Shown here: piece by piece, positions 1 through 64,000 of the stretch | Layout: the number at the start of each line of letters is the position of its first letter | How positions within the stretch are numbered: the first letter of the stretch is position 1 | NCBI GenBank assembly: GCA_045639065.1 | Contig: JAZUCK010000016.1 | Span: 7,705-71,704 of the forward strand | Direction: 5' to 3' | Length of the DNA: 64,000 nucleotides | DNA from: Alphaproteobacteria bacterium | Lineage (GTDB): Bacteria > Pseudomonadota > Alphaproteobacteria > RF32 > CAG-239 | Notes under the pieces: generated by a model | The model's database searches: none | What the model was told of the DNA's origin: nothing | Seen by the model: the letters and a program-made list of their open reading frames with translations, nothing else | Program-made: the position numbers and the translations under genes

Positions 1-1470
1 AAGGTCGGTTATTTGGAGCAAGAGCCGAAATTAGATCCTACAAAAAATGTGATGGAAAATATTATGGACGGTTTGGGCGAAACAAGGGATTTGCTCAAAG
101 AATTTGAAGATGTTTCAATGAAATTTGCCGAGCCGATGAGCGATGAAGAGATGAATGCTCTTATCGAACGTCAGGCTGAATTGCAAGAAAAAATTGATGC
201 GTGTAACGGATGGGATTTGGAACGCACAATCGAAATTGCCATGGATGCGCTTCGTTGTCCGCCTTCTGATGCTGATGTTACTAAATTATCAGGTGGCGAA
301 AAACGTCGTGTAGCTTTGTGTCGTTTGTTGTTGCAACAACCTGATATGCTTTTATTGGACGAGCCTACCAACCACTTGGATGCCGAATCGGTTGCTTGGC
401 TTGAACGCCATTTAAAAGATTATAAAGGAACGGTGGTAATGGTTACTCACGACCGTTATTTCTTGGATAATGTTACCGGTTGGATTTTGGAACTCGACCG
501 TGGTCAAGGTATTCCTTATGAGGGCAATTATTCTTCTTGGCTTGAACAAAAGCAAAAACGTCTTGAACAAGAAGCCAGAGAAGAAACTGCTCGTCAAAAA
601 GTTTTGGCTAATGAATTGGAGTGGATTCAAAAGAATCCTAAGGCCCGTCAGGCAAAATCAAAAGCTCGTATAAATGCTTATGATGAATTGTTGGCTCAAT
701 CGGCTAAAGACAAAATTACAACCGCAAATATTCATATTCCGATGACCGAAAGACTTGGCGATTTGGTTATTGAAGCCAAAAATATTTCAAAAGCTTATGG
801 CGACAGAGTGCTTATTGATGATTTGTCTTTTAAAATTCCCAAAGGTGCGATTGTCGGTATTATCGGTCCTAACGGTGCCGGAAAAACTACATTATTCAGG
901 ATGATTACCGGTCAGGAACAACCTGATAGTGGTGAAATCAAACTTGGCGAAACAGTTGATTTAGGTTATGTTGACCAATCTCGTGATGAGTTATCCGCCG
1001 ATAAAAATGTTTGGGAAGAAATTTCTGACGGTTTGGATATGATTAAGCTCGGCAAAGGCGAAGTTCCCTCTCGTGCTTATGTCGGACAGTTTAACTTCAA
1101 AGGAAGCGACCAACAAAAGAAAGTCGGTCAACTTTCCGGTGGTGAGCGAAACCGTGTTCACTTGGCAAAAATGCTTAAAAAAGGTGCTAATGTTATTTTG
1201 CTCGATGAGCCGACTAACGACTTAGATGTTGATACACTTCGTTCACTGGAAGAAGGTATTATGCAATATCCGGGATGTGTGCTTGTTACTTCACACGATC
1301 GTTGGTTCTTAGATCGTCTTGCAACCCATATTTTAGCATACGAAGATGAAGGTCATGTGGAGTGGTTCGAGGGCAACTTTGAAGAATACGAAAAGGACAA
1401 AGTCCGTCGTCTCGGTGAAGACGCCTTGCGTCCGCATAGGAGTAAGCATAAGACTCTTACCCGCCAGTAA
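1..1470 (+). CDS. ettA: ABC-F family ATPase, EttA-like (energy-dependent translational throttle); 5' end truncated by window
   Basis: Two ABC cassettes are present. The Walker A is GPNGAGKT, signatures are LSGGEKRR and LSGGERNR, and Walker B is [16 protein letters not shown]. The frame is open from base 1. Confidence 0.8.
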
Positions 1471-1491
1471 AAAACTCGTATAACAGCACAT

Positions 1492-1574
1492 CTAGAGCGA
1501 TTTTACGGAGTAGCCAAAAATTCACGTAGCTATTTGTACGCTAAAATTTTTGTCTCTCCTAGAAATCGCTCTAT
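1492..1574. repeat. Palindromic MITE-like repeat element, copy A (ctagagcGattttacggRgtagccaaaaatt ... aatttttgKctcYcctagaaatcRctctat)
   Basis: An imperfect inverted-repeat hairpin starts 22 bp after the ettA stop. It is about 80% identical to the copy at 50918-51001. A 22-bp imperfect direct duplication of the flank lies at 1477-1498 and 1671-1693. Confidence 0.6.
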
Positions 1575-1702
1575 CTGTACTATTCTCCGAGTTTTTTTGT
1601 ACACTCCGCTTTCGCCGTCTTTATTTCTTATTATATGCACACGCTATCCAACCTTTTTGTAAAAAAAGATCGTATAACGGCTCATCTAGAGCAATAAAAA
1701 AG

Positions 1703-1730
1703 AAAAGGCACCAATTGGTGCCTTTTTCTT
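1703..1730. terminator. Rho-independent terminator hairpin (aaaaggcacc aatt ggtgccttttt), bidirectional
   Basis: A GC stem with T-run on + and A-run on - lies between convergent ettA and the 102-aa minus-strand ORF. Confidence 0.6.
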
Positions 1731-1740
1731 AAAGTTCGTG

Positions 1741-2049
1741 TCATTTTTTCTTTTTTTGTTGAGCTTCTTTTTTTTGGAAAAATTTATCTCGTAATTCAGT
1801 ATAAGACCATTTCTCACCTGTTTGGTATTGGATTGCAACGATATTACCTTTTTCGTAGATTAGGTAATCGCCTTCTTTCAATAATAATAGGCGAGCATCC
1901 CACTCTCGTTCGACACTTACGATGAAGAGCGAACATATCTCTTCGATTGTATCATCTTCTAATAAGATGATAAGATCCTCATTTTGTTGTAAAGTTCTAC
2001 TTCTGCTTTTTATTCGCAGAATTTTTTTTCTTACTTGCGTAGTTTTCAT
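1741..2049 (-). CDS. hypothetical small protein (102 aa) with Lys-rich C-terminus
   Basis: The ORF is intact and ends just before the bidirectional terminator. No recognisable motif. Confidence 0.4.
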   Translation of the reverse strand: MKTTQVRKKILRIKSRSRTLQQNEDLIILLEDDTIEEICSLFIVSVEREWDARLLLLKEGDYLIYEKGNIVAIQYQTGEKWSYTELRDKFFQKKEAQQKKKK

Positions 2050-2251
2050 ATTTTTATTTTTTTGGTTAATAATGTGTAGAATAAGACTTAATTTGAGAGC
2101 AGTAATACTATGTTTTGTCTAATTTGTCAATGTAAATAATGTATCAATTTTTTTGCTTAAAACTTAGGATAGTTAATTGAAAATTTAATATTTTTTGTTA
2201 TCTTGCAGTTAAAATTAGCATAAATATGATTTGTTTTTGAGGAAGAATCTT

Positions 2252-2989
2252 ATGGAAACACAAGTGTTACAAGAAGTTGCAAATAATTCGTCGATGTGGG
2301 ACTTGCTTTGGTCATCGGATATGGTTACCAAGGTAGTTTTAGTTGGGCTTATTTTTGCATCTGTTTGGTCATGGGCAATTATTTTTGAAAAGTTCGGAAC
2401 ATTGCGCCAGTTAAAAAACAAGACCGAAAAATTTGAAGAAAAATTTTGGTCAGGCGGTTCTTTGGATAGACTTTATGATTCTTTGGGCGCCCACCCGAAA
2501 GAGCCTATGGCAAATATGTTTGTTGCGGCAATGAAAGAATGGAAACGCACTAATATATTAAAATCTAAAACCGACAGAGGTTTGAGGGGTGTTTCGTTGC
2601 AACAACGCATTGAAAAGGCAATGCTTGTGTCAATGGATAAAGACCTAAATTCTTTAGAAACTCGTTTGGGGTTTTTGGCTTCTACCGGTTCGGTAGCGCC
2701 ATTGGTTGGTTTGTTTGGAACGGTTTGGGGTATTATCAACAGTTTTAATGCGATTGCTTTAACCCAAAGTAACTCATTGTCAGCTATGGCTCCAGGTATT
2801 GCCGAGGCTTTGTTTACTACTGCTTTTGGTTTGATTGCGGCTATTCCGGCGGTGGTTGCTTATAACAAAATTTCTTCCGATTTGGATAGATATGCTAAAA
2901 AGTTGGAAGCATTTATGTCAGAATTTTCGACCATATTATCTCGTGAAATTGATGATACGGCTATCAGAGCCGAGATGGCAGGGGAATAA
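2252..2989 (+). CDS. tolQ: TolQ/ExbB family proton-channel protein
   Basis: A MotA/TolQ/ExbB-like 3-TM protein. An RBS gaggaag precedes the ATG at 2252. It is followed by tolR and a tolA-like gene. Confidence 0.8.
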   Translation: METQVLQEVANNSSMWDLLWSSDMVTKVVLVGLIFASVWSWAIIFEKFGTLRQLKNKTEKFEEKFWSGGSLDRLYDSLGAHPKEPMANMFVAAMKEWKRTNILKSKTDRGLRGVSLQQRIEKAMLVSMDKDLNSLETRLGFLASTGSVAPLVGLFGTVWGIINSFNAIALTQSNSLSAMAPGIAEALFTTAFGLIAAIPAVVAYNKISSDLDRYAKKLEAFMSEFSTILSREIDDTAIRAEMAGE

Positions 2990-2991
2990 AT

Positions 2992-3423
2992 ATGAAAATA
3001 AACACAAGACGTCGTTCGAGCCGGTATCAGCTTAATTCTGAAATCAACATTACCAATTTGATGGATGTGATGATGGTGTTGTTGGTGGTGTTTATGGTGG
3101 CAGCTCCGTTGATGACGTCGGGTATTGCACTCGATTTGCCGAAAGTGGGCGGTAAAAATTTGGAAGGACAAGATACTTCCATCAATATAAGTGTTGATAA
3201 AGATGGTTATTACTATATCGGACAAACCGAAATTCCGGCAGACAAAATTGTGGCAAAGCTTAATGCTATAAAAGGGCAAAATAACGAGGTTACAGTCACT
3301 ATTTCCGGTGATGCCGGTGCCGAATATGGCAGAGTTATCGGGTTGATGGCTATATTGAAGGAAGCCGGTTTTGATAAGGTGGGGTTAAAGACCGAGCCTA
3401 AAATGTTGAACAGGAAAAAATAA
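2992..3423 (+). CDS. tolR: TolR/ExbD family protein
   Basis: It has an N-terminal single TM (LMDVMMVLLVVFMV) with the conserved Asp and ExbD/TolR topology. It starts 3 bp after tolQ. Confidence 0.8.
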   Translation: MKINTRRRSSRYQLNSEINITNLMDVMMVLLVVFMVAAPLMTSGIALDLPKVGGKNLEGQDTSINISVDKDGYYYIGQTEIPADKIVAKLNAIKGQNNEVTVTISGDAGAEYGRVIGLMAILKEAGFDKVGLKTEPKMLNRKK

Positions 3424-3429
3424 AAGCAA

Positions 3430-4362
3430 ATGACTTCGGGGTTAAAAAAATCGATTGCATTGCACCTGGCATTTTTATTGCTATGGATTATTGAAGTGCC
3501 CATGTTTTGGTGGAACAAAACAGATGCGGGGCAAGTGCCGATTATTGTCGATTTGAAAGATGTTAAAATCTCGGAAATGACTAATCTTCCACCAAAAGCT
3601 AAGTTTGGTAAAGAAGATAAGGAAGCTTCTCAGGTTAAACGAAAAATTGAGAAAAAATACACCAAAGAAGAAGCTTCTGCACCGGTGGAAGAAAAAAAAG
3701 AAATAAAAGAAGAAAAACCTAAAGAGGATAAAAAACAAGAAGCGGTTGCCGAAGAAAAGCCTAAAAAGGACTTTTTGGTTGCTCCTCAACCTAAAAAACC
3801 ACAATTGAAAAAAACACCAAAGAAGGAACAACCGAAGAAAAAGCAACAGCAAAAGAAAAAGGTCGAAAAGGAAAAGAAAAAAGATGAGCCACAGTTGGCT
3901 AATCCGTTGAAGAGTTTGTTGGCCAGTGTTGATGCTTTGGAAAAAGAGACAAATAAATCACAAACGGCTACTATTAAAGAAGGAACTGATGTGGCTAATA
4001 TGGGGGTTGAAGGCGGAACAGCCGGTTCGTATTTTAGCGAATTGTCAATCTCGGAAATGGATGCTTTAGCCGGACAACTTAGGGCTTGTTGGAATCTCGA
4101 TCCCGGTGCTATGGGTATTGAAGATATGATAATTGAGATTAAGGCACAGCTTAATCAAGACGGTGGTGTTTATTCGGTAGAGATTATGAATAAGGGACGA
4201 TATGCTACGGATACGCATTTTCGCTCGGTTGCAGATAGTGCGGTAAGGGCGGTTCATATTTGTGCACCGTATAAGATATTGTCGGAGAAATATGCTGAAA
4301 AATATGATGAATGGCGAGTTTTGCGTTTGAGGTTTAATCCGATTGACCAGTCGGTGAAATAA
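3430..4362 (+). CDS. tolA: TolA-like (or TonB-like) envelope-spanning protein with Lys/Glu/Pro-rich central linker
   Basis: An N-terminal TM is followed by a long KE-rich helical linker and a C-terminal globular domain. It lies immediately downstream of tolQR. Confidence 0.6.
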   Translation: MTSGLKKSIALHLAFLLLWIIEVPMFWWNKTDAGQVPIIVDLKDVKISEMTNLPPKAKFGKEDKEASQVKRKIEKKYTKEEASAPVEEKKEIKEEKPKEDKKQEAVAEEKPKKDFLVAPQPKKPQLKKTPKKEQPKKKQQQKKKVEKEKKKDEPQLANPLKSLLASVDALEKETNKSQTATIKEGTDVANMGVEGGTAGSYFSELSISEMDALAGQLRACWNLDPGAMGIEDMIIEIKAQLNQDGGVYSVEIMNKGRYATDTHFRSVADSAVRAVHICAPYKILSEKYAEKYDEWRVLRLRFNPIDQSVK

Positions 4363-4390
4363 CAAACTATGATTATTTATAAAAAAGTGC

Positions 4391-4420
4391 TTGATTTATA
4401 AAATATTTTTTTGTAATAAT
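4391..4420 (+). promoter_or_regulatory. sigma70-like promoter for tRNA-Trp (-35 TTGATT, 17-nt spacer, -10 TAATAA)
   Basis: The hexamers fit consensus with 17-bp spacing, about 14 nt upstream of the tRNA 5' end. Confidence 0.4.
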
Positions 4421-4433
4421 TAGTTCGCACGAT

Positions 4434-4509
4434 AGGGGTATAGCTCAGTTGGTAGAGCACCGGTCTCCAAAACCGGGTGTCGTGAGTTCGAATCTTACTG
4501 CCCCTGCCA
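4434..4509 (+). tRNA. trnW: tRNA-Trp (anticodon CCA)
   Basis: The sequence is nearly identical in architecture to E. coli tRNA-Trp. It has an AGGGGTA acceptor stem, a CTCCAAA anticodon loop, a GTTCGAATC T-arm and a 3' CCA. Confidence 0.9.
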
Positions 4510-4542
4510 AAAAAAAGCCACCTTTTAAGGTGGTTTTTTTAT
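4510..4542 (+). terminator. Rho-independent terminator (gccacctt ttaa ggtggc + T8)
   Basis: A perfect hairpin followed by a T-run sits directly after tRNA-Trp. Confidence 0.8.
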
Positions 4543-4728
4543 TGGCAATAGGGGATGTTAGGTTCGAACTCACGAAGAAAGTGAGTTTGACAAGGAAGAC
4601 AAGGTGTGCGGAAGCCCACCGGTCAACGAAGTTGATGTCTGACGAAGCAACTCGAGCAAAAGCGAAGAGTAATCTTACTGCCCCTGCCAAAAAAAAGCCA
4701 CCTTTTAAGGTGGTTTTTTTTGGTTTGA
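4541..4728. repeat. tRNA-Trp 3'-end scar: inverted degenerate copy of tRNA 3' end (4541-4577, minus) plus direct copy of last 19 nt of tRNA and the whole terminator (4671-4728)
   Basis: The segment aatcttactgcccctgccaaaaaaaagccaccttttaaggtggttttttt occurs twice, at 4491-4540 and 4671-4728. The reverse complement of 4546-4577 matches cgtgagttcgaa...cccct..gccaa of the tRNA 3' end. Confidence 0.7.
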
Positions 4729-4787
4729 GAAAGCTGAGTTATTGATGTAGCTTTAGTGAAAAAACTTTTATAGAATGTAAAAAAATA

Positions 4788-6341
4788 TTGAATTTGTCGG
4801 TGACTTTTTTTAAAATCCGAACAGTATATCATAATAAAGTAATTTATATTTTTGAGAGATTGTCTGTGAATTTTTTTAAGAAAATAGCTCTATATTTATT
4901 TATTGTTTCAGTTCTTTTTTTAACAATTGTTCCGATAAGTATTTATGATCACTTTGGTCAAATAAGTATAGAGAGTATGATGTTTCATATTGCTATGCCT
5001 AAAAAAGGTATGGCAAATGATTGGTTTATTTTATCGTATATGGAATTGTTGTTTGTTTTTATTTTTTCTGTTGTACTGTTTATCAGTATATTAAAATTTG
5101 AAAAACAAAGAGTTTTTTTGATAATTTTACTTATATCTGTGTCAATATTTGATATTTATTATATTAATTATAATTTTTCGTTATGGAAATATATCGTAAG
5201 CCAATATGAAGCCTCAGATTTTATTGAAAAAGAATATATAGATCCTAAAAAAATATCAGTTACGTTTCCTTTGAAAAAACAGAACCTTATTTTTATACAG
5301 GTTGAATCTATGGAAGCATCTATGCAAGATGTCAAAAGTGGAGGATTGGCTGATAAAAATTATATTCCTGAATTAACGAAGTTGGCAGAAGATAATATTA
5401 ATTTTTCTGCATCTGAATTGACCGGAGGGGCAATAGTTTTGCCTGAAACAGGTTGGACAATGGGTGCACTTGTTGCCGAAACTGCCGGTATTCCATTAAA
5501 ATCGTATAGAATACATAAGGTTTTTGATCAGGTAGGTAATTCTTTTGATAAATATGATTCATTTTTAACAAAAGTTGTGTCACTGGGTGATATCTTAAAA
5601 TCATCGGGTTATGAAAACTATTTTATATTGGGAACTTCAAAATATTTTGCAGGACAAAATATTTATATGGAAAATCACGGAGTGCATGAAATATATGACT
5701 ATGAATTTATAAAGAAAGATATGGGTGTCGAAAAGCCGGAAAAAAGTTGGTGGGGACTTTTAGATAGAGATGTTTATAATTTTTCTAAAAAGAAGCTATC
5801 GGAAATTTCTAAAGGACAATATCCGTTTTCTGTTATTATACAGACGATAGACACTCATCGTAACGGTTTCTTAAATCCTGAATGCAAGGCAAAACATAAT
5901 GAGCTTATAAAAAATGTATATTCTTGTGTATCAGCTGAATTAGATAAATTTATTTCGTGGATAAAGAAACAAGACTTTTATTCAAATACGACCATTGTTA
6001 TTGTGGGTGATCATTATAATATGACCAAAGGATTGTTTAATACGAGCGTAAATTTAAAAACCGGATTTTATGAAGGAACTCAACGAAGTGTATATAATGC
6101 ATTTATTAATTCTCGCAACAGGCCAAAACAAGAAAAAAATCGATTGTTTTCGACTATGGATATATTCCCGACAACATTGTCGGCCTTAGGTGTAAAAATA
6201 GAAGGAAATCGTTTGGGGTTGGGAACAGATTTGTTTTCGGGTGATAAAACACTTTTAGAAAAATATGGTTATAATTATTTGCATAATGAATTGCGAAAAA
6301 AATCAAATTTTTATAATAAACAGCTACTTTTTCCTGATTAA
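4788..6341 (+). CDS. LtaS/OpgB-like membrane sulfatase-family phosphoglycerol or phosphoethanolamine transferase
   Basis: N-terminal multi-TM region is followed by an alkaline-phosphatase/sulfatase-like domain (TIDTHRNGF, IVIVGDHYN motifs). The start codon is uncertain. Confidence 0.55.
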   Translation: MNLSVTFFKIRTVYHNKVIYIFERLSVNFFKKIALYLFIVSVLFLTIVPISIYDHFGQISIESMMFHIAMPKKGMANDWFILSYMELLFVFIFSVVLFISILKFEKQRVFLIILLISVSIFDIYYINYNFSLWKYIVSQYEASDFIEKEYIDPKKISVTFPLKKQNLIFIQVESMEASMQDVKSGGLADKNYIPELTKLAEDNINFSASELTGGAIVLPETGWTMGALVAETAGIPLKSYRIHKVFDQVGNSFDKYDSFLTKVVSLGDILKSSGYENYFILGTSKYFAGQNIYMENHGVHEIYDYEFIKKDMGVEKPEKSWWGLLDRDVYNFSKKKLSEISKGQYPFSVIIQTIDTHRNGFLNPECKAKHNELIKNVYSCVSAELDKFISWIKKQDFYSNTTIVIVGDHYNMTKGLFNTSVNLKTGFYEGTQRSVYNAFINSRNRPKQEKNRLFSTMDIFPTTLSALGVKIEGNRLGLGTDLFSGDKTLLEKYGYNYLHNELRKKSNFYNKQLLFPD

Positions 6342-6467
6342 AAATGTTTAATGTTAAGGTACAGACTTAATGTCGTTACAGTATTAGAAATTTTGTGATT
6401 ATGGTTTTTTATTGAAAGTAATACTTTATTGATATAACGTTATTATGTTTTTTTATATACGGAGGTT

Positions 6468-7403
6468 ATGGTGTTAAAGCTTATTTTACCAGAAGAGAAA
6501 TATTGGAATTCGTTTATGTCCGGTGTTGAGGAGTTAAAAAAGTCTCCCACACCATATGATACGATAGGAATGAAAGCCGGTTTAAATTTTGATAATTTTG
6601 CCGATTATAAGCTTGATTGCGAAAACAATCGATTAGGTATAGGCTTAAAAGAGGGCTGGGTATCTTATAGCAGATTGTGGTTGATAGAAGATGAAAGATT
6701 TGTCGGTGTTTTTGATTTGCGCCACAGCCTTACCGAATATCTGAAAAAAGAGGGCGGTAATGTTGCCTATTATATTATTCCTTCGGCCAGAGGCAGAGCT
6801 TTGGCTCAAGAGGGACTGAAGCTTTGTTGCAAATATGCTCATGAGGTTTTGGGACTTAAAGAAGTTTTGGTTACTTGTAACGCCTTAAATATTGCGTCGT
6901 ACAAAACTATGAAAAAAGTTATGTATGCACATGGCGGATCAGAGGCGTCCCCTATTATGCTTGGAGAAAAGGAAGAAAAAAGAGTATGGATAAAAACCGA
7001 AGCCAAATGGGGAAGAATAAGATCTTTGGCGGTTGCTGTTATAAAAAAAGGCAGCAAGGTTTTAGCAATCAGATGTTATGATGATATTAAAAAACAAACT
7101 TTTTATCGATTGATTGGCGGTGGTATCGAGTTTTGGGAAAAAGGCGAAGATACAATAAAAAGAGAGTTTAATGAGGAGCTCGGATTTGAACCGATAAATA
7201 TTAAATATTTTAAGACGGTTGAGAATATTTTTGAGTTTAACGGCAAAAAAGGTCATGAGATAGTTTTGGCATATCAGGCTGAATTACCGGAGAATATGCT
7301 TGATAATGAAAAATTTTATATGATGGAAGATTTTTTGAATGGCCGATATGCCGAATTTGTTGACATAGAAGGTAATTTAATTTATCCGGAAGATATATTA
7401 TAG
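6468..7403 (+). CDS. GNAT acetyltransferase - NUDIX hydrolase fusion protein
   Basis: The N-terminal half is a GNAT-like fold. The C-terminal half carries a clear Nudix box (GGGIEFWEKGEDTIKREFNEELGF). Confidence 0.6.
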   Translation: MVLKLILPEEKYWNSFMSGVEELKKSPTPYDTIGMKAGLNFDNFADYKLDCENNRLGIGLKEGWVSYSRLWLIEDERFVGVFDLRHSLTEYLKKEGGNVAYYIIPSARGRALAQEGLKLCCKYAHEVLGLKEVLVTCNALNIASYKTMKKVMYAHGGSEASPIMLGEKEEKRVWIKTEAKWGRIRSLAVAVIKKGSKVLAIRCYDDIKKQTFYRLIGGGIEFWEKGEDTIKREFNEELGFEPINIKYFKTVENIFEFNGKKGHEIVLAYQAELPENMLDNEKFYMMEDFLNGRYAEFVDIEGNLIYPEDIL

Positions 7404-7407
7404 AACT

Positions 7408-7677
7408 ATGGAACTTAATAAAATGAAAAATTTTAATTATATTACTAATGGTGTTTGTTCGACTAATATCAATTTTGATATAGATAACGGCAAGATTTAT
7501 AATGTAAAATTTAACGGTGGTTGCATGGGAAATTTGAGTGCTGTTGCAAAGTTGGTTGAAGGCAAAAATGCTCAGGAAATTGCCGATGTTTTGCGCGGAA
7601 ATGACTGTAGAGGTAAGGGAACTTCTTGTGCAGATCAACTTTCTAGAGCTATTGATGCGGCTTTGAAAGAATTTTAA
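7408..7677 (+). CDS. TSCPD-domain small protein (TIGR03905-like)
   Basis: 89 aa with the motif GKGTSCADQL and conserved Cys spacing. It starts 4 bp after the upstream stop. Confidence 0.55.
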   Translation: MELNKMKNFNYITNGVCSTNINFDIDNGKIYNVKFNGGCMGNLSAVAKLVEGKNAQEIADVLRGNDCRGKGTSCADQLSRAIDAALKEF

Positions 7678-7735
7678 TAGAACTAAAAATTTTTAATGTT
7701 TTTAAATGTCAGAGCATCTGTTTTTGAGGAAGGAT

Positions 7736-8197
7736 ATGATAAAAGTTTTATTTGTGTGTCTCGGAAATATTTGTCGTTCGCCAATGGCAGAGTTCGTATT
7801 TAAGCAAATGGTTGAAGAGCGAGGTTTATCAGATAAGTTTGAAATTGATTCAGCTGCTACCGAAAGTTATAATGAAATGTGTCATGCCGGAATTCATTAT
7901 GGAACACGCGAGATATTAACCTCGATGCACATACCTTTTGAAGAACATTACTCTCGTCGTATTCGTGTAACTGATTATGCTTATTATGATTATATTTTGG
8001 CGATGGATGATAGCAATATTGATGATATTCAATCTATAGTCGGTATTGATAACGACAATAAAATACATCGTTTATTAGATTTTGCAAAAAATCCTCGTAA
8101 TATAAAAGATCCTTGGTATACCGGTAATTTTGATGAAACTTATTGGGATATCGTTGAAGGCTGTGATGCTTTTTTGCAATATTTGAATCTGAAATAA
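7736..8197 (+). CDS. low-molecular-weight protein-tyrosine phosphatase / ArsC-like
   Basis: The P-loop VLFVCLGNICRSPMAE (CX5R) sits at the N-terminus and a DPWYT-like D-loop is present. An RBS gaggaagg precedes the ATG at 7736. Confidence 0.8.
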   Translation: MIKVLFVCLGNICRSPMAEFVFKQMVEERGLSDKFEIDSAATESYNEMCHAGIHYGTREILTSMHIPFEEHYSRRIRVTDYAYYDYILAMDDSNIDDIQSIVGIDNDNKIHRLLDFAKNPRNIKDPWYTGNFDETYWDIVEGCDAFLQYLNLK

Positions 8198-8229
8198 TAG
8201 GTCTGTTGAATAATAAAGGTAGTATTTGA

Positions 8230-9045
8230 ATGTTTAAGGCAATAAATTTTAATGATGATATTTTAAGTTCACCTGATTTTAAGAACGATGAAATTTCTTT
8301 TAGTTTGATACCTTCGTTGATTAGGAACAAAGATAGATATCCGGAAATAAAATGTTTTTCTGACGGTAAAGATTGTGTGATGCTAAATACCGACGCCAAT
8401 CATCCGGTTGTTATTTGGACAAGTAAGAGTTTTAATAATTATGAGGGGTTATATTCTTTTTTGACTGAAACTTTTTCCGATAACACACCTTTAATGGTTA
8501 CCACAAAACCCGAAGTCTATCAGTTTTTCAAAAATAACAATCGACTTGCCGACAGCCAAGATACCAAAATTCTCGGAGCTTATAAGTGCGATAAGTTAAA
8601 CCATATTGAAAAAAGCGGATATATAGATTCTGCAAAGGCGGAAGAAAAAGAAATAATTGCTAAAATGATTGAGGCTTTTGAAAAAGAGGCATTGCCGGAA
8701 GAAAAACATCCTTACTCATATTATTTGGAACAAGCTGATAGATATATTAAAATTAAAGATATGAATAAAATTTGGCGAGATGAAAACGGCAATATAACTT
8801 CTATCGGTCATATCAAGACTGTTGATACAACAGCAAGAATAAGTCAAATATACACATTGCCGGATAAAAGAGGAAAATCGTATGCTAAAATGTTAGTTAG
8901 TGAATTGGCCGAAATCATACTGAAAAATGATTTAACTCCGGTTTTATATACTAATTTTCAATATGAACCGTCAAATAGGTGTTATAAAGCAGTCGGATTT
9001 GAATTGTTGGATACAATTTATACTTTTAAGCTAAAAAAGGTTTAG
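8230..9045 (+). CDS. hypothetical protein, possible C-terminal GNAT-like acetyltransferase fold
   Basis: The C-terminal third resembles an acyl-CoA N-acyltransferase core (…RGKSYAKMLVSELAEI…NRCYKAVGFEL). Confidence 0.35.
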   Translation: MFKAINFNDDILSSPDFKNDEISFSLIPSLIRNKDRYPEIKCFSDGKDCVMLNTDANHPVVIWTSKSFNNYEGLYSFLTETFSDNTPLMVTTKPEVYQFFKNNNRLADSQDTKILGAYKCDKLNHIEKSGYIDSAKAEEKEIIAKMIEAFEKEALPEEKHPYSYYLEQADRYIKIKDMNKIWRDENGNITSIGHIKTVDTTARISQIYTLPDKRGKSYAKMLVSELAEIILKNDLTPVLYTNFQYEPSNRCYKAVGFELLDTIYTFKLKKV

Positions 9046-9124
9046 ATAAGTAAAACCTGTTTTGAAGGATGTTTTTGAGTGGTGTCCTGATGCATGTTGC
9101 AATTTGTGATATCACATAAACAAA

Positions 9125-9160
9125 AAAACAGTGAGAAAAAGTTTTCTCACTGTTCTTGAC
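9125..9160. terminator. bidirectional Rho-independent terminator (aacagtgagaaa aagt tttctcactgtt)
   Basis: A perfect 12-bp stem lies between convergent ORFs and is flanked by A and T runs. Confidence 0.7.
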
Positions 9161-9174
9161 TTTAGATTGACCTA

Positions 9175-10422
9175 TCAGGCAACAGCCATTGCAATTTTGG
9201 CTTGGACACCTGCTGTTTGAGGCACACCTAAACTCTCTTGCAAGAAGTTCGACAAATTAGATGCCGAAATTGCTTGTTTTGGGATTCCGAAGGTGCTTGA
9301 AAGATATCCTTTCAAAGCCTCCCCAAACTCCATGACGACATGCTCTGGAGCTCCTAAAAACAACTCTTGCACGACGAGATATCCTCCAGGAATATCTTCC
9401 TTTCCGTAAAATTCGATGTACGAGCAAGCATACACGTCATCCGGATTGGTGATATTTACCTGTGGGTTTGACATCGCCACCATACTGTCTCCCCATTGAG
9501 GAATGCAGCCGATGAAGTCGCCAAACAAGTGACACCATACGTATCTAGCGGCTTTTGCAATGAAAATAGCTCGGCCATCTTCAGCAACTGAATAGAATTC
9601 GTATCTTTTGAAGAATTCTTCTTGAGATACTTCCCATCCGCCGTTACCTCCTTCGCAATAGTCAACAAACCATGCACCGTTGCCTTTTGCGATTTCTTGA
9701 GCTTCGTAAGCACCAAAGGTATGAGCCATAATGAACTCGCCTTCTTCGCTTAACCGAGCGTAAATAGGACGCAATGCATTCTTAATAGCAATGCTTGCAT
9801 TTCCTCGTTTACGCATTTCATCGTAAGCCATTTTTTTGAAGTTTACACCAACGGTGAACTTGCGATTTTTCTCGTTGTATAAATAACGAGGAACCTCTAC
9901 AAGCTCAGTACCATTGTGAGCAATATACTCCAATGTTTCATAAGTGCCTTCGCTTTCCGCGGTAATGTAGCCAAGATTATCAGCTTCCATTTCTTCGCGT
10001 TCGTAGCGTGAAACAAGATAGTACTTATTTCCTTTTTCGTCGTGCCAAAGTATGCCTGTGAGAGGTACAAATTGGGTGACGATTTCGCCGTTGCTTAGAG
10101 CAATAGCAGGGTTTTCGCTTTTCTTCAAAACTTTCGCAACTTTTTCTGGATTAGTTGAGTTGATCAACTTTGCCCAGTTTCCGTTTCCGTCTGTGAAGAA
10201 ACTTGAAAGAACCTTTTTGCCATCGCGGATAACAACCGGAGTTCCGTCGCTGTCGAAAGTTACATAACTTTTAACGCCCATTTGAATGGCCTCATTTGTG
10301 TTTGCAACAAGTGCATACTCATAACCTGCACGGTCAAAAAATTTTGTTTTCATAATGAATAAAAAAATTAGTAATTGGGCTTTAGTCCTTTGATCTTGCT
10401 TGCCTAAGGTAAGAGGACACAT
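9175..10422 (-). CDS. hypothetical protein (about 392-415 aa); possible start at internal Met (10353)
   Basis: A long intact ORF with no recognisable motif. It contains a Cys/His/Asp-rich segment (WCHLFGDFIGC). Confidence 0.45.
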   Translation of the reverse strand: MCPLTLGKQDQRTKAQLLIFLFIMKTKFFDRAGYEYALVANTNEAIQMGVKSYVTFDSDGTPVVIRDGKKVLSSFFTDGNGNWAKLINSTNPEKVAKVLKKSENPAIALSNGEIVTQFVPLTGILWHDEKGNKYYLVSRYEREEMEADNLGYITAESEGTYETLEYIAHNGTELVEVPRYLYNEKNRKFTVGVNFKKMAYDEMRKRGNASIAIKNALRPIYARLSEEGEFIMAHTFGAYEAQEIAKGNGAWFVDYCEGGNGGWEVSQEEFFKRYEFYSVAEDGRAIFIAKAARYVWCHLFGDFIGCIPQWGDSMVAMSNPQVNITNPDDVYACSYIEFYGKEDIPGGYLVVQELFLGAPEHVVMEFGEALKGYLSSTFGIPKQAISASNLSNFLQESLGVPQTAGVQAKIAMAVA

Positions 10423-10512
10423 TTAATATATTTACATCTTTAATAATATCATGTTTTTTTAGTCTACGCAAGGGGGAATAAATCGGTGATATTTGAAAGC
10501 CTTTTAATTGCC

Positions 10513-10748
10513 AAGTTATTGAAAAATATAGAAAGCTAGTTCGAAGATGGTGGAAAATAGGTGGCTGGATTGGGTACTCCCGCTCATAATCTTCGCGGGT
10601 CCTCCTCGCGTCGTAGGGCTCGCACGTCGTTTTACTTGTGCTTGCCAACTATCCGCTCCGAACCAAGTTGCTTCGCCTCAAAACCACACTCAATCCAACA
10701 AAAAAATCCTCCATAAAGGAGGACTTTTTTGTTGGCTGGAGACGACTT
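10513..10748 (+). repeat. about 230-bp GC-rich structured direct repeat, copy 1, ending in intrinsic terminator (aaaaaaatcctccataaaggaggactttttt)
   Basis: It is about 93% identical to 11746-11972. Long-range complementarity (tggattggg...ctcaatcca) plus internal hairpins suggest a folded RNA. Confidence 0.6.
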
Positions 10749-10834
10749 GCAATCTGCGAAATTAAAACCTTGATTTTCACTCTAAAATATGGTAATATCA
10801 GACTAGTAAGATAACTGTTTGGGAGCAAAATATC

Positions 10835-11620
10835 ATGATAAATGAGCCAGATTATAATATAAGCATTAGAGATGGTGGTGAAATTATCATGATGCGTCAT
10901 AAAGATTTTGCTGTATTTTCCGGAAACTATGAGACAGACGATAAATTTAGAGAATTTTGTGATATTTTGTTACTTAAAAGTAAAAATCGAAAGTGTATTC
11001 CAGAGAAAAGAGATACCCCTTGTTTTGAAGTTAAAACCACCATTTCTTCTGTAGAACGTGATAATGATGGTGCTATTAGAGTAAATGTTCCTAAAAATCC
11101 TTTTATGGGCTCTTTTGCTGTAAACTCTGATGATTTTCAATTTTCTGAAGGTCAAAATGTTTGGTATACAGATTCTAATCCACCCAAAATGCTTATTGGA
11201 GATGAAAAAAAATCTACAATAATTATTCAGCATTATAAAATGGGTTGGATGAGTAAGAATAAATATGATTATTATCAATTAAATGAAGCATCTAGAGCCA
11301 TATATGATGTACTAATAAAAGAAACTGATCATAATAAATTATATTCGTATTTACAAGATGTTGAAAAAATTTATAATGGAGAAGATGCGACATTTCTTTC
11401 TAGTAAATCTAATGAGTATAGAGAAAAGGCTACAGCTTTAGCAGAGGAATATAAAAAGATTAATAGAAAATCAATAATGAGAAAAGGTGAATTTTGTTTA
11501 ATGCATCCAGAAGATGTTAATGATTCTGGTATTGTGCAATCTGCTAAGGACTATGTTCCCTCTCATATAGCAACTTCTTTAAAATTACCTAATACCATAT
11601 TAAAAGGAAGATCTGTGTAG
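10835..11620 (+). CDS. hypothetical protein (261 aa) bracketed by the 230-bp direct repeats
   Basis: An intact ORF with no recognisable domain. A terminator hairpin follows at 11649-11676. Confidence 0.45.
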   Translation: MINEPDYNISIRDGGEIIMMRHKDFAVFSGNYETDDKFREFCDILLLKSKNRKCIPEKRDTPCFEVKTTISSVERDNDGAIRVNVPKNPFMGSFAVNSDDFQFSEGQNVWYTDSNPPKMLIGDEKKSTIIIQHYKMGWMSKNKYDYYQLNEASRAIYDVLIKETDHNKLYSYLQDVEKIYNGEDATFLSSKSNEYREKATALAEEYKKINRKSIMRKGEFCLMHPEDVNDSGIVQSAKDYVPSHIATSLKLPNTILKGRSV

Positions 11621-11648
11621 TATTTATTTGCTGTAATACACTTTTAAT

Positions 11649-11685
11649 AACCTACTGTCCTTAACATCAGTAGGTTATTTTTTTA
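11649..11685 (+). terminator. Rho-independent terminator (aacctactg ...cagtaggtt + T-run)
   Basis: A 9-bp stem and T7 run lie 29 bp after the stop of the 261-aa ORF. Confidence 0.6.
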
Positions 11686-11745
11686 TTCAACCTATGCAAA
11701 AATTTACATAGGTTCTTTTTCTGCTCAAAAAGGCTAAAATTTACT

Positions 11746-11972
11746 AAGTTATTGAAAAATATAGAAGCAAGTTCGAAGATGTTGTAAAATAGGTGGCTGG
11801 ATTGGGTACTCCCGCTCATAATCTTCGCGGGTCCTCCTCGCGGCGTAGGGCTCGCACGTCGTTTTACTTGTGCTCACCAACTATCCGCTCCGAACCAAGT
11901 TGATTCGCCTTAAAACCACTCTCAATCCAACAAAAAAATCCTCCATGAAAGGAGGATTTTTTTGCTGGCTGG
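11746..11972 (+). repeat. about 230-bp GC-rich structured direct repeat, copy 2, overlapping the 3' end of tRNA-Gln
   Basis: See copy 1. Its terminator hairpin (11925-11962) abuts the minus-strand tRNA-Gln. Confidence 0.6.
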
Positions 11973-12040
11973 GGTGGCTGGATTCGAACCAACGAATGAC
12001 GATACCAAAAACCGTTGCCTTACCACTTGGCGACACCCCA
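11966..12040 (-). tRNA. trnQ: tRNA-Gln (anticodon TTG)
   Basis: The reverse complement is TGGGGTGTCGCCAAGTGGTAAGGCAACGGTTTTTGGTATCGTCATTCGTTGGTTCGAATCCAGCCACCCCAGCCA. This nearly matches the E. coli tRNA-Gln(UUG) architecture. Confidence 0.9.
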
Positions 12041-12200
12041 ATAATATTTTATGTTCTTATCTCAGCCACTGGTGGCTGGATTGTGCGCCCGCTTCGCACT
12101 GCGCATCTTTCGCTGATTGCTCAAGACCGCCTCTCTTCTTTCGGCGTCCAACTGCGAATTACTTCGCAATTCTTGTTAGTCAAACCAAGCAAATTACGAA

Positions 12201-12240
12201 ACCAAAACTGTTTTCTCTACCACTTGGCGACACCCCAATA
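12201..12240 (-). pseudogene. degenerate duplicate of the 5' ~40 nt of tRNA-Gln
   Basis: Positions 12217-12240 (ctaccacttggcgacaccccaata) repeat 12019-12042 exactly. The upstream 16 nt are a degraded match. Confidence 0.55.
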
Positions 12241-12386
12241 TTTGGGCTCTCATTATGAGAACAGGCTTATATGTAAATTAAAATAAATATAATTGCAAGC
12301 ACTTTTTTATTATTGTGATAATTTTTTTTATTATTTTTACTAACAGTCATTCAGATACTTTATAAGTTTGCCGTAATTTATATATG

Positions 12387-13463
12387 CTAACGGTCTATGT
12401 CTATTGAAGCAAGTTGTATATTGCGTAGATTTTTATTTTGCATTGTGTTGTTTTCATTTAATGTCGGTGTTTGTGTGTTTTCTTGTATATCATTTTGCGT
12501 AATATTTTTGATGTTTTGCTTGTATTGTTTGTTGTCTTTTTTCATTTTTTCTATTGTATCTTTTGAATTTTTATTAGTTTGTTGAGTGTTGTTTAAATGC
12601 GTATGGTTGGTCGTTTGTCGTTTATTAACTCTATTCTCAAAAATGGTGGTATTATTTTTATATTTTTCAGCCATAGCCATTAAATATTGAGTATCTTTAA
12701 GCTCGGAAGAATTATTATTATGAGGCAGATTACGCATTGATTGGTTATAAGGGACATCACCTATTTCTTTACCGCTTAGGTCGTAAAAAGTAATTTGTCC
12801 GATATCATCACAAGTAACAATTTGTTGTCCAAAAGGTTTGCCATCAAGTGTTACGGAAAACCCTTTTATCTGTTGGCCGTTTTTTTCAAGCATTTCGTTC
12901 TTTATCTCAACGGTATGTTTGTTTAAATCTATTTCTTTTCCCATGTTGTACAACTTCATGTTTTGGATATTGCCCTCTGAGTCATAGAGGACCATAGCTC
13001 CATGTCTTTTTTTATTAACCATACTTACCATAACATGATTACCCTTGTCATCGTCGATTGTTCTAATCTCGGAAGTGAGAACTTCATCATCAAAATAGGA
13101 TACAAGATCTATATCTAAAGAATTAGATCTTTTTTGTTCCTCCAAATATTTTTTTACGCCTTCATCTGTATCAACACTATCGCAAATATAAGATAATTCT
13201 TCCGGTAATAATTGATCCTTAAATTGTTCGCAAAGTTGTGTAGATAATATAGAACGTTGATACTCAGTCATATCGGTTTTGATTATGCTATTGATCATTC
13301 TGTTTGCTAAAAAGGGAGCGTCTAAAAATATTAAGCCATATTTATCGGCAATCTCTCGTTCATCAGAAGTTAAATTTAAGAATTCATATTTCTCTTCATC
13401 GGTAAGAGGTTCAACTTCACACATATCTTTCATTGCGTTTAATTTTTCTGTTAATGTTGTCAT
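12387..13463 (-). CDS. hypothetical protein with long Asn/Gln/Thr/Lys-rich low-complexity C-terminal tail
   Basis: A 358-aa intact ORF. The C-terminal 110 aa are N/Q/T/K-rich (NNTQQTNKNSKD...), a eukaryote-like low-complexity feature. It is divergent from the Hsp70-like gene. Confidence 0.5.
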   Translation of the reverse strand: MTTLTEKLNAMKDMCEVEPLTDEEKYEFLNLTSDEREIADKYGLIFLDAPFLANRMINSIIKTDMTEYQRSILSTQLCEQFKDQLLPEELSYICDSVDTDEGVKKYLEEQKRSNSLDIDLVSYFDDEVLTSEIRTIDDDKGNHVMVSMVNKKRHGAMVLYDSEGNIQNMKLYNMGKEIDLNKHTVEIKNEMLEKNGQQIKGFSVTLDGKPFGQQIVTCDDIGQITFYDLSGKEIGDVPYNQSMRNLPHNNNSSELKDTQYLMAMAEKYKNNTTIFENRVNKRQTTNHTHLNNTQQTNKNSKDTIEKMKKDNKQYKQNIKNITQNDIQENTQTPTLNENNTMQNKNLRNIQLASIDIDR

Positions 13464-13581
13464 TGATTGTCTCCTAATAGCAAATTTATATTCATTATAT
13501 CATAATAAATATATAAAATCAAATTTCTTGACTTTTACTCAGTTTACCTTATTAAGTTCTTTGAACAAAGGAGCAAATGAA

Positions 13582-14850
13582 ATGACTTTTTCTTGCGGAA
13601 TAGATTTTGGAACAACAAATACTATTGCGGCATTGGCTCAAAAAAATGTCCTTCCTTCTTTAGTAACTTTAGAAAATAACAACACGACTCTTCCGAGTGT
13701 GTTGTTTTTTGATAATGATAATAATGTATCTTTCGGAAGAGAAGCATTGGATTTGTATATGAACGGCAAATTAGGACGTTGTATGCGAAGTTTAAAACGA
13801 GTTTTGGGTACCGATTTGATGTCTTCCGGAACTTATATAAACAATAAAAAGGTGTCTTTTACCGATATTTTGAGTTGTTTTTTAAGGAATGTTAAGGGAA
13901 AAACAGATGCTCAAGCCAAAGCCAATGTCGAAAATGTTGTTCTTGGACGTCCGGTTCATTTTCGAGATTTTGACAGTGATGCTGATACAAGAGCTGAGAA
14001 TGAGTTAAGGCAAGTTGCTTTAAATATCGGTTTTAAGAATATTGAGTTTCAATACGAACCGATTGCGGCAGCTTTTGCTCATGAGAGAAATTTATCCAAA
14101 GAAAAGCTGGCTTGTGTTATTGATGTCGGGGGCGGAACCTCGGACTTTACAATTTTGCGTATCGGCAATCAGTTGATGAATAAAATCGACCGAAAAGACG
14201 ATATTTTAGCCAATACCGGTGTAAGAATAGGCGGTAATGATTTTGATAAAGATTTGTCGTTAAAATGTTTTATGAATGCATTTGGTTATGGTTCGTTACA
14301 AGGTGGAAAAACTCAGCATGATAAAATAATCGATTTGCCAAGTGCGCCTTTTCATACTATGGCAGAATGGAGCTCGATTAACTCTATGTACACGTATAAA
14401 GAGCTTAATTTTGCTAAAAAAATGCTGTTTAATGCCGTTGAGCCGGACAAAGTAAGTCGTTTTGTTGAACTGATAGAAAGAGAACTTGGTTATACTTTGT
14501 TAAATGTGGTTGAAAATACCAAAATTGAGCTGACAAATATAAATGAAGTGAGTGTTTTGCTCGATTTTATTTCGGATAAGCCGTCAATTAAGGCAAGCAG
14601 GGCTGATTTTGAAGCATCGTTAAATTGGGATATGAAAAGAGTATTTGAACAAATTGATGAATGTGTTAAGCAAGCTCAAGTTAAAAAAGAGGATATTCAA
14701 TTAGTGGTTTTGACCGGAGGTTCTACCGAAATTCCGCTTATAAAAAATTTGGTTAAACAATATTTTCCTAATGCTGAACTGTCGCAAGAAAATAAATTTT
14801 CCAGCGTCGGTATGGGTTTAGCTTATGACAGTATTAGAAAATTTGGCTGA
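13582..14850 (+). CDS. Hsp70-family ATPase-domain protein (YegD-like, lacks substrate-binding lid)
   Basis: It carries the phosphate-1 motif GIDFGTTNT, the DVGGGTSDF phosphate-2 motif and the actin-like ATPase fold. It is only about 420 aa, with no C-terminal SBD. An RBS aaggag lies 8 nt upstream of the ATG at 13582. Confidence 0.7.
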   Translation: MTFSCGIDFGTTNTIAALAQKNVLPSLVTLENNNTTLPSVLFFDNDNNVSFGREALDLYMNGKLGRCMRSLKRVLGTDLMSSGTYINNKKVSFTDILSCFLRNVKGKTDAQAKANVENVVLGRPVHFRDFDSDADTRAENELRQVALNIGFKNIEFQYEPIAAAFAHERNLSKEKLACVIDVGGGTSDFTILRIGNQLMNKIDRKDDILANTGVRIGGNDFDKDLSLKCFMNAFGYGSLQGGKTQHDKIIDLPSAPFHTMAEWSSINSMYTYKELNFAKKMLFNAVEPDKVSRFVELIERELGYTLLNVVENTKIELTNINEVSVLLDFISDKPSIKASRADFEASLNWDMKRVFEQIDECVKQAQVKKEDIQLVVLTGGSTEIPLIKNLVKQYFPNAELSQENKFSSVGMGLAYDSIRKFG

Positions 14851-15528
14851 TTTCTTATTTTTTCTGATTAAAATATGCCAGTGATAGCTTTCAAAAGTTT
14901 GGTCGTCTTTGGTGTAATATGTTCCGACGTGTTTTATATCTTCGATACTGAAATCTTTGAACAGTTGATGTATTAAATCATAGTCGGCATAAAAATGAGG
15001 GACCATATATTCCGGACCTTGTTCATCACGCAATTTGGTATTTTCATCAACCATGGGCCAGTCTTGTTTAAAACCCCAAGTTTCTTTTGAGCCCAACGTG
15101 AGATAGCATTCGCCATTAGATTTTAAGACGCGTTTTAATTCGTCTGCTATTTTATACATTCCTTTAGTGTCGGTATGGGAAATGACATTCATACATAAAA
15201 TACAGTCGATGCTTTCGTTATCAAACGGGATATTTAGCATATCGCCTTGTTTTACGTTTATATTCAAGTTTTCGGTTTTTGCCCATTCGCTTGTGCGTGT
15301 TATGGCTTCTTCACTAATATCAAAAGCCGACACATCAAAACCGTTTTTGGCAAACAAAATTGTGTGACGACCAAGACCGCAACCCAAATCCAGAAAAGAT
15401 TGTTTCTGTTGGTTTTTCCAACGTGAGAGCAGATAAAAAGTCTCAGGTGCCGGATTTTTCCATGTTTGGGCAAATTCATCGGTTACAATTTGCCAATCCC
15501 AGCCTTTTGATTTGATGATGTCGCTCAT
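14818..15528 (-). CDS. class I SAM-dependent methyltransferase
   Basis: Motif I LDLGCGLGRHT and a post-I acidic residue (FDIS) are present. 236 aa. Confidence 0.7.
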   Translation of the reverse strand: MSDIIKSKGWDWQIVTDEFAQTWKNPAPETFYLLSRWKNQQKQSFLDLGCGLGRHTILFAKNGFDVSAFDISEEAITRTSEWAKTENLNINVKQGDMLNIPFDNESIDCILCMNVISHTDTKGMYKIADELKRVLKSNGECYLTLGSKETWGFKQDWPMVDENTKLRDEQGPEYMVPHFYADYDLIHQLFKDFSIEDIKHVGTYYTKDDQTFESYHWHILIRKNKKSAKFSNTVIS

Positions 15529-15550
15529 AATAAACTCGCAGATAAGTTGG

Positions 15551-16492
15551 TTATGCTTTTGTTGCTTTATTACGTTTTTTAGTAAGGCGCTTAGCTAAAA
15601 TTGTAAGTTTTCGGCTTAGTTTGCTTGGCTTTGTTTGCACCATTTTTTTCTTTTTGTCTTCTTTAACCTTTAAGATATCCAAATCACGTTCGGTAGCCAT
15701 TTTATCTAAAATGGTCTTAACCACGTGGTCAAGTTGAGAGTTTTCGCGATAGTCGGCAGGTAGGGCAAAGTTTACACGATTGTCGGCCAAAAGCTGAATC
15801 GCAGTTTTGCGGTGTTTGCTTTTTGGACGATATACGGCAATGGCGTTACCGCCTTTTTCTTTAACAATTTTCATTGATGGAATATCGGTCATTCCGTCAC
15901 CAAAATAAATCATTCGTTTATATGGGATACGTCGTTGATCGTCGGGCATATACTCGTTTACGGCTCTATCTTCGGTTTTGCTAAGACCCTTATTGATTTT
16001 GGCAATATATTGAGTTTTGGTTGAATAATTTACAATGCGGGCAGGCCAAACAGGAATGCCGTCTTCATCGTAAACATATGAGCAACCGAACACATCTTTG
16101 AAGTGTTTGCGGATAGATGTGCCGGAGATAATTTCTTCCATACCCGAAGATATAATATAGTGTTCTATTTGAAGTCCGTGTTTGGCACCATATTCGTTAA
16201 TGCGCTCAAACCATTCTTCAACACCGTCAAAGTAGGTAATGTTTTTGGCGGTATCACATAAAAATTGTTTGGTTAATTTGATGCCTTTTTCTTTGGCAGA
16301 CTGTTGAATATAGTACATTGTACCGGTAATTTGATCGGCACAATGGTCTTTTGACCATTGATTTGCGGTTTTCCAAAAATGATCGGGTTTGTCGCCTAAA
16401 GCAGGAATCAAAATATAATCCTGCATATAGGTTGTGCTTAAGGTTTCGTCAAAATCGTAGATGAGTGCAACTTTTGTAGTATTTTTTGCCAT
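15551..16492 (-). CDS. HAD-superfamily hydrolase (paralog of 51186-52037), basic C-terminal tail
   Basis: HAD motif I is DFDETL and motif IV is GDGMTD. It aligns to the second copy through WPARIVNY..TKTQY. The start was chosen at MAKNTTKV by alignment with the paralog. Confidence 0.6.
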   Translation of the reverse strand: MAKNTTKVALIYDFDETLSTTYMQDYILIPALGDKPDHFWKTANQWSKDHCADQITGTMYYIQQSAKEKGIKLTKQFLCDTAKNITYFDGVEEWFERINEYGAKHGLQIEHYIISSGMEEIISGTSIRKHFKDVFGCSYVYDEDGIPVWPARIVNYSTKTQYIAKINKGLSKTEDRAVNEYMPDDQRRIPYKRMIYFGDGMTDIPSMKIVKEKGGNAIAVYRPKSKHRKTAIQLLADNRVNFALPADYRENSQLDHVVKTILDKMATERDLDILKVKEDKKKKMVQTKPSKLSRKLTILAKRLTKKRNKATKA

Positions 16493-16583
16493 TTTAATTA
16501 TATCTCCGCTTGCAATTATGTGTTTGTTATTATAAAACATTAGAAGTTAATTTTTAATTTATGAAGAAAAAGAGGTTAAAAAA

Positions 16584-17945
16584 ATGGTTGCAACATCTAT
16601 GGATCAGTTAGTTTCGCTTTGTAAACGCAGAGGTTTTATTTTTCAAAATGCCGATATTTACGGAGGTTTGCAAGGTGTGTATGATTATGGTCCGCTTGGT
16701 GTGGAATTGAAAAACAACTTAAAAGCAGCTTGGTGGCGTGCTATGGTTTATGAACGTGACGATGTCGAAGGCTTGGATGCTGCCATTTTGACCAATCAAA
16801 AAGTTTTGCATTATTCGGGACATGAAGATACTTTTTCGGATCCGATGACAGACTGTAAACAATGTAAAGGTCGTTTTAGAGCCGATCATATCAAAGACGG
16901 CAAATGTCCGAACTGCGGTTCAACTGATTTGACTGAGCCAAGACCGTTTAATTTGATGTTTAAGACTGCTATCGGTCCGGTTGATGATGGTTCGTCATTC
17001 GGTTATTTGCGTCCGGAAACTGCTCAGGCTATTTTTACTCAATTTAAAAACGTGGTTGACTCTACATCGAGAAAACTTCCTTTCGGTATTGCTCAAATCG
17101 GTAAGTCGTTCAGAAATGAAATAACTCCTCGTAACTTTATTTTTAGAGTGAGAGAGTTTGAACAAGCCGAGTTGGAATATTTTGTTATGCCGGGAGAAGA
17201 TGAAAAATGGCACGAAGAATGGAAAGAATCCCGCGTTAAATGGTGGGAAGAACAAGGGTTAAAAAGAGAAAATATCAATATCTATACCACTCCGAAAGAA
17301 GATTTGGCTCACTATGCTAAGGCTTGTTATGATATTGAATATCAATTTCCTCACGGTATGGAAGAATTGGAAGGAATCGCCAATCGTACGGATTATGACT
17401 TGGGCAACCACACCAAAGCACAAGAGGAAATGAATTTGACTTCTCATTGTCATGAAAACAAAGAATCAACACAAAAACTTTGTATCATGGATGATAATAA
17501 CAAATGGGTTGTGCCGTTTGTTATTGAGCCGTCTATGGGTGTTGACAGAGGTGTTTTGGCGGTTATGACTGAAGCATATACCGAAGAAGATTTGGGTAAT
17601 GGCAATATGCGCACAGTGTTAAAGTTGAAAAAGCATCTTGCGCCGATTAAAGTTGCAATTATTCCTTTGAAGAAAAACAATGAGCAAATTATGGCTAAAT
17701 GTTATGAGCTGAAAAAAGCTTTGTTAAAGCTTGGAATCGGTCGTGTGGCATTGGAAAATACCGGAAATATCGGTAAGGCATATCGTCGTCATGATGAAAT
17801 CGGTACACCGCTTTGTTTGACTGTTGATTTTGAAACTATTGAAAATACTCCCGAATCTGTTACCGTTCGTGACAGAGATACAATGGAACAAATCAGAGTT
17901 AACACAAGCGATTTGCCTAATTACTTGAGAGAATATTTTTTGTAA
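16584..17945 (+). CDS. glyQS: glycine--tRNA ligase, class II homodimeric (GlyQS type)
   Basis: N-terminal [31 protein letters not shown] is typical of alpha2-type GlyRS. Class II motifs and a C-terminal anticodon-binding domain are present. Confidence 0.85.
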
Positions 17946-18041
17946 GATTTAGCTGAAAAATTTCTTTTAAGTTATCTGACTGTTGCATTTTTGATTTATG
18001 GTATATATTATATTTTTAAGTTGTGAAAATGAGCAGGGCTT

Positions 18042-19148
18042 ATGGGGTTAGAGTTTGAAAAAAAGGATAATATTTTGGTAATATCACCGGTTGGTGATGT
18101 GGTTGGTTATGATGACCAAAGACGTATAAGTGCTCTGTTTAAGTCTCTGAAAAATATTGAAAAAGTAATGTTTGATGCCAAAGATTTGCAAAAATGGGAT
18201 TCATCTTTGGTGGCTGTTTTATTTAGGCTCGCTTTAGTTTGTCAGAAAAACAATATAACAATTGATTGGTCTGAAACGCCGGAAAATCTTAAACAACTTG
18301 TTGAACTTGCACTAAAGGTAGATAGAAAACCGACAGTCGCCAAAGATATAAAAATTCCGTTTTTTGAAGCTGTGGGTGAGTGGGGAATTGAAAAATTTGC
18401 CACATTAAAAAAAGTTGCTTATTTTTTGGCGGATATTTGGGGCTCGGTAAAGCGTTTTATCGCAGGAACTGCCGTTATGCGCAAAATAGACTTTGATTTT
18501 GCATTGGAAGATTGCGGATATAAAGCTGTGGGTATCGTCAGCCTTGTAAGTTTTATGGTCGGGCTTATTTTGGCATTTGTCGGTGCTATTCAGCTTAAGA
18601 TGTTTGGTGCCGAAATTTATATTGCGTCACTGGTTACAATAGGCATGATAAGGATTATGGGCGCAATTATGGCCGGTATTATTATGGCCGGCAGAACAGG
18701 GGCATCTTATGCGGCAACAATCGGTACAATGCAAGTTAATGAAGAAGTTGATGCACTAAAAACCTTGGGTTTTAATGTTAGTGACTTTCTTATTTTGCCA
18801 CGTTTGTTGAGTCTGGTTTTAGTTATGCCGTTTTTGACAATGTTGGCTGATATTATGGGAATTATCGGTGGCGGAACAGTAGCTATTTTTATGCTGGATA
18901 TTGCTCCGCAACAATATGTTAATTTTTCGGTTGAAGCATTTGGTCTAAATAACTTTTTAGTCGGACTTTTTCACGGCCTTGTTTATGGGGTGATTATTTC
19001 GGCCTCAGGCTGTTATTACGGAATCAGTTGCGGTCGAAATGCCGATAGCGTGGGTTTGGCAACGACCAAAGCTGTAGTGTCGTCGATTGTGATTATGATT
19101 GTGGCAACAGGTATTATTACTTGGGTATGTCAAGTTATGGGAATTTAA
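18042..19148 (+). CDS. mlaE: MlaE-family ABC permease with N-terminal STAS (MlaB-like) domain fusion
   Basis: The C-terminal 260 aa match the MlaE permease topology. The N-terminal ~100 aa are STAS-like. mlaF and mlaD follow. Confidence 0.75.
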   Translation: MGLEFEKKDNILVISPVGDVVGYDDQRRISALFKSLKNIEKVMFDAKDLQKWDSSLVAVLFRLALVCQKNNITIDWSETPENLKQLVELALKVDRKPTVAKDIKIPFFEAVGEWGIEKFATLKKVAYFLADIWGSVKRFIAGTAVMRKIDFDFALEDCGYKAVGIVSLVSFMVGLILAFVGAIQLKMFGAEIYIASLVTIGMIRIMGAIMAGIIMAGRTGASYAATIGTMQVNEEVDALKTLGFNVSDFLILPRLLSLVLVMPFLTMLADIMGIIGGGTVAIFMLDIAPQQYVNFSVEAFGLNNFLVGLFHGLVYGVIISASGCYYGISCGRNADSVGLATTKAVVSSIVIMIVATGIITWVCQVMGI

Positions 19149-19151
19149 GAG

Positions 19152-19901
19152 ATGGATAATATCAGTATCAAAGGCGAAAAAATTGAAGTTGCTTACGGAA
19201 GCAACGTTTTGATGCGTGATGTTGATTTTGAAGTAAACAAAGGCGATGTCTTTATCATTATGGGCGGTTCCGGTTGTGGTAAAAGCTCGTTGATGAGGGT
19301 TATGACCGGATTAAAACAGCCCTCAAAAGGCAGGGTGTTGGTTTTGGGTAAAGATTTTTATGCTCAAGATGATGTAAATAAAAAACTTATTATGCAAGAT
19401 TGCGGAATTTTGTATCAGAGCGGTGCGCTGTTTTCGTCGATGACTTTGGCTGAAAATGTGTCCCTTCCGTTGCAGGAATATACCGACTATTCGCCAAAAA
19501 TGATTGATGATTTGGTTGAGCTGAAGTTAGCATTGGTAGGGTTAAAGGGATATGGCGATTTTTATCCGTCGGAGATTAGCGGTGGTATGAAAAAACGCGC
19601 AGGCCTTGCAAGAGCTTTGGCCTTGGATCCAAAAATTTTGTATTTTGATGAGCCATCAGCAGGATTAGATCCTGTAAGCTCAAAATTATTAGATGACTTA
19701 ATTTTGGAAATTAACCAAAGCTTGGGTACAACTATTGTGGTTATTACTCACGAATTAAGTTCGATTTTTGCCATAGGTAATAACTCGATATTTTTAGATG
19801 TTGATATAAAAGGCGTTTCGGCAAGAGGTAATCCGAAAGATTTGTTAAAGAATCCGCCGAACCAAAATGTATATAGATTTTTAAGTGGAGGTAGAGAATA
19901 A
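19152..19901 (+). CDS. mlaF: MlaF-like ABC ATPase
   Basis: Walker A is GGSGCGKSS, the signature is ISGGMKKR and Walker B is ILYFDEPSAGLD. Confidence 0.85.
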   Translation: MDNISIKGEKIEVAYGSNVLMRDVDFEVNKGDVFIIMGGSGCGKSSLMRVMTGLKQPSKGRVLVLGKDFYAQDDVNKKLIMQDCGILYQSGALFSSMTLAENVSLPLQEYTDYSPKMIDDLVELKLALVGLKGYGDFYPSEISGGMKKRAGLARALALDPKILYFDEPSAGLDPVSSKLLDDLILEINQSLGTTIVVITHELSSIFAIGNNSIFLDVDIKGVSARGNPKDLLKNPPNQNVYRFLSGGRE

Positions 19902-20656
19902 TGCCAAGACAACCTAATAAGAGAAAAATCGGAATTTTTATGATTTCTTCTGCAGCTGTGTTGTTGCTGATTTTGGGAGGATTGCTTCAAAACAAGCTTT
20001 TCGGACATAAGGGTAGAGAAGTTGTGATGTTCTTTGAAGAATCGGTTAACGGCTTGAGTGTCGGTTCGGCAGTGGTGTTTAAGGGGGTTAAAATCGGCGA
20101 GGTCAGCCGTATCGAAATTAAGGCCAATCCGGAAGCTTTGACCTTTAGTATTCCAGTTTATGCCAAAATGAGTGCCAAATCGATAAATTCCAATTCTTTT
20201 TTCTCTTCGCAAAAGGCAGTTTTAGATGAACTGGTTAAAAGAGGACTTCGTGCCAGACTTGCTACACACAGCTTTGTTACCGGTCAGTTGATGGTGGAAT
20301 TGGTTATGTTGCCGGAATCGGAAATTAAGCTTCATGATGATGTAGGAGTTTTAGAAATTCCTACAGCCTTGTCGCCTATCGGTGAATTGTCACGCGGTTT
20401 ACAAAAAATTCCTTTGGCTGAGGGGTTTGGAAATTTTACAGAGTTTTTTAAGGGCTTGAACAAAATGATGCCGGAAATAAATGCCATTGTGGCTGATATT
20501 GAAAATATGGTTCAACGAAACAAAGGTGTTACTGTTCAGGTATTGGATAATTTTAATAAAATGACAATCAATGTGGCAAAAGCAGCAAAATCTATGCAAA
20601 ATCTGACTGATTATTTGGAAAGACATCCCGAAGCTTTGATTAAAGGAAAAAAATAG
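19901..20656 (+). CDS. mlaD: MlaD-like MCE-domain substrate-binding protein
   Basis: An N-terminal TM is followed by an MCE domain (VVFKGVKIGEVSRIEI). Its start overlaps the mlaF stop. Confidence 0.75.
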   Translation: MPRQPNKRKIGIFMISSAAVLLLILGGLLQNKLFGHKGREVVMFFEESVNGLSVGSAVVFKGVKIGEVSRIEIKANPEALTFSIPVYAKMSAKSINSNSFFSSQKAVLDELVKRGLRARLATHSFVTGQLMVELVMLPESEIKLHDDVGVLEIPTALSPIGELSRGLQKIPLAEGFGNFTEFFKGLNKMMPEINAIVADIENMVQRNKGVTVQVLDNFNKMTINVAKAAKSMQNLTDYLERHPEALIKGKK

Positions 20657-21229
20657 ATGATGAAAAAAATTGTTTGTGTTCTGAGTGTGTTTTTTATGAT
20701 GGGGTGTTTTGGCGGATATAGCCCCGAAAGTACGTTTTATACATTACAAACTATTGAAAATGTGAAACCTTTGAGTCAAACAAGTGTGTTGATAGGTGTA
20801 GATTTGCCAGAGCTTCCGGAGTATGTTGACAGGCCTCAAATTGTTTCATTTTCATCAGTTAATTCCGAATTGAATATTGATGAAACAAATCGTTGGGGCG
20901 AAGATTTGGATATTATGCTGCAAAGAGTTATGGCTTCGGATTTGCGTGCTTATTTGCCAAAGGCCGGTATAAAACCAAGAACATCGTTGTTGGAAAAATA
21001 CAGATATATTTTAAATGTGTCGATTGCAAAGTTTGATTTAGTTGAAAATACAGCTTATTTTGAAGCTTTGTGGACACTTAAAAGCGGAAATACTTTTAAT
21101 ATAGCTTATAAAGGCAAAACTTCTTTAAGTATGACGGGTAATGACGAATATAGCGGATATGTTAAAGCTATGAGCGAAATGGTTAGTCAAATGTGCAAAC
21201 AAATCGCTCAAAAATTGACCAAAAACTAA
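20657..21229 (+). CDS. ABC-transport auxiliary lipoprotein (PqiC/DUF330-like)
   Basis: A lipobox (FFMMGC) is present and the size is about 190 aa. It sits immediately after mlaD, the typical position. Confidence 0.55.
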   Translation: MMKKIVCVLSVFFMMGCFGGYSPESTFYTLQTIENVKPLSQTSVLIGVDLPELPEYVDRPQIVSFSSVNSELNIDETNRWGEDLDIMLQRVMASDLRAYLPKAGIKPRTSLLEKYRYILNVSIAKFDLVENTAYFEALWTLKSGNTFNIAYKGKTSLSMTGNDEYSGYVKAMSEMVSQMCKQIAQKLTKN

Positions 21230-22575
21230 GAGTGCTCAAGCTGTTTTACAATTTCGTCGGTAACATCTTTGGCATCGCCGTATAACATTATGGTGTTTGG
21301 CGCGTAAAACAACGGGTTGTCTATGCCGGAATAACCGCTGTTTAGTGAGCGCTTTACAAAAAACACGGTTTTGGCTTTTTCGACATCTAATACAGGCATT
21401 TGATAAATCGGAGAAGAAGCGTCGGTTTTGGCTAGTGGGTTAGTAATGTCGTTTGCACCGATTACATAAGCAACGTCGGTAGTTGAAAATTCATTATTTA
21501 TGTCCTCAAGCTCGAATACGTCATTATAATCAATGCCTGCTTCGGCTAAAAGAACATTCATATGACCGGGCATTCGTCCGGCAACAGGGTGAATGGCAAA
21601 TTTAACAGTGACATTATATTTCTTTCTCAATATTTCTGCCATGTTTTTAAGTGAAAATTGCGCTTGGGCAACAGCCATGCCATAACCGGGGACTATGATG
21701 ATTTTTTGTGAGTTTTCCATGATAAAAGCCGCATCAGACGGCGAGCCTGATTTAGCTGTTTTGTCAGTATTCGATAAGTGATTAGTATGGCTTGCGAATG
21801 CTCCTGTCAGTATATTTTTTAAGCTACGGTTCATTGATTGCATCATAACAAAGGCTAAAATTGTACCTCCGAAACCGACTATTGCGCCAATGATTATCAG
21901 AATTATTGACGATAGAGAAAATCCAACACCTACAGTTGCCCATCCGGAAAAAGCATTTAATATTGATATGGCAACCGGCATATCAGCGCCACCGACCGGC
22001 AATAATACTAAAACACCCAAAATCATAGTGATAAAACAAATAAGGATAAAATTTATATTATCAGGTTTTAAGACAAAACTTATTGATAGAATAATAAGGC
22101 TTATCAAAAGTAGGGAATTTAATTTGTTTTGTAATTTGAAATGTAAGGGGTTTGAATTTATAATTCCTTGAAGTTTGGCAAAGGCGATAACCGAACCGGA
22201 AAATGTTATACCACCGATTACAAGCCCTAAGGTGTTCATTATATATTGCGATGACAAATTAAATTGCTCGGCTAAAGAAATGAAAACAGCAGAAAGACCA
22301 CCAAAAGAATTAAATATGGCAATCATTTGCGGGAGAGAAGTCAGCTTTATCTTTTGTCCGGAATAAATACCGGCAAATGCTCCCAATATTATGATGAAAC
22401 TTAAAAGTAATTTGTTTTCAATTTCGGTAAATATGAGGGTTGAAAGTATGGCTAATAATATGCCGATAATTCCGTAAAAATTTCCCTTAAATGCGGTTTT
22501 TGGCGAAGATAGCATTCTGATTGAAATTATCAGCAAAAATGATGCGCCTAAATATAATAAATTCGAAATAAACAT
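21226..22575 (-). CDS. pntB: NAD(P) transhydrogenase subunit beta
   Basis: A multi-TM N-terminus is followed by the C-terminal dIII NADP(H)-binding domain (GYGMAVAQAQ, VIGANDITNP). Confidence 0.85.
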   Translation of the reverse strand: MFISNLLYLGASFLLIISIRMLSSPKTAFKGNFYGIIGILLAILSTLIFTEIENKLLLSFIIILGAFAGIYSGQKIKLTSLPQMIAIFNSFGGLSAVFISLAEQFNLSSQYIMNTLGLVIGGITFSGSVIAFAKLQGIINSNPLHFKLQNKLNSLLLISLIILSISFVLKPDNINFILICFITMILGVLVLLPVGGADMPVAISILNAFSGWATVGVGFSLSSIILIIIGAIVGFGGTILAFVMMQSMNRSLKNILTGAFASHTNHLSNTDKTAKSGSPSDAAFIMENSQKIIIVPGYGMAVAQAQFSLKNMAEILRKKYNVTVKFAIHPVAGRMPGHMNVLLAEAGIDYNDVFELEDINNEFSTTDVAYVIGANDITNPLAKTDASSPIYQMPVLDVEKAKTVFFVKRSLNSGYSGIDNPLFYAPNTIMLYGDAKDVTDEIVKQLEHS

Positions 22576-22862
22576 TATCTCTTTTCCCCTTTTGTCTTGA
22601 ACATATTCAGCATTCGCTGTGAAATTGCAAAACCGCCGAAAATGTTGATTGAGGCCAAGAATACCGCCAAATATGGTAAAATTTGTTCGGTTAGGGATTG
22701 CGTGTTTTTAAGAGAAAGAATTGCTCCGATTATTATAATTCCGGAAATGGCATTGGAAACGCTCATTAAAGGTGAATAAAGAGCGGGGGTTACTCGCCAA
22801 ATTACAAAATAGCCGACAAAGCAGGCAAGCATAAAAATTGTTGCTAATAACCATAAATTCAT
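22575..22862 (-). CDS. pntAB: NAD(P) transhydrogenase subunit alpha part 2 (membrane dII segment)
   Basis: A 95-aa, 3-TM protein lies between pntAA and pntB, the alphaproteobacterial-style split. Confidence 0.75.
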   Translation of the reverse strand: MNLWLLATIFMLACFVGYFVIWRVTPALYSPLMSVSNAISGIIIIGAILSLKNTQSLTEQILPYLAVFLASINIFGGFAISQRMLNMFKTKGEKR

Positions 22863-22874
22863 AAACTTTGCTCC

Positions 22875-23879
22875 TTAAAGATATGTTGCTTTTATTATTT
22901 CGTCTTTTTTATTTAGGATTAGTTTTTGGTCAGGTTTAAGTGCTATATAGTCAATAAAGTTACTTAAATTATTGGCATAAAGTATGCTGGCACTTTGGGG
23001 AATTTGGCTAACTAAATTGCTGTTTGCATAAATTTTACGACCTGAAATATCAATAACCTCACAAGATTTGCTTCCTTCAATATTTCCACCATTTGATATA
23101 GCCATGTCTATCAATACAGATCCTTTTTTCATAGCTTTTACAGCAGATTTTTTTATTAGAATCGGAGCTTTTTTATCAGGGGAGAACGCAGATGATATTA
23201 CGACATCAATTTGTGAGAGTATTTCATTTATGTTATCTACAAAAATTGCACCAAGAGATTGTGCTTGCTCTTTGGTTTCGGAACGAATATCAAAGGCATA
23301 GACTTTTGCTCCGAGCCGTTTGGCCGTGGCGATGGCTTGCAGTCCGGCAACACCGATACCTAAAATTAAAAATTTTATCGGAGCAAGCGTTCCGGCTGAA
23401 GTTATCATCATAGGAATCGAACGGTTCAGTAGTTGTGTTGTTTTTATAACAGCCTGATATCCCGATAAGCTGTCTTGTGATGATAAAATATCAAAACTTT
23501 GGGCTTTTGATATACGAGGAAGTCTTTCAAGAGCAAAACAATTTAATGATTTTGATTTTATTTTTTCTAAGATATCATTGGTAACGGAATTTTGAAAGTT
23601 ACCGATAATTATTGATGAGTTTTTGATGTTTTTTAAGTCATCGGCCGTTATAGGAGATATACGTAGCAAAATATCGCTATTTTGAAGTATTTCTGACGAG
23701 TTTTTTTTGATTTCTGCTCCTGCAGATATGTATTCTTTATCATCAAAATCAGATAAAATACCGGCTTTTGTTTCAATCATTACCTTAAAGCCTTTTGATA
23801 TGTATTTTTTTACATTTTCAGGTGTTATGGAAACTCTGGTTTCGAGCGATGATGTTTCGTTAGTAATGCCAATAATCAT
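22875..23879 (-). CDS. pntAA: NAD(P) transhydrogenase subunit alpha part 1 (dI, NAD(H)-binding)
   Basis: An alanine-dehydrogenase/PNT-like Rossmann domain is present with GVAGLQAI...AKRLGA. Confidence 0.8.
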   Translation of the reverse strand: MIIGITNETSSLETRVSITPENVKKYISKGFKVMIETKAGILSDFDDKEYISAGAEIKKNSSEILQNSDILLRISPITADDLKNIKNSSIIIGNFQNSVTNDILEKIKSKSLNCFALERLPRISKAQSFDILSSQDSLSGYQAVIKTTQLLNRSIPMMITSAGTLAPIKFLILGIGVAGLQAIATAKRLGAKVYAFDIRSETKEQAQSLGAIFVDNINEILSQIDVVISSAFSPDKKAPILIKKSAVKAMKKGSVLIDMAISNGGNIEGSKSCEVIDISGRKIYANSNLVSQIPQSASILYANNLSNFIDYIALKPDQKLILNKKDEIIKATYL

Positions 23880-23967
23880 TTTTATTTCCGGTTATTAACT
23901 AATATAAAACTATATTGAGGATATATTCATCAGATGATGTAATAACAACAGATAAGGCAAAAGTTTT

Positions 23968-24513
23968 ATGCATAAATTATATAATTTGTTTAAGCTGTTT
24001 TTTAAGTTGGGTTTGTTTACCTTTGGCGGTGGGTATGCAATGTTGCCTTTATTAAAGTCTGAAGTAGTTGATAAACGAAAATATTTAAGTGAAGAAGAAC
24101 TACTTGATTTGTATTCTATCGGACAATGTACACCGGGAATTATTGCGGTTAATGTGGCAACTTTTATAGGGTATCAACAAGCCAAGATTAAAGGCGCTAT
24201 ATCGGCCACCTTGGGAATGATTATGCCTTCAATTATAATTATAACCATAGTAGCGTCAATTTTAGAACATTTTATGGATAATCGCTATGTAGTATATGCA
24301 TTTTATGGTATCAGAATATGTGTGGTGGCTCTTATTTTTAATGTGATAATTGAGTTGGCTAAAAAAAATTTGAGAGGCATATATAATGTTTTTATGTTTC
24401 TTGGGGCAATAGGTTTGCTGGTGGGGCTTAATATTTCTGCTGTTTTTTTGGTTTTGATAGCCGGAAGTGTTGCTCTGGGAATTGGTGAATTTAAGAGAAG
24501 ATTTGCAAAATGA
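23968..24513 (+). CDS. chrA: chromate transporter, short-chain ChrA family, first half
   Basis: A CHR-family half-size permease (GGGYAMLPLL) is paired with the second half. Confidence 0.7.
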   Translation: MHKLYNLFKLFFKLGLFTFGGGYAMLPLLKSEVVDKRKYLSEEELLDLYSIGQCTPGIIAVNVATFIGYQQAKIKGAISATLGMIMPSIIIITIVASILEHFMDNRYVVYAFYGIRICVVALIFNVIIELAKKNLRGIYNVFMFLGAIGLLVGLNISAVFLVLIAGSVALGIGEFKRRFAK

Positions 24514-25031
24514 CATATTTTTTATTGATTTTTGAGTTTTTTAAAATCGGTTTGTTGGCTATCGGCGGTGGGTTAGTAACGGTACCTTTTTTGTTTGATT
24601 TGGCTGAAAAATATGATTGGTTTACCAAAACAGAATTAGCCAATATGATTGCTATATCAGAATCGACGCCCGGACCTATAGGGGTTAATATGGCTACTTT
24701 TGCCGGTTTTAGTGCTGAAGGAATATTAGGAGGAATTGTTGCAACAATATCGTTGGTCTTTCCTTCGGTGGTTATTATGATTTTGGTTGCTAAGATGATT
24801 AACAAGTACAGTTGTAATATCAGAGTAAAAGATGTTTTACACGGCATCAGACCGGCTGTATTGGCTTTGATATTATTTGCTGGCCTTGAGTTGGGTAAGA
24901 TAGTGGTTGTTGAAATAAAAGATGTTTTGTTCTTGATAGTTGTTTTTACGATGATGAGAATTTGGAAAAAAAGCCCGATTTATTATTTGTGCTTATCGGC
25001 AATATTGGGAATTTTAATAAAATTGATATAA
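24510..25031 (+). CDS. chrA: chromate transporter, short-chain ChrA family, second half
   Basis: It carries the GGGLVTVPFL motif and overlaps the first half by 4 bp. Confidence 0.7.
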   Translation: MTYFLLIFEFFKIGLLAIGGGLVTVPFLFDLAEKYDWFTKTELANMIAISESTPGPIGVNMATFAGFSAEGILGGIVATISLVFPSVVIMILVAKMINKYSCNIRVKDVLHGIRPAVLALILFAGLELGKIVVVEIKDVLFLIVVFTMMRIWKKSPIYYLCLSAILGILIKLI

Positions 25032-25033
25032 GA

Positions 25034-25062
25034 AAAAAGCCTCTTTGAAAAGAGGCTTTTTG
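25034..25062. terminator. bidirectional terminator (aagcctcttt gaaa agaggctt)
   Basis: A perfect stem with flanking A/T runs lies between convergent chrA and gapR. Confidence 0.7.
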
Positions 25063-25063
25063 A

Positions 25064-25318
25064 TTAAATATCTAGTGCTTTTTTGTATGTATCGAGCAAA
25101 AATTCTTGTTCATCACGATCGGCAGCATTCATTTTGCGAAGTTTTATTACAGCGCGCATAATTTTTACATCAAAGCCTGCTGATTTGGCCTCGGCATAAA
25201 TATCTCTGATGTCACCGGAAAGAGCTTTTTTCTCTTCTTCCAAACGTTCTATTCTTTCAATTAAAGAACGAAGTCTGTCGGCAGCAATACCACCTGTTTG
25301 GGTTGTTTGTTCACTCAT
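25064..25318 (-). CDS. gapR: GapR/DUF2312 (UPF0335) family nucleoid-associated protein
   Basis: 84 aa with the signature LRSLIERIERLEEEKKALSGDIRDIYAEAKSAGFDVKIMRAVIKLRK. This family is largely restricted to Alphaproteobacteria. Confidence 0.8.
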   Translation of the reverse strand: MSEQTTQTGGIAADRLRSLIERIERLEEEKKALSGDIRDIYAEAKSAGFDVKIMRAVIKLRKMNAADRDEQEFLLDTYKKALDI

Positions 25319-25455
25319 AATTATCTCCTCGTTTTTTTATTTTTTTGTATAAGTAGCAAATTATTTTATTATTTACAAGTATAAAAATAACCCCTTATTA
25401 ACTTATTTTATATATGATGAAAAACAAATTATTTATATAAACAAGGATTAAAATT

Positions 25456-26880
25456 ATGCCCATAGAAACTCGTACAAAAATTTTAGCAACAATCGGCCCT
25501 TCAACAGCTACAAAAGCTAAATTGGCGGAATTGATTGACTCAGGTGTTGACGCCTTTAGAATTAACTTTAGTCACGGAACGTATGACGAGCATAAGAATC
25601 GTATCAAAGCTATCAGAAAGTTGGAAAAAGAAAAAAAGAGAGTTATTGCTATTTTGGCCGATATGCAGGGTCCTAAACTTCGTGTAGGTAATTTTAAGGA
25701 AGAAAAAATTTGGCTGGAAGAGGGACAAACATTTACGTTGGATATGAAAAACGAATTGGGCGATGAATCAAGAGTTTGTTTGCCACATAAAGAAATTTTT
25801 GCGGCAATTAAGGTTGGCGACAAGCTGTTGGTAAATGACGGATATATCGTGTTGGAAGTAACCAAAGCGTCTAAAGTGGCAATAGAAACTGTTGTTAAAG
25901 TCGGTGGTTATATTTCCAGCCATAAAGGTGTTAATCTTCCCAATACAAAATTAAGAATATCAGCAATTACCGAAAAAGATAAGAAAGATTTGAAATTTGC
26001 ATTAAGAAACGGTGTGGATTGGATCGGACTTTCATTTGTTCAACGTTGTGAAGATATTATTGAGGTTAAAAAACTTATTAAGGGTAAGGCTAAAATTATT
26101 GCAAAATTGGAAAAGCCTAGTGCTATTGATGATTTGGATAATATTGTAAAAGAAGCTGATGCAATTATGGTAGCCAGAGGTGATTTGGGGGTTGAATGTC
26201 CGTTACCTACTGTTCCTGTTTTGCAAAAAAGAATTATTAAAACTTGTCGAAAATATGCTAAGCCGGTTATTGTTGCTACGCAAATGTTGGAATCGATGAT
26301 TGTAAATCCGACACCGACACGTGCCGAAGTGTCCGATGTGGCAACAGCTGTTTATGATGGGGCTGATACGGTAATGTTATCGGCTGAAACTGCTGCCGGA
26401 AAATATCCTATTGAAGCTGTTAAAATGATGAACAGCATTATTGATAAGGTTGAAACAGATCCGTTGTTCTTTGAATTGATGAACAATTCACGGAGAAAGG
26501 CTTTTGAAGCCGATGAGGCAGATGCAATTACATTTGCGGCTTCGGAATTGGCCGGAGTTTTGAAAAATGTTAAGGCAATTGTGAGTTTTTCATCATCGGG
26601 TTTTACAACATTTTTAACTGCAAAAGAGCGTCCTACGCTACCGATTTTGGCAATGTCTCCTGATATTAATGTGGCCAGACAAATGTCTATTGTTTGGGGG
26701 GTAAGACCATATGTTAACAGAGAAAGTTTTAAGAAGTTTGCCAATGTTGAAAAGTGTGCAATAAAATATGTGAAAAAGTCCGGATTGGCTAAAGCCGGTG
26801 ATCACATCATCATTACGGCAGGTTTTCCTCTTAATATTAAGGGAAGAACAAATCTTTTACACACGATAAAGGTTAAGTAA
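25456..26880 (+). CDS. pyk: pyruvate kinase
   Basis: N-terminal TKILATIGPS plus MVARGDLG motifs; 474 aa. Confidence 0.9.
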   Translation: MPIETRTKILATIGPSTATKAKLAELIDSGVDAFRINFSHGTYDEHKNRIKAIRKLEKEKKRVIAILADMQGPKLRVGNFKEEKIWLEEGQTFTLDMKNELGDESRVCLPHKEIFAAIKVGDKLLVNDGYIVLEVTKASKVAIETVVKVGGYISSHKGVNLPNTKLRISAITEKDKKDLKFALRNGVDWIGLSFVQRCEDIIEVKKLIKGKAKIIAKLEKPSAIDDLDNIVKEADAIMVARGDLGVECPLPTVPVLQKRIIKTCRKYAKPVIVATQMLESMIVNPTPTRAEVSDVATAVYDGADTVMLSAETAAGKYPIEAVKMMNSIIDKVETDPLFFELMNNSRRKAFEADEADAITFAASELAGVLKNVKAIVSFSSSGFTTFLTAKERPTLPILAMSPDINVARQMSIVWGVRPYVNRESFKKFANVEKCAIKYVKKSGLAKAGDHIIITAGFPLNIKGRTNLLHTIKVK

Positions 26881-26900
26881 GTAGTTTTGGAGAATTTGAT

Positions 26901-28094
26901 ATGCCAAGAGTGTTTGTTTTGATGATGGATTCATTTGGAATCGGCGGGGCTTCTGATGCTAAAGATTTCGGCGATGAGGGGGCAGATACTTTTGGTCATA
27001 TTGCTGATAACTATCCTAATTTACGAATACCGAATTTGGTTAAGCTCGGTTTGGTAAAAGCATCTAATATGGCGACGGGGCTTAACAGAGTGCTTTCGGA
27101 CAAAGGGGCAATAATCAATTTAGAAGCAAAGTACGGAAACTGCAGAGAAGTCAGTCTTGCCAAAGATACATCATCAGGACATTGGGAGTTGGCCGGTGTT
27201 GCGGTAAGGTCACCTTGGGGATATTTTAAACCTGAATATCCGTCTTTTCCTAAAGAGCTTATTGATAAAATTTGTCAAAGAGCCGGTTTGAACGGAATTT
27301 TGGGTAATAAGGCGGCTTCGGGTACAGTAATTATTGAAGAACTTGGTGAAGAGCATATAAGAACCGGAATGCCGATTTGTTATACTTCGGCCGATAGTTG
27401 TTTTCAAATTGCGGCAAGTGAAAAGTATTTCGGATTGGACAGGCTTTATGACGTTTGTCAAATTGCTTTTGAAGAGTTAAAACCTTATAATATCGGACGT
27501 GTAATTGCCAGACCATTTGAAGGAGAGAAAAAAGGCGAGTTTGTCAGAACAAAAAATCGTCATGATTATTCGGTTAAACCTCCTAAAAAAACGTTGCTTG
27601 ATATAGTAAAAGAAAGTGGTAAAGACGTTATTGCAATAGGTAAAATTAGCGATATTTATGCCGGATGTGGTATAAGTAAAAAGGTTTTGGCTTCGGGTTT
27701 GGAAGAACTTTGGGAAAAAACTTTGAGCGAAGGTAAAACGGCTGAGGATAATAGCTTGATTTTTACCAATTTTGTGGATTTTGATATGCTTTATGGTCAT
27801 AGGCGCAATTTGGAAGGGTATGCCAAAGCACTGGAATATTTTGATGAGAGGTTGCCGGAAATTGTTAATGTAATGCGTGAAGATGATGTGGCGTTTGTTG
27901 TGGCAGATCATGGAAATGACCCGACAGCTAAAGGAACTGATCATACTAGAGAGCAAATACCGGTATTGATGTTTGGTAAAAATATAAAAGAAAAATATGT
28001 GGGAACGAGAGACACGTTTGCTGATGTAGGGCAAACCGTGGCTGAGATATTAGGACTAAAACTTGATGAAGGAAAGTCTTTTTTGAAGGATTAG
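26901..28094 (+). CDS. deoB: phosphopentomutase
   Basis: It starts MPRVFVLMMDSFGIGG and has the alkaline-phosphatase-like metal site ADHGND. Confidence 0.85.
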   Translation: MPRVFVLMMDSFGIGGASDAKDFGDEGADTFGHIADNYPNLRIPNLVKLGLVKASNMATGLNRVLSDKGAIINLEAKYGNCREVSLAKDTSSGHWELAGVAVRSPWGYFKPEYPSFPKELIDKICQRAGLNGILGNKAASGTVIIEELGEEHIRTGMPICYTSADSCFQIAASEKYFGLDRLYDVCQIAFEELKPYNIGRVIARPFEGEKKGEFVRTKNRHDYSVKPPKKTLLDIVKESGKDVIAIGKISDIYAGCGISKKVLASGLEELWEKTLSEGKTAEDNSLIFTNFVDFDMLYGHRRNLEGYAKALEYFDERLPEIVNVMREDDVAFVVADHGNDPTAKGTDHTREQIPVLMFGKNIKEKYVGTRDTFADVGQTVAEILGLKLDEGKSFLKD

Positions 28095-28100
28095 AGTAAA

Positions 28101-28862
28101 ATGACTTGGCAAGCAAATAATTTGGATAAAGATAAACATTGTTTTTTTGGAAGCAGTGGTGGTTTTTCTAAAGGAAAATATGCTAAACTTAATGCCAATA
28201 CTAAAAGCTATGACGATAAAGAATCTCTGATGAAAAATTTGCAAACAATTGCCGAAAGAGTTGGTTTGGAAAAAGAAAATTTGGTATTGCTTAATCAAGG
28301 TGTAAGTAATGTGGCTGTATATGTTGATGAGGCCAGTTGGGATAGTGTTGTGGCTGACGGTACGGTTACTGCAAAAAAAGGTATAGGCCTGTGTATCAGA
28401 ACAGCTGATTGTGCCCCCGTATTGTTTGAGGATAGAAAAAACGGAGTTGTTGGAGCTGCTCATGCCGGTTGGCGCGGTGCTTTTAAGGGTATTATGGAAA
28501 ATGTAATTGCCTTAATGATTGAAAATGGTGCCGAATTGAAAAACATAAGGGCGGCAATAGGTCCTTGTGTTATGCAAAAATCGTATGAAGTTGATGCAAA
28601 TTTTTATAATCAGTTTTTAGAACAACATCAAAGCAATAAACAATATTTTATTGAAGGCAAGCGAGAGGGGTACTATTACTTCGATTTGCCAAATTATTGC
28701 TTAGACAGGTTAAAGAAAGCAGGAATTGAAAATATTGAAGTGGCTTATTTGGATACCTATGCCCTGGAAGATGAATATTTCAGCTTTAGGCGATTTACTC
28801 ATCAGGGATTGGTTAGTGAGCCGAGAGATTTTCCAAACCAAGTTTCGGTTATTACATTATAA
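28101..28862 (+). CDS. pgeF: peptidoglycan editing factor PgeF / YfiH laccase-domain protein (DUF152)
   Basis: It carries the HAGWRG motif and a conserved Cys/His pattern. 253 aa. Confidence 0.75.
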   Translation: MTWQANNLDKDKHCFFGSSGGFSKGKYAKLNANTKSYDDKESLMKNLQTIAERVGLEKENLVLLNQGVSNVAVYVDEASWDSVVADGTVTAKKGIGLCIRTADCAPVLFEDRKNGVVGAAHAGWRGAFKGIMENVIALMIENGAELKNIRAAIGPCVMQKSYEVDANFYNQFLEQHQSNKQYFIEGKREGYYYFDLPNYCLDRLKKAGIENIEVAYLDTYALEDEYFSFRRFTHQGLVSEPRDFPNQVSVITL

Positions 28863-28880
28863 AATAAGGACTTTTAGACA

Positions 28881-30041
28881 ATGTCGCCACTCGGAAAATT
28901 AACGTTAGCATTGATTGGTTTTAAGTTATTCGGCCTTGACGGCTTGCTTTTAGGCTTGTTTTTAGGACATATGTTTATTGATAAGACTTATGTTATCAGA
29001 AATATTGAAAAACAGATAAACAGCCTTGATGATATTATAAGAATCAAACTGCCTTATAAATACTACAAATATTATAATCGCTTAGATGGTAATATATGGG
29101 GAAAAATTTGGTGCGGTCTGCTCGGGCTTGTTTTGTTCGGCGTAATCGGATTTGCGCTGATGTTTGTTGTAGGACATATGGTTTTTGATATGCCTCAAAA
29201 TACCAAGATAAGAAAAGTTAAGAAGAAAATCGATCACTTTTTTGATAATAACTGGGGCAAGATATTAGGTGGTGTATTAGGATTTTTGTTGCATAGTGCG
29301 ATATTGATGTTTGTCGGTATAATTTTGGGATTTATAGCAGATTATCGCCGTCTTGAAGGTGCTAAACTTATGCCGTTTAATATCCTGAGAAATTATTGGC
29401 AAAAGATAAATCCGCTAAAACTTTGGCGTGATGCACAGGTCGGAGAACACAGACGCTATTTAGAGGTTATGGCGGCTTTGTCGGCATTGATTGTTGAGTC
29501 TGATGGTAAAATAAGTGACAAAGAAAGGAAAAAATTCTGTCAGGTCTTTGCGGTAAAGCCGGAGCAAAAATCATTTGTATATGAGATTTTTGAAAACAAA
29601 CAAAAACACAAGTTTTCTTTGGAAAAATATGCCGATATGTTGGAGGGGCTTACTCGACACAACGAAAGCTTAAAAGATGTTTCTGTCGAGAACTTGTTCA
29701 AAATTGCTTCTGCTGATGAAACCATAGGCGAAACAGAGATGCGATTGCTTAAAAAAGTGGCTAAAATTATCGGACTTGCCGATAGAGAGTTTGCTAGATT
29801 GAAAAAACAGTTTAAGCCGAATCCGATAAGCAAAAAACTTATGGCATCATACGATGTTTTGGGTGTTTCTTATGATGCGAGTATAGATGAAATTAAAGCA
29901 AGATGGAAAAAACTTATTGTTATTTACCATCCGGACAAATTGGCTAATGCCTCGGAAAATGAGATGAAAATTGCAACTAAAAGAATGGCCGAGATAAATT
30001 TGGCTTATCAGGAAATTGTAAAAGCAAAAGGAAAAAAATGA
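28881..30041 (+). CDS. djlA: DjlA-like membrane J-domain co-chaperone (multi-TM N-term, TerB-like middle, C-terminal J domain)
   Basis: The C-terminal J domain is YDVLGVSYDASIDEIKARWKKLIVIYHPDK. A TerB-like segment precedes it and about four TM helices lie at the N-terminus. Confidence 0.7.
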   Translation: MSPLGKLTLALIGFKLFGLDGLLLGLFLGHMFIDKTYVIRNIEKQINSLDDIIRIKLPYKYYKYYNRLDGNIWGKIWCGLLGLVLFGVIGFALMFVVGHMVFDMPQNTKIRKVKKKIDHFFDNNWGKILGGVLGFLLHSAILMFVGIILGFIADYRRLEGAKLMPFNILRNYWQKINPLKLWRDAQVGEHRRYLEVMAALSALIVESDGKISDKERKKFCQVFAVKPEQKSFVYEIFENKQKHKFSLEKYADMLEGLTRHNESLKDVSVENLFKIASADETIGETEMRLLKKVAKIIGLADREFARLKKQFKPNPISKKLMASYDVLGVSYDASIDEIKARWKKLIVIYHPDKLANASENEMKIATKRMAEINLAYQEIVKAKGKK

Positions 30042-30769
30042 GAAGAAAATTATTGCCTTATTATAGCGATAGAAAAAGCAAAATAGATATGATTGTTTTG
30101 CATTCGGTGGCGTATGACGTAGAAGAGGCAATAAAGTCTTTTTGTGATAATGAAGTGTCGTCACATTATATTATCGCCGAAGATGGCGAAATATGGCAAT
30201 TGGTTGGTGAAAAAAGACGAGCTCGACATGCAGGTGTGTCGTATTGGCAAGGAATTGAAGATATTAATTCACATTCAATAGGAATTGAGTTTTGTTCCAA
30301 AACCTTGGGACAGCAAAAATTTAAGCCGGCTCAAATAAAAGCAGGAATCAAGCTGATTAAAAGGCTGATAAAGAAATACAAAATAAGACCGGAAAATATT
30401 GTCGGACATTCTGATGTTGCTCCGACAAGAAAGGCTGATCCGGGTAAGGCTTTTTTCTGGAAGGAACTTGCTAAAGAGGGCATAGGATTTTGGTACAATT
30501 TGTCTGATGCAAAAAAAATAAATGATTTTTCGGTTGAAGAATTACTTGAGATTATCGGCTATGATACGAGTGATGTTTATGCATCGGCGTATGCTTTTTG
30601 TCGCAGATTTTTGCCGGATAAAGTGTCGGAAGTTAAAAGTGTTATCGAGCTTGTTGATAACGTCGGAAGAGCTGATGATAAATTGCTTGATGATGAAAAA
30701 TTTTTGCAAGTGTTAAAAGCTGTGGCTTACAAATATTGCAGAGAATCTAAAACGCCTTGCAAAATGTAG
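30038..30769 (+). CDS. ampD: N-acetylmuramoyl-L-alanine amidase, AmpD-like (amidase_2) with C-terminal extension
   Basis: A zinc amidase_2 motif is present (HSVA…GIEF…GHSDVAPTRKADPG). Confidence 0.7.
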   Translation: MRRKLLPYYSDRKSKIDMIVLHSVAYDVEEAIKSFCDNEVSSHYIIAEDGEIWQLVGEKRRARHAGVSYWQGIEDINSHSIGIEFCSKTLGQQKFKPAQIKAGIKLIKRLIKKYKIRPENIVGHSDVAPTRKADPGKAFFWKELAKEGIGFWYNLSDAKKINDFSVEELLEIIGYDTSDVYASAYAFCRRFLPDKVSEVKSVIELVDNVGRADDKLLDDEKFLQVLKAVAYKYCRESKTPCKM

Positions 30770-31185
30770 GCAGCTGCTGAGGCGTCTAAAGTTTCTTTTC
30801 TTTTGGAACGAGACATATCTACTTCTTTGATTAAGAAATTTTCAACGGCACGAGATGACAATCTTTCGTCCCAAAAGGCATAGGGTAAAGGAATATGTTT
30901 AGCAAGTTTATCGGCGAATTCTTTGACCTTTTCGGTAGTTTTTCCTTCACTTCCGTCCATTTGAAGCGGTAAACCGTAAACAATAGACCCGACTTCTTTT
31001 TCTTCGATAATTTGCTTGATTTGAGAGAGGTCTTTGTCAAAGGTTGAACGGTATATTATCTTTAGCGGATTGGCTGTCATAAGCAGTAAATCGGATACAG
31101 CAACACCCAATCGTTTTTCGCCATAATCAAAGGCTAAAATCGAACGTCCTTTAGGTAATTGTGTTTTTAATTCTCTTATTTCCAT
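30727..31185 (-). CDS. ruvX: Holliday-junction resolvase-like YqgF/RuvX
   Basis: The N-terminal motif ILAFDYGEKRLGVAVSD is present. 152 aa. Confidence 0.8.
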   Translation of the reverse strand: MEIRELKTQLPKGRSILAFDYGEKRLGVAVSDLLLMTANPLKIIYRSTFDKDLSQIKQIIEEKEVGSIVYGLPLQMDGSEGKTTEKVKEFADKLAKHIPLPYAFWDERLSSRAVENFLIKEVDMSRSKRKETLDASAAAYILQGVLDSLQYL

Positions 31186-31313
31186 AAAAATAAGATTATG
31201 AAAATAATGAAATTTGTCAAGAAAGATAATAAATTTAACGCGAATACTAATTGAATTTTAACCAAAATAATTTAGAATCCGACTAAAAGTGTCAGATTGA
31301 GAGGTTTTTGCCG

Positions 31314-32630
31314 ATGAAATTAAAATTTTTTGTATGCTTGTTTGCCAGTTTGATTAGCTTTGGTGTTGCAAAGGCTGAGTTGGCTATTGATGTTAGCGGC
31401 GCAATGCGTGATCCGATGCCTATTGCCATACCAAGCATTATTCATGACGGATTTTTTATCGGTCAACAAGGCGATAAAATTTTAGATGTTGTTCAGGCCG
31501 ATTTAGAGCGTTCCGGTTTGTTTGAGGTTATTGACAAAGACAGCTATATCCAAGAGTTTTCCTCAATGGAACAAGAACCTGAATTTTTGGATTGGAAAGC
31601 AATAAAAGCTCAAGCCCTTATTCAAAGCGAAATAGAAGAAGTTGATGCAAATACTATTAAAGTTTCGTTCAGATTGTGGGATGTTTATGCCGAAAATCAA
31701 ATGGAAGGACAGTCTTTTACAACAACCAAGGATAATTGGCGCAGAATTGCTCATGTGATTTCTGATGCAATATATGAAAGATTGACAGGCGAAAAAGGAT
31801 ATTTTGATACAAGAATTGTTTATGTTTCGGAATCCGGTCCGGCAACAAAAAGAATTAAACGTTTGGCAATTATGGATCAAGATGGCGAAAATCACAAATT
31901 TTTAACTAATGGTGCGGCAATGGCTCTAACGCCTCGTTTTTCACCTAATCTACAAAAAATTACTTATATGTCTTATGCCGGAAATATTCCGAGAGTTTAT
32001 ATCTTAGATATTGAAACCGGCGAGCAGGAAGTTTTAGGCGATTTTCCGGGAATGACTTTTGCTCCTCGTTTTTCACCGGACAGTGATAAGGTTTTGTTAT
32101 CTTACGCCAGCAACGGAAAAAGTGATATTTATGAAATGGATTTGAAAAATAAAAAGAAAAAGAGATTAACTTATAGCGGTGCAATTGATACTTCGCCAAG
32201 TTATTCGCCTGATGGCAGTAAGATTGTTTTCAATTCGGACAGAGGTGGAAATCAACAGCTTTATGTAATGGATGCCGACGGCTCAAATGTTAAAAGAATA
32301 AGTTTCGGTAATGGCCGTTATGCAACACCGGTTTGGTCGCCACGAGGGGATTATATTGCTTTTACTAAAATGGCAGGAGGACAATTTTATATCGGTGTTA
32401 TGTATCCTGACGGAACAGGAGAACGTGTGTTGGCTTCGGGATATTTGGTTGAAGGACCTACTTGGTCCCCCAATGGTCGTGTCTTGATTTATTTTAGACA
32501 GGATAAAGGTCGAGGAAGGGCAACTCCACCGGTTAAATTATATTCAATAGATTTGACAGGGTATAATGAAAGACAAATTATTACACCTGCCGACGCATCT
32601 GATCCGGCATGGTCGCCGTTGTTACCTTAA
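31314..32630 (+). CDS. tolB: TolB periplasmic beta-propeller protein
   Basis: A signal peptide and N-terminal TolB domain are followed by repeated SP(D/R)G beta-propeller blades (FSPDG, YSPDGSK, WSPRGD, WSPNG). Confidence 0.85.
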   Translation: MKLKFFVCLFASLISFGVAKAELAIDVSGAMRDPMPIAIPSIIHDGFFIGQQGDKILDVVQADLERSGLFEVIDKDSYIQEFSSMEQEPEFLDWKAIKAQALIQSEIEEVDANTIKVSFRLWDVYAENQMEGQSFTTTKDNWRRIAHVISDAIYERLTGEKGYFDTRIVYVSESGPATKRIKRLAIMDQDGENHKFLTNGAAMALTPRFSPNLQKITYMSYAGNIPRVYILDIETGEQEVLGDFPGMTFAPRFSPDSDKVLLSYASNGKSDIYEMDLKNKKKKRLTYSGAIDTSPSYSPDGSKIVFNSDRGGNQQLYVMDADGSNVKRISFGNGRYATPVWSPRGDYIAFTKMAGGQFYIGVMYPDGTGERVLASGYLVEGPTWSPNGRVLIYFRQDKGRGRATPPVKLYSIDLTGYNERQIITPADASDPAWSPLLP

Positions 32631-32635
32631 TAAAA

Positions 32636-32666
32636 AGGCCCCGAGTTTGTCGGGGCTTTTTTTTAA
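32636..32666. terminator. bidirectional terminator (ggccccgag tttg tcggggcc) shared by tolB and deoA
   Basis: A GC-rich 9-bp stem with a T8 run on + and an A-run on -. Confidence 0.75.
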
Positions 32667-33973
32667 GATATTTTTTTAATAATACAGCGCGAAGGATAAG
32701 GAGCTTTATCTGATATGGTTATAAGCTCACGCAAACTTTCTTCGGCTCGTTTGAATTGTTCTTCGGTTTGGGCATGGACTATTGCCAAAGGTGTTTTTTT
32801 GTTTACAGTATCACCAATCTGACAAAATTCGGAATAACCGGTTGCATAATCAAGTTTTTGTTCAGGCGTAGTTCTGCCACCTTTTAATTCGATAATGCTT
32901 AAACCGATGCCGCGTGTATCCATAGAGTATACAATACCAGTTGTTTTGGCGTATACAGGGCGAACAATATTGGCTTTTGGCAAGTATTTCCAAGGATCTT
33001 CGCAAAAATCCTTCGGCCCGCCCAAATGGGTAACCATGTCTTGAAATTTTTGGAGAGCAAGTCCAGAATCCAAAGCATCTTGAAGTTTTTCTTTTGCTTG
33101 TTCTAACGTGTCTGCCAATTTTGCCGAAACAAGAAGTTCACCACATAATTCTAAGTTTATTTCGTGCATACGGGCATCAATATTTTGACCCTTTAAGTAG
33201 TCTACTGCTTCGGCAACTTCTAGGGCATTACCTACGTTATGTCCCAAAACCTGATTCATATCAGTTATTACGGCTTTGGTTTTAGTGCCGGCTGCATCGG
33301 CTACTCGAACAATAGATGTTGCAAGTTCTTCGGCACGTTCCAAGGAATCCATAAAAGCGCCGTTACCACATTTTAGGTCCATGACCAAACAATCTAATCC
33401 GGCAGCAAGTTTTTTTGATAAGATTGAGGCGGTAATCAAATCAACAGATTCAACAGTGGCGCAAACGTCGCGTATGGCATATATTTTTTTATCGGCAGGA
33501 GCAAGGTTTCCGGTTTGTCCGATAATGGCGCAACCGACTTCTTTGACTGTCTTTTTGAATAGTTCGTTACTCGGTTGTGTTTGATAACCGGGAATTGAGT
33601 CAAACTTGTCTAATGTTCCGCCGGTGTGTCCTAAGCCTCGTCCGGAAATCATCGGACAATATCCGCCACAAGCGGCGAGCATTGGCGCTAACATCAAGCT
33701 TATTTTGTCGCCGACACCGCCTGAAGAGTGTTTGTCGATGATAGGGCCATCTATATCGTCCCAGTTCAAAACATCACCGGAATCGCGCATTGCCATCGTT
33801 AGTGCAGCGGTCTCTTCTTTGGTCATTTTGTTTAAGAAAATAGCCATGGTTAAAGCTGCAACTTGAGCATCAACAATGCTTCCGTCAGTTACACCTTTGA
33901 TAAACTCATTTATCTCTTCGGTGCTTAAAGCTTGGTTGTTGCGTTTTTTTCTGATAATTTCTTGAGGAAGCAT
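32663..33973 (-). CDS. deoA: thymidine/pyrimidine-nucleoside phosphorylase
   Basis: The HSSGGVGDK phosphate-binding motif and the glycosyltransferase family 3 fold are present. 436 aa. Confidence 0.85.
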
Positions 33974-33974
33974 T

Positions 33975-34709
33975 TTAATATCCTTGTTCTATGGTTTTTA
34001 TTAAATCATTTAACAGTGAACTAGCACCAATTCTAAAGGTTGATGGGCTAATCCACTCGTTGCCCATAATTGATTGAGCTAAAGTTAGATATGCTTTAGC
34101 ATCATACAGTGTTTTTATGCCACCTGATGCCTTAAATCCGATAGTAGTTTTACCACTTTGAGCAATTGTTTCTAAAATAGCATTAGCGGCTTCGGGTGTT
34201 GCAGAAACAGGTGTTTTTCCTGTTGAGGTTTTTACAAAATCGGCTTTTGCATCAATACAAAGTTGAGTAGCTTCTTTTATAGCTAGAACATCTTTAAGTT
34301 CGCCGCTCTCGATAATTATTTTTAATATTTTGTCTTGGCAGGTTTCACGAGCAATATCTAAATATTCTTTGCAAAAAGCTGTATCGCCGGCCAAAAAAGA
34401 TTTGTAAGGCAAAACGACGTCCAACTCGTCAGCGCCGGAAGATATCGCAGATATTATTTCTTTTTCCAGAAGTGTGTTATTGGCAACTCCGTCAGGAAAG
34501 TTTACTACAGTTGCGACTTTGAAATCATTGGGCAAAATGCTTTTGGCATATGAAATAAATTTGGGATAGATACAAACAGATGCCGTATTTCCATATTTTC
34601 CGACAGCCTTTTGGCAAAGAGTTGCTACGGTTTCATTAGTGTCACTATCGTTTAATGTTGTTAAATCGAGTAGCCCTATCAGCTTTTTTGCACTTTCTAC
34701 ATTATCCAT
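33975..34709 (-). CDS. deoC: deoxyribose-phosphate aldolase
   Basis: A class I aldolase DeoC pattern (…ADFVKTSTG…) in the 244-aa range, sitting in the operon position. Confidence 0.8.
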
Positions 34710-34714
34710 TATGC

Positions 34715-35530
34715 TTATATCCTTTCGAAAAGTTTATCTAACAGAACGGCTAAATTTGAAGCCGCTTTATTAGCCATAGCCAATGTTTCATCATGTGATT
34801 GGGTAGATGTTTGCAAACCCGTTCCCATGTTGGTTATTACGGAAAAGCCGACAGTCTTTATACCGCAGTATGAGGCGGATATAACTTCCGGAACTGTTGA
34901 CATACCGACGGCATCAGCTCCTAAAAGACCAAAAGTTTTGACCTCGGCGGCTGTTTCAAAGTTTGGTCCGGATACCATTAAGTAAACGCCTTTTTCGATA
35001 TTGATGTTTTCTTCTTTTGCAATATCAGCGGCAATTTTTTGCAAGTCTTTGTCATAAGCATTGCTCATATCGGGAAAACGAGGGCCAAAGCTATCATCAT
35101 TTGGGCCGATAAGCGGATTGGTAAAGCTTAGGTTTATATGGTCGGTAATCATCATAATTGAGCCGGCTTTAATTTTAGGGTTGAGTGATCCGGCAGCATT
35201 GGTTACAACCAATTTTTTTACACCCAAGAGCTTAAAAGTTTTGATTATTCGGCAAATGTCCTGAGGATTGTGTCCTTCGTATAGATGAATTCGACCTTGC
35301 ATGCAAATTACATTTTTACCGTTAAGGTTTCCGCAGACAAATTGTCCTTTGTGTCCTTGAACAGTGCTTTGCGGAAAACCTTGTATATCGGCATATTTGA
35401 CAATTTTAGGATTTTGTATCTTATCGGCAAGAGCACCAAGACCGGAGCCCAAAATTAAAGCTGCTTCCGGTTTGAAGTCGTTGGTTAACTCTTGAAGTTG
35501 TTTACAAAATGAGTGGCATAACTGTGTCAT
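34715..35530 (-). CDS. punA: purine nucleoside phosphorylase (PNP-I/PunA trimeric family)
   Basis: It has ALILGSGLG, the VGMSTVPE motif and the C-terminal HDE pattern. Confidence 0.8.
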   Translation of the reverse strand: MTQLCHSFCKQLQELTNDFKPEAALILGSGLGALADKIQNPKIVKYADIQGFPQSTVQGHKGQFVCGNLNGKNVICMQGRIHLYEGHNPQDICRIIKTFKLLGVKKLVVTNAAGSLNPKIKAGSIMMITDHINLSFTNPLIGPNDDSFGPRFPDMSNAYDKDLQKIAADIAKEENINIEKGVYLMVSGPNFETAAEVKTFGLLGADAVGMSTVPEVISASYCGIKTVGFSVITNMGTGLQTSTQSHDETLAMANKAASNLAVLLDKLFERI

Positions 35531-35922
35531 TATTTGAAATCCTTAAATGAGTGAGGCAATAATTCAGCAATGGTAAAAGTTTGCTTTACACCTTCATCAT
35601 CGGCCAGATGAACAAGTGTGCTGTCGTCAGCAAATTCGGCGATACGTTGGCGACAAGCACCGCAAGGGCTAATAAGTTTGTTTGATGAGGCATATATCAA
35701 AATTTCTTTTATTATCTTATCACCGCCGGCAATCATGGCTGATATAGCTCCGGCTTCGGCACAGGTTCCGATAGGATAGGAAATATTTTCGACATTGCAC
35801 CCATAATAATATTTGCTGGAATCGCTTAAAATTGCGGCACCGACATGAAAATTTGAGTATGGTGCATAGGCTTTTATAGATGCTGATTTTGCAAGGTCTA
35901 ACAGTTTATTTGTGTTATTCAT
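35530..35922 (-). CDS. cdd: cytidine deaminase
   Basis: Zinc motifs CAEAGA and PCGACRQ are present. 130 aa. Confidence 0.85.
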   Translation of the reverse strand: MNNTNKLLDLAKSASIKAYAPYSNFHVGAAILSDSSKYYYGCNVENISYPIGTCAEAGAISAMIAGGDKIIKEILIYASSNKLISPCGACRQRIAEFADDSTLVHLADDEGVKQTFTIAELLPHSFKDFK

Positions 35923-36045
35923 GTCTATAACCTTATAATTTAAATGTTTTTTTAATTTTATGTATTATAATAACCTTAGATTATTATAAAAGTAAAGATT
36001 ATTTGCTCTTAATACAACAGCTATTTTGTCTTTTTTGATAAGGGG

Positions 36046-39000
36046 TTGAGAAAAGTGAAAAAAGTTATTATCGGTGTTATATTGGCTTTGGTTTTGGCTA
36101 TCGGCGGAACATTTATTTATGTAATCAGTATTGACTGGAATCAGCATAAAGACAAAATATCTCAGCAGTTTTATAACTCAACCGGTAAACATATTACTTT
36201 TGTCGGAAATGTGAGTTTTAAAATTTTTCCAAAACCATATTTGAATGCAATTAATGCTAAAATATACAATTCCAATAACAAAAACGAAAAACCTCTGCTT
36301 GATATTAAAAATATCAATGCGGAATTGGATTTAATTCCGTTGCTTAAGGGTGAAGTTAATATAAATAAGATGGTTTTAGATGGTGTTACCATCAATATAA
36401 ACTGGGACAATAAAGGGTTAAATTGGCAAGGTGATTTAAGTGCTGATCAAAGACAGATGATGGAAGATACCAAAATGGTATTGAACAGTGTGTCTTTGAA
36501 GAATGCAAAAGTTAATTTTGAGGCTGACGGAGGCAATGTTAACTTTAGTCTTGATAATCTTAGTGGAGAAGTTATGGCCCAAAGTGTTTTCGGTCCTTTT
36601 AGAATTGAAGGTAATTATTTAAAATCTAATGATCCACAGGGGTTTGCAATTACAATCGGAAAAATTGAGGATAGTATGGCAACAACATTAAATGCCGTAT
36701 TTACTCATCCCAAATCCAGCAGTTACGTCAGATTTGACGGATCTTTTCAGCTATCAAACAGGGTCTTGAACGGAAATGTAGTTGTAGAATCACAAAAATT
36801 AAGTGATTTTGTTAACGATAATACCGATAAAGTAAAGCTTGATAATAAGTATAATAAACCGATTGTCGCAGGGTTTGATGTTGCACTTAATAAACAAATG
36901 ATTAATCTTAGCAATATTGTCGTAAAATACGAAGATACGCAAGGCGCAGGTACAATCCAAATACCAAATACGAATCTTGAAACGCCCCATGTTAAGGCTA
37001 GTTTTGAGTTTGCAGATTTAGATTTGAATCCGTTTGTTGATTATGTGAAGGGGTTTGTTAAAAAATATTCGGAAGAGCCTTTTGTATCAACTGCAAAGAT
37101 GAAATTTTCGGGTGATATAAAGTCGATAAGGGCTTCTTATGATAATCAGCTTTTTAAGAATTTGACAACTTCGTTTGAGATAAATGATAAAGGTGTCATA
37201 TTAGACGGGTTGAGTATAATATTGCCGGGAAATGCTCAGTTTGATATGAAGGGTAATATGTATCCTTATGATAATGAATTATATTATCAGGCAGATGTTT
37301 CTCTTAGTACCGAAGAGCTTATGCGCTTGCTTAAATGGCTTAAAATTGAGCCTAAGGCAACAGCTGCTTCTGTTTACAAAAAGATGCTGTTGACGGCAAA
37401 ATTGTCAGGTAATTTTGATAAAGTTCAAGTTACACCATTTAAGATTGTTTTGGATAATACAACGTTTAATGGTGATGCAGGATTGGTGTTGGGTGATAGA
37501 AAAGATATAATGCTCAACGTGAACGCCAATACACTTAATTTTGATAATTATATAAATTCAATCCCTGAAGAAATTAAAGTTAAGAATTTTGCTGAAAGGA
37601 TGAATTATCGTTTTTCAAAATTAGGAATGTTAAATGATTTTGATATGGTTCTTAATGCTGATGCCAATTTGGTTATTTATGAAAATCTACCGTTCGAAAA
37701 GGTAAAATTTAAAGGTAATATTTTACAGGGCAACATGGAAATAGATACTTTAACGGTTGAAAAAGTTGCTAATACAAGTCTTGATCTTAGTGGTAAAATA
37801 AGTGGTCTAGGCAGTAAACCGAATTTTGAAAATATGCAATATAGTGTTGAGACGCAAGATGTTGTTAATATGATTGAGAAATTCGGTCTTTATAAACCGG
37901 AAGTAGATTATAACAAATTTAGAGACTTGATAGCCAACGGAACACTGAATGGTGAGTTGGATAATTTTGGTATAAATACTCAATTTACATCAGGGGATTT
38001 AACAGTCAATTATGTCGGTTCGGTTGCTTTGGGCGATAAGATGAGTTTTGATGGTGGTTTGGAGGTGAAACACCCTGAAACCGTTACTTTAATGGAATCT
38101 GTCGGATTAAGTTACGAGCCGCAAGCTTCAAATTTGGGAATGTTTAGACTTAAGTCCAATATAAAAGGTAGTGTTGATAATCTTAATTTATCATCAATGG
38201 AATTAAATGCAGGGTATTCTAAATTTGATGGTAATGCATCTTATGATTTTAGAGGTACAAACAAAATTGCAAATGCAAATCTTAAGGTTAATAAGCTCGA
38301 AATAGAAAAATATTTGGTTAAAAATGATGACAAATTGCCTATAGGGGCAAAAATTGAGGGGGGAATAGCATCGTTTTTGAGTAAGCCGGCATGGAGTAAA
38401 GAAAAAATAAATTATACACCTTATGCGGATTGGGAATTTAAAGGTAAATTTGATGTTGCTGATTTGAGCTATAAAAATGAAATATTTGAAAAAGCGAAGT
38501 TTGATTTAGAAGTAAGCAAAGGAAGCGCAAATCTTTCTAATTTTGAAGCAGTGTATAAAAATACGCCGATTAAAGCAACTGCCATATTAAATATGCGTGA
38601 TGAGCCGAATGTCAATGTGGTCGTTGATATGCCGGAAGCAAATGTTTCTGATTTTTCGCTCGGGGGCAGAACATACAGTCTTAAAGAAGGAAATTTTAAG
38701 GCGTCGATTAACCTTAATTCAAAAGCAACAAGCGAGGATGATTTTGTTAATAATCTTAATGGTGTTGTTGATTTCGAAGCAAATAAGACCAGAGTGTTCG
38801 GAATGAATGTTAAGGCAATTTATGATGATGTTATTAAAAGAGATAAATCAGATGGATTGACTGAGTTTGCGAATGCACAAATTGCCAACGGGGTAACCGA
38901 ATTTGATAAGGTAAAAGGCAAACTTAATATTACCAATGGTGATTTTAAGATTGTTGACGGACAGCTAAGCGCTAACAATACAAAAGTTAGCGCAAGTGGC

Positions 39001-40161
39001 GATGGTAGTATAAAAAATTGGACTATAAATGCTTTGCTTGATATAAAGCATGATGAACCTAAATATCTTCAAAATTATACCATATCAATGAAAAATGCTA
39101 TGGATAATCCGGATGTAGAGATAGATGTATCAAAACTGTTTAATATCTTCAAAGCCAGAGAAGATCAAAAAGAGGCTGAGGCAAAGGCTTTGGTTGAGGC
39201 TGAAAAAATGCTTTTAACCGAACAAGTTGATGAACAAAAGAAAATTGCTGAGGGTTTGGTCAAAACCACCAGAGATAAGATGACCGCAGAAATTGATGAT
39301 AAAATTAAAAATGCATATAGTAATGAAGCGATAAAATCTTATGAAGAAATAAAAGTAGAGTTAAATAACTTTTTGACATCATTCTTAGACAGCGCCTTAG
39401 TTGTTAATAGCGATGAGGCAACAAAAGAGCAAATATCGATGCTTAAGGAAGTTAATAAAAAAGCACTTCAAGATATTGAGATTTTGCGTAATAAAAGCAG
39501 TCAGATTCATCTTATTGATTTGCAAAAACAAAACTCTGATGAGTATGAAAAAATAGTCAAGGTAAATGACGAGTTGAAACAGATTATTGCCGGTTACAAT
39601 GCAAATAATGCAACATATGAATCGAGATTGGCCGCTATTATTACAGACTATACTTTGGTTGGTGATAGTATTTATGTTGAATCTAAAAAGCAAATAGATT
39701 CAAAAATAAATGAATTAGAGGCTCTTAATAATGATATTGTAACAGCTCGTAATTTACAACAAGCTAATGGTACGGCCGATGAATATATAGAATTAAATGC
39801 TAAGATGAGTGAAGTGTTGGGTAAAATTACAACAGGAAAAGATGATCTTGAGGCTAAGGTAAAAGAGTTTGACAAGCTTATGGAACCGATTGTAAAACGA
39901 GAAGAAGATTTGTATCAATCCAAATTAGAGGAAGAAGAAAATCAACGCCTTATTAAAGAAAATACCGGTAGTATCTCGGTTAAGAAAACAGGTAAGAGAG
40001 TAACTGTTAAGCGCGATATTGAAGAGATTAAAGAGGCAAATGAAGAAATAAGCAATGACGAGGTTAAAGTAATTGATTTTACTAAGAAAAAAACTTCGGA
40101 AGATAAGTCTTCTGCGCAAAGTTCTAAAGGGGTTATAAAAAAAGGATACATTAACCGCTAA
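36046..40161 (+). CDS. giant AsmA-family outer-membrane biogenesis protein with long C-terminal coiled-coil/acidic region
   Basis: An N-terminal TM anchor plus AsmA-like beta-rich region runs ~1000 aa. The C-terminal ~350 aa are coiled-coil/KE-rich. The start codon is uncertain (TTG 36046 or GTG 36055). Confidence 0.65.
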   Translation: MRKVKKVIIGVILALVLAIGGTFIYVISIDWNQHKDKISQQFYNSTGKHITFVGNVSFKIFPKPYLNAINAKIYNSNNKNEKPLLDIKNINAELDLIPLLKGEVNINKMVLDGVTININWDNKGLNWQGDLSADQRQMMEDTKMVLNSVSLKNAKVNFEADGGNVNFSLDNLSGEVMAQSVFGPFRIEGNYLKSNDPQGFAITIGKIEDSMATTLNAVFTHPKSSSYVRFDGSFQLSNRVLNGNVVVESQKLSDFVNDNTDKVKLDNKYNKPIVAGFDVALNKQMINLSNIVVKYEDTQGAGTIQIPNTNLETPHVKASFEFADLDLNPFVDYVKGFVKKYSEEPFVSTAKMKFSGDIKSIRASYDNQLFKNLTTSFEINDKGVILDGLSIILPGNAQFDMKGNMYPYDNELYYQADVSLSTEELMRLLKWLKIEPKATAASVYKKMLLTAKLSGNFDKVQVTPFKIVLDNTTFNGDAGLVLGDRKDIMLNVNANTLNFDNYINSIPEEIKVKNFAERMNYRFSKLGMLNDFDMVLNADANLVIYENLPFEKVKFKGNILQGNMEIDTLTVEKVANTSLDLSGKISGLGSKPNFENMQYSVETQDVVNMIEKFGLYKPEVDYNKFRDLIANGTLNGELDNFGINTQFTSGDLTVNYVGSVALGDKMSFDGGLEVKHPETVTLMESVGLSYEPQASNLGMFRLKSNIKGSVDNLNLSSMELNAGYSKFDGNASYDFRGTNKIANANLKVNKLEIEKYLVKNDDKLPIGAKIEGGIASFLSKPAWSKEKINYTPYADWEFKGKFDVADLSYKNEIFEKAKFDLEVSKGSANLSNFEAVYKNTPIKATAILNMRDEPNVNVVVDMPEANVSDFSLGGRTYSLKEGNFKASINLNSKATSEDDFVNNLNGVVDFEANKTRVFGMNVKAIYDDVIKRDKSDGLTEFANAQIANGVTEFDKVKGKLNITNGDFKIVDGQLSANNTKVSASGDGSIKNWTINALLDIKHDEPKYLQNYTISMKNAMDNPDVEIDVSKLFNIFKAREDQKEAEAKALVEAEKMLLTEQVDEQKKIAEGLVKTTRDKMTAEIDDKIKNAYSNEAIKSYEEIKVELNNFLTSFLDSALVVNSDEATKEQISMLKEVNKKALQDIEILRNKSSQIHLIDLQKQNSDEYEKIVKVNDELKQIIAGYNANNATYESRLAAIITDYTLVGDSIYVESKKQIDSKINELEALNNDIVTARNLQQANGTADEYIELNAKMSEVLGKITTGKDDLEAKVKEFDKLMEPIVKREEDLYQSKLEEEENQRLIKENTGSISVKKTGKRVTVKRDIEEIKEANEEISNDEVKVIDFTKKKTSEDKSSAQSSKGVIKKGYINR

Positions 40162-40233
40162 ATCGTCTTGTTAAAAGTTTTTTTTGTGATATATTACTTA
40201 GCATATACGTAAGTTTTATGTGGAGTATGTATT

Positions 40234-41121
40234 ATGAGAAAACCGGAAGTTTGTATTTTGCCTGTTGCAGGTCTTTCGACAAGAAACCTGCCGGCAACAA
40301 AAGCTTTGCACAAAGGCTTTTTAACATTGCACAGCAAGCCGATTATTCAATATGCGGTTGATGCTTGTGCCGAAATCGGAATTAAAGAGATTGTCTTTAT
40401 TTATAGTGATCAATCTTGTAAGCATTTGTTTGAAAAACATTATTCACCTTATCCTTGGCTTGAAAATCACTTGAAGGAAAAAAACAAGTTGGAAATATTG
40501 CAAGACTTGTTAAAAGTTATTCCCGAAGGTATGAAATTTTCTTTTGCCGAACAGGCTCAGCCTTTGGGTAATGGTCATGCAATTTTGATGGCAAAAGAAA
40601 TTGTCGGTGATCGTGACTTTGTGGTTATGTGGCCTGATGATGTATATATCAATTTGCATGGTAAAGGTGTTTTATCACAATTGTTAGATGTTTATGAAGA
40701 ACATGGAGGTATGGTCGAAAACATTATGGAATTGCCTCGCGAACAACTTGTTCGTTATGGTGTTCTTTCAGGTGCTGTCAGAGAAGGTCGTGTCGTTCAT
40801 GCTAAAGGAAAAATTGAAAAGCCTGCATTAGAAGACGTTCCTTCTAACTATGCCAGCATGGGACCATATATTTTGCCAAACGAGATTATGAATATTTTGC
40901 CTGAGGTTAAGAAAGGTACTAATGGTGAAATTAACTTGGCTGATGCTATGGGATTGGCAGCCGAGCGCGGTATGAAATTGACCGGTGTGTTGTGTGATGC
41001 AATGCGCTTTGACTGCGGAACAAACAAAGATTTGGAAAAATCAAATTTGAAACTTTGTTTGATGGAAGATCCAAACCTGAGAGCTTATTGTAAGGAGTTG
41101 TTGGATAACATCTTGGTATAA
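40234..41121 (+). CDS. galU: UTP--glucose-1-phosphate uridylyltransferase
   Basis: The N-terminus ILPVAGLSTRNLPATKALHK matches GalU VIPAAGLGTRFLPATK. Confidence 0.85.
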   Translation: MRKPEVCILPVAGLSTRNLPATKALHKGFLTLHSKPIIQYAVDACAEIGIKEIVFIYSDQSCKHLFEKHYSPYPWLENHLKEKNKLEILQDLLKVIPEGMKFSFAEQAQPLGNGHAILMAKEIVGDRDFVVMWPDDVYINLHGKGVLSQLLDVYEEHGGMVENIMELPREQLVRYGVLSGAVREGRVVHAKGKIEKPALEDVPSNYASMGPYILPNEIMNILPEVKKGTNGEINLADAMGLAAERGMKLTGVLCDAMRFDCGTNKDLEKSNLKLCLMEDPNLRAYCKELLDNILV

Positions 41122-41124
41122 AAA

Positions 41125-41152
41125 AGGAAAGGCACCGCAAGGTGCCTTTTCG
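41125..41152. terminator. terminator hairpin (aaaggcacc gcaa ggtgccttt)
   Basis: A perfect stem directly after the galU stop. Confidence 0.7.
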
Positions 41153-41347
41153 GATAAAACCAGGATGACATTATTGGTGTTTTTTTAACTATAAACTACC
41201 ATGCTTTGAGCGAGGAAGAACTTTTTTATTCACTCAGAGTATGACTTATTATGTTGGCACTCACTCAGGCAATGAAATATAACAGAGTTTATGACAAGGT
41301 TTATTTTAGCTGAATTGATAATTTTTAGTGTTTTAGTACAAACAACA

Positions 41348-41380
41348 AAAAAACCTCAGTTAAAAAACTGAGGTTTTTTG
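41348..41380 (-). terminator. terminator for rplQ (aaacctcagt taaaaaa ctgaggttt + T-run)
   Basis: The hairpin lies about 20 bp downstream of the rplQ stop on the minus strand. Confidence 0.65.
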
Positions 41381-41398
41381 ATTATTCAAAAATACTGA

Positions 41399-41908
41399 TT
41401 AAGCTTCGGCTTTAGCAGATTTTTTGCTTTTCTTTTCAGCTTTAGGAGCTTCTTCTTTAGCTACTTCAGCAGAAGCAGCTTTTTCGGCAGCTTCGATAGC
41501 AGCTTTTTCAGCAGCTACACGAGCCAAGTCTTTAGCACCTTTAGCATTTACATCGCGGTCAACCAATTCGATGATTGCCATTTCGGCACAGTCACCATAA
41601 CGGTAACCGGCACGCAAAACGCGAGTATAACCGCCGTTACGATTTTTGTAACGTTCAGCCAAAGTAGAAAACAACTTAGATACAACTTCGTTGTCACGCA
41701 AGAAAGCCAATGCCTGACGACGATTGCTTAATTGACCTTTTTTACCCAAGGTAATCATGTTGTCAACGAATGTACGCAATTCTTTAGCACGTGGCAAAGT
41801 AACTTTGATTTGTTCGTGTGTTAAAACAGCATTTGTTAAGTTAGAAAACAAAGCTCTACGGGCATTAGTGTCCATATTGAGTTTTCTGTGTTTCATTCCA
41901 TGTCTCAT
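41399..41908 (-). CDS. rplQ: 50S ribosomal protein L17 with Ala/Lys/Glu-rich C-terminal extension
   Basis: It starts [24 protein letters not shown] and continues into the L17 core. No rpoA lies upstream. Confidence 0.85.
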
Positions 41909-42087
41909 AGCATTTCCTTTCAATATTTTCTTGTGACTTGCATTACAAGTCCGATAAACACAACGCAGATACTACAAAATCCATATATATCCGCACACTT
42001 AAACGACTCCTTTATAAAAAGAGAATCATAAAGTTGAGCGCAATATATATGAGGTTTATAATAAAAGCAAGTCTTTTTTTAAACTCG

Positions 42088-42136
42088 TATAATGGGTTAC
42101 TAATACAGATTTAGCGGGTAAGAAAAATGCTCATTT
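42088..42136 (+). promoter_or_regulatory. 49-bp direct repeat copy 1 containing TATAAT (candidate duplicated promoter P1 in rplQ/rpoB divergent region)
   Basis: The sequence tataatgggttactaatacagatttagcgggtaagaaaaatgctcattt is repeated with 4 mismatches at 42206-42254. Confidence 0.4.
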
Positions 42137-42205
42137 ACTTTTTTTGTAAACTCCGCTTTTTCTTCCCTAAAATCTTATTATTAACCTCATTCTCCAAGTT
42201 TAAGG

Positions 42206-42254
42206 TATAATGAGTTACTAATACAGATTTCGCGGATAAGAAAAATGCTTATTT
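42206..42254 (+). promoter_or_regulatory. 49-bp direct repeat copy 2 containing TATAAT (candidate promoter P2), followed by ~320-nt structured leader to rpoB
   Basis: See copy 1. Downstream the leader has several strong hairpins (ttgcgaatcgcaa; ctgccaaggggatcccaatcttatggtttggcag; ttctgcggtcggg...gtcgcagaa). Confidence 0.4.
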
Positions 42255-42575
42255 TTGATGAGAGCCTTGGTTTGACTCAAGTTGAGTCTGAGTCTGGATT
42301 TGCGCCAGATTTAAAAAATGATTTTTTTTGAAAATTTTGCTTGCAAGAATAGAAAAACGGAGTCATTATCTGCCCGAATTTAAGTGTTGCGAATCGCAAC
42401 CAATTGCATGCAATTATTTTGAAGCTTTATCTGCCAAGGGGATCCCAATCTTATGGTTTGGCAGAGTTTTTATGTATTTTAATAATAACAAATTTGTGTA
42501 AACCTTCTGCGGTCGGGTTTTGGCACGTGCCAATGGTATTGTCGCAGAATTTAACTTAATAAAGGATTAGAACAA

Positions 42576-45500
42576 ATGAAAGAATCTTATACGAGCAAAA
42601 GACGTGTAAGAAGAAACTTTGGCCGAATCGACGCTGTTGCCGATATGCCGAGTTTAATCGAAGTTCAAACCGGTTCTTATAACAACTTTATTCAAGCAAA
42701 TGGTGCTGAAAAATGTGAATTCGGTTTGGAAGAAGTTTTCAAATCTATTTTCCCTATCAGAGATTTTTCCGGAAACGGCGAATTGGAGTTTGTTAAATAT
42801 GAGCTCGAAACTCCTAAATATGACGTTGATGAATGTATCAAACGTGATATGACTTTTGCTGCTCCGGTTAAAGCAACTTTGCGTCTTGTTGTTTGGGATA
42901 CTGACGAAGCTACCGGTGCTAAGTCTATCCACGACATTAAAGAACAAGATGTTTATATGGGTGATATTCCGCTTATGACCGAAAAAGGTACTTTTATCTT
43001 TAACGGTACAGAGCGTGTAGTTGTTTCACAAATGCACCGTTCTCCCGGTGTGTTCTTTGATCATGATAAAGGTAAGACTGTTTCTTCAGGTAAATATTTG
43101 TTTGCCGCCAGAATCATTCCTTATCGCGGTTCTTGGCTCGATTTTGAATTTGATGCCAAAGATTTGGTTTATGCCAGAATCGATCGCCGTCGTAAATTGC
43201 CGGTTACTTCGGTTTTGTATTCTTTGTATTCTAAAGAAACAATGGAAAAAATTGCTCAACTCGAAAAAGAAGGTAAGCATATCGATCCGGCTGAAGTTAA
43301 AGGTATGGATAAAGAAGAAATTTTGCATTATTTCTATGATGTTGATACTTATGAATTGGCTAAAAAAGAATGGAAGGTTAAATTTGAACCTCAACGCATG
43401 AAAGGTATCAAATTTGACTTTGATTTGGTTAATGCCGAAACAGGTAAAGTTGTTTTGGAAGCCGGCAAAAAATTGACTTCTCGTAATGCTCAAAAGTTGG
43501 CTGATGATGGTTTGGCTTATTATAAGTTGGCAAAAGACAAAGTTTTGGGTAAATTCTTGGCTAACAATATCGTTGTTTCTAAGACAGGCGAGGTTTTGGC
43601 CGAGGCCGGTGATGAAATCACTGAAGAATTGCTTGAAAAATTTAGTGCTAACAAAATCAATGAAATCAAAATTTTGTTCATTGATGGTATAAATGTCGGT
43701 CCATATATCCGTAATACTTTGGCAGTTGATAAGAACTCTTGCCGCGAAGAAGCTCTTTTGGATATTTATCGTGTTATGCGTCCCGGTGATCCTCCGACGT
43801 ATGATGCAGCTGATTCTTTGTTCAAGGCTTTGTTCTTTGATAAAGACAGATACGATTTGTCATCTGTGGGTCGTGTTAAAATAAATACAGCTTTGGATAT
43901 TTCTTTTGACGAAGCTCCGGATACTTATGGCATTTTGCGTAAAGACGACATTCTACGTATTGTAAAACGCATGGTTGAATTGCGTGACGGTAAAGGCGAA
44001 GTTGATGATATTGACCACTTGGGTAACCGTCGTGTTCGCTCTGTGGGTGAATTAATGGAAAATCAATATCGCATGGGCTTGCTCAGAATGGAAAGAGCAA
44101 TTAGAGAGAGAATGTCTTCTGAAAACCTTAATAATGTTAAACCGCAAGATTTGGTTAATGCTAAACCTATTGCTTCGGTTATCAGAGAGTTCTTCGGTTC
44201 TTCTCAATTGTCACAATTTATGGACCAAAACAACCCGTTGTCAGAAATTACTCACAAACGTCGTTTGTCTGCATTGGGTCCCGGCGGTTTGAGCCGTGAT
44301 CGTGCAGGCTTTGAAGTTCGTGACGTGCATCCGACACATTATGGTCGTATTTGTCCTATTGAAACTCCTGAAGGTCCGAACATCGGTTTGATTAACTCTT
44401 TGTCAACATATGCTCGTATTAACAAATATGGCTTTATTGAATGTCCGTATCGTAAAGTTGTTGATGGCGTTGTTACTTCTGAGGTTGTTTATTTGTCAGC
44501 CAACGAAGAGGGTAAATTTATTATCGCCGAAGCTAATGCCAAAGTTAAAGACGATGGTCATTTTGTAAATGAATTGGTAGCTTGTCGTAAGGCTGGTGAA
44601 TTTGAATTTGCAAGACCTGAAGAAATCAACTTTATCGACGTTTCTCCAAAACAGTTAGTGTCTGTTGCTACAGCTCTTATTCCGTTCTTGGAAAACGACG
44701 ACGCCAACCGTGCATTGATGGGTTCAAACATGCAACGTCAAGGTGTGCCTTTGCTTCGTTCGGAAGCTCCGCTCGTTGGTACAGGTGTTGAAGCTGTTGT
44801 AGCTAAAGACTCAGGTGCTACCGTAGTATGTAAGGCTGATGGTATTGTTGACGCTGTTGACGCAAACCGTATCGTTGTTCGTTCTAAAGATGAACACGCA
44901 GCTAATGCCGGTGTTGAAATTTATCGTTTGGCTAAATTCCGCCGTTCTAACCAAAATACCTGCATTAACCAAATTCCTTTGGTAAAAGTCGGTGATGAAG
45001 TTAAAGAAGGCGATATCTTGGCTGACGGTCAATGTACAGATATGGGTGAATTAGCATTAGGTAAAAACGTTTTGGTAGCATTTATGCCATGGAACGGTTT
45101 GAACTACGAAGATGCTATTTTGCTTTCTGAAAGAATTTCTCGTGATGACGTATTTACTTCACTTCATATTGAAGAATTTGAAGTTATGGCTCGTGATACA
45201 AAACTCGGTCAAGAAGAAATCACTCGTGATATTCCAAACGTCGGTGAAGATGCTTTGCGTAACTTGGATGAAGCCGGTATTGTTTATATTGGTGCCGAAG
45301 TTAAAGCCGGTGATATTTTGGTCGGTAAAGTTACTCCGAAGGGTGAATCTTTGGTAACTCCGGAAGAAAAATTGCTCCGCGCTATCTTTGGTGAAAAAGC
45401 TTCTGATGTTCGTGATACATCTTTGCGTGTTCAACCTGGTATTGAAGGTATCGTTGTTGACGTTCACGTATTCTCAAGACGCGGCGTTGAAAAAGACGAA

Positions 45501-46751
45501 CGTGCTTTGTCTATTGAACAACAAGAAATTTCTCAACTTGCAAAAGACCGTGATGACGAAATTGCTATTATTCGTCGCAACGTCGAAGCACGTATGAAGA
45601 CAATGCTTGTAGGTCAAACAGTTGTTGATGCTCCAAAAGGTACTTTGGCTAAAAATTCAAAAATTGAAGCTAAAGATTTGGATGGTATTCCGTCATCTCA
45701 ATGGCGCAAAATCGTTGTTAAAGATGAAGCTGTTATGGCTAATATGGAAGAATTGTTGGCTGCTTTTGATCAAAGAGTTGAAAAAGTTCAACAACACTTC
45801 GATAACAAGGTTGAAAAAGTACAACGTGGTGATGACTTGTTACCAGGCGTTTTGAAAATGGTTAAAGTATTTATTGCTACAAAACGTAAGATTCAATCAG
45901 GCGATAAGATTGCCGGACGTCACGGTAACAAAGGTACTATTTCTCGTGTATTGCCATTACAAGATATGCCGTACATGGAAGATGGTACACCGGTTGATAT
46001 CGTGTTGAACCCGTTGGGTGTGCCTTCACGTATGAACGTGGGACAAATTTTGGAAACTCACTTGGGTTGGGCTGCTAAAAAACTTGGCCAACAAGTTAAT
46101 GAATTGTGGGAACAAGTTAAGGCCGGCAATAAGAAAGAAGCTGATTTGAGAGCTAAGTTGAAAGAAGTTTATGGCGAAAAGCAATATAAGCAACAAATCG
46201 AACATATGACTTCTGAAGATTTAGACTTGATGATTCCTAACCTTAAAAACGGTATTCCGATGGCTACTCCGGTATTCGACGGTGCAACTGGTGATGATAT
46301 TAACCAAATGTTGTCTATGGCCGAATTACCGACATCAGGACAAATTGATTTGTACGATGGTCGTACAGGTGAAAAATTTGACCGTAAAGTTACCGTTGGT
46401 ATTATCTATATGATTAAACTTCACCACATCGTTGATGAAAAAATGCACGCTCGTTCTGTCGGACCTTACTCTTTGGTTACTCAACAACCTTTGGGTGGTA
46501 AAGCTCAGTTCGGTGGTCAACGTTTCGGTGAAATGGAAGTTTGGGCTTTGCAAGCTTATGGTGCTGCTTATACCTTGCAAGAAATGTTAACAGTCAAATC
46601 AGATGACGTTAACGGTCGTACTAAGGTTTATGAGGCTATTGTAAGAGGCGAAGATACATTCGAATCAGGCATTCCTGAGTCATTTAACGTATTGACTAAG
46701 GAAATTAAGTCTTTGTGTTTGAATGTCGAACTTTTGAACGAAGAAATTTAA
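42576..46751 (+). CDS. rpoB: DNA-directed RNA polymerase subunit beta
   Basis: 1391 aa with conserved RpoB blocks (…[11 protein letters not shown]…, …NMQRQ…, …GDK…GRHGNKG…). Confidence 0.95.
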
Positions 46752-46765
46752 GGTAAAGGAGTTAG

Positions 46766-50917
<4,152 letters not shown>

Positions 50918-51001
50918 CTAGAGCAATTTTACGGGGTAGCCAAAAATTCATGTACTATTTGTGTACACTAAAATTTTTGGCTCCCCTAGAAATCACTCTA
51001 T
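50918..51001. repeat. Palindromic MITE-like repeat element, copy B, inserted immediately after rpoC stop codon
   Basis: About 80% identical to 1492-1574. It is flanked by a 21-bp direct duplication (ttcatctaatgaataactaga at 50902-50922 and 51027-51047) that includes the rpoC stop codon. Confidence 0.6.
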
Positions 51002-51139
51002 TTAAAACATTATCTGAATTTTCTCATTCATCTAATGAATAACTAGATGGCAAATTGATTGCTTAAAAAGTTTAAATTGGGCAATTTGCAAGAAAAGGTG
51101 TCATATTTCATAATAAGGCACCTTTTTTGAATGCATAAA

Positions 51140-51176
51140 AAAACAACCTGCTTTTTTATAAAGCAGGTTGTTTAAA
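51140..51176. terminator. bidirectional terminator (aacaacctgctt ttttataa agcaggttgtt)
   Basis: A 12-bp perfect stem lies between convergent rpoC and the HAD hydrolase gene. Confidence 0.75.
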
Positions 51177-51185
51177 TAGTGTTTT

Positions 51186-52037
51186 TTATTGGTTATCCAA
51201 AACATGGTCAGCTTTAATCTTTAGAAGCAATGATTTAACATATTTGTCAATCTTACTTCCTTCAGAATAATCGCCTTCAGCAATCACATTTACACGTTTG
51301 TCATCTAACAGTTTTTCAGCTGTTTTTTTGTTTTTGCCAGGGGTGTAAACACCAATGCAGTGTCCTTGATGTTCTTGCAAAATACTCATACATGGGACGT
51401 CTGTTAATCCGTCGCCCAAGTAGAGCATATGCTTAAACGGAATTCTGATTTTTTCGGTCCGGTTGTTTACAGATTTATCAGTTTCGTCCAGACATCCTTT
51501 GGATATCCGGTAAAGATACTGAGTTTTGTCTGTATAGTTTACAATACGGGCAGGCCAAAAGGCTACACCATTGTCATCGTACATGTATCTGTTTGCATAG
51601 ACACGTGTAAACTTATGACAAATAGACATACCTTCGACCATTTCTGACAAACCGGAAGAGATGAGATAATGCTCAACTCGAATTCCCAGTTTTTTGCCGA
51701 ATTCATTGATTCTGTCAAACCAATTTTCAACTCCGTTAAAATACTTTACATCTCTACCATATGACATAAAGTCTTTCTTGGTTGTTCCTAGCCTTTTCGC
51801 ATATTGCAGAGTTAGGCACATATATGCCAAATTATTATCTGCATTTTGCTCTAGAGCCAGGTCGTCTGACAATGTCCAAAAGTCTTGGACTGTAAGCCCC
51901 ATTTTCTCAATGAAACCATGCTCATGCATGTTTCCAGGAGCTAGTGTTCCGTCAAAGTCATAAAGTAAAGCCACTACTATTTCTTTTGCTTTACCTTGTT
52001 CTTGCACATTTTGTGCTGTTAATCTTTTTGTGCTCAT
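51186..52037 (-). CDS. HAD-superfamily hydrolase (paralog of 15551-16492)
   Basis: It has DFDGTL and GDGLTD motifs and is about 50% identical to the other copy over the core. The start was chosen at MSTKRL. Confidence 0.6.
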   Translation of the reverse strand: MSTKRLTAQNVQEQGKAKEIVVALLYDFDGTLAPGNMHEHGFIEKMGLTVQDFWTLSDDLALEQNADNNLAYMCLTLQYAKRLGTTKKDFMSYGRDVKYFNGVENWFDRINEFGKKLGIRVEHYLISSGLSEMVEGMSICHKFTRVYANRYMYDDNGVAFWPARIVNYTDKTQYLYRISKGCLDETDKSVNNRTEKIRIPFKHMLYLGDGLTDVPCMSILQEHQGHCIGVYTPGKNKKTAEKLLDDKRVNVIAEGDYSEGSKIDKYVKSLLLKIKADHVLDNQ

Positions 52038-52210
52038 AAAATAATATTGTATTTTTTTTAGTGCCAAAAAAAGCAATATGGTAAAACAAATATTTAAAAA
52101 ACATCATAATACAACATAATACTTAATTTAGCTGTCCATGACGATACTACAATATTTTGCGTTTGGCAAGATATTTTTAGATAAATTTTGTCTAAACAGA
52201 TAAGGGGTGT

Positions 52211-52951
52211 TTAGTAAACGACTTTACTTAAATAAAGTCCGCAAGCCGGAGCAGTAGCACCTGCTTTGGAGCGATCTTTGGCTTCTAAAATGGTTTTGAT
52301 GTCTTCTGGTTTTAGCTTTCCGTCGCCAACCATTTTTAAGGTTCCGACCATGTTTCTTACTTGGTGATGCAAAAAAGATTTAGCTTCGACGGTAAAGATT
52401 ATTTCGTCGCCGATTTTTTCAATATCTAATTTATCCAAAGTTTTTATCGGTGATTTAGCTTGGCAGGCGGCGGCGCGGAAAGAGGTAAAATCGTGATTAC
52501 CCAACAAATGTTTGGCGCCTTGTTTCATAGCTTCAACATCAAGTTCTACCGGTACCCACCAAACACGATTTGTCTGAAGAACGGATGGGGAGCGGCGATT
52601 TAGAATTTTGTATATATAACCGCGTCCTTTAGCGGAGAAACGAGCATGAAAATCATCTGAAACTACCTCGACATCTAAAACTGAAACAGGGGCTTCAAGT
52701 TGACGCAAATTAGCATTAAAAGCTTCGCGAATTTTCCATGTTTCCATATTTGTATCAAAATCAATATGTGCGACTTGGGCAATAGCGTGAACACCAGCGT
52801 CAGTTCGTCCGGCAGCGGCTACTTCGGAATGAGTTCCGGATAAAATTTCCAATACTTTTTCTAAATATTCTTGAATTGAGGGACCGTCAAGTTGACGTTG
52901 CCAACCCAAAGTATTTGTTCCGTCATATTCTAAAGTCAGTTTGTAACGCAT
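52211..52951 (-). CDS. truA: tRNA pseudouridine(38-40) synthase
   Basis: It starts MRYKLTLEYDGTNTLGWQRQ, carries the catalytic Asp in the RTDAGVHA motif, and is 246 aa. Confidence 0.85.
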   Translation of the reverse strand: MRYKLTLEYDGTNTLGWQRQLDGPSIQEYLEKVLEILSGTHSEVAAAGRTDAGVHAIAQVAHIDFDTNMETWKIREAFNANLRQLEAPVSVLDVEVVSDDFHARFSAKGRGYIYKILNRRSPSVLQTNRVWWVPVELDVEAMKQGAKHLLGNHDFTSFRAAACQAKSPIKTLDKLDIEKIGDEIIFTVEAKSFLHHQVRNMVGTLKMVGDGKLKPEDIKTILEAKDRSKAGATAPACGLYLSKVVY

Positions 52952-52971
52952 TGTGCAATCCTGATAAAATT

Positions 52972-53002
52972 AAAGAGGCATAAAATACTTATGCCTCTTT
53001 AT
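52972..53002 (-). terminator. terminator hairpin (aaagaggcat aaaatactt atgcctcttt) after the oxidoreductase gene
   Basis: A 10-bp perfect stem lies between the stop of the Gfo/Idh/MocA gene and the truA start. Confidence 0.6.
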
Positions 53003-53022
53003 TAGTTTTTTTGCAAGAATTT

Positions 53023-54027
53023 TTATTCAGCAGCAATGCTTATAACATTATTGAAGTTTAAGCAATTTTGAACAGCCCAAATTACTTTCAATGCATCTAA
53101 AGCTTGTTTGCCGGTAATTCTTGGTGTTTCTTTACCTAAAATGCAGTTTGCAAAATGGTTTAATTCGGAATTTAAGGGTTGTGCTTGCATGATGAACAAG
53201 TTTTCAATACTGCCTTTTAAGCCATAACGCATATTTTCAGGCAAATCGTTTTGGTTTACACCATGCATACGACCTTGAGAGTGAACAGCAATACTTTGGT
53301 TGATGAAGTCCATATCATAGTAGTTGTTTGATGTAGTAACGTTTAATGTGCGAACACGTGATTGAGTAATACGTGAAGCAGTAAAGCTTGCTGATACACC
53401 ATTTTCAAATTCTACCAAAGCGTTGATGTAATCTTTGCCGGAAGGGAATTTTTCATTTTTGACTGATGAAGCATATACGTTTTTAACCGGTGATTTTACC
53501 AATGATAAAACAACTTCGGCATCGTGAATCATCAAATCCATTGCAACGTCAACATCGGTAATGCGACCGGAAGCTGCAGACATGCGGCGAGCTTCGAGAG
53601 AGCAAATTTCGCTGTTGTTTAAGATTTTGTGCATTTGTTCTACAGCCGGATTGAACTGTTCAATGTGACCAACGAGCAATGTAACATTGTTATTTTTGGC
53701 GGCATTGATTAAACGCATACATTCTTCTTGAGATGTTGCAAGAGGTTTTTCAATAAGGCAGTGAATGCCTTTGTTTAAGAAAAATTCACCAACGGCGGCA
53801 TGAGTAACAGATGTGGTTACTACGCTAACAGCATCAACAGCTTCGGCAACTTCTTCTAATGAAGAAAATGCTTTAATACCGAAAGCTTCGGCAGCTGATT
53901 TGGCTGCTTCAGGGAAAATATCATATACACCTACCAATTCAAAATTTGATAAGTTTTTATATGTTCTTAAATGGTTTTTACCCATCATACCTGCGCCGAT
54001 TACGGCAACTTTAATTGGATTATTCAT
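53023..54027 (-). CDS. Gfo/Idh/MocA-family NAD(P)-dependent oxidoreductase
   Basis: An N-terminal Rossmann VAVIGAGMMGKNH is followed by the EKP motif (LIEKPLA) and a C-terminal alpha/beta domain. Confidence 0.75.
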   Translation of the reverse strand: MNNPIKVAVIGAGMMGKNHLRTYKNLSNFELVGVYDIFPEAAKSAAEAFGIKAFSSLEEVAEAVDAVSVVTTSVTHAAVGEFFLNKGIHCLIEKPLATSQEECMRLINAAKNNNVTLLVGHIEQFNPAVEQMHKILNNSEICSLEARRMSAASGRITDVDVAMDLMIHDAEVVLSLVKSPVKNVYASSVKNEKFPSGKDYINALVEFENGVSASFTASRITQSRVRTLNVTTSNNYYDMDFINQSIAVHSQGRMHGVNQNDLPENMRYGLKGSIENLFIMQAQPLNSELNHFANCILGKETPRITGKQALDALKVIWAVQNCLNFNNVISIAAE

Positions 54028-54148
54028 TTACTTGAGTCCTTTTATTTTGTTTGTAGAAAATTTATTTTGGTTTACATATAACAATTATTTTGATAAAAAG
54101 CATTTAAATTCTTGTTTCAAATTGTTACAAAACTTGAGGAACTTTATT

Positions 54149-55912
54149 ATGATTAAACGTGTTGCATTATATTTGGCGCTGATTGGCGGAATCTCTATGG
54201 TTGCGGCTTGTTCGGGAAATAAAAAATCTTTGGGTGAGGCATTAAACACCAATGATTTGGTTGCTTCTTATGAGGTAGAATCGCTGCCGAAAACCGTAAA
54301 TGTGTATAATGCAATGGCCCGTGCAGCTAAATATAACTCTGACGTTTCGGCTCAAAATACTTTGAAAAAAATGTATAACGGTGATGAGAATCCGAAAAAA
54401 ATTGCCGAAGGTATAATTTCGGCATCTCAATCAAAAGAAAAATTAGAGCGTGCTGTTAAAGCTATGGATTTTGCCGATTTGTATGCAATGAGCGTTTTAA
54501 CCAATAATCAAAAATATATTGAAGATACATTGTATGCAAAGTCAGCTCAAAATTTGAGTATAGAAGCAATAAAGTTACATAGAGAAGAAATATTTGCCGC
54601 TAATAAAATTAAAGAAATTGATCGAATTATCAATCGATATGGTAAAATCTTAAAAGATTTGAATACAAGAATGGAAAAAGATGCTTCTTTGACGGTTGAT
54701 GAAATTAACTATCGTAAAAATTTGGAAGTTGCCTTAAACAGATTGGCCGAAATAAAGAATCAATTGGTTTTTGTACGTAAAGAATATGTTTCTTTGATTA
54801 AGGCAAAGGAAAAAGAATTGCGCTTGGAAGGAAAGCGTTTTTATGAATTAGAAGATTTTGATAAACGTTATACTCCTGATATATTCCAAGATTCTGCAAT
54901 TTCAAATCGTAGAGAGTTTTCTTTAGCAAAAGAAGAGTTAGGCTCGTTTAATGCATCAAAGGCAAGACGTCAGGCATTTGTCGACTATCCGTTGATTGCC
55001 CGACTTGACGTAAATGGTTTGAAAATTGAAGACAATCGCTATGAAAACGAGCTGTTTAACAAGGCTCAGCGTGTAACACTTAACTTGTTGCAAGCTGTGG
55101 AGAATTTTCAAAATAAACCCTCAAATGAGCAGTTGAAGCAAAAAGTTTTTGATGAATTAGCCGCTTTGGTTATTACTCAAGTTGAAGTTATGTACCGTTT
55201 GGTAGAAAAAGCTACTTTTGATTATGAGGCTAATCAATACAAAATAGCCGAAGCTAAAAAAGATGTTAAGGCTATGCAAAAGAAATGTGCTTCAAACTAT
55301 TATGAAAAAATCGATTTGTTGAATAAAGAAATAGAATTGATTTCTTTGGAGCAAGAGGAAGCTAATTTGTTGGCTCAAAGAGGTGCTTATTTGCGTAATC
55401 TATACTATATGGCAGGTTTAACACCGTTTGATAAAAATGTTTTGAGAGCCAAAATCAGTGATATTGAAACAGTATTGAAGCAGGCCTTTAATAAGGATTT
55501 GATTACCATGCTTTCATCGGTAAAAGATAATCCGAAATGGGATGATGGCGGCAATGCTTGGGCTCATAAAGATAATTGGTTGGAAGAGTTATTAAAAGAC
55601 GAGACCAAAAACAAGAAGACCAGCAAAGCAAAAACTGTTTCGACAGCATCAAAATCCGTTAAAACCGTTACAAAAGCCTCACATCATACAGTTATGCAGT
55701 TTGGTGCTTTTAGTGATGTAGATAATGCAACTGCAGAACAAATGCTTATTCAAAAGGCTGTACCGTCTTTGAATGGTTATGATATGTATATTGAACAAGC
55801 GAATGTTAATGGTAAATTGTATCATCGTTTAATGTTAAAGGCCGAAGCTGAAAAATTGCAAAAATTATGTAATGATGTTATTGATGCCGGATTTAATTGT
55901 ATTTTGAAGTAA
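54149..55912 (+). CDS. SPOR-domain lipoprotein with long coiled-coil region
   Basis: The lipobox is LIGGISMVAAC. About 450 aa are coiled-coil. The C-terminal SPOR domain carries VMQFGAFSDVDNATAEQM…YHRLMLKAEAEKLQKLC. The upstream part of the track ORF (53813-54148) is antisense to the oxidoreductase and was rejected. Confidence 0.6.
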   Translation: MIKRVALYLALIGGISMVAACSGNKKSLGEALNTNDLVASYEVESLPKTVNVYNAMARAAKYNSDVSAQNTLKKMYNGDENPKKIAEGIISASQSKEKLERAVKAMDFADLYAMSVLTNNQKYIEDTLYAKSAQNLSIEAIKLHREEIFAANKIKEIDRIINRYGKILKDLNTRMEKDASLTVDEINYRKNLEVALNRLAEIKNQLVFVRKEYVSLIKAKEKELRLEGKRFYELEDFDKRYTPDIFQDSAISNRREFSLAKEELGSFNASKARRQAFVDYPLIARLDVNGLKIEDNRYENELFNKAQRVTLNLLQAVENFQNKPSNEQLKQKVFDELAALVITQVEVMYRLVEKATFDYEANQYKIAEAKKDVKAMQKKCASNYYEKIDLLNKEIELISLEQEEANLLAQRGAYLRNLYYMAGLTPFDKNVLRAKISDIETVLKQAFNKDLITMLSSVKDNPKWDDGGNAWAHKDNWLEELLKDETKNKKTSKAKTVSTASKSVKTVTKASHHTVMQFGAFSDVDNATAEQMLIQKAVPSLNGYDMYIEQANVNGKLYHRLMLKAEAEKLQKLCNDVIDAGFNCILK

Positions 55913-55982
55913 AAAAAGTTTGTAAAAATACAAATTTTGAGTTATTGTATTAGATAGAGTAACCTGTCGGGAATAAAAGTCT

Positions 55983-57110
55983 ATGTCTGATAACGATACG
56001 CTTAGTAATATTAGATTAAAAATAAAACAAAGCCAAGAAGACATTGTAGAAGGTTTGCCTGAAGAGCTTTCTACGGATTTTTCGTGGAGCCGTGTTTCTC
56101 AAAGCGGTATTTCGGGAAAAAGCTCGTTAGAAGGTAATAGTTTGTCTTTTGTCGGTAAGAATCTTGAAGGCGGAAAGTTTGCGGAAGAAAATTTGCAAGG
56201 GGCAAATTTTAGTGTGTCTAATCTTACAGGAGTTGATTTTAGCGGTGCCGATTTAAGAGGTGTTGACTTTAGTGGTGCTAATCTTACCGGCGCTAACCTT
56301 TCGGGTGCAGATTTGACCGGTGCAATTTTATCAGGCGCAGTATTACATAATACCAATTTTTCAAAAGCAAAGTTAAACGGTGTCAGACTGACTGATGCTG
56401 ATTTGGAAAATGTAATTTTACTTGATATTGAAATTGATGCCCTTGGAATTGAAGAGCTTCAGGCTCTGATTGAATATTTGGCAAAATATTATCCGCATAA
56501 GCTCAATCTTTCCAAGATGAACGTTTCGTTATTGGATTTTACCAGAATCGATTTATCACAAGTTGATTTAACCGGAGTTGATTTTACAGGTGTTAACTTT
56601 ACCGGTGTAAGTATTACCGGACTTGATCTGAGCCAATGTAAAATTACGCCAGAGCAAATCGCTCAAGCGTTGGGAAGAGTGCCGTCACCTGAGGAATTGG
56701 CAAGGATTTTAGCGCCTAAGAAAAAGAAAAAAGGCGGTAAAGGCTTTGAAGATATTGCTATGATGTTTCAAGGCGGTAAGGACTATTTGGTGTGGGATTT
56801 TACCAAAGATAAAGGTATTTCAATTGAACAGTTAATGGCGGTAGGTAAAAAAATATTCAGTCATGGTAAAAAACCTCAGGCAAAAGAAGAGAGCAAAGAA
56901 ACTAAAGAAGTTAATGAAGATGCTGAGGATATGAAGGCAAAATCACATAATGAAGAGTTGCGTAAAATAATCGAGGAACGTAAACAAAAAGAGCTGCAAG
57001 CCAGAAAAGCCATGAAAGAAAGTGCCGAAAAAGAAACTCAAGAAAAGCCGAAAGTTGAGATTAAAAAAGAGCGTATCATTCCTAATAGAAGTTTTGACAG
57101 GGGTAGATAA
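55983..57110 (+). CDS. pentapeptide-repeat protein with Lys/Glu-rich C-terminal tail
   Basis: It has more than 20 tandem A(D/N)LxG/F pentapeptides (ANFSVSNLTGVDFSGADLRGVDFSGANLTGANLSGADLTGAILSGAVL…). Confidence 0.85.
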   Translation: MSDNDTLSNIRLKIKQSQEDIVEGLPEELSTDFSWSRVSQSGISGKSSLEGNSLSFVGKNLEGGKFAEENLQGANFSVSNLTGVDFSGADLRGVDFSGANLTGANLSGADLTGAILSGAVLHNTNFSKAKLNGVRLTDADLENVILLDIEIDALGIEELQALIEYLAKYYPHKLNLSKMNVSLLDFTRIDLSQVDLTGVDFTGVNFTGVSITGLDLSQCKITPEQIAQALGRVPSPEELARILAPKKKKKGGKGFEDIAMMFQGGKDYLVWDFTKDKGISIEQLMAVGKKIFSHGKKPQAKEESKETKEVNEDAEDMKAKSHNEELRKIIEERKQKELQARKAMKESAEKETQEKPKVEIKKERIIPNRSFDRGR

Positions 57111-57112
57111 TA

Positions 57113-59437
57113 ATGGCTGCTGACGTTAATATCAGTCAGGAAAAAAGTAAAACAAAAGCTTTGCTAAATATTTTGTTGATATTGTTGGCCGTTTATTTGG
57201 CCTTTTTTGCTTTATCCGCAATATGTTTCGCTTTGTTAGATATTTCATGCCGAGTTGGTATTATTGAGCATAAGGACACTCTTCATATCAGATGGCTTAA
57301 ATTTATATCTAATCCTTTATATATATTCAGTTTGTATGGCAGTTGGTGGAGTTTGTTAGTAAAAAGTTTTGCTGACGGTGCTGTCAGACTTGTGTTGATT
57401 ACACCGTTTTTTGTTCCTGCGGGTATGGTTTTTGCCGGAGTTTATACGTTCTTAAAACGCAGATATTCATTTGCGTTGTGGTATATTATCAATCATCATT
57501 TTGCCAAGATGTCAGATGTTGAAAATATGGGTATAAAAAAAGGCCCATTTATGATGTTGGGACGTTTTGAAGGCTCGTTGCTTGGAGTTAAGCCGTCAGA
57601 ATCGGTATTATGTATCGGTGAAATGGGAACAGGAAAGACATCCAGTGTGGCAATTCCTTCTGTATTGCATTCTGATAATGCCTGCCTTATTTGTGTCGAC
57701 ATGACGGGTTTGTTGCCAAAATATACAGCAGGAAAACGAACAAGGTTGGGTAAAACCTTTTATTTTAACTGGGATTTGGAAGATGATGTTGAAAAGGAAA
57801 TATATTATCCCAGATGGAATCCTCTTTGCGAAGAAAATATGCCGAATGCTCGTGATGAACGTGATGCCTATATTAAACGTATTGCCGGATATTTGATTGA
57901 TGTTAATGAGGTGGATAGAAATGATTATTGGAATATTTTGGCAAACTCGATAATCGTTGCTTTCTTAGCTTATTGGGATGCTAAAGTTTTTCAAGCCAAA
58001 ACGAATGATTTTTTCTTAAACAAATTGGTTGAAGGGCGCCATTTAACAGCAGAAGAAAAGAAGATTTTGAAGAGTTATTATGTATTGATGCAAAAATCAT
58101 ATACAAAAGATGCAATGGAGGCTTTAGACGATAATACAATAAATCAAGACAGCTATGTTCCTATCGGAAGTTGGGCCGGTATACCGGAACAATGGGTCGG
58201 AAAAGACGTTTGTTTCGCAAGTATTACCGATTGGATTATTGATAATTATATATCTTCAAGAGATGAAAAAGGAAAAGATTGGAAATCGTGGTTTGAGTCA
58301 TTGTTAAGGGAATCTGTATTCTTCGGATATGGAAATCTGGCAATCAACGGTTTCAGACAGGTTTTAGCTTTGTCGACACAACAACGCCAACTTGCATTTA
58401 CTTCGGTTATGAAACCTTTTAAGATTTTTACTAATCAGGCACTCCGTGAAAGAACAAACGGCAATGATTTGAATATTGATGATATTAGAGGTATTTATGA
58501 CGAAGCCACGAAGAAATGGCGCCCGATAACAATTTATTCACTAGCTAATAACTATAATTCCAAGATATTGAACCAAATGTTTTTGGACGAGGTCTTGTAT
58601 AGAAATATTTATCAGCCTGCTAAAAGCGGACAGGGGGCTTTACCGTTGGTTTTAGTTTTAGATGATGTGGGACATAATCTGAAGCTGAAAAATTTAATGG
58701 CACTCTTAGAAAAAGGAAAGTCTAAAAAGATATCAGCTTTGCTTTTGTGTAACTCGATGAATTTGGTCGAAAATACATACAGTAAAAAAGAGCTGGAATG
58801 TGTGGTTATGAATACCGCATATAAGATTGTTAAAGCTCCTGACAACCAAAAACTAAGTCGTCAGTTGGATAAGTTGGCTACGTTTGCCACAAAATCAGTG
58901 CAGATACCAAAGGTAAAAAATAAAAAACGTAAATTGCGCAAAAAACATTTTGCCGACGCAAGTTATTTTCACAGGCTTGCACTTGATTTTAAGCTTAGTA
59001 AAAGAATTAAGATTGATACTAGATCACATCAAATTGTTTTAGCAGAAGGTTTTTATCACAGACCGATATTGGCCGAAAATGTGTTTTTTGCCGAAGATGA
59101 AAAATTTAGCAGATGGGCTGTGCTTGATGCTGATTATACCTTGCCTGATGATGTTATGGAAAGAAAAAACGAATTTGATTTGCGTACTCCGAAAATCAGC
59201 GAAATATTTGATAATAAAGATTTGGGTATGGATGATATTGTTCAACTTGATCAGTATATGAGTATGGTTTTTGATGAGGTTGAAACAGAGAAAAAGAAAA
59301 AAAGAGAAGAGCTTGAAAAAAAAGTAGTGCCGGAAACAGAAATAAAAGATGAAGCCGTTGATGATTGGTGGCTTGAAGAAGATGCTTTCGGTGTAGAAAA
59401 AAATGATAAAAAAAATCCTTTTGGTGCAAAAAAATAA
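57113..59437 (+). CDS. membrane-anchored P-loop NTPase resembling a type IV secretion coupling protein (VirD4/TraG/TraD-like), divergent catalytic motifs
   Basis: Two or three N-terminal TM helices are followed by Walker A GEMGTGKTSS, a PRWNPL motif, and a Walker-B-like LVLVLDDVGHNL. The stop of the pentapeptide gene (TAA) is separated from this ATG by 2 nt (TAATAATG). Confidence 0.45.
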   Translation: MAADVNISQEKSKTKALLNILLILLAVYLAFFALSAICFALLDISCRVGIIEHKDTLHIRWLKFISNPLYIFSLYGSWWSLLVKSFADGAVRLVLITPFFVPAGMVFAGVYTFLKRRYSFALWYIINHHFAKMSDVENMGIKKGPFMMLGRFEGSLLGVKPSESVLCIGEMGTGKTSSVAIPSVLHSDNACLICVDMTGLLPKYTAGKRTRLGKTFYFNWDLEDDVEKEIYYPRWNPLCEENMPNARDERDAYIKRIAGYLIDVNEVDRNDYWNILANSIIVAFLAYWDAKVFQAKTNDFFLNKLVEGRHLTAEEKKILKSYYVLMQKSYTKDAMEALDDNTINQDSYVPIGSWAGIPEQWVGKDVCFASITDWIIDNYISSRDEKGKDWKSWFESLLRESVFFGYGNLAINGFRQVLALSTQQRQLAFTSVMKPFKIFTNQALRERTNGNDLNIDDIRGIYDEATKKWRPITIYSLANNYNSKILNQMFLDEVLYRNIYQPAKSGQGALPLVLVLDDVGHNLKLKNLMALLEKGKSKKISALLLCNSMNLVENTYSKKELECVVMNTAYKIVKAPDNQKLSRQLDKLATFATKSVQIPKVKNKKRKLRKKHFADASYFHRLALDFKLSKRIKIDTRSHQIVLAEGFYHRPILAENVFFAEDEKFSRWAVLDADYTLPDDVMERKNEFDLRTPKISEIFDNKDLGMDDIVQLDQYMSMVFDEVETEKKKKREELEKKVVPETEIKDEAVDDWWLEEDAFGVEKNDKKNPFGAKK

Positions 59438-59508
59438 TTGTTAAAACAATATATTTTCTGTTATGCTTAGCCATAATGCGAATCGTTTTTATTTATAGAG
59501 ATTAGTTT

Positions 59509-60822
59509 ATGGAAGATACTTTGTTTTCGGCAAAAATAAGACGTCCGTTGGCTGACAGGCTTCGTCCGCAAAAATTGAGCGAGGTCGTCGGACAGGATCA
59601 TATTATAGGCAATGATGCTCCTTTGGGACGTATGATTTCATCCGGCAAGGTTACATCGTTTATTTTGTGGGGACCTCCGGGATGTGGTAAAACAACCATT
59701 GCAAGACTTATAGCCGAGAATACCAATTTGTATTTTGAACAAATTTCGGCAGTTTTTTCCGGCGTGGCCGATTTAAAACGAGTTTTTCAATATGCGAAAG
59801 AACGCCGTGCCAATCAAGGAATCGGAACATTATTGTTTGTTGATGAAATTCACAGATTTAACAAATCTCAACAGGACGGTTTTTTGCCTTATGTAGAAGA
59901 TGGAACAATTATATTGGTCGGTGCAACAACGGAGAATCCGTCGTTTGAACTTAATGCGGCTCTTCTTTCAAGATGTCAGGTTTTTGTGCTTAATCGTCTT
60001 AATGAACAAGATTTTGAAGAATTGCTGCAACGTGCCGAAACAGAACAAGGTGTAAAGTTGCCGGTTGATGATGAAGCCAGAGAATTTATGAAGCAAACGG
60101 CAGACGGAGACGGCAGATATATCTTAAACTTGGCCGAGAGTGTTTGGAGTTATGCCAAAGAAGGTGAAATTTTTGATAAAGATAATATTGTTAAAATAAT
60201 TCGTTCACGAGCACCTGTTTATGACAAAGGACGTGACGGTCATTATAATTTAATATCAGCGGTTCATAAATCCTTACGCGGTTCTGATGTTGATGCGGCA
60301 CTTTATTGGGTGGCGCGTATGATAAAATCGGGAGAAGATCCTAAATATATTTTACGTCGGTTGACCAGATTTGCGGTGGAAGATGTGTCTTTGGCTGAAC
60401 CGGGAGCGGTGGTGCAGGCTATTGCTTGTTGGGATACGTATGAAAGACTTGGTTCTCCCGAGGGGGATTTGGCAATTATGCAACTGACAGCGTATTTAGC
60501 TACAGCACCAAAGTCTGCCGGAGTGTATAAAGCAATGCATGCAGCATTTGATTTGGCTAAATCTACAGGTTCGTTAATGCCTCCGAAAAATATATTAAAT
60601 GCTCCGACAAAATTGATGAAGGATTTGGGATATCACGAAGGATATGAATATGATCCCGATTGTGAAGACGGTTTTTCGGGAGCAAATTATTTTCCGGAAG
60701 GAATGCGTCGACCAAAATTGTATCATCCGGTAGATAGGGGTTTTGAGCGTGAGATTAAAAAGCGTGTGGAATATTTTGATAAGCTTCGTAAAGAAAAACA
60801 GGCACAAAAAGGTGAAAAATGA
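59509..60822 (+). CDS. rarA: replication-associated recombination protein A (AAA+ ATPase)
   Basis: It has Walker A GPPGCGKTT, Walker B LFVDEIHRFNK, and the MgsA C-terminal domain. Confidence 0.9.
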   Translation: MEDTLFSAKIRRPLADRLRPQKLSEVVGQDHIIGNDAPLGRMISSGKVTSFILWGPPGCGKTTIARLIAENTNLYFEQISAVFSGVADLKRVFQYAKERRANQGIGTLLFVDEIHRFNKSQQDGFLPYVEDGTIILVGATTENPSFELNAALLSRCQVFVLNRLNEQDFEELLQRAETEQGVKLPVDDEAREFMKQTADGDGRYILNLAESVWSYAKEGEIFDKDNIVKIIRSRAPVYDKGRDGHYNLISAVHKSLRGSDVDAALYWVARMIKSGEDPKYILRRLTRFAVEDVSLAEPGAVVQAIACWDTYERLGSPEGDLAIMQLTAYLATAPKSAGVYKAMHAAFDLAKSTGSLMPPKNILNAPTKLMKDLGYHEGYEYDPDCEDGFSGANYFPEGMRRPKLYHPVDRGFEREIKKRVEYFDKLRKEKQAQKGEK

Positions 60823-61211
60823 GTGAAAGAAACAAAAAAGTTATATATGTCAGCAAAGAAACGGATGAAAAAATTACCGATGAATTGCGCGCGGAAATAA
60901 TGTCTCATGAGATAGAAATCAGGGTTATAGAAAAGGAGCCTCTCGTGATAGGGTTAAGCGGAGAGGAAACTCGTAAAATAGATGTGTTAAAAGAGGATAA
61001 TCCTGAAATAATAGTTTTAGAAAAAGAGCCTATTGTGATGGAATTAAGAGGAGAAGAACTTCTTAAAATGATGGAAGAACATATAGAAATAATAGACCCG
61101 TCAATAGAATATGAAAATAAGCCAAAGAAGAAAAAATATGTGCAAAAAAGAATTGGTGATGTGAGCAAAGCAAAAATTAAAAATGTGAGAGGAAAAAGAT
61201 ATGGCCGTTAA
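60819..61211 (+). CDS. hypothetical small protein with internal tandem repeat (…EIRVIEKEPLVIGLSGEETRKI… / …IIVLEKEPIVMELRGEELLKM…)
   Basis: A 130-aa ORF. It overlaps the rarA stop (ATGA) and overlaps the rluC/D start by 11 bp. Confidence 0.45.
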   Translation: MSERNKKVIYVSKETDEKITDELRAEIMSHEIEIRVIEKEPLVIGLSGEETRKIDVLKEDNPEIIVLEKEPIVMELRGEELLKMMEEHIEIIDPSIEYENKPKKKKYVQKRIGDVSKAKIKNVRGKRYGR

Positions 61212-62124
61212 GCTTGTTAAAGTTAAGGAACAAGATGATGGTATGCGCCTTAACAGGTGGTTTTTAAAATATTATCCTAATCTTCCGTTATCAAGATTGC
61301 AAAAACTGCTTCGAACAAAACAAATAAAGGTTGAGGGTAAAAAGTGTGAAACTTCACTCAAATTGCAAGCAGGCTGGGAAATAAGAATTCCGCCTTTGGA
61401 TGATAAACTGCAAGAAAAAGACAAAGATTTCGTGTCGGATAAAAATGCCGAGATGATAAAATCTATGGTTATATACAAGGACAATAATATTATTGTTTTA
61501 AACAAGCCTTCGGGTTTGGCGGTACAGGGCGGTACAAATACTTTTCATCATATTGATGCATGGTTGCCGGCGTTGAAATATGAAAAAGAAGAAGCTCCGA
61601 AATTGGTACATAGAATTGATAAAGATACTTCGGGGTTGTTGGTGTTGGCCAGAGATAGAAAAAATGCCGAGATTTTGACTAAGGCTTTTAGAGAGCATAA
61701 TTTGCAAAAAACGTATTTGGCATTGGTTAGGGGGTGCCCCAAAAAGATGAGAGGTCAGATAAAAGCACCATTGGAAAAGGTCGGCGAGAAATCGCTGGTT
61801 ACTCCGGAAGGTAAAAAGGCAATTACCGACTATAGAGTTTTGGACAATGTGAGCGATAAGTTTGCTCTTATTGAAGCTATGCCTTTGACAGGCAGAACAC
61901 ATCAAATCAGAGCCCATATGGAATATATCGGTACGCCTATTGTCAGCGATGATAAATATTTTGGCGAAGAAAATGTCAAAGTAGCTAATATAAAGGATAA
62001 ATTGTATTTGCACTCTTATAAAATTGATTTATCAAATATATATAAAGGGGTAAAAATAAAGGCAAAATTACCGCAACATTTTGTTGAGGCTTTATCGGTG
62101 TTGGGTTTAAGTTTTAAGGAGTAA
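61201..62124 (+). CDS. rluD: 23S rRNA pseudouridine synthase, RluA superfamily (RluC/RluD-like) with N-terminal S4 domain
   Basis: An S4-like N-terminus and the catalytic motif HRIDKDTSGLLVLA are present. 307 aa. Confidence 0.8.
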   Translation: MAVKLVKVKEQDDGMRLNRWFLKYYPNLPLSRLQKLLRTKQIKVEGKKCETSLKLQAGWEIRIPPLDDKLQEKDKDFVSDKNAEMIKSMVIYKDNNIIVLNKPSGLAVQGGTNTFHHIDAWLPALKYEKEEAPKLVHRIDKDTSGLLVLARDRKNAEILTKAFREHNLQKTYLALVRGCPKKMRGQIKAPLEKVGEKSLVTPEGKKAITDYRVLDNVSDKFALIEAMPLTGRTHQIRAHMEYIGTPIVSDDKYFGEENVKVANIKDKLYLHSYKIDLSNIYKGVKIKAKLPQHFVEALSVLGLSFKE

Positions 62125-62128
62125 TTAT

Positions 62129-64000
62129 ATGAGATTGGTTAAGAGAGTATCATCAATAGTTGCAAGTCTTATAATAATTTTAGCAATTGGGGGGTATGTA
62201 TTTGTAAGGAATTTTGATTTAAACAGATATAAACCGTATATTGAAGATGCTGTTTTTGACGCAACCGGAAGAGTATTAAATATGGCAGGCGATGCCCATT
62301 TAGCGATATCTCTTATACCAACTGTCGCAATAAATAATGTTTCACTATCGAATCCATCTTGGGCGCAAAATCCGAATATGGTTGAGTTAGATAAATTAGA
62401 AATTAAATTTGCCGTTATGCCGTTATTAAAAAAGCAAGTTGTAATAGATAAACTTATTTTACATGGGACAAAAGTTTATTTGGAAAAGTCAGCAACAGGC
62501 GAGAAAAATTGGGTTTTTGACTCAAAACCGCAAAAGATAAAAAAAGTTAAATCTGTTTCATCTAATGTTAAAGTAAATAATGTGGCAGAAGCTGCTGTCG
62601 GAACGGTTTTGGTTGCACATAATGTTGATATTTCAAATGGTGTTTTGAATTATTATGATGCAGAATCAAATTCTAATCATTTGTTGGAAATTGAAAATGT
62701 GAATGCAAAATTAAATGGTTTGGATAAGCCATTAGAAATTGATGCTAAGATGAAATATAATGGTGAAAATATTACATTTGATGCATCAATAAGTACCGTT
62801 AATAGCGTAATACAAGATGATAAATTAGATTTTGAGGCTAAGATTGAAGCTCTAAATGTAAAAGCAGATTTGGTCGGTGGAGTTGTCGGTGTTTTAACAA
62901 ACCCGCTTTATGCTGTAGAAGGAAATATATATAATCCTAAAGGAAACTTTTCATTGCCGAAGATAGATATTGCAACAAGAATTGACGGTGATACAGGTTC
63001 GGCAAGTATTATAATCAAAAAGTTGTTGTTGAATGAAAATGAGATAACCGGTAAAACCGATATTAACTGGAGCGGTAATAAACCGGTGGTTAAGGTTGAT
63101 TTAATTGCTTCATCGTTTAATGTTAGTGATTTTATCGTAAGCAAAAAACAGGCTTTTGTTATGCCTTCTTTGATAAAATCAGCAAATGCATTAACTTTCG
63201 TGCCTAATGATATGGTTGATTTTGCTTATTTGAATATGCTCAATGGCGATGTTGGTGTCAAAATAGGGAATTTGGTTTTGCCGGAAAAAATCGTGCTTAA
63301 AAATGTTGATGTAAAAGCTAAACTGCAAAACGGAGTGTTGGATATAAATCCGCTTAGTGTTGATTTGGACGGTGGTAAAATAATCGGTAATGCGAGTGTA
63401 TCAGCATTGTCAAATTCGGTTAAGGCTGATGTGAAAACAAAGGATTTGAAAGTGCAGGACATTGATAAAACATTATTTGGCGATGTGTCACCTCTTAAAG
63501 TCAGTCAAGGTGGCGATTTGATATTTGATTTATCGGTATCAACTTCGGGAAATACATATCGTAAATTAACCGAAAATTTGAATGGAAATTTGGTTTTAAT
63601 ATTGGATAAGTCAACTTTAAGCGGCGCTAAGTTGAATTGGTTTACCAATAATATAATAGGACAATTGTTGTCGTTGTTGAAAATTGATACGACAAAGGCA
63701 AAAGACATTGATATAAATTGCGCGGTTGTTCGTTCAGATATCTCTAAAGGAAAAGCTTATTTTCCAAGCGGAATAGCTTTTAACTCGAAGCAAATTAAAA
63801 TGGTCGGAAGCGGTGATATTAACTTAGTTAATGATGGCATAAATTTCACTATTGCACCGACGCTTAATAAGTTAGCAGATGGTAATATTACACAAGCCTT
63901 GGCATCATTTGTAAAAATTGAGGGAACTTTGAATAAACCAAAATTGCGTTTGGATACATCATCGGCATTAAATACCATAGTCGGAGCCGTAGCAACAGGC
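62129..64000 (+). CDS. AsmA-family protein, 3' end beyond window
   Basis: The N-terminal TM anchor (IVASLIIILAIGGYVFV) and AsmA-like region resemble the N-terminus of the 36046 protein. The frame is open to the window end and is absent from the ORF track because it has no stop. Confidence 0.6.
   Translation, partial: MRLVKRVSSIVASLIIILAIGGYVFVRNFDLNRYKPYIEDAVFDATGRVLNMAGDAHLAISLIPTVAINNVSLSNPSWAQNPNMVELDKLEIKFAVMPLLKKQVVIDKLILHGTKVYLEKSATGEKNWVFDSKPQKIKKVKSVSSNVKVNNVAEAAVGTVLVAHNVDISNGVLNYYDAESNSNHLLEIENVNAKLNGLDKPLEIDAKMKYNGENITFDASISTVNSVIQDDKLDFEAKIEALNVKADLVGGVVGVLTNPLYAVEGNIYNPKGNFSLPKIDIATRIDGDTGSASIIIKKLLLNENEITGKTDINWSGNKPVVKVDLIASSFNVSDFIVSKKQAFVMPSLIKSANALTFVPNDMVDFAYLNMLNGDVGVKIGNLVLPEKIVLKNVDVKAKLQNGVLDINPLSVDLDGGKIIGNASVSALSNSVKADVKTKDLKVQDIDKTLFGDVSPLKVSQGGDLIFDLSVSTSGNTYRKLTENLNGNLVLILDKSTLSGAKLNWFTNNIIGQLLSLLKIDTTKAKDIDINCAVVRSDISKGKAYFPSGIAFNSKQIKMVGSGDINLVNDGINFTIAPTLNKLADGNITQALASFVKIEGTLNKPKLRLDTSSALNTIVGAVATG

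Follow-up and report, generated by a model that had tools for sequence, protein, structure and literature searches.

The repeated 3′ end of an alphaproteobacterial tRNA-Trp gene encloses a conserved, structured module found behind many tRNA genes

tRNA genes are classic landing sites of mobile DNA, and a short repeat of a tRNA 3′ end is usually annotated as an integration scar. In the window analysed here, a stretch of 64,000 nucleotides from an alphaproteobacterium, a tRNA-Trp gene is followed by a second copy of its own 3′ end and terminator, which a first-pass annotation took for the attL/attR footprint of an integrase. What lies between the two copies, and does it mark a past integration event? 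Here, we find that the "scar" is a conserved, covarying module, one of a family that trails tRNA genes of many specificities.

The tRNA-Trp repeat and its surroundings

A repeat search gives an exact direct repeat of 50 nt (4491–4540 and 4671–4720, 100% identity) at a spacing of 180 nt. It comprises tRNA nucleotides 58–76 (AATCTTACTGCCCCTGCCA) and, behind them, the terminator with its A-tract, hairpin and T-tract. The recurrence claimed in the first-pass annotation is thus exact, and its length of about 57 bp slightly too long. The inverted copy of the tRNA 3′ end that had been placed between the repeats is also present, as 26 nt (4550–4575 versus 4480–4505) that are 85% complementary; if a 2-nt indel is allowed, the match runs on through TGGCA into the terminator tract. 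Within the 64 kb window there are just two occurrences of the 12-mer CTGCCCCTGCCA, against a chance expectation of 0.04, and no third copy of the tRNA-Trp 3′ end is found. The arrangement is present in independent assemblies, and is therefore neither chance nor an assembly artefact.

The terminator scan scores both hairpins on the minus strand only; judged from the flanking A- and T-tracts, both can be read as stopping plus-strand transcription as well. Only one promoter-like site, 5′ of the tRNA (Table 1), is placed to drive tRNA-Trp and any read-through into the downstream unit. The promoter scan found no such site between terminator 1 and the unit or inside the unit. Lacking its own promoter, the module probably relies for transcription on read-through from that of the tRNA.

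Upstream of tRNA-Trp lie an ABC-F gene, exbB, exbD and a 310-aa ORF, and downstream follow a sulfatase-family gene and GNAT/NUDIX, TSCPD, LMW-PTP and GNAT genes. The G+C content of the window is ~36%. A heterogeneous gene block had been noted to begin here, from 4.8 kb onward. DNA similarity and synteny with every relative stop at tRNA-Trp, and nothing shows that the element delivered these genes. The secE-nusG pair, which would mark the end of an island, is absent from the entire 64 kb window, and the nearest downstream ORFs (up to ~11.6 kb) have no recombinase Pfam match. A cognate integrase was sought by tblastn of the relatives' island integrases and a serine recombinase against the window, which gave no homologue and nothing better than E = 0.03; beyond ~11.6 kb, the integrase check is by tblastn alone. 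Exact-protein lookup of a neighbouring ORF returned no record. Between this tRNA and a tRNA-Gln(TTG) gene with a similar trailer, the segment 9175–11620 holds ORFs of 415, 88 and 83 aa on the minus strand and 261 aa on the plus strand, all four without Pfam matches.

A family of modules behind tRNA genes

In gut and rumen Alphaproteobacteria, modules of the same kind, non-coding and ~150–190 nt long, stand just 3′ of many tRNA genes. A 21-nt pattern taken from the junction of two module parts, R1 and the core, retrieved 110 metagenome stretches, and a covariance model (R1, comprising helices H0, P0, P1 and P2) was built on 42 units. Together, pattern scan and model yield more than 120 units on ~100 contigs, all sequences being MAGs and metagenome contigs. 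The units lie 64–88 nt downstream of tRNAs, on the same strand, and the tRNAs that bear them are of at least 11 specificities: Trp, Glu, Ala, Ser (three anticodons), Arg, Thr, Val, His, Gly, Met and Gln. The same layout is seen behind tRNA-Ala, tRNA-Met and tRNA-Pro in the fetched loci. With 8 nt of R1 and ~13 nt of the core fixed in the pattern, sampling is biased towards tRNAs with the T-arm GAGTTYGA. Pattern matches from soil and marine sources and both from IMG/VR were rejected as chance, having no covariance-model match. Full-text searching, of incomplete coverage, found no description of such modules in the literature, and the family is apparently both widespread and undescribed.

Three matches fall in unannotated "UNVERIFIED Bacteriophage sp." faecal scaffolds. 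The two examined, GenBank records L193 (MT837473, 2853–3072) and L194 (MT836861, 1431–1700) from human faeces, hold ordinary tRNA-Met or tRNA-Gln plus unit loci and may be bacterial fragments within virome data. No plasmid matches for the module were found.

Each unit runs in the order terminator, arm L, purine loop of 3–8 nt, R1, core of ~85 nt, and DR. The arms follow whichever tRNA is upstream; the core is common to the whole family. R1 corresponds to tRNA nucleotides 49–58; behind a tRNA-Gly with the unusual T-loop TCCGA, even this is copied. DR typically comprises the final 19 nt of the tRNA and no more, free of mismatches in ~24 of 54 units. Since R1 and DR flank the core, a unit holds a copy of the T-arm and of the 3′ strand of the acceptor, interrupted in the T-loop by the core. 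The interruption always falls at T-loop position 58/59: the core stands 3′ of TTCGA or TTYGA, and the remaining T-arm comes after it. Arm L matches the complement of tRNA nucleotides 47–56 with an identity of 0.71–1.00. At nucleotide 57 the match is only 0.29, in most cases, by reading the sequences, a G·U pair or a G·A mismatch, and beyond nucleotide 65 the arm decays to random, the Trp lineage excepted. DR remains identical to the tRNA while this 5′ part of L decays. Among 99 tRNA loci, none has a "core-less" intermediate (L plus an unbroken T-arm copy). Among the sequences compared, we saw no excised form of the module and found no enzyme able to move it.

Four helices, H0, P0, P1 and P2, are backed by RNAalifold and by explicit pair counts. 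H0 pairs the 3′ part of L with R1, and in the family alignment it covaries with the T-stem identity of the adjoining tRNA. The core forms a three-way junction, in which P0 (3 bp in the family) encloses P1 (4 bp, a 2x2 purine internal loop, a C-G pair and a tetraloop) and P2 (6 bp), with a further region, P3. Over 24 pairs, 93.9% of cells are paired, versus 82.4% in shuffles, with none of 500 shuffles as high; double-change cells number 108, versus 34 in shuffles, and slid controls reach 43% at most. P1 is closed by C-GNRA-G in 28 of the 42 units. The pair at the base of P2 is G·U in 38 of 42, corresponding to a C·A mismatch on the opposite strand, and G·U pairs are frequent in H0 as well. As G·U pairs are mismatches on the opposite strand, the selected fold is that of the tRNA-sense strand. 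Covariation, GNRA loops and G·U pairs make the fold look like RNA, a folded plus-strand ssDNA being the alternative. In the window and in canonical units, Rfam 15, which includes tRNA, tmRNA, YrlA, hammerhead and riboswitch models, matches only the tRNAs; the best non-tRNA scores stay under 29 bits and come from the terminator. ARAGORN calls no tmRNA. An apparent hammerhead-like core, "CUGAUGAG", was rejected, as it lies in a covarying strand of P2.

The window carries a member of this family (Table 1). The covariance model matches 4560–4656 (68.3 bits, E 2.5e-15), with R1 and DR in their expected places and tRNA-Trp no more than ~90 nt upstream on the same strand. The minimum free energy fold of the window copy reproduces H0, P0, P1 with its GGAA loop, and P2; here P0 is AGAC/GUCU, compensated relative to the GCG/CGC of the family. 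The fold also gives a closing helix between L and DR, which brings the 5′ and 3′ ends together.

Table 1. Coordinates of the features discussed, in window numbering
Feature	Position	Strand	Basis or remark
Promoter-like site: TTGATT, 18-nt spacer, TG-AATAAT	4391..4420	+	5′ of tRNA-Trp; promoter scan
tRNA-Trp (anticodon CCA)	4434..4509	+	intact, CCA encoded; called by both ARAGORN and Rfam (68 bits)
Direct-repeat copy 1: tRNA nt 58–76 (T-loop A58 to CCA)	4491..4509	+	repeat search; family-typical 19 nt
Terminator 1: A-tract, hairpin ~4517–4534, T-tract	4510..4540	+	inverted repeats, terminator scan
Arm L: inverted post-CCA tract and tRNA nt 76 back to 47	4541..4575	+	inverted repeat
Hairpin H0: 4564–4573 with 4581–4590, purine loop GAAGAAA 4574–4580	4564..4590	+	inverted repeat, fold
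R1: direct copy of tRNA nt 49–58 (GTGAGTTTGA vs GTGAGTTCGA)	4581..4590	+	direct repeat
Conserved core	4591..4670	+	covariance-model match, single-sequence fold, covariation
P0	4597–4600 with 4637–4640	+	core helix
P1, closed by GGAA loop	4603–4609 with 4614–4620	+	core helix
P2, G·U pair at base	4622–4627 with 4631–4636	+	core helix
Variable P3 region	4650–4670	+	3′ part of core
Direct-repeat copy 2 (DR): tRNA nt 58–76 including CCA	4671..4689	+	repeat search
Terminator 2, identical to terminator 1	4690..4720	+	repeat search, terminator scan
Module-like layout behind tRNA-Gln(TTG) (tRNA 12040..11966)	11792..11965	-	architecture

A second trailer in the window, behind tRNA-Gln(TTG), consists of a terminator (11965..11931), then the degenerate remnant of an inverted T-arm, which includes a hairpin, then a structured insert and, at 11803..11792, a 12-nt direct repeat (AATCCAGCCACC) of tRNA nucleotides 58–69. 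The covariance model does not detect it, so that only the architecture is shared; it is a probable degenerate relative of the module. A genuine family unit stands behind tRNA-Gln(CTG) in L194.

Arrays, occupancy and neighbouring islands

Units can be arrayed as (DR-terminator-L-R1-core)n-DR, and such arrays often finish with partial units. At one tRNA-Glu locus with identical flanks on both sides, 1, 2 or 3 identical units are present according to the metagenome, with a period of 189 nt; the terminator after the final DR differs there from the unit's own. In L001 the array comprises 2.6 tandem copies and has a period of 169 nt. In the window, terminator 2 is read as the start of a second, truncated unit, and partial units also end arrays in relatives. 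The feature in the window is one complete unit plus the start of another, and the 180-nt repeat is the period of the array. The duplicated terminator, which had been listed as part of an integration scar, belongs to this period. Truncated remnants also occur in L008, L053 and L055. Arms and cores differ in how well they are conserved between orthologous Trp units: arm versus core identity is 0.90 versus 0.51 for the window and L001, 0.75 versus 0.81 for L001 and L016, and 0.94 versus 0.60 for L015 and L018. Cores of orthologous Trp units are 47–66% identical, with the structure maintained. L168 contains mosaic units within one array, and an Arg and a Gly unit on one contig have identical P1. 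This discordance of arm and core, together with the mosaics and the common P1, suggests from sequence comparison that cores may be exchanged between units. In practical terms, the arrays break metagenome assemblies at tRNA genes and are open to mis-annotation as att sites of genomic islands.

Our preferred reading, to which we give about an even chance, is that tRNA-Trp is followed by a complete and a truncated "split-T-arm tRNA-trailer module", a dynamic, non-autonomous and largely selfish RNA-structured repeat element. Its strongest rival is a module of use to the host: a family of non-coding RNAs co-transcribed with tRNAs and acting in processing, quality control or regulation by means of a tRNA-identical 3′ tail and an arm complementary to the T-arm. 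Such RNAs would not be mobile, and their tandem copies would be ordinary duplications. Much of the evidence suits this idea, including the strong covariation of the helices, the GNRA loop of P1, the conserved G·U pair of P2, the fixed orientation and distance from the tRNA, the joining of 5′ and 3′ ends in the window fold, and the fidelity of DR beside a decaying L. The unit is also kept, with compensatory changes, at the orthologous Trp locus in seven species and as a remnant in L008, a pattern that suits a host-useful RNA as well as a selfish one. We nonetheless think the host RNA unlikely. Occupancy is patchy: ~7 of the 19 Trp loci have a unit, as do 3 of the 12 Met loci. Truncated remnants are common, some losses are clean, and within one population the copy number ranges from 1 to 3. 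We found no conserved partner gene beside the units and, as noted, no promoter. A homologous core at unrelated tRNAs would, in any case, need some spread.

The history of the tRNA-Trp locus can be followed in 80 loci retrieved with an ExbB query from MAGs of uncultured gut and rumen Alphaproteobacteria (CAG:495, Candidatus Scatocola and similar). The unoccupied tRNA-Trp site for which the first-pass annotation called is found in L005, L007 and L012, where secE-nusG stands directly behind the tRNA and the unit is absent. Modules are present at seven Trp loci (the window, L001, L011, L015, L016, L018 and L023). In L008, a truncated module lies directly 5′ of secE, which implies that the ancestral order was tRNA-Trp, module, secE.

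tRNA-Trp is also a proven integration hotspot. Integrase-like ORFs adjoin it in L003, L004, L008, L009, L010 and L029; in the first four the ORF comes directly after the tRNA, complete at 590 aa in L003 and truncated in L008. The ~3-kb island in L009 is bounded at its far end by a 17-nt repeat of the 3′ end of tRNA-Trp (TCTTACTGCCCCTGCCA); this repeat covers the same span of the tRNA, T-loop to CCA, as the direct repeat in the window. Relative to the unit, islands are distal in L011, L015 and L018; in L101, L124, L136 and L178 they separate it from the tRNA.

Several other observations concern these loci. One family of integrase-like ORFs (starting MNGHNRL or MNGHTRL) stands by tRNA-Trp in L003, L004, L008, L009, L011 and L015, and by tRNA-Met in L066. 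Its members are complete (588–590 aa) in L003 and L066, truncated to 14 aa in L008 and 52 aa in L011, and preceded by two GTGTAACAC or GTGTATCAC repeats. In L010 (3517–3557) and L029 (10636–10676), tRNA-Trp ends at nucleotide 41, in the anticodon loop, and unrelated DNA follows; a 375-aa integrase-like ORF lies alongside, and ARAGORN no longer calls the tRNA. In L101 (7612–11250), a 3.6-kb island with DUF2924 and a large serine recombinase sits between tRNA-Glu and its trailer unit, with only ATCACCA repeated at the junction. In L002 (10190–10321), the 3′ half of tRNA-Trp is swapped for another T-arm and an acceptor in which CCA is not encoded, shortly before the end of the contig; in L026 (10184–10243), the contig breaks off inside tRNA-Trp. 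Assemblies thus tend to break at this locus. In L016 (~10430–10700), past the DR and terminator of the unit, an unrelated non-coding segment of ~230 nt ends with TGCTGCCCCTGCCA and the same terminator, and may be another small att-flanked element type. L015 (5811–5863) has a 26-nt tandem duplication (ATCTTACTGCCCCTGCCAATAAAAAG, 2 copies) at the tRNA end, before the unit terminator.

This setting bears on the original interpretation, in which the repeats are the attL/attR footprint of a tyrosine integrase. The 130-nt interior would then be an island remnant or else an att-flanked mini-element of CIME type, mobilised in trans by the integrases of islands. The span of the repeat, like that of the L009 att repeat, the empty sites and the hotspot all stand in its favour. 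It also accounts for the layout (DR-X)n-DR, with the element's own terminator beside the tRNA, and for units in tandem with integrase islands (L011, L015, L018); accretion and CIMEs at tRNA genes are, besides, well known (PMC5704250). What does not hold is the view of the interior as degraded island leftovers: it is an intact family member (68 bits), a conserved structured module common to many tRNAs, covarying and RNA-like as attP arms need not be. Nothing in the unit resembles the island ends in L008, L009 and L101, few island types being compared, and the integrases of the relatives have no homologue in the window. One core with arms for more than 10 tRNAs is beyond the specificity of a single integrase, and a double-stranded circle of 170–190 bp is a poor recombination substrate. 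The inverted copy had been taken to suggest more than one recombination event; it is instead a constant part of the family, the 5′ strand of a conserved hairpin, and no mark of a second event. We regard an integrase footprint or CIME-like mini-element as distinctly improbable.

Less probable still is a functionless by-product of replication error, in which snap-back at the palindromic terminator yields a direct-inverted-direct triplication, or tandem inversion duplication. The tRNA 3′ end, terminator 1 and arm L do form one long palindrome centred on the terminator loop, the junction of L, loop and R1 is a second, short palindrome, and L was originally full length and is now decaying. Snap-back nevertheless leaves unexplained a homologous, covarying core of ~85 nt, placed always at nucleotides 58/59 in many tRNAs, and the conservation of hairpin and core across species. 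It could describe the origin of the founding unit. Finally, the idea that the second copy is a decayed tandem tRNA duplicate, a tRNA pseudogene, draws on a weak 15-nt similarity (4610–4624 versus 4451–4465) and is effectively refuted by the covariation of the interior, which is a distinct conserved structure, by the failure of ARAGORN and Rfam to find a second tRNA, and by the lack of tRNA nucleotides 1–46 in any unit.

Possible mechanism and comparison with known systems

If the module is a largely selfish repeat element, as we favour, it would depend on the fold of the tRNA-sense strand to persist or spread. Its transcript would be an RNA of ~140 nt that is clamped through pairing of L with DR and has a 3′ tail that is the tRNA's own, and arrays would grow and shrink through recombination between DR-plus-terminator repeats. 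More tentatively, and with somewhat less confidence than in that reading, we propose novelty of one of two kinds. The modules may be RNA-structured elements of a new class, specific to tRNA genes, that install themselves at T-loop position 58/59 via sense and antisense T-arm copies while rebuilding the tRNA 3′ end; this would be RNA-guided or RNA-templated, would use folded RNA or plus-strand DNA, and would have no close known relative. Alternatively, they may form a new family of tRNA-linked regulatory RNAs with tRNA-specific arms. If the module acts as RNA, it is a widespread motif new to Rfam; if it is mobile, the matching of arm to tRNA could reveal a new targeting mechanism.

Like the att duplications that tyrosine integrases of islands and prophages make at the T-loop end, the module is flanked by a T-loop-to-CCA repeat, has empty sites, and shares its locus with real islands. 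In both cases the tRNA stays intact because the inserted DNA brings a new 3′ end and terminator. Of the parts of an integrase att pair, the flanking direct repeat and the empty site are seen here, and the integrase and foreign variable cargo are not. The module differs in having an insert of ~130–170 nt with a conserved, covarying fold in place of variable cargo, in adding an inverted T-arm copy and a second, partial direct copy (nucleotides 49–58), and in having the same core at more than 10 tRNAs.

CIMEs are att-flanked, lack an integrase and accrete with ICEs and IMEs (reviewed in PMC5704250). The module is like them in its att-like flanks, its lack of a recombinase and its tandem arrangement with autonomous islands. 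CIMEs, however, are kilobase-sized deletion derivatives of a specific ICE or IME, whereas the module has no detectable parent ICE, IME or island, is RNA-structured, and is adapted to each tRNA.

Tandem inversion duplications and inverted triplications arise at palindromes (PMC4689423), and show the same direct-inverted-direct order as the sequence around the palindromic terminator. They are sporadic, in contrast to a module family with a common structured core. The RNA repeats of type III toxin-antitoxin systems are also a poor match: they precede a toxin gene, whereas the genes that follow the module differ at every locus, its period is 169–190 nt, and each unit carries a terminator.

tmRNA and YrlA, the bacterial Y RNA, likewise contain T-arm and acceptor sequence and a CCA end, and the 5′ end of the Trp unit (GGGGAUGUUAGGUUCGAAC) resembles that of tmRNA. 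The module differs from both in having no Rfam match, in the breaking of its T-arm copy by the core, and in acceptor pairing that is conserved in the Trp lineage only.

The TnpB reRNA of IS200/IS605 elements, the IscB omega RNA and the IS110 bridge RNA are guide-bearing RNAs of transposons. The module differs from these in that the intact tRNA beside it would itself be a target, and in a scaffold unlike their Rfam models. With partner genes sought beside units only, no tnpA, tnpB, iscB or IS110 gene was seen beside any of them. A miniature IS200/IS605 element (PATE) or a TnpB guide RNA would be expected to lie 3′ of a fixed 4–5-nt target that is not duplicated, to have subterminal hairpins and to have a tnpA or tnpB partner in the genome; the module has hairpins, its core follows TTCGA or TTYGA, and no site has the arms alone. 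The guide-bearing RNAs nonetheless offer an analogy, and we use them only as such: they, too, join a scaffold of ~100–150 nt to target-matching segments, and the insert, with the conserved pentanucleotide TTCGA directly on its 5′ side and ~19 nt identical to the target on its 3′ side, would resemble the order TAM, element, guide.

Follow-up and report, generated by a model that had tools for sequence, protein, structure and literature searches.

The closest described relatives of the proteins discussed here are found in separate, well-known superfamilies. The best matches to the two halves of a fusion protein are GNAT acetyltransferases of the SpeG/RimL/MccE type (Pfam Acetyltransf_3) and compact Nudix hydrolases of the MutT type, which include E. 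coli MutT, A. thaliana NUDX1, human NUDT15 and S. pneumoniae 2pqv. TSCPD domains are carried at the C-terminus of class II ribonucleotide reductases. In NrdJ, a cysteine-rich domain at the C-terminal end binds zinc and acts as an electron shuttle (PMC5704485); it may correspond to Pfam TSCPD. The low-molecular-weight phosphotyrosine phosphatases (LMW-PTPs) are represented by B. subtilis YfkJ and S. aureus PtpA. A literature search for the function of stand-alone TSCPD proteins or for GNAT-Nudix fusions found nothing beyond the TSCPD name mentioned in passing. All four domains of the locus described below belong to familiar superfamilies, so that current knowledge of them is not overturned.

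Layout of the locus

The window, i.e. the whole analyzed stretch of 64,000 nucleotides, carries three open reading frames (ORFs) on its forward strand at 6468-7403 (311 aa), 7408-7677 (89 aa) and 7706/7736-8197 (163/153 aa), which encode a GNAT-Nudix fusion, a stand-alone TSCPD protein and an LMW-PTP, respectively. A preliminary description treated them as a set of three co-oriented genes separated by 4 bp and 58 bp (28 bp if the phosphatase is counted from its upstream start), which is correct as annotated. It overlooked a fourth gene in the same orientation, located 32 bp 3' of the phosphatase (8230-9045, forward strand), which codes for a second GNAT of 271 aa with an FR47/Acetyltransf_1 profile match in its C-terminal half. 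The upstream phosphatase start was also said to be a TTG, but the codon at 7706 is ATG.

The true start of the phosphatase is ATG 7736, as this codon follows a ribosome-binding site (GAGGAAGGA) and gives the N-terminus of the homologues, MIKVLFVC. The TSCPD protein probably starts at ATG 7423 (84 aa), since its homologues begin with MKNF, and the gap to the fusion gene is then 19 bp. Similarly, the fusion homologues are 310 aa long and begin with MLKL, so the true start of the fusion is probably GTG 6471 (310 aa), 5 nt after GGAGG.

The region 5' of the fusion gene (6412..6467, forward strand) contains this GGAGG ribosome-binding site (6461-6465) and a TTGAAA at 6412-6417, which is possibly a -35 element. 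TTGAAA or TTGCAA is found at an equal distance 5' of the fusion gene in seven of ten relatives. A sigma-70 consensus scan, however, called no promoter 5' of the fusion, and promoter-like sites were no commoner than in shuffled sequence; we therefore describe TTGAAA as promoter-like only. An Rfam search of 4300-12400 gave nothing but two tRNAs, and hence no riboswitch 5' of the fusion. The terminator scan found no hairpin in the 58-bp spacer between the TSCPD and phosphatase genes (7678..7735, forward strand). Downstream of the fusion start, the first terminator-like hairpin is a bidirectional one at 9117-9164 (no strand assigned), which ends the co-oriented run of four genes; a weak match at 6752-6768 lies inside a gene and is taken as chance.

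The GNAT-Nudix fusion

Both parts of the fusion gene (6468..7403, forward strand) scored above the Pfam gathering cutoffs: Acetyltransf_3 (PF13302) over residues 69-151 with 37.5 bits (cutoff 25.4) and NUDIX (PF00293) over residues 187-277 with 32.4 bits (cutoff 21.1). The AlphaFold2 (AF2) model was confident throughout, with a pLDDT of 91.7 and a pTM of 0.82. The domain searches bore out the GNAT and NUDIX assignments of the preliminary description, as they did those of TSCPD and LMWPc.

The GNAT half (residues 1-180; 6468..7007, forward strand) is SpeG/RimL-like in its profile match and in its predicted fold. PF00583 fell just under its cutoff (18.8 vs 20.7 bits), and a Foldseek search with the AF2 model returned the GNAT alpha/beta fold of SpeG, Rv0802c and 1nsl (E ~1e-6, TMt 0.6-0.67). 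With solved GNATs this half shares no more than 11-17% sequence identity, and a PDB sequence search gave no GNAT match for it. The fusion differs from SpeG/RimL/MccE-type enzymes by about 65 additional residues that form a helical arm at the N-terminus, and by the Nudix domain. Motif A (Q/R-x-x-G-x-G/A), the loop that binds the acetyl-CoA pyrophosphate, is canonical in the family consensus (R-x-K-G-x-A), which retains the acetyl-CoA-binding R-x-x-G-x-A of these GNATs. In the window protein and its nearest relatives the motif reads R108-G-R-A111-L-A113, with Ala replacing the Gly of the family.

The Nudix half (residues 181-311; 7008..7400, forward strand) belongs to the compact MutT/NUDX1 type. 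Its profile match is accompanied by an alpha/beta/alpha sandwich fold, for which Foldseek matched AtNUDX1, 2pqv, MutT and NUDT15, and a phmmer search of the PDB matched 2pqv with an E-value of 4e-5. The Nudix box (G-x5-E-x7-R-E-U-x-E-E-x-G-U), read from the sequence at 7119..7187 on the forward strand, is perfect: G218 GIEFW E224 KGEDTIK R232 E233 F N E236 E237 L G F240, with G218, E224, R232, E233, E236 and E237 invariant in 25 homologues. The half shares this box and a single-domain size of about 130 residues with the MutT-type enzymes. It differs from them in its identity of 20-29%, in its C-terminal fusion to a GNAT and in a conserved downstream motif, ENIFEFNG-x2-GHEI, which is specific to this family.

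The preliminary description favored an acyl-nucleotide or ADP-ribose derived substrate. Nudix subfamilies that act on such and related compounds carry signatures: a Pro or Tyr that follows the box at a distance of about 16-18 residues, the motif SQPWPFPxS, or the NuCoA motif before the box. When the Nudix half was read against these rules, no ADP-ribose, Ap4A, NADH or CoA signature was found. Residues 256-258 are E-F-N, SQPWPFPxS is absent, and the sequence preceding the box is KKQTFYRLIGGG rather than the NuCoA motif. No NCBIfam Nudix equivalog reached its cutoff on the fusion either (NAD diphosphatase, 19 bits vs 158). The compact MutT/NUDX1 type, together with the missing signatures, lends no support to the substrate that had been suggested.

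The same description allowed that the fusion might be an artefact of assembly or annotation, with a frameshift joining two separate genes. Such an explanation might draw on stand-alone GNAT homologues of about 177-180 aa, which are 55-80% identical to the N-terminal half of the fusion and end at RVWIKT. However, the ORF is uninterrupted in the window, and fusions that align over both halves, with 40-96% identity, form 57 clusters (at 90% identity) drawn from independent assemblies; their length is at least 295 aa and mostly about 310 aa. Fusions are also present in ten species-representative genomes, the AF2 model is a confident two-domain one, and the ORF 3' of the stand-alone GNATs is not related to Nudix. 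The artefact explanation is thereby refuted, and the fusion is a real one.

The architecture is as uncommon as the preliminary description held, with only about 6-8 clusters matching both halves among 1.84 billion representatives at 50% identity, and it is confined to metagenome-assembled genomes of gut and rumen Alphaproteobacteria. An exact look-up of the window protein found no record. In the tree, fusion proteins and stand-alone GNATs interleave, which points to the Nudix half having been gained or lost many times. GNAT-Nudix is thus a rare and evolutionarily labile architecture, limited to uncultured Alphaproteobacteria of the gut and rumen, and its two catalytic halves would not be obligatorily coupled, as one of them has been lost or gained repeatedly. 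An ORF of 141-145 aa after the stand-alone GNATs of two loci (L086 and L171) was considered as a decayed Nudix domain; with profile E-values of 0.016-0.043 and scores below 5 bits it was judged unrelated.

The TSCPD protein and its pairing with the fusion

The TSCPD gene (7408..7677, forward strand) was identified by Pfam TSCPD (E 4e-25) and NCBIfam TIGR03905 (102.6 bits vs a cutoff of 67.7). Alignments show that its product resembles other TIGR03905 proteins in length (about 84 aa) and in the invariant C17, C39, C67 and C74, and it is not attached to a reductase. The domain identity given in the preliminary description therefore holds, but a stand-alone TSCPD is not unusual, since TIGR03905 is a curated family with at least 513 confirmed metagenome loci.

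The AF2 model of the TSCPD protein has a pLDDT of 92, and its best Foldseek matches were SufU, the LplA C-domain and NifU (8ztq SufU, with a probability of 0.92-0.98; 6jom; 6a6f; 5uft). The match to the SufU fold was weak (E ~1e-2, TM ~0.5). A weak hhalign alignment with IscU (E 0.027) placed two TSCPD cysteines on the cluster ligands C37 and C63, and Pfam Lip_prot_lig_C gave a weak match. The resemblance to the SufU/IscU/NifU-N scaffold fold and to the lipoate-protein ligase C-domain is weak throughout (E 0.004-0.03), and the protein differs from the scaffolds in length (84 aa vs about 130-150 aa) and in having four Cys, not three Cys plus Asp/His. On this fold and profile evidence we have not filed it as a member of the SufU/IscU-type Fe-S scaffolds. 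PDB sequence searches with the single sequence and with a profile returned only spurious repeat-protein matches, and none of the fetched loci showed a SufS or IscS partner.

The fusion and TSCPD genes are adjacent, with unchanged order and orientation and a short gap, in eight contexts with unlike flanks, at 65-96% identity: the window, L091, L081-83, L084, L001, L002 with L172-174, L003 and L175. When the fetched loci were compared by blastn, a block of 1.2 kb (6455..7679, forward strand) was the only DNA common to the window and most relatives. Its identity is 94% in L081-83, 91% in L091, 78% in L001, 75% in L002 and L003, and 72% in L084, and the homology ends at gene boundaries. Close relatives carry the pair at no fewer than four different chromosomal sites. 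One of these sites can be compared directly with the window. Positions 1-5939 of L084 correspond to window positions 45170-51129 at 92% identity and positions 7352-12881 to 51220-56890; between them, L084 holds the fusion+TSCPD cassette (6002-7216), whereas the syntenic window site (51130..51219, no strand assigned), which extends from the rpoC terminator to the terminator of a convergent HAD gene, is empty. No repeats or target-site duplication were found at the cassette junctions in this comparison. A terminator follows the TSCPD gene in both close relatives examined (L081 and L091), and none does so in the window. The locus comparison shows that only the fusion and TSCPD genes act as a unit, which is conserved and, as read from the gene arrangement, bicistronic.

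Inherited synteny offers a different explanation of this adjacency: two functionally uncoupled genes, about 20 bp apart, would simply be too near to part. Fusions at or below 64% identity (L178, L176, L085, L177 and L004-L010) have no TSCPD nearby, and the stand-alone GNATs of L086-88 have none within 5 kb. Outside the clade, 78 metagenome TSCPD loci were dereplicated to 48 groups, of which 44 from other lineages were usable. No neighbor family was common to more than four of these 44 loci, where the neighbors include an aldo-keto reductase, MgtE, an HD-GYP regulator, rubrerythrin and CorA; hence no general TSCPD partner can be inferred. Because the distant fusions lack TSCPD and TSCPD is partnerless in the other lineages, the pairing could be clade-specific synteny without functional coupling. 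On the other hand, the two genes stay together at four or more chromosomal sites while their surroundings change, and in L089 and L171 TSCPD has stayed near the GNAT despite the loss of the Nudix half and the insertion of other genes between the two. We consider inherited synteny unlikely, although it is the alternative that deserves the most weight. In the window's clade TSCPD sits 3' of a GNAT(-Nudix) gene, unlike TIGR03905 proteins of other lineages, and such a consistent partner gives a concrete point from which the role of stand-alone TSCPD proteins might be worked out.

The pair might also be cargo of a mobile element or of a defense/conflict island. Its insertion sites vary, two of them lie directly 3' of tRNA-Met (L081 and L089), the window region is located between tRNA-Trp and tRNA-Gln with duplicated tRNA 3' ends, and relatives have XRE regulators, AbiEii, Fic, an SLFN-like helicase and an AAA_15 ATPase nearby. 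The junctions in L084 and the window, however, show no integrase, transposase, terminal repeats or target-site duplication. PADLOC gave only a generic Nudix match (PDC-S07, 28 bits), PHROGs only generic domain matches, and the GC content of the cassette is not sharply unlike that of its surroundings. We regard the cargo explanation as highly improbable.

In related genomes, the surroundings of the cassette contain MazG, other Nudix and pyrophosphatase-like proteins, P-loop kinases, GNATs and Tag. These genomes cluster small enzyme genes anyway, and a house-cleaning theme of this kind is guilt by association.

The locus is a co-oriented run of fusion, TSCPD, LMW-PTP and second GNAT genes, in which only the first two form a conserved unit. 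The fusion is predicted to be a bifunctional small-molecule enzyme. Its SpeG/RimL-like domain would use acetyl-CoA to N-acetylate an amine, and its Nudix domain would cleave a diphosphate bond in a small substrate, either (d)NTP-like or another nucleoside or organic diphosphate. The TSCPD protein is predicted to be a SufU/IscU-fold Cys4 protein that binds metal (Zn or Fe-S), and is a putative accessory or redox partner of the fusion enzyme. Given the house-cleaning genes around the cassette in related genomes, metabolite sanitation or detoxification, not signaling, is the most likely role of the fusion. It is doubtful, though conceivable, that the pair is a self-contained relocating module in which the TSCPD protein, with its Cys4 SufU/IscU fold, serves as a dedicated metal/redox partner of the fusion enzyme, perhaps also of the redox-sensitive LMW-PTP that is so frequent a neighbor; if true, this would be the first functional handle on the widespread uncharacterised stand-alone TSCPD proteins.

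The neighboring phosphatase

The third gene (7736..8197, forward strand; 153 aa) encodes a YfkJ/PtpA-type LMW-PTP. LMWPc matched it with an E-value of 3e-36, and PDB entry 4etm (YfkJ) did so over its full length with an E-value of 7e-32. The P-loop near its N-terminus, C8-L-G-N-I-C13-R14-S15 (7757-7780, forward strand), is intact, in keeping with the CX5R phosphatase of the preliminary description, and K-D-P-W-Y supplies the general-acid loop expected of the family. The match to YwlE is much weaker (E 1.7e-6 vs 7e-32 for YfkJ), and ArsC models stayed far under their cutoffs. YwlE, which is of the pArg type, has Thr in its P-loop, where the present protein has Ile. With the CLGNICRS P-loop and DPWY loop of YfkJ and PtpA, the phosphatase is of the pTyr type and an ordinary member with no notable difference.

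The preliminary description saw in the three genes a probable operon for a small-molecule or protein-modification signaling module, in which the phosphatase would share a pathway with the fusion and TSCPD proteins, and suggested looking for the same neighborhood in other genomes. The phosphatase does recur: an orthologue or its remnant is near TSCPD in six of ten close-clade contexts, and despite differing outer flanks it lies within 2 kb in L091, L175, L171 and L092, while L089 retains a remnant there. A conserved trio does not, since only two of these six contexts have the phosphatase co-oriented; in L175 and L092 it is convergent, in L171 it lies one gene away on the other strand, and the sixth context has the remnant. 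Near the cassette it is absent from L081-83, L084, L001, L002, L003 and L172-174, and the more distant fusions (at or below 64% identity) likewise have no phosphatase neighbor. In L091 a terminator and an XRE gene stand between TSCPD and phosphatase. The window alone, with gaps of 4-19 bp and 58 bp, has all three genes in one order and orientation with no internal terminator.

Even this arrangement is secondary. Where the window has its 58-bp spacer, L081 and L091 carry a rho-independent terminator and, after it, an XRE-family HTH gene that is absent from the window. The juxtaposition in the window is, by this comparison, derived through loss of about 550 bp with the terminator and the HTH gene. 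This loss accounts for the tight packing and makes read-through co-transcription in the window plausible, but derived. Tight packing produced by a deletion in a single genome can therefore mimic an operon. The flanking genes that were scanned on the two sides include no sensor gene and no kinase, BY-kinases included, which argues against the signaling module; the ordinary YfkJ-type character of the enzyme argues against it too. A single operon with the phosphatase in a dedicated pathway is, in our estimate, quite improbable. Judged from its placement in the compared loci, the phosphatase is a loose, variably oriented neighbor outside any fixed three-gene operon, although its presence near TSCPD in six of ten contexts makes some functional link possible.

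The best overall explanation, which we consider probable, is that a conserved fusion+TSCPD unit comprises a sanitation or detoxification enzyme and a Cys4 accessory protein, and that the adjacency of the phosphatase is derived. The phosphatase orthologues in L091, L171 and L175 are 81-89% identical, and the second GNAT gene adjoins the phosphatase elsewhere only in L091.

Gene content of the locus

All three genes of the trio named in the preliminary description are present and co-oriented on the + strand, and each of the domains assigned to them (GNAT, NUDIX, TSCPD and LMWPc) was recovered in Pfam and NCBIfam profile searches. The fusion ORF (6468-7403, 311 aa) matches Acetyltransf_3 over residues 69-151 (37.5 bits, cutoff 25.4) and NUDIX over residues 187-277 (32.4 bits, cutoff 21.1). 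It is followed by the TSCPD ORF (7408-7677, 89 aa; TSCPD E 4e-25, NCBIfam TIGR03905 102.6 bits with a cutoff of 67.7) and the phosphatase ORF (7706/7736-8197, 163/153 aa; LMWPc E 3e-36). The intergenic distances had been stated correctly as 4, 58 and 28 bp, but the upstream phosphatase start at 7706 reads ATG and not TTG, and a fourth co-oriented gene, an FR47/Acetyltransf_1 GNAT of 271 aa (GNAT2, 8230-9045) that begins 32 bp past the phosphatase, had been overlooked. Only the C-terminal half of GNAT2 is GNAT-like; its N-terminal region of ~135 residues (8230-8640) has no domain match.

Judging from relatives, the true start of the phosphatase gene is the ATG at 7736, which is preceded by GAGGAAGGA and yields the MIKVLFVC N-terminus found in orthologues. 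For the TSCPD gene the probable start is ATG 7423 (MKNF...), matching all relatives, and for the fusion it is probably GTG 6471 (MLKL..., 310 aa), matching its homologues. Past the start of the fusion, no terminator-like hairpin occurs before the one at 9117-9164, except for one weak intragenic match at 6752-6768, which we took as a chance occurrence.

The GNAT-Nudix fusion

The fusion is genuine, as had been claimed, and not the product of a frameshift. When 5.8 billion clusters were searched, about 57 with a length of at least 295 aa (~310 aa for most) aligned across both halves, with identities of 40-96%. A perfect Nudix box is present (G218-x5-E224-x7-R232-E233-F-N-E236-E237-L-G-F), its key residues are invariant across 25 homologues, and the AlphaFold2 model comprises two confidently predicted domains (pLDDT 91.7, pTM 0.82). 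In Foldseek, the N-terminal half matches SpeG/RimL-like GNATs and the C-terminal half matches compact MutT/AtNUDX1/NUDT15-type Nudix enzymes. No chain in that search fits both halves, because the few long-span matches, all NudC-type proteins, superpose poorly (rmsd 14-16 Å). The fusion is a new architecture of already known enzyme families. It is also as uncommon as had been proposed: when 1.84 billion representatives at 50% identity were scanned exhaustively with HMMER, only ~6-8 clusters gave a contiguous match over both halves. Among species-representative genomes, 10 records contain it; nine of these are Alphaproteobacteria or Proteobacteria MAGs by their labels, and the tenth is assigned to Lachnospiraceae, presumably through a binning error.

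Alongside these, the 5.8-billion-cluster search yielded 63 GNATs that stand alone (~177-180 aa) and share 41-80% identity with the N-terminal half of the fusion. In a neighbour-joining tree built from the GNAT halves, fused and stand-alone forms are interleaved throughout, which means that the Nudix half was lost or gained repeatedly and that the GNAT half can function by itself. A decayed Nudix domain was considered downstream of two Nudix-less GNATs (related loci L086 and L171), and the next ORF turned out to encode an unrelated protein of 141-145 aa.

The fusion-TSCPD pair and its changing flanks

Contexts were collected through genome, metagenome and exact-protein look-ups and compared by tblastn, phmmer and blastn. 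In the close clade, defined by a fusion or GNAT at least 65% identical to that of the window, every fusion-bearing context has TSCPD immediately 3' of the fusion, and the flanks differ each time. In the window, the pair follows a sulfatase-like gene and precedes the phosphatase and GNAT2. In locus L091, a terminator and an XRE HTH gene stand between TSCPD and the phosphatase-GNAT2 pair. In L081-83, dnaG-rpoD...tRNA-Met precedes the pair and a terminator and HTH gene follow it. In L084, the pair lies between rpoB-rpoC and a HAD gene on the opposite strand. A kinase follows it in L001, and in L002, L003 and L172-174 a kinase and a GNAT are succeeded by AAA_33 and MazG (both on the opposite strand), PPase-Nudix-VIT1... 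and recA (opposite). In L175, it comes after Fic... and before a phosphatase on the opposite strand. DNA homology between the window and these loci is limited to a 1.2-kb block with the two genes (6455/6472 to 7677-7679; 72-94% identity). TSCPD is directly followed by a rho-independent terminator in both L081 and L091.

Apart from the cassette, L084 shows synteny with the window, with a 92% match across rpoBC and a match over the genes beyond. Its cassette lies between two terminators, in an intergenic interval (5940-7351) whose window counterpart is an empty 90-bp site (51130-51219) flanked by the rpoC terminator and that of the convergent HAD gene. At the cassette junctions in this comparison we saw neither target-site duplication nor terminal repeats.

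Two Nudix-less lineages still hold TSCPD nearby, with Tag (3-methyladenine glycosylase, opposite strand) in between in L089 and a 145-aa ORF in L171. Fusions of at most 64% identity (L178, L176, L085, L177, L004-L010) have no TSCPD nearby. For TSCPD in other lineages of the gut and rumen, 44 loci were compared after dereplication, and no family of neighbouring genes is shared by more than 4 of them. Since TSCPD adjoins the fusion in the close clade only, amid changing flanks, the two genes form a robust but clade-specific unit, which gives this uncharacterised family of small TSCPD proteins a gene partner.

The phosphatase is an ordinary YfkJ/PtpA-type enzyme with a CLGNICRS P-loop and a DPWY loop (PDB 4etm, E 7e-32). 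Its orthologues (81-89% identical) occur near TSCPD in 6 of 10 close-clade contexts: co-oriented with it in the window and L091, convergent and adjacent in L175 and L092, on the opposite strand one gene away in L171, and in L089 as a remnant, 19 codons of the 3' end (6121-6177, - strand; ETYWDIVEGCDAFLKHLKL, then stop), directly upstream of Tag and between the stand-alone GNAT and TSCPD. None lies near the cassette in L081-83, L084, L001, L002, L003 or L172-174, nor near any distant fusion. The preliminary description had allowed that the trio might not co-occur elsewhere; it does, so the proposal does not fall on that count. The conserved operon does not stand, as orientation varies and the phosphatase is often missing, and in these comparisons the trio is a loose neighbourhood. 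The L171 phosphatase (4887-5345, - strand, 87% identical) has YPWY in place of DPWY and therefore Tyr instead of the predicted general-acid Asp; that MAG may carry an inactive variant, or the change may be a sequencing error.

The L091 locus aligns collinearly with the window on either side; in between it has 602 bp (the terminator and a 113-aa XRE gene) against 54 bp in the window, whose residual spacer weakly matches the phosphatase-proximal end of the longer region. As the terminator and HTH gene are also kept in L081-83, a deletion in the window lineage is the more economical reading, and the 58-bp spacing is a derived state.

Possible roles and neighbouring features

In relatives, the fusion is found among house-cleaning or detoxification-type genes (MazG, further Nudix and pyrophosphatase-like proteins, AAA_33/SKI/CPT-like P-loop kinases, other GNATs, Tag, HD phosphohydrolase). 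These neighbours and the compact MutT/NUDX1-type Nudix half, which we take to lack ADP-ribose, Ap4A, NADH and CoA signatures on reading it against motif rules, make a bifunctional enzyme for metabolite sanitation or detoxification our preferred reading. Its GNAT half would N-acetylate an amine and its Nudix half would hydrolyse a (d)NTP-like or other small diphosphate, with TSCPD as a putative Cys4 metal or redox accessory. That the Nudix half has been lost repeatedly speaks against an obligatory channelling of substrates between the two halves. The proposed signalling module is not upheld. We looked for a kinase partner, a riboswitch and a defence-system match around the window locus and found none.

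Immediately 3' of two distant fusions lie unusual concatenations of house-cleaning domains: a 578-aa protein (L004, 2513-4249) with an AAA_33 kinase, a pyrophosphatase-like and two Nudix domains, and a 751-aa protein (L006, 6924-9179) with the same domains plus a C-terminal GNAT. After them come a GNAT, a SKI-like kinase and a further Nudix.

The TSCPD protein (84 aa, four invariant Cys) has a confident AlphaFold2 model (pLDDT 92) and no sequence relative in the PDB. The folds that match it best are SufU (8ztq; probability 0.92-0.98, E 8.5e-3), the lipoate-protein ligase C-terminal domain, FiSufU and a NifU-like protein. A weak Pfam Lip_prot_lig_C match agrees with these, as does hhalign, which places two Cys weakly on the IscU ligands C37 and C63 (E 0.027). 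These signals, individually weak, jointly suggest a SufU/IscU-like metal-binding fold, which is not a claim of membership in that family. In class II ribonucleotide reductase, a cysteine-rich C-terminal domain binds zinc and relays electrons (PMC5704485); that this domain may correspond to Pfam TSCPD is only a lead.

Upstream of the locus, the tRNA-Trp 3' end and terminator (4491-4540) recur as a perfect duplicate 180 nt downstream (4671-4720), and the 3' arm of the tRNA has an inverted copy at 4550-4575; this region (4434-4720) resembles a scar left at the tRNA by integration or excision. Downstream, 198-nt direct repeats (10533-10730 and 11765-11962, 92% identical) flank a 261-aa ORF (10835-11620, + strand) and adjoin tRNA-Gln (11966-12040, - strand), part of which is duplicated at 12192-12240; the whole (10533-12240) may be another insertion at a tRNA. 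Neither the 261-aa ORF nor a 415-aa ORF (9175-10422, - strand) matches Pfam, NCBIfam, PADLOC or PHROGs. Finally, a 358-aa ORF with no Pfam match (12387-13463, - strand) overlaps the 5' end of a 523-aa Hsp70/MreB-like ORF (13279-14850, + strand) by 185 bp, and one of the two starts was probably called too early.

Follow-up and report, generated by a model that had tools for sequence, protein, structure and literature searches.

A pair of structured repeats beside an alphaproteobacterial tRNA-Gln gene has the layout of the RtT units of Escherichia coli

Islands that integrate into tRNA genes carry displaced fragments of the tRNA 3' end at their borders, and both T-loop and 3'-end sublocations of integration are known. 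The tyrT repeats of Escherichia coli and their rtT RNA, described between the late 1970s and the early 1990s, have mostly been regarded as an enterobacterial oddity and have, to our knowledge, no agreed function. Its annotation places the E. coli gene rttR on the same strand as the tRNA, and one tyrT repeat unit is reported to encode it; the same annotation and citations of Bosl and Kersten (1991) present RtT RNA as a stable molecule of about 171 nt that is released from the tRNA operon transcript. From the rRNA operons of E. coli, PMC8144298 describes the sRNAs rrA, rrB and rrF, which lie between dual terminators. The repeats compared with these systems here come from a stretch of 64,000 nucleotides (the window) from an uncultured low-GC alphaproteobacterium.

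The repeats (10513-10739 and 11746-11972) are direct and 94.3% identical over 228 columns by BLASTN and MAFFT, which agrees with the value of about 93% in a preliminary description made from the sequence. A repeat finder returns an ungapped match of 198 nt at 92% between the two copies and follows a weaker likeness (82%) out to 10496/11729. The structured parts (10560-10699 and 11792-11931) have a GC content of 0.55-0.56 and the cores of both copies 0.59-0.60, compared with 0.366 for the whole window and 0.29 for the ORF between the copies, so that the GC-richness claimed earlier is real (55-60% in the repeats, 37% in the genome); the AT-rich 46-nt part of each repeat has 0.24-0.28. Within 208 kb, a covariance model of the Gln-type element matches the five known copies only, which speaks against a common dispersed repeat. 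Of six informative sites, copy 2 agrees with the close relative L009 at five and copy 1 with L010 (and mostly with L006) at four or five; the copies are therefore not a fresh duplication.

Copy 2 adjoins tRNA-Gln, and the last 7 nt of that tRNA, CCAGCCA (11966-11972), recur at the edge of copy 1 (10733-10739), both as first described. What had been overlooked is that the elements are made of tRNA-Gln pieces, that two more of them stand in the window (Trp, 4543-4689; third element, 12071-12237) and that their layout is that of E. coli RtT. Each unit runs from a terminator hairpin through an inverted copy of the tRNA 3' part (Y in Table 1) and the T-stem 5' strand with TTCG to a GC-rich core of about 87 nt, and then through AAT and the T-stem 3' strand to the acceptor 3' strand. 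Copy 2 begins 34 nt past tRNA-Gln, and copy 1 is set apart from the tRNA by a cassette. The 12-nt sequence AATCCAGCCACC, which is that of tRNA-Gln from the T-loop on, is found 163 nt past the tRNA end and recurs both in copy 1 and in the third element; discriminator base and CCA are missing from the two window copies. Judged by its sequence, the core is placed exactly inside the T-loop copy, and in every element TTCG (or TTTG, CTCG) stands before it and A(A/G)TC after it, the target not being duplicated. Gln-type elements have a weak inverted tRNA copy, which scores 7-8, where that of E. coli scores 14.5 and those of the Trp, Leu, Ser and Thr elements 13-16.

Table 1. Positions of the features in the window.
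Feature	Position	Strand	Evidence or remark
tRNA-Gln (anticodon TTG), CCA encoded	11966..12040	-	ARAGORN; Rfam tRNA model 56.7 bits
Y, the 3' part of tRNA-Gln (T-arm, acceptor 3' strand, CCA)			template from which the elements' tRNA-like pieces derive
T1, terminator hairpin of tRNA-Gln (A7, TCCTCC, loop, GGAGGA, T7)	11932..11965	-	sequence; inverted repeat
Copy 2, RtT-like element, Gln type	11792..11931	-	covariance model 182.6 bits
Copy 2, degenerate inverted copy of Y	11931-11901	-	
Copy 2, T-stem 5' strand and TTCG	11895-11891	-	
Copy 2, GC-rich core	11890-11804	-	87 nt
Copy 2, AAT-CCAGC-CACC	11803-11792	-	direct copy of the tRNA 3' part that stops short of CCAGCCA
Copy 2, AT-rich flank	11746..11791	-	part of repeat; motif CATCTTCGAAC at 11771-11781
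Inserted gene cassette	10740..11745	+	ORF 10835-11620, 261 aa
CCAGCCA (10733-10739), then T1', copy of terminator hairpin	10700..10739	-	
Copy 1, RtT-like element	10560..10699	-	core 10658-10572; tRNA 3'-end copy 10571-10560; covariance model 182.3 bits
Copy 1, flank	10513..10559	-	motif CATCTTCGAAC at 10539-10549
Third element	12071..12237	-	full-length copy of tRNA-Gln, degenerate; identity of 82% in the 5' half
Sister element behind tRNA-Trp (4434-4509)	4543..4722	+	inverted copy of the tRNA 3' part; 81-nt core (4590-4670)

The third element has a different core, of 98 nt (12180-12083), placed at the same T-loop position; it is preceded by the tRNA promoter and followed by the intact tRNA-Gln, and L009 lacks it. 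Behind tRNA-Trp, the sister element ends in a full tRNA 3' end with CCA (4671-4689), followed by a second, identical terminator, and the locus shows an exact direct repeat of 50 nt at a spacing of 180 bp. ARAGORN reports only two tRNAs. The flank of copy 1 lies upstream of a 392-aa gene (9175-10353), and an AT-rich flank of the copy 2 type is also found at cassette borders in relatives. Synteny around the 392-aa protein is poor and gave no orthologous tRNA-Gln loci; a contig scan with this protein found two loci.

Among 13 tRNA genes examined in the window and in relatives, which are uncultured gut and rumen Alphaproteobacteria, nine have the layout behind them: besides the tRNA-Gln described, these are tRNA-Trp in the window, tRNA-Met (L001, L005), tRNA-Leu (L002), tRNA-Ser (L005), tRNA-Thr (L018) and tRNA-Gln (L009, L010). 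The inverted copy is clear at +41 to +59 in the Trp, Leu, Ser and Thr elements and weak and degenerate, near +47 to +59, in the Met and Gln types. In seven of the nine elements the direct copy lies at +143 to +163; it is found at +238 in Ser and is degenerate in Thr. The unit period in the seven with a clear direct copy is 161-181 bp. Direct repeats of the tRNA 3' end that start in the T-loop measure 19 nt in L010, 50 nt at tRNA-Trp and 20 nt at the Met locus of L005, and the first terminator is unlike the second in L010 and at the Ser locus of L005. The cores are single-copy and mostly unlike each other in sequence; those of Leu and Thr, from different genomes, have a common block (z = 7.4). 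Searches further afield returned little: distant BLAST against a phage collection gave tRNA-Gln matches only, viral contigs scanned with two element patterns gave no match, and a literature search on elements of this sort downstream of tRNA genes in Alphaproteobacteria returned nothing relevant. Of six metagenome pattern matches, three (L007, L008, L011) are chance matches in GC-rich coding DNA.

The comparison with RtT (RF00391) is close in layout. In both, the element follows a tRNA gene and shares its strand, the 3' end of the cognate tRNA, from AATC in the T-loop on, is repeated directly at the close of the unit, and an inverted copy of the T-arm and acceptor about 40-60 nt past the tRNA makes a closing helix. 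T-arm sequence also supplies a hairpin in both, and a GC-rich core is placed after TTCG(A); the Rfam RtT consensus structure has the identical closing helix and a hairpin from T-arm sequence; in both, units can be repeated. In the E. coli tyrT/tyrV units the inverted copy is found at +57 to +60, the direct copy follows at +160 (+160 to +163 in the Gln type), and the period is 178 bp. The direct copy is 19 nt long in E. coli, 12 nt (AATCCAGCCACC) in both window copies and 19 nt including CCA in L010. The Rfam RtT model, which gives 133-138 bits for the E. coli units, has no match at E <= 10 over 10300-12500 or in copy 2 alone; the Met element of L001 reaches 14.6 bits (E = 1.3), on the correct strand and in register, against a threshold of 45 bits. 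Gln-type cores show no similarity to E. coli RtT cores (z = -1.1 to 0.1), the core of the L001 Met element resembles the RtT core (z = 4.5, 0 of 300 shuffles), and the Trp core of the window gives z = 3.4. Because the Gln core is unlike that of RtT, kinship has to be argued from the layout and from intermediate members of the family. The window repeats thus share with RtT the tRNA-trailer position (on the strand that folding suggests), the 3'-end copy and the closing helix, and differ from it in core sequence, with scores below gathering.

The minus strand, on which the tRNA also lies, gives the best reading of the structure. Alignment folding with alifold gives -38.4 kcal/mol there and -29.1 kcal/mol on the opposite strand; folded as single sequences, six of eight elements have an MFE that is 9-15 kcal/mol better on the tRNA side, with no preference in Leu and Ser; and 16 G.U cells are valid solely on the tRNA strand, compared with 4 A.C cells. 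We assign the structure to the tRNA side because of these energies and this asymmetry, a bias that would fit folded single-stranded DNA as well as it would RNA. In an alignment of five Gln-type copies, two of them from this window, 40 pairs are formed in 97% of cells and six are changed on both sides, which none of 500 shuffles matched. The complementary ends noticed in the preliminary description belong to a real closing helix, which has 9-14 pairs and is preserved across five homologues (14 predicted pairs, 96% paired in the five copies). The Gln-type copies also have the T-arm-sequence hairpin CGAAUCA/UGGUUCG; their invariant blocks include GGTTCGGAGCGGATAGTT, GCGAGGAGGACCCGC and GCGGGAGTACCCAATCCAGCCACC; and the loops are variable, CCUCCU being unchanged in all five. 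A joint alignment of different core types yielded no common structure.

Several known RNAs and elements were considered as identities for these sequences and set aside. Searches with Rfam, at gathering and at E <= 10 (window, locus, Trp locus, copy 2 alone), returned tRNAs and chance matches only, as for an uncharacterised RNA: 6S and other structured RNAs have no match at the gathering score, and a tmRNA-like RNA has none in Rfam or ARAGORN, the element also being too short. A hammerhead ribozyme (core CUGANGA ... GAAA) is suggested by CUGAUGA...CGAAG in the Met element of L001 only, which scores 12.9 bits where 52 are needed and has G at position 15.1; its orthologue in L005 has CUGGUGA. The window copies contain an SD-like AGGAGG and an ATG, as a small peptide gene might; start codon and frame are lost in L006, L009 and L010. 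For an IS110 bridge RNA, an IS605 omega-RNA remnant or a group II intron behind a terminator, no recombinase and no RNA-model match were found, and the elements are single-copy. Inverted triplication through template switching during replication accounts for the direct-inverted-direct order of the pieces, not for the core or the fixed length.

Between the copies lies a self-contained gene cassette of 1 kb, and comparison with relatives shows that it was inserted into the copy of the tRNA 3' end. Its ORF261 has its own promoter-like sequence (TTGATT-17-TAATAT, 10770-10798), a GGGAG ribosome-binding site and hairpin terminators at about 11647-11720. Ten homologues, of 38-93% identity, occur in different contexts on short contigs. 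No family match was found for ORF261; PHROGs and PADLOC, applied to it and to its neighbours, gave nothing useful, its confidently predicted structure (pLDDT 87) has no significant fold match, and exact database look-up of three window proteins gave no record. In L010 the end of the unit is unbroken, ..CCAGCCACC|CCAGCCA, and a second terminator comes after it; the tRNA 3'-end copy of the window and that of L009 are split at the identical point, CCACC|CCAGCCA, by different cargo. The cassettes of L006, L009 and the window are edged by an AT-rich flank with the motif GTTCGAAGAT. The geometry thus suits the idea, raised at the outset, of attL and attR around a 1-kb cassette; the enzyme expected with it is missing, with no integrase, resolvase or transposase domain among the 40 window ORFs scanned or in the called genes beside elements in L001, L002, L005 and L018.

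The reading we favor, at a probability of roughly 0.55, is that the repeats are RtT-type tRNA-trailer units, cognate to tRNA-Gln and carried on the minus strand. The inverted copy would pair with the direct copy to close a multi-helix fold with a tRNA-like end, and tRNA-processing enzymes might trim that end to leave a stable RNA of about 140-180 nt. On this reading the locus is a small array: the cassette lies within the copy of the tRNA 3' end that belongs to unit 2, with CCACC on one side and CCAGCCA on the other, and copy 1 is the second unit beyond it. The hairpin T1 is symmetric, its base lengthened by CCAGC/GTTGG, and so is terminator-like on either strand. Because this strong intrinsic terminator (a 6-bp G+C stem lengthened by A:T pairs, then T7) stands between tRNA and element, transcription of the element would need terminator read-through; copy 1 has no tRNA promoter upstream. 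The window units may also be less processable than the intact unit of L010, since both have lost the CCA end.

The preliminary description considered another RNA, an independent plus-strand sRNA gene of about 170 nt in each repeat. Such a gene would start near GGTGGCTGG, be closed by the long-range stem and end at an intrinsic terminator, and its RNA might act by means of the CU-rich loop GGUCCUCCU or of 12 nt that can pair with the 3' part of tRNA-Gln. Part of this survives, in that each repeat does hold a conserved structured element, of about 140-180 nt, and a hairpin with A-run and T-run (TCCTCC/GGAGGA, 10700-10730 and 11932-11963). The T-runs on the plus strand at both hairpins, the 46-nt AT-rich upstream stretch kept between the copies and in L009, L015 and L016, and the invariant CCUCCU loop are what such a gene would lead one to expect. 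The strand is wrong, however, by folding and by pair statistics, and only on the plus strand does the hairpin end the repeat; on the strand carrying the structure it precedes the element and belongs to tRNA-Gln. No sigma-70-like promoter lies upstream of either copy on the plus strand, a plus-strand RNA in L006 would be without a terminator because the hairpin there has no A-run, the Trp sister element is enclosed by two terminators that leave no room for an antisense promoter, and the E. coli RNA of the same layout is on the tRNA strand. We regard this model as highly improbable, and hardly more can be said for a small non-autonomous mobile element, whose core would be the remnant of an insertion sequence (an IS200/IS605-type miniature or an intron-like insert, for example) targeting TTCG|AATC in T-loops and surviving in spare tRNA copies only. 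The constant junctions of the core without target duplication, the third element as an almost complete tRNA-Gln copy with an insert that L009 lacks, and the block common to the Leu and Thr cores would suit such a history. Set against it are cores that are single-copy and mostly unrelated, the failure to find a transposase or TnpB nearby or near-identical copies elsewhere in 208 kb, and the age and conservation of orthologous elements; the inverted tRNA copy and the constant unit length would be left unexplained.

Integration offers an account that is unlikely but deserves more weight. The elements would be footprints, miniature remnants of elements that recombined site-specifically into the T-loop or 3' end of the tRNA; each integration would have brought a replacement tRNA 3' end and terminator, the direct copies would be attL/attR cores, the GC-rich core would be left over from attachment-site arms or be a recombination site that acts in the form of folded single-stranded DNA, and new integrations into the displaced tRNA end would lengthen the array. 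Direct repeats that begin in the T-loop (L010, tRNA-Trp, L005 Met) accord with this history, as do the unlike first and second terminators in L010 and L005 Ser, expected if one arrived with the element, the different cargo at one junction in the window and L009, the recurrent AT-rich flank at cassette edges, the varied contexts of ORF261 homologues on short contigs and the site matches by which copies 1 and 2 are no fresh duplication. Yet no recombinase is found in the 40 window ORFs or beside any of the nine elements, and diverged genomes have retained the elements at orthologous tRNAs (Met in L001 and L005; Gln in the window, L009 and L010). Decaying scars would not be expected to show invariant blocks or covarying stems, the near-fixed unit length (161-181 bp in seven of nine elements, and similar in E. 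coli) is unlike that of random deletion remnants, and a T-stem 5' strand and inverted copy within the unit are unexpected in attR.

The RtT layout, found at no fewer than six tRNA species and tailored to each, together with covarying stems, points to a conserved function or generating mechanism. Its offsets and unit length are now seen in an uncultured low-GC alphaproteobacterial lineage, whose elements supply comparative material for working out the structure. A tRNA-derived element marks the border of exchangeable gene cassettes, and annotators should be aware that GC-rich, terminator-flanked "sRNA genes" beside tRNAs may lie on the opposite strand. More speculatively, and with a good deal less assurance than the reading of the repeats themselves, RtT-type units may be a widespread and so far unrecognised class of companion elements in Alpha- and Gammaproteobacteria, each cognate to its tRNA, with a structured core exactly in the T-loop of a tRNA 3'-half copy and a fixed length of about 180 bp. 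Apart from yielding a processed RNA, they might offer in their tRNA-like end a landing pad for the insertion and exchange of cassettes without a linked integrase; if so, small integron-like arrays would exist behind tRNA genes.

Comparison with known systems places the locus among several neighbors. Like tRNA-integrated islands, it has direct repeats of the tRNA 3' part (12-50 nt), a restored tRNA with its own terminator, variable cargo beyond and successive insertions into the displaced copy; unlike them, it has an inverted tRNA copy, no integrase found in the window or in the genes by the elements, and a segment between repeats that is about 130-190 nt, structured, conserved and of fixed length. 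Integron attC sites are likewise strand-biased imperfect palindromes, of about 60-140 nt, between promoter-poor or single-gene cassettes; here no IntI was found, the cassette has its own promoter and the element is tRNA-derived. An attC site proper (5' RYYYAAC ... GTTRRRY 3') was rejected because no integrase was found and because the order of the boxes is reversed on either strand (5' GTTGGAT ... ATCCAGC 3'). Some elements resemble rrA, rrB and rrF in that two terminators enclose a short structured sequence downstream of a stable-RNA gene (tRNA-Trp; Gln in L010; Ser in L005); the sRNAs of the rRNA operons are unrelated to them in sequence and lack tRNA-derived ends, and the two Gln copies of the window have no second terminator. 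RtT remains the nearest in layout, and the differences from it are specific: an intrinsic terminator hairpin stands within the unit here and not in E. coli, the copies are split by a gene cassette where those of E. coli are in tandem, and the elements are cognate to at least six tRNA species, where those of E. coli are cognate to tRNA-Tyr only.

The two repeats beside tRNA-Gln are best supported as two minus-strand trailer units of that tRNA, built like RtT (Rfam RF00391, the 178-bp repeats behind the E. coli tyrT/tyrV tRNA-Tyr genes), with a cassette between them. The copies are 94.3% identical over 228 columns (BLASTN, MAFFT); a repeat finder gives an ungapped match of 198 nt at 92%, and weaker similarity (82%) reaches out to 10496/11729. 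GC content is 55–56% in the structured 140-nt parts and 59–60% in the cores, against 36.6% in the window overall and 29% in the ORF between the copies. Each repeat holds a hairpin with an A-run and a T-run on its flanks, and the last seven bases of tRNA-Gln (CCAGCCA), which copy 2 abuts, recur at copy 1. The preliminary description was thus accurate as an observation; its interpretation, as plus-strand sRNA genes or att sites around a 1-kb cassette with an orphan ORF, is upheld in part. Rfam searches returned the window's two tRNAs and, even at E <= 10, nothing further above chance level. The Gln-type element is not a dispersed repeat, since its covariance model matched just the five known copies in the 208 kb searched. 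The surrounding genes are those of an ordinary chromosome (Tol-Pal, transhydrogenase, pyruvate kinase, an aminoacyl-tRNA synthetase, ribosomal protein L17, pseudouridine synthases), and homologues of a neighboring gene come solely from metagenome-assembled genomes (MAGs) labeled Alphaproteobacteria, from gut and rumen sources.

Features of the window and of comparison loci (L numbers; uncultured gut and rumen Alphaproteobacteria)
Feature	Sequence	Position	Strand	Basis
Copy 1 (structured part 10560-10699)	window	10513-10739	-	BLASTN, MAFFT
Copy 2 (structured part 11792-11931)	window	11746-11972	-	BLASTN, MAFFT
CCAGCCA of copy 1	window	10733-10739	-	
tRNA-Gln(ttg)	window	11966-12040	-	tRNA prediction
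ORF261 (261 aa)	window	10835-11620	+	
Trp element	window	4543-4722	+	
Third element	window	12071-12237	-	
Promoter context, tRNA-Trp	window	~4388-4420		
Promoter context, tRNA-Gln	window	12262-12300	-	
GTTCGAAGAT(G/T) motifs	window	10539-10549, 11771-11781		
392-aa protein	window	9175-10353	-	
358-aa protein	window	12387-13463	-	
Partial second Leu unit	L002	7510-7575	-	
Phe/Val tRNA	L001	6489-6564		
Phe/Val tRNA	L005	8747-8822		

Read along the tRNA strand, each repeat comprises CCAGCCA; a terminator hairpin; GTTGGATTGAG..., which repeats the T-arm and acceptor 3' strand of the tRNA in inverted, degenerate form; CTTGG-TTCG (T-stem 5' strand and first half of the T-loop); a GC-rich core of 87 nt; AAT-CCAGC-CACC (remaining T-loop, T-stem 3' strand, and acceptor 3' strand); and an AT-rich flank of 46 nt. 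Bordered by the two parts of the T-loop, the core is therefore placed exactly within a T-loop copy, and the element is closed by pairing of the inverted with the direct copy. A sister element behind tRNA-Trp runs from a terminator through an inverted tRNA 3' part, an 81-nt core, and a full tRNA 3' end with CCA to an identical second terminator, and contains an exact 50-nt direct repeat at a spacing of 180 bp. The third element copies tRNA-Gln over its full length, though degenerately, and carries at the same T-loop position another core, of 98 nt. It is the product of a tandem duplication that took in leader and tRNA; in the close relative L009, which lacks it, the leader leads directly into tRNA-Gln. 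Its place between the tRNA promoter and intact tRNA-Gln means that it is probably co-transcribed with the latter. The promoter contexts at the start of the two window tRNA units are alike (AAAAAAGTGCTTG(A/C), ~17 nt, TAATAA or TACATA), and tRNA-Leu in L001 and L005 comes after a comparable AAAAAATGCTTGATT. Directly upstream of the tRNA-Gln promoter lies the 358-aa protein, whose long low-complexity tail is rich in Asn, Gln, and Lys and which matches no family apart from a weak PHROG hit.

A systematic scan found the element at 9 of 13 tRNA genes of these loci: besides those of the window, behind tRNA-Met in L001 and L005 (orthologous, the elements ~70% alike and the tRNA identical), tRNA-Leu(cag) in L002, tRNA-Ser in L005, tRNA-Thr in L018, and tRNA-Gln in L009 and L010, with tRNA-Phe/Val and tRNA-Leu(gag) lacking it. 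The Gln-type copy in L006 is located behind the terminator of a protein gene. Four elements (Trp, Leu, Ser, Thr) show a clear inverted copy, at +41 to +59 counted from the tRNA; that of the Met and Gln-type elements is weak and degenerate. A direct copy opening with AATC or AGTC is placed at +143 to +163 in seven of the nine elements; for Ser it lies at +238, and for Thr it is degenerate. Upstream controls scored at background, except at the third element. In L002, a further, incomplete copy that takes in the terminator and the tRNA-Leu element's 5' part follows ~170 nt past the first, which suggests that units duplicate in tandem in relatives too. The conserved 392-aa protein, which adjoins a tRNA-trailer element in L002 and in the window, has 38 homologues confined to related MAGs, no match in Pfam, PHROG, or PADLOC, and a gene neighborhood that differs in most genomes examined. 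The near-identical tRNAs at an orthologous position in L001 and L005 (CTGAAAATC vs CTGACACTC) differ in anticodon, with GAA (Phe) in one MAG but GAC (Val) in its counterpart; the difference could stem from an assembly error or from a shift of the anticodon.

Single-sequence folding is better on the tRNA strand by 9–15 kcal/mol in six of eight elements, and alifold of the five Gln-type copies gives -38.4 kcal/mol there vs -29.1 kcal/mol on the opposite strand. The tRNA strand pairs 191 of the 197 pair cells and the opposite strand 179, with 16 G.U cells vs 4 A.C cells. The proposed structure pairs 97% of cells and includes six pairs changed on both sides, a result reached by 0 of 500 shuffles, and slid controls fall to 27–41%; because the sample is small (five Gln-type copies, two of them rows from the same window), the evidence on strand and constraint is suggestive but not conclusive. 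One hairpin has a loop of 11 nt that is down to 2 nt in L006, yet the 5-bp stem is kept, and three sequence blocks are invariant among the copies. Together these observations suggest a structurally constrained element with the tRNA strand favored, although folded single-stranded DNA would also produce this strand bias. Of the proposed sRNA gene, a conserved structured element is supported, but the plus strand is disfavored: folding favors the tRNA strand, no promoter-like site was found upstream of either copy, the L006 hairpin has no A-run and so would give a plus-strand RNA no terminator, and the Trp element is shut between two terminators.

The cassette is best seen against L010, where an uninterrupted unit ends in ...AATCCAGCCACC joined to CCAGCCA-GAG, followed by a second terminator and an inverted pair of GTTCGAA(A/G)AT motifs. 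In the window this end is split after CCACC, and there follow an AT-rich flank with CATCTTCGAAC, the ORF261 gene, ...GTCGTCT joined to CCAGCCA, and then a repeat of the terminator and the second unit. L009 shows this split at an identical point, along with the flank, and carries a different cargo (2.7 kb) whose end is ...GGCTTG joined to CCAGCCA-GAG; an L010-type terminator and a second flank copy come next. In L006, direct repeats bearing the window flank's motif enclose a 520-bp cassette; and L015 and L016 join an ORF261 homologue and a flank 95% identical to the window's to a different partner. Six sites within the element tell the window copies apart: copy 2 sides with L009 at five of these, and copy 1 matches L010 at five of them and L006 at three, so that the window pair is not a fresh duplication. 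Read on the strand opposite to the elements, ORF261 comes with a promoter-like TTGATT-17-TAATAT, a ribosome-binding site, and terminators of its own. It is no orphan, having ten homologues (38–93% identity, every one on short contigs); searches gave no family match and no fold match despite a confident predicted model. The motif GTTCGAAGAT(G/T) or its complement, similar to the T-loop region, occurs repeatedly at cassette borders behind tRNA-Gln (window, L006, L009, L010, L015, L016), sometimes as an inverted pair 27–30 nt apart; otherwise the window has fewer TTCGAA sites than expected (11 vs ~22).

These insertion junctions, set against intact L010, bear out the small integrated cassette proposed earlier, but among 40 window ORFs scanned no integrase or transposase was found. 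The main rival to trailer units builds on the same data: site-specific integration into the 3' end of the tRNA would have left the units behind as conserved relics or would still use them as active sites. The junctions are consistent with this; conservation of the elements, their fixed unit size, and the failure to find a recombinase do not fit. On the best-supported reading, as trailer units, the cassette entered the first unit at its tRNA-like end and parts it from the second. Expression would then likely proceed by read-through of the tRNA terminator and trimming at the tRNA-like end, as E. coli and the dual-terminator arrangement at tRNA-Trp, L010, and L005 Ser lead us to infer; a precedent is given by E. 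coli rRNA-operon sRNAs, which are reported to arise by terminator read-through (PMC8144298). Both readings are compatible, and an RtT-like unit could double as a cassette landing site.

The E. coli K-12 tyrT-tyrV locus shares this construction (GGGGAAGGAUGAGAAgCUUCGAccaAGGUUCGA, core, AAUCCUUCCCCCACCACCA), with the inverted copy at +57 to +60, the direct copy at +160, and a period of 178 bp vs 161–181 bp in the seven elements of the present set whose direct copy is clear. Its units score 133–138 bits with the Rfam RtT model, which scores the L001 Met element in the right strand and register at 14.6 bits (E = 1.3) and does not match copies 1 and 2. When cores are aligned to the RtT core, only L001 Met (z = 4.5) and window Trp (z = 3.4) stand out and the Gln core is at background level; Leu and Thr cores align to each other at z = 7.4. 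With kinship by sequence this thin, we file the repeats as RtT-like in architecture and putative mode of working, outside RF00391 as currently defined. Through the finding, a long-unexplained E. coli curiosity now reaches a distant lineage as well as many tRNAs, and the question becomes tractable.

Follow-up and report, generated by a model that had tools for sequence, protein, structure and literature searches.

The 64,000-nucleotide stretch of alphaproteobacterial DNA analysed here (the window) encodes a 774-residue protein that is a genuine but strongly divergent VirD4/TraG coupling protein (T4CP), in which the catalytic glutamate of Walker B and the sensor glutamine have both been replaced. 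Immediately upstream lie the gene for a pentapeptide-repeat protein (PRP) and that for a lipoprotein, P1, and reading frames for proteins of 587, 375 and 774 residues were confirmed, all on the plus strand. We give an even chance to the view that the 774-residue protein is a domesticated, hydrolysis-impaired coupling protein to which the PRP would bind as to a membrane receptor or scaffold, a former secretion motor apparently put to another use in the envelope. The features of the locus are as follows.

53023..54027, minus strand: GFO/IDH/MocA oxidoreductase, divergent from P1 and beside it at L001, L002, L003, L005, L070 and L072
54149..55912, plus strand: P1, a 587-residue lipoprotein with a TolC/OEP-family helical domain and a C-terminal SPOR domain (homologue comparison)
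54149..54211, plus strand: P1 signal peptide and lipobox (…MVAAC, Cys21), with a hydrophobic N-terminus and Cys21 invariant in 38 homologues
54296..55528, plus strand: P1 TolC-like two-repeat helical domain, approximately residues 50–460
55688..55909, plus strand: P1 SPOR domain, approximately residues 514–587, with invariant Cys574 and Cys584
55983..57110, plus strand: PRP, a 375-residue cytoplasmic pentapeptide-repeat protein (PF00805 Pentapeptide, 123 bits)
57066..57107, plus strand: conserved Arg-rich C-terminal tail of the PRP (…ERIIPNRSFDRGR), whose codons double as the likely Shine-Dalgarno sequence of the 774-residue protein gene
57113..59437, plus strand: VirD4/TraG-family coupling-protein homologue with degenerate catalytic motifs, 774 residues (Pfam, AF2 model, Foldseek)
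57146..57454, plus strand: its N-terminal membrane domain, hydrophobic residues 12–52 and 89–114 (hydropathy) around a conserved loop
57617..57640, plus strand: Walker A, GEMGTGKT, with Lys175 kept
58652..58669, plus strand: Walker B, LVLDDV, with Asp518 aligned to the catalytic Glu
58748..58756, plus strand: CNS (residues 546–548, in LLLCNS), with Asn547 in place of the sensor Gln; canonical relatives have GQD (IGQD)
59363..59422, plus strand: C-terminal motif DWWLEEDAF(x8)NPF, closing an acidic extension missing from canonical VirD4

The mechanical reading frame of P1 opens at a GTG at 53813, and we favour the ATG at 54149, which agrees with where homologues begin and has a GAGGA 9 nt before it. 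The PRP and 774-residue protein genes had been described in the first-pass annotation as translationally coupled; the spacing is indeed tight and the string TAATAATG is present, but the junction reads ...GGT AGA TAA TA ATG (stop, 2-nt spacer, start), such that the genes abut rather than overlap, and strict translational coupling may operate here. The same annotation saw no relaxase, VirB, Trb or Dot genes in the 64 kb, and this holds: no T4SS or relaxase Pfam family was matched among the other 38 window ORFs of at least 120 residues.

The coupling-protein homologue and its altered motifs

The assignment to the VirD4/TraG coupling proteins, suggested earlier from architecture, is borne out by Pfam matches above cut-off (PF02534 T4SS-DNA_transf, 33.4 bits against 20.1; PF12696 TraG-D_C, 24.1 bits against 22) and by an AF2 model (pLDDT 79) whose best Foldseek matches are Cagβ (E 1e-12), TrwB (6e-8) and DotL (6sz9; 2e-6); the same searches rule out KAP, Zot or another P-loop family. 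Lower matches include DndH, TdpAB and HerA-type defence ATPases, and T4CPs are members of the FtsK/HerA superfamily. With VirD4/TraG proteins such as Cagβ, TrwB and RvhD4 it shares two N-terminal transmembrane helices, a P-loop nucleotide-binding domain (NBD), an all-α domain and the YPRWNP motif (YPRWNPL is invariant across the family and also found in aligned canonical relatives), but it differs from them in having an obligate upstream PRP partner and no adjacent virB genes or relaxase. The modelled membrane domain comprises helices at residues 13–48 and 93–129; P68, Y75 and W78 of the loop are invariant in the family, and in alignments the loop residues are partly common to canonical VirD4.

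The altered catalytic signatures remarked on earlier are not a one-off but a clade-wide change. The second acidic position of Walker B is a glutamate in 28/28 VirD4 genes not linked to a PRP and in 0/83 PRP-linked copies (aspartate in 73, asparagine in nine and glycine in one), and the sensor glutamine is likewise present in all 28 of the former and none of the 83 latter, in which it is replaced by asparagine or aspartate; the P-loop lysine is kept in 83/83 PRP-linked homologues. In the L070/L073 lineage a Walker A glycine has been lost too (GKENSLKT), with the PRP and the C-terminal motif still kept. A Glu to Asp change in Walker B is by itself no proof of lost hydrolysis; because both residues are lost in every member of the clade, however, the PRP-linked proteins probably hydrolyse ATP slowly or not at all, as judged from sequence. 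Since the membrane anchor, P-loop and coupling-protein fold are kept, nucleotide binding and an inner-membrane ring are probably retained.

The acidic C-terminal extension of the PRP-linked proteins is about 90 residues long, its tail having a net charge of -8. W752, W753, E756, F759, N768, P769 and F770 are invariant in its closing motif, which the distant L070 keeps as AWWMDEDVF…NPF, and VirD4 genes not linked to a PRP lack the WW-x-E-x-x-F…NPF pattern.

The pentapeptide-repeat protein and P1

The PRP has no hydrophobic segment by hydropathy, and a conservation profile of 61 orthologues places its repeat blocks at approximately residues 55–145 and 181–225 with a conserved helical insert between them; beyond these come a basic stretch rich in Lys and a charged tail. 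The repeat part has a net charge of -10, and residues 236–300 one of +6. The Arg-rich tail is conserved across the same 61 orthologues, and the distant L070 has it as well (…RIPRQDRGR); overlap with the ribosome-binding site of the 774-residue protein gene could account for part of this conservation, which persists where the gap between the two genes exceeds 20 nt. Right-handed β-helix repeats and a net acidic repeat part are shared with Qnr/MfpA, PipB/PipB2 and cREM-4, but the window PRP alone has the helical insert, the Lys-rich region and the Arg-rich tail. All its NCBIfam scores for Qnr, MfpA, PipB and HetL are far under cut-off.

P1 had been described as a coiled-coil SPOR lipoprotein directly upstream of the pair. 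The lipoprotein and SPOR parts of this description are sound, given the invariant lipobox cysteine, PF05036 (SPOR) matches in 16/38 family members, and a β-α-β-β-α-β fold within 1.6–2.0 Å rmsd of the RlpA SPOR domain; the coiled-coil label should be replaced by that of a TolC/OEP-family derivative, because the P1 family profile matches PF02321 (OEP) proteins, although the window P1 itself has no Pfam match and does not reach PF02321. The lipobox and the two-repeat long-helix architecture resemble those of the outer membrane factor lipoproteins TolC, OprM, CusC and NodT, whereas in P1 the first β-hairpin is gone (about 45 residues fewer than in OEP-SPOR relatives), a SPOR domain has been added, and no MFP, RND or ABC genes lie nearby. 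Because this hairpin is deleted in the gut clade, P1 is unlikely to form a 12-strand outer-membrane pore of the TolC kind there; the OEP-SPOR protein of the basal L070 lineage still has the β-hairpin segments. The C-terminal fold and conserved cysteine pair are those of SPOR proteins such as RlpA, FtsN, DamX and CwlC, but here the domain is joined to a TolC-family domain, with glycan binding and septal targeting only putative functions.

Conservation, pairing and origin

The order P1-PRP-VirD4 recurs in 80 related loci from MAGs of gut and rumen Alphaproteobacteria, where the flanking genes are housekeeping ones (TruA, GFO, MgsA, RluC and AsmA), and synteny holds down to 29% identity. Purifying selection acts on all three genes (dN/dS 0.03–0.16), which match their surroundings in GC content; the locus showed no integrase, relaxase or repeats. 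PADLOC gave no match and we found no matching system described in the literature, in agreement with the earlier annotation, which could assign the module to no described system.

Co-occurrence of the PRP and ATPase was found in every informative related locus: a locus with a PRP always has a degenerate VirD4, and one without a PRP always a canonical VirD4. The gap between the two genes has a median of 6 nt, and lies between -44 and +26 in 83/88 cases. P1 is a looser associate, missing at two loci (L051 and L112) that keep the pair, and separated from the PRP by an opposite-strand gene in L070; OEP-SPOR homologues also occur without the pair beside the GFO/IDH/MocA gene, a conserved neighbour of P1 and of these relatives. 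The proposed compact three-gene module thus stands as regards its PRP-VirD4 core, but not as regards P1 as an obligatory third member. With flanking housekeeping genes controlled for, rate covariation is 0.70 for P1-T4CP, 0.68 for PRP-T4CP and 0.51 for P1-PRP, against 0.29 for a housekeeping control pair, although these values may only mirror three fast-evolving proteins sharing one lineage. Because its evolutionary rate tracks that of the coupling protein, P1 is likely a periplasmic partner in most lineages, but not all.

Sequence comparison places the origin of the 774-residue protein in a chromosomal alphaproteobacterial virD4. Its most distant relatives (L065, L069, L107 and L119–121) sit in virB10-virB11-virD4 operons, and PF02534 scores 171–180 bits in the canonical L065 and L069 proteins versus 33 for that of the window. 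In a neighbour-joining tree the PRP-linked VirD4 proteins are monophyletic, with L070 branching first, and root-to-tip length is 0.57 for PRP-linked, 0.28 for solitary and 0.17 for virB-linked members. No VirB10 or VirB11 was found within ±10 kb of any triad locus, about 85 related loci being covered, so that the orphan status claimed earlier stands for this interval as regards those two proteins, and for the 64 kb, and is unproven beyond. A genome scan returned no second VirD4-like locus for triad-bearing species genomes, there being one copy per genome.

Competing explanations and a proposed role

It is possible, though we think it unlikely, that the 774-residue protein is an ordinary divergent coupling protein of an Rvh/VirB-type chromosomal T4SS encoded elsewhere, with the PRP an effector or adaptor recognized through its Arg-rich tail and P1 an accessory envelope component. 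The carrier genomes may encode a VirB/Rvh machine elsewhere, and vir/T4SS genes are scattered over the chromosome in Rickettsiales. The protein is a VirD4 family member with distant relatives in virB operons, the positive PRP tail is similar to VirB/D4 signals, and the loop residues common with canonical VirD4 mean that docking on T4SS inner-membrane parts could persist. There is also a precedent in Rickettsia typhi cREM-4, a pentapeptide-repeat protein that interacts with RvhD4 (PMC11077975). As a genome scan found no second VirD4 in the same MAGs, the 774-residue protein would be the only coupling protein of any such system. This explanation sits poorly with the loss of the catalytic glutamate and sensor glutamine in 83/83 copies, and with the degraded Walker A of one lineage; to our knowledge, coupling proteins of functioning systems retain both residues. 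VirB10 and VirB11 are missing around the triad loci though they adjoin virD4 in canonical relatives, the 64 kb has no T4SS gene, and a coupling protein gene tied closely and one-to-one to a single PRP does not look like one that serves a range of effectors.

The remaining alternatives assign the genes to quite different machines. A minimal new trans-envelope exporter, in which a VirD4-derived ring feeds a TolC-family conduit without VirB proteins and moves the PRP, another protein or DNA, is improbable: the side-by-side genes for a T4CP homologue of the inner membrane and a lipoprotein of the TolC family in 80 loci, the hairpin segments of L070 and the P1-T4CP covariation, the highest of all pairs, fit it, but the hairpin deletion in the gut clade, the missing motor residues, the want of a periplasmic adaptor gene, and the separate occurrence of the pair without P1 and of OEP-SPOR homologues without the pair do not. 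A division-septum module, with SPOR targeting denuded septal glycan and an FtsK-superfamily ring and DNA-mimic PRP acting in chromosome clearance or topoisomerase coordination, seems quite improbable. It would draw on the SPOR domain, on superfamily membership with HerA among the structural matches, on the DNA mimicry and gyrase binding of Qnr/MfpA-type PRPs, and on the core, housekeeping-like, syntenic character of the genes; yet the DNA-pumping residues are gone, the PRP scores far below the Qnr/MfpA cut-offs, the SPOR domain sits on P1, which is dispensable at two loci, and the neighbourhood has no division gene. ICEs and IMEs typically carry T4CP genes, and DndH, TdpAB and HerA-type ATPases are among the lower structural matches, but that this is a mobile element's own T4CP or a HerA/FtsK-like ATPase of an anti-phage or anti-plasmid defence island is very improbable, and largely refuted by the fixed chromosomal slot between the same housekeeping genes; the lack of integrase, relaxase, repeats or a PADLOC match, the unremarkable GC content, strong purifying selection and single copy per genome also speak against it.

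We return to the domesticated receptor or scaffold. In this proposal a chromosomal VirD4 descendant would have given up its motor role in secretion or conjugation and would now, depending on bound nucleotide, receive or scaffold at the membrane the PRP encoded just upstream. The PRP would offer a β-helix that is acidic and resembles DNA, as well as a basic region, together with an Arg-rich tail resembling the signals read by VirD4-type receptors; the acidic extension with its WW…F…NPF motif is a likely docking peptide, after the C-terminal tails of TraD and DotL, and its charge is complementary to that of PRP residues 236–300. P1 probably forms a helical tube in the periplasm, with tethers to both outer membrane and peptidoglycan. 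The analysis establishes the family assignment, the lost catalytic residues, the pairing, the synteny and the purifying selection; from these we infer that hydrolysis is lost, that the PRP binds the T4CP directly, that no T4SS is needed, and that the role lies in the envelope.

Parts of this arrangement have parallels. DotL and TraD have intact catalytic motifs and serve full T4SSs, and their C-terminal tails dock partners (TraD binds TraM); the DotL-IcmS/W/LvgA and TraD-TraM pairs resemble our proposal in that an extension would dock a dedicated cytoplasmic partner, which here is a PRP and not an IcmSW-type adaptor or relaxosome protein. In the T7SS proteins EssC/EccC some FtsK/SpoIIIE-type ATPase domains are degenerate and are substrate-binding or regulatory rather than motors. 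The 774-residue protein is similar in that its ATPase domain belongs to this superfamily and its catalytic motifs have degenerated, but EssC has at least one active domain and a defined secretion system, whereas here the sole NBD is degenerate. The module is very unlikely to be a pseudogene or a mobile element, and its genes belong to the chromosomal core of uncultured gut Alphaproteobacteria.

Gene layout in the window

The locus consists of three genes on one strand, to which we refer together as the triad, with the second and third as the pair:

54149-55912, + strand: P1, a lipoprotein of 587 aa with an ATG start
55983-57110, + strand: PRP, a pentapeptide-repeat protein of 375 aa
57113-59437, + strand: T4CP-like, a VirD4/TraG homologue of 774 aa

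Only 2 nt separate the PRP stop codon from the T4CP-like start (…AGA TAA TA ATG…), and the GC content of the triad (0.33-0.37) is the same as that of the remaining window. A mechanically called P1 ORF of 699 aa beginning at GTG 53813 is an artefact, its extension (53813-54148) overlapping the opposite-strand, divergently transcribed gene for a GFO/IDH/MocA oxidoreductase (GFO); because all homologues begin at ATG 54149, and a GAGGA lies 9 nt upstream, this is the true start. A promoter and terminator scan of 53.9-59.7 kb gave counts near the shuffled expectation and is uninformative on operon structure. The other 38 window ORFs with 120 aa or more are either housekeeping genes or without a Pfam match; the neighbours include TolQ/R, TolB, MlaEFD, PntAB, pyruvate kinase, an AsmA-family protein and ribosomal protein L17, as well as rpoB and rpoC, which were assigned by eye from translation and ORF sizes. 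Pfam revealed no VirB, Trb, Dot or relaxase family in any of the 38, and for ORFs of this size the first-pass annotation was right to see none of these in the 64 kb.

The Tol-Pal genes of the window are split, with TolQ, TolR and a 310-aa ORF in the TolA position (no Pfam match) within 2231-4362, and TolB 27 kb from TolQ/TolR at 31308-32630, right after the gene for an Amidase_2 (N-acetylmuramoyl-L-alanine amidase) protein at 30038-30769. An AsmA-family protein of 1371 aa is encoded at 36046-40161 (+), in a region with many envelope-lipid and transport genes (MlaEFD is at 18042-21229). In related loci from MAGs or metagenome contigs (L-numbers) the triad is followed, a few kb further downstream, by another gene of the AsmA family, of ~700 aa (e.g. 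L001:15049-17148). Pfam matches are lacking for four ORFs of 130-415 aa, at 9175-10422 (-), 10835-11620 (+), 12387-13463 (-) and 60819-61211 (+); the 130-aa ORF has an internal repeat (…EKEPLVIGLSGEE… / …EKEPIVMELRGEE…) and sits where L001 and L002 have crcB. A 523-aa protein at 13279-14850 (+) has partial Hsp70/MreB-like (actin-fold ATPase) matches only, and its ORF overlaps the 3' end of the opposite-strand ORF 12387-13463, such that its true start is uncertain.

The T4CP-like protein and its relatives

The T4CP-like protein is a genuine, though very divergent, VirD4. It passes Pfam PF02534 (T4SS-DNA_transf; 33.4 bits, gathering score 20.1) and PF12696 (TraG-D_C; 24.1 bits, gathering score 22), scores far under the cut-offs of the NCBIfam VirD4/TraG models, and has two membrane segments by hydropathy (residues 12-52 and 89-114). 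An AlphaFold2 model made from 28 homologues (pLDDT 79) places a cytoplasmic nucleotide-binding domain (NBD) and an all-α domain after the N-terminal TM helices, and its best Foldseek matches are the coupling proteins Cagβ (E 1e-12), TrwB (6e-8) and DotL (2e-6), with HerA, VirB4 and DndH at lower ranks; PDB sequence searches with the single sequence and with a family profile gave nothing significant, the best being Cagβ at E 0.2. The coupling-protein architecture read from the window sequence therefore holds, and because of the Pfam matches, the fold and the two membrane segments, we can rule out KAP, Zot and other P-loop families.

The catalytic motifs depart from those of canonical relatives, the VirD4 genes without PRP, which have APPGTGKT … FVLDEF … IGQD where the window protein has GEMGTGKT … LVLDDV … LLCNS; Walker A is present in the window protein, and the Walker B catalytic Glu and the sensor Gln are not. 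The P-loop lysine is found in 83/83 PRP-linked proteins and in 28/28 that are not PRP-linked. At the second acidic residue of Walker B, however, all 28 of the latter have Glu and the PRP-linked proteins have Asp (73), Asn (9) or Gly (1) and never Glu (0/83); likewise Gln occupies the sensor position in 28/28, and in none of the 83 PRP-linked proteins, which have Asn (61), Asp (13) or others (9). The change in the catalytic motifs thus coincides exactly with the presence of PRP, and the alterations first noticed in the window (DD for DE, and CNS) prove to be clade-wide. In one lineage, that of loci L070 and L073, the Walker A glycine is also gone (GKENSLKT, GNQKTLKT), with PRP and the C-terminal motif kept. 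The Walker B glutamate of ASCE ATPases serves to activate the attacking water, and since the PRP-linked proteins have lost this residue, they probably bind nucleotide and are poor at hydrolysing it. All of the PRP-linked proteins are also extended at the C-terminus by an acidic stretch (net charge -8 for the window protein) with an invariant end, DWW-x-E-x-x-F-(x8-10)-NPF, that is missing from canonical relatives.

A homologue search over 5.8 billion proteins returned 78 full-length clusters (740-795 aa, to 29% identity), and all named homologues are from uncultured 'Alphaproteobacteria bacterium' MAGs. Further loci came from species-representative genomes (63) and metagenome contigs (52), in human, ruminant and other gut samples, including Proteobacteria bacterium CAG:495. 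HMMs for P1, PRP, T4CP-like and VirB10/VirB11 were used to class 124 loci, among which the pair recurs widely.

Gene content of the 124 classed loci
P1-PRP-T4CP, collinear on one strand: 80 loci
PRP-T4CP, upstream contig too short to show P1: 5 loci
PRP-T4CP, P1 clearly missing (L051, L112): 2 loci
Solitary virD4 without PRP (group A): 19 loci
virB10-virB11-virD4 (PF02534 171-180 bits in L065 and L069): 7 loci
T4CP, upstream contig too short for classing: 9 loci
OEP-SPOR lookups without T4CP: 2 loci

The PRP-linked proteins form a single clade in a neighbour-joining tree built on the NBD and all-α region; the AT-rich L070 lineage branches off first, and root-to-tip distances are 0.57 for PRP-linked, 0.28 for group A and 0.17 for virB-linked proteins. 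An insertion in the all-α domain (at about residues 297-350) is common to the PRP-linked and group A proteins and absent from the virB-linked genes. No ORF within ±10 kb of any triad locus matched HMMs for VirB10 or VirB11 made from real proteins. P1 and PRP are alike to these in size and position, but their being diverged VirB10/VirB11 is rejected, as the HMMs match no triad-locus ORF and P1 is TolC-like.

The group A virD4 genes lie on other gut/rumen-type contigs and have intact DE and Q motifs; examples are L063 (8226-9743 with 9752-11908), L074, L076-L078, L083, L104, L106, L110 and L118. The gene before virD4 in most of these loci codes for a conserved membrane protein (365-505 aa) without a Pfam or PDB sequence match, in which hydrophobic stretches at the N-terminus are followed by a charged middle part of low complexity and by a conserved C-terminal region. 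The motif in the latter, GDWLADEExFNGExPLWFSE..HRVSP, resembles the window T4CP-like tail, DWWLEEDAF…NPF, and a homology between GDWLADEE…PLWF and the T4CP-like C-terminal motif would span a very short stretch.

PRP, P1 and the linkage of the triad

PRP matches PF00805 in three stretches (123 bits) with tandem A(D/N)LXX repeats, and hydropathy reveals no signal peptide or TM segment. It differs from the Qnr/MfpA DNA mimics and the PipB/PipB2 effectors in falling below their NCBIfam equivalog cut-offs (Qnr 48.7, cut-off 240; MfpA 42.3, cut-off 360; PipB 61.3, cut-off 274), and is far under that for HetL; a relationship to DotG/IcmE was also rejected, the match (22.5 bits, cut-off 750) being to repeats only. 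The parts conserved in 61 orthologues are two repeat blocks, a helical insert (EELQALIEYLAKYYPHKLNL), ITPEQIAQALGRVP, a Lys-rich stretch, and a terminal tail, …R-I-I-P-x-R-x-x-D-R-G-R, that is kept even in the distant L070 copy (…RIPRQDRGR). The repeat part has a net charge of -10, and residues 236-300 are basic (+6). The codons of the terminal RGR (AGAGG…) double as the likely Shine-Dalgarno sequence of the T4CP gene, but the tail is still conserved where the spacer exceeds 20 nt and a separate GGAG exists. For R. typhi, the reported interactors of RvhD4 include cREM-4, which has pentapeptide repeats (PMC11077975).

Window P1 has no Pfam match, and its AlphaFold2 model (pLDDT 81) consists of two long-helix repeats and a C-terminal β-α-β-β-α-β domain. 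A profile from 38 homologues, run against 1.84 billion representatives, detects true PF02321 outer membrane efflux (OEP) proteins with which the fold is shared, some of them OEP+SPOR fusions of 620-770 aa; PF02321 itself matches neither window P1 nor any of the 38 family members at E<=0.1. PF05036 (SPOR) matches 16 of the 38, in agreement with the predicted fold. P1 has a signal peptide with a hydrophobic N-terminus and a lipobox (…SMVAAC21), of which Cys21 is invariant in the 38 homologues, as are Cys574 and Cys584 in the SPOR domain. Profile and model show P1 to be derived from the TolC family and to carry a SPOR domain; of its earlier description as a SPOR coiled-coil lipoprotein, the SPOR domain and lipobox stand, and the 'coiled-coil' is to be replaced by TolC-family helices. 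TolC/OEP outer membrane factors have two β-hairpins per protomer and a 12-strand barrel, from which P1 differs as judged by model and alignment only: relative to OEP-SPOR proteins about 45 residues of the first hairpin are missing from the aligned gut-clade P1 proteins, and the second hairpin region is predicted to be mostly helical, such that a TolC-type outer-membrane barrel is unlikely in this clade.

The intergenic distances have a median of 73 nt from P1 to PRP and of 6 nt from PRP to T4CP (-44 to +26 in 83/88 gaps). All three genes have dN/dS values of 0.03-0.16, and their proteins diverge on average three to four times as much (0.59, 0.42 and 0.60) as the neighbouring MgsA (0.14) and GFO (0.22). 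Evolutionary rates covary, with partial correlations, controlled for housekeeping neighbours, of 0.70 for P1-T4CP, 0.68 for PRP-T4CP and 0.51 for P1-PRP, versus 0.29 for a housekeeping control pair; as a sign of partnership this is suggestive only, since fast-evolving proteins of one lineage can covary without contact. The triad flanks are syntenic to 29% identity, typically in the order CarD, Hsp33, RecX, TruA, GFO, triad, MgsA/RarA, CrcB, RluC, AsmA; each triad-bearing species genome yielded one VirD4-like locus in the genome scan, and the PADLOC defence models hold no family for P1, PRP or T4CP-like. These three observations oppose a mobile element or defence island.

P1 is separable from the pair: it is missing in L051 and L112, and an opposite-strand gene lies between it and PRP in L070. 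In L072 (8806-12304) an OEP homologue lies beside the same divergent GFO gene with no PRP or T4CP, and in L071 (10001-11869) an OEP-SPOR homologue stands alone, without the pair, suggesting an older GFO-OEP association. The PRP-T4CP pair is therefore the core of the triad and P1 an older resident of the chromosomal site, whose partnership with the pair is probable but unproven. The L070 segment (8001-15061; JGI metagenome 3300049398), which is very AT-rich and of the basal lineage, has the order GFO (-), OEP-SPOR (658 aa), the opposite-strand gene (173 aa), PRP (437 aa) and T4CP-like (1005 aa); β-hairpin segments are retained in the OEP-SPOR protein, and in the T4CP-like protein Walker A is disrupted (GKENSLKT) and a long, acidic stretch of low complexity is inserted, but WW…NPF is kept.

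Possible roles of the module

The usual view of coupling proteins is that type IV secretion and conjugation cannot do without them as gatekeepers driven by ATP. The reading that we place foremost, at roughly an even chance, is that T4CP-like is a domesticated, hydrolysis-impaired coupling protein that would act as a membrane receptor or scaffold for PRP, usually joined by the TolC-derived SPOR lipoprotein P1. An ordinary T4SS coupling role, with PRP as the effector and a VirB/Rvh apparatus elsewhere in the genome, would account for the VirD4 ancestry of T4CP-like, for a membrane-domain loop that is still like that of canonical VirD4, and for the resemblance of the PRP tail to a VirB/D4 recognition signal. 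We nonetheless consider it rather unlikely, as the catalytic residues are lost throughout the clade, virB10 and virB11 are not beside the gene even though they adjoin it in canonical relatives, and the sister group A is likewise solitary; the remaining alternatives rank lower again.

Also improbable is a bolder version, in which the triad would be a T4SS-independent envelope machine with a nucleotide-gated VirD4-derived ring in the inner membrane, a DNA-mimicking PRP at its cytoplasmic face, and a barrel-less periplasmic TolC tube pinned by SPOR to peptidoglycan, coupling cytoplasmic state to outer-membrane or septal architecture; substrate export might be possible in the basal lineage, where OEP-SPOR has β-hairpin segments.

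The triad is real and conserved, and undescribed as far as the searched literature goes: no published description of the system was found there, only the cREM-4/RvhD4 precedent emerging, which agrees with the initial view that the module cannot be assigned to any described system. It would be categorically new only if both T4SS independence and a trans-envelope complex were demonstrated. P1 is of interest as a TolC-family protein that appears to have part of its barrel missing and a SPOR domain added, and a pentapeptide-repeat protein here gets a defined genetic partner. With its catalytic residues lost and no vir genes left beside it, the coupling protein has long been retained as a core gene under purifying selection by a whole clade of common yet uncultured gut and rumen Alphaproteobacteria, including CAG:495, and has gained a fixed PRP partner and a putative new C-terminal docking motif. 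If the receptor or scaffold role is true, the clade would offer a clear natural example of how a secretion ATPase can give up its motor function and serve as a receptor or scaffold instead.
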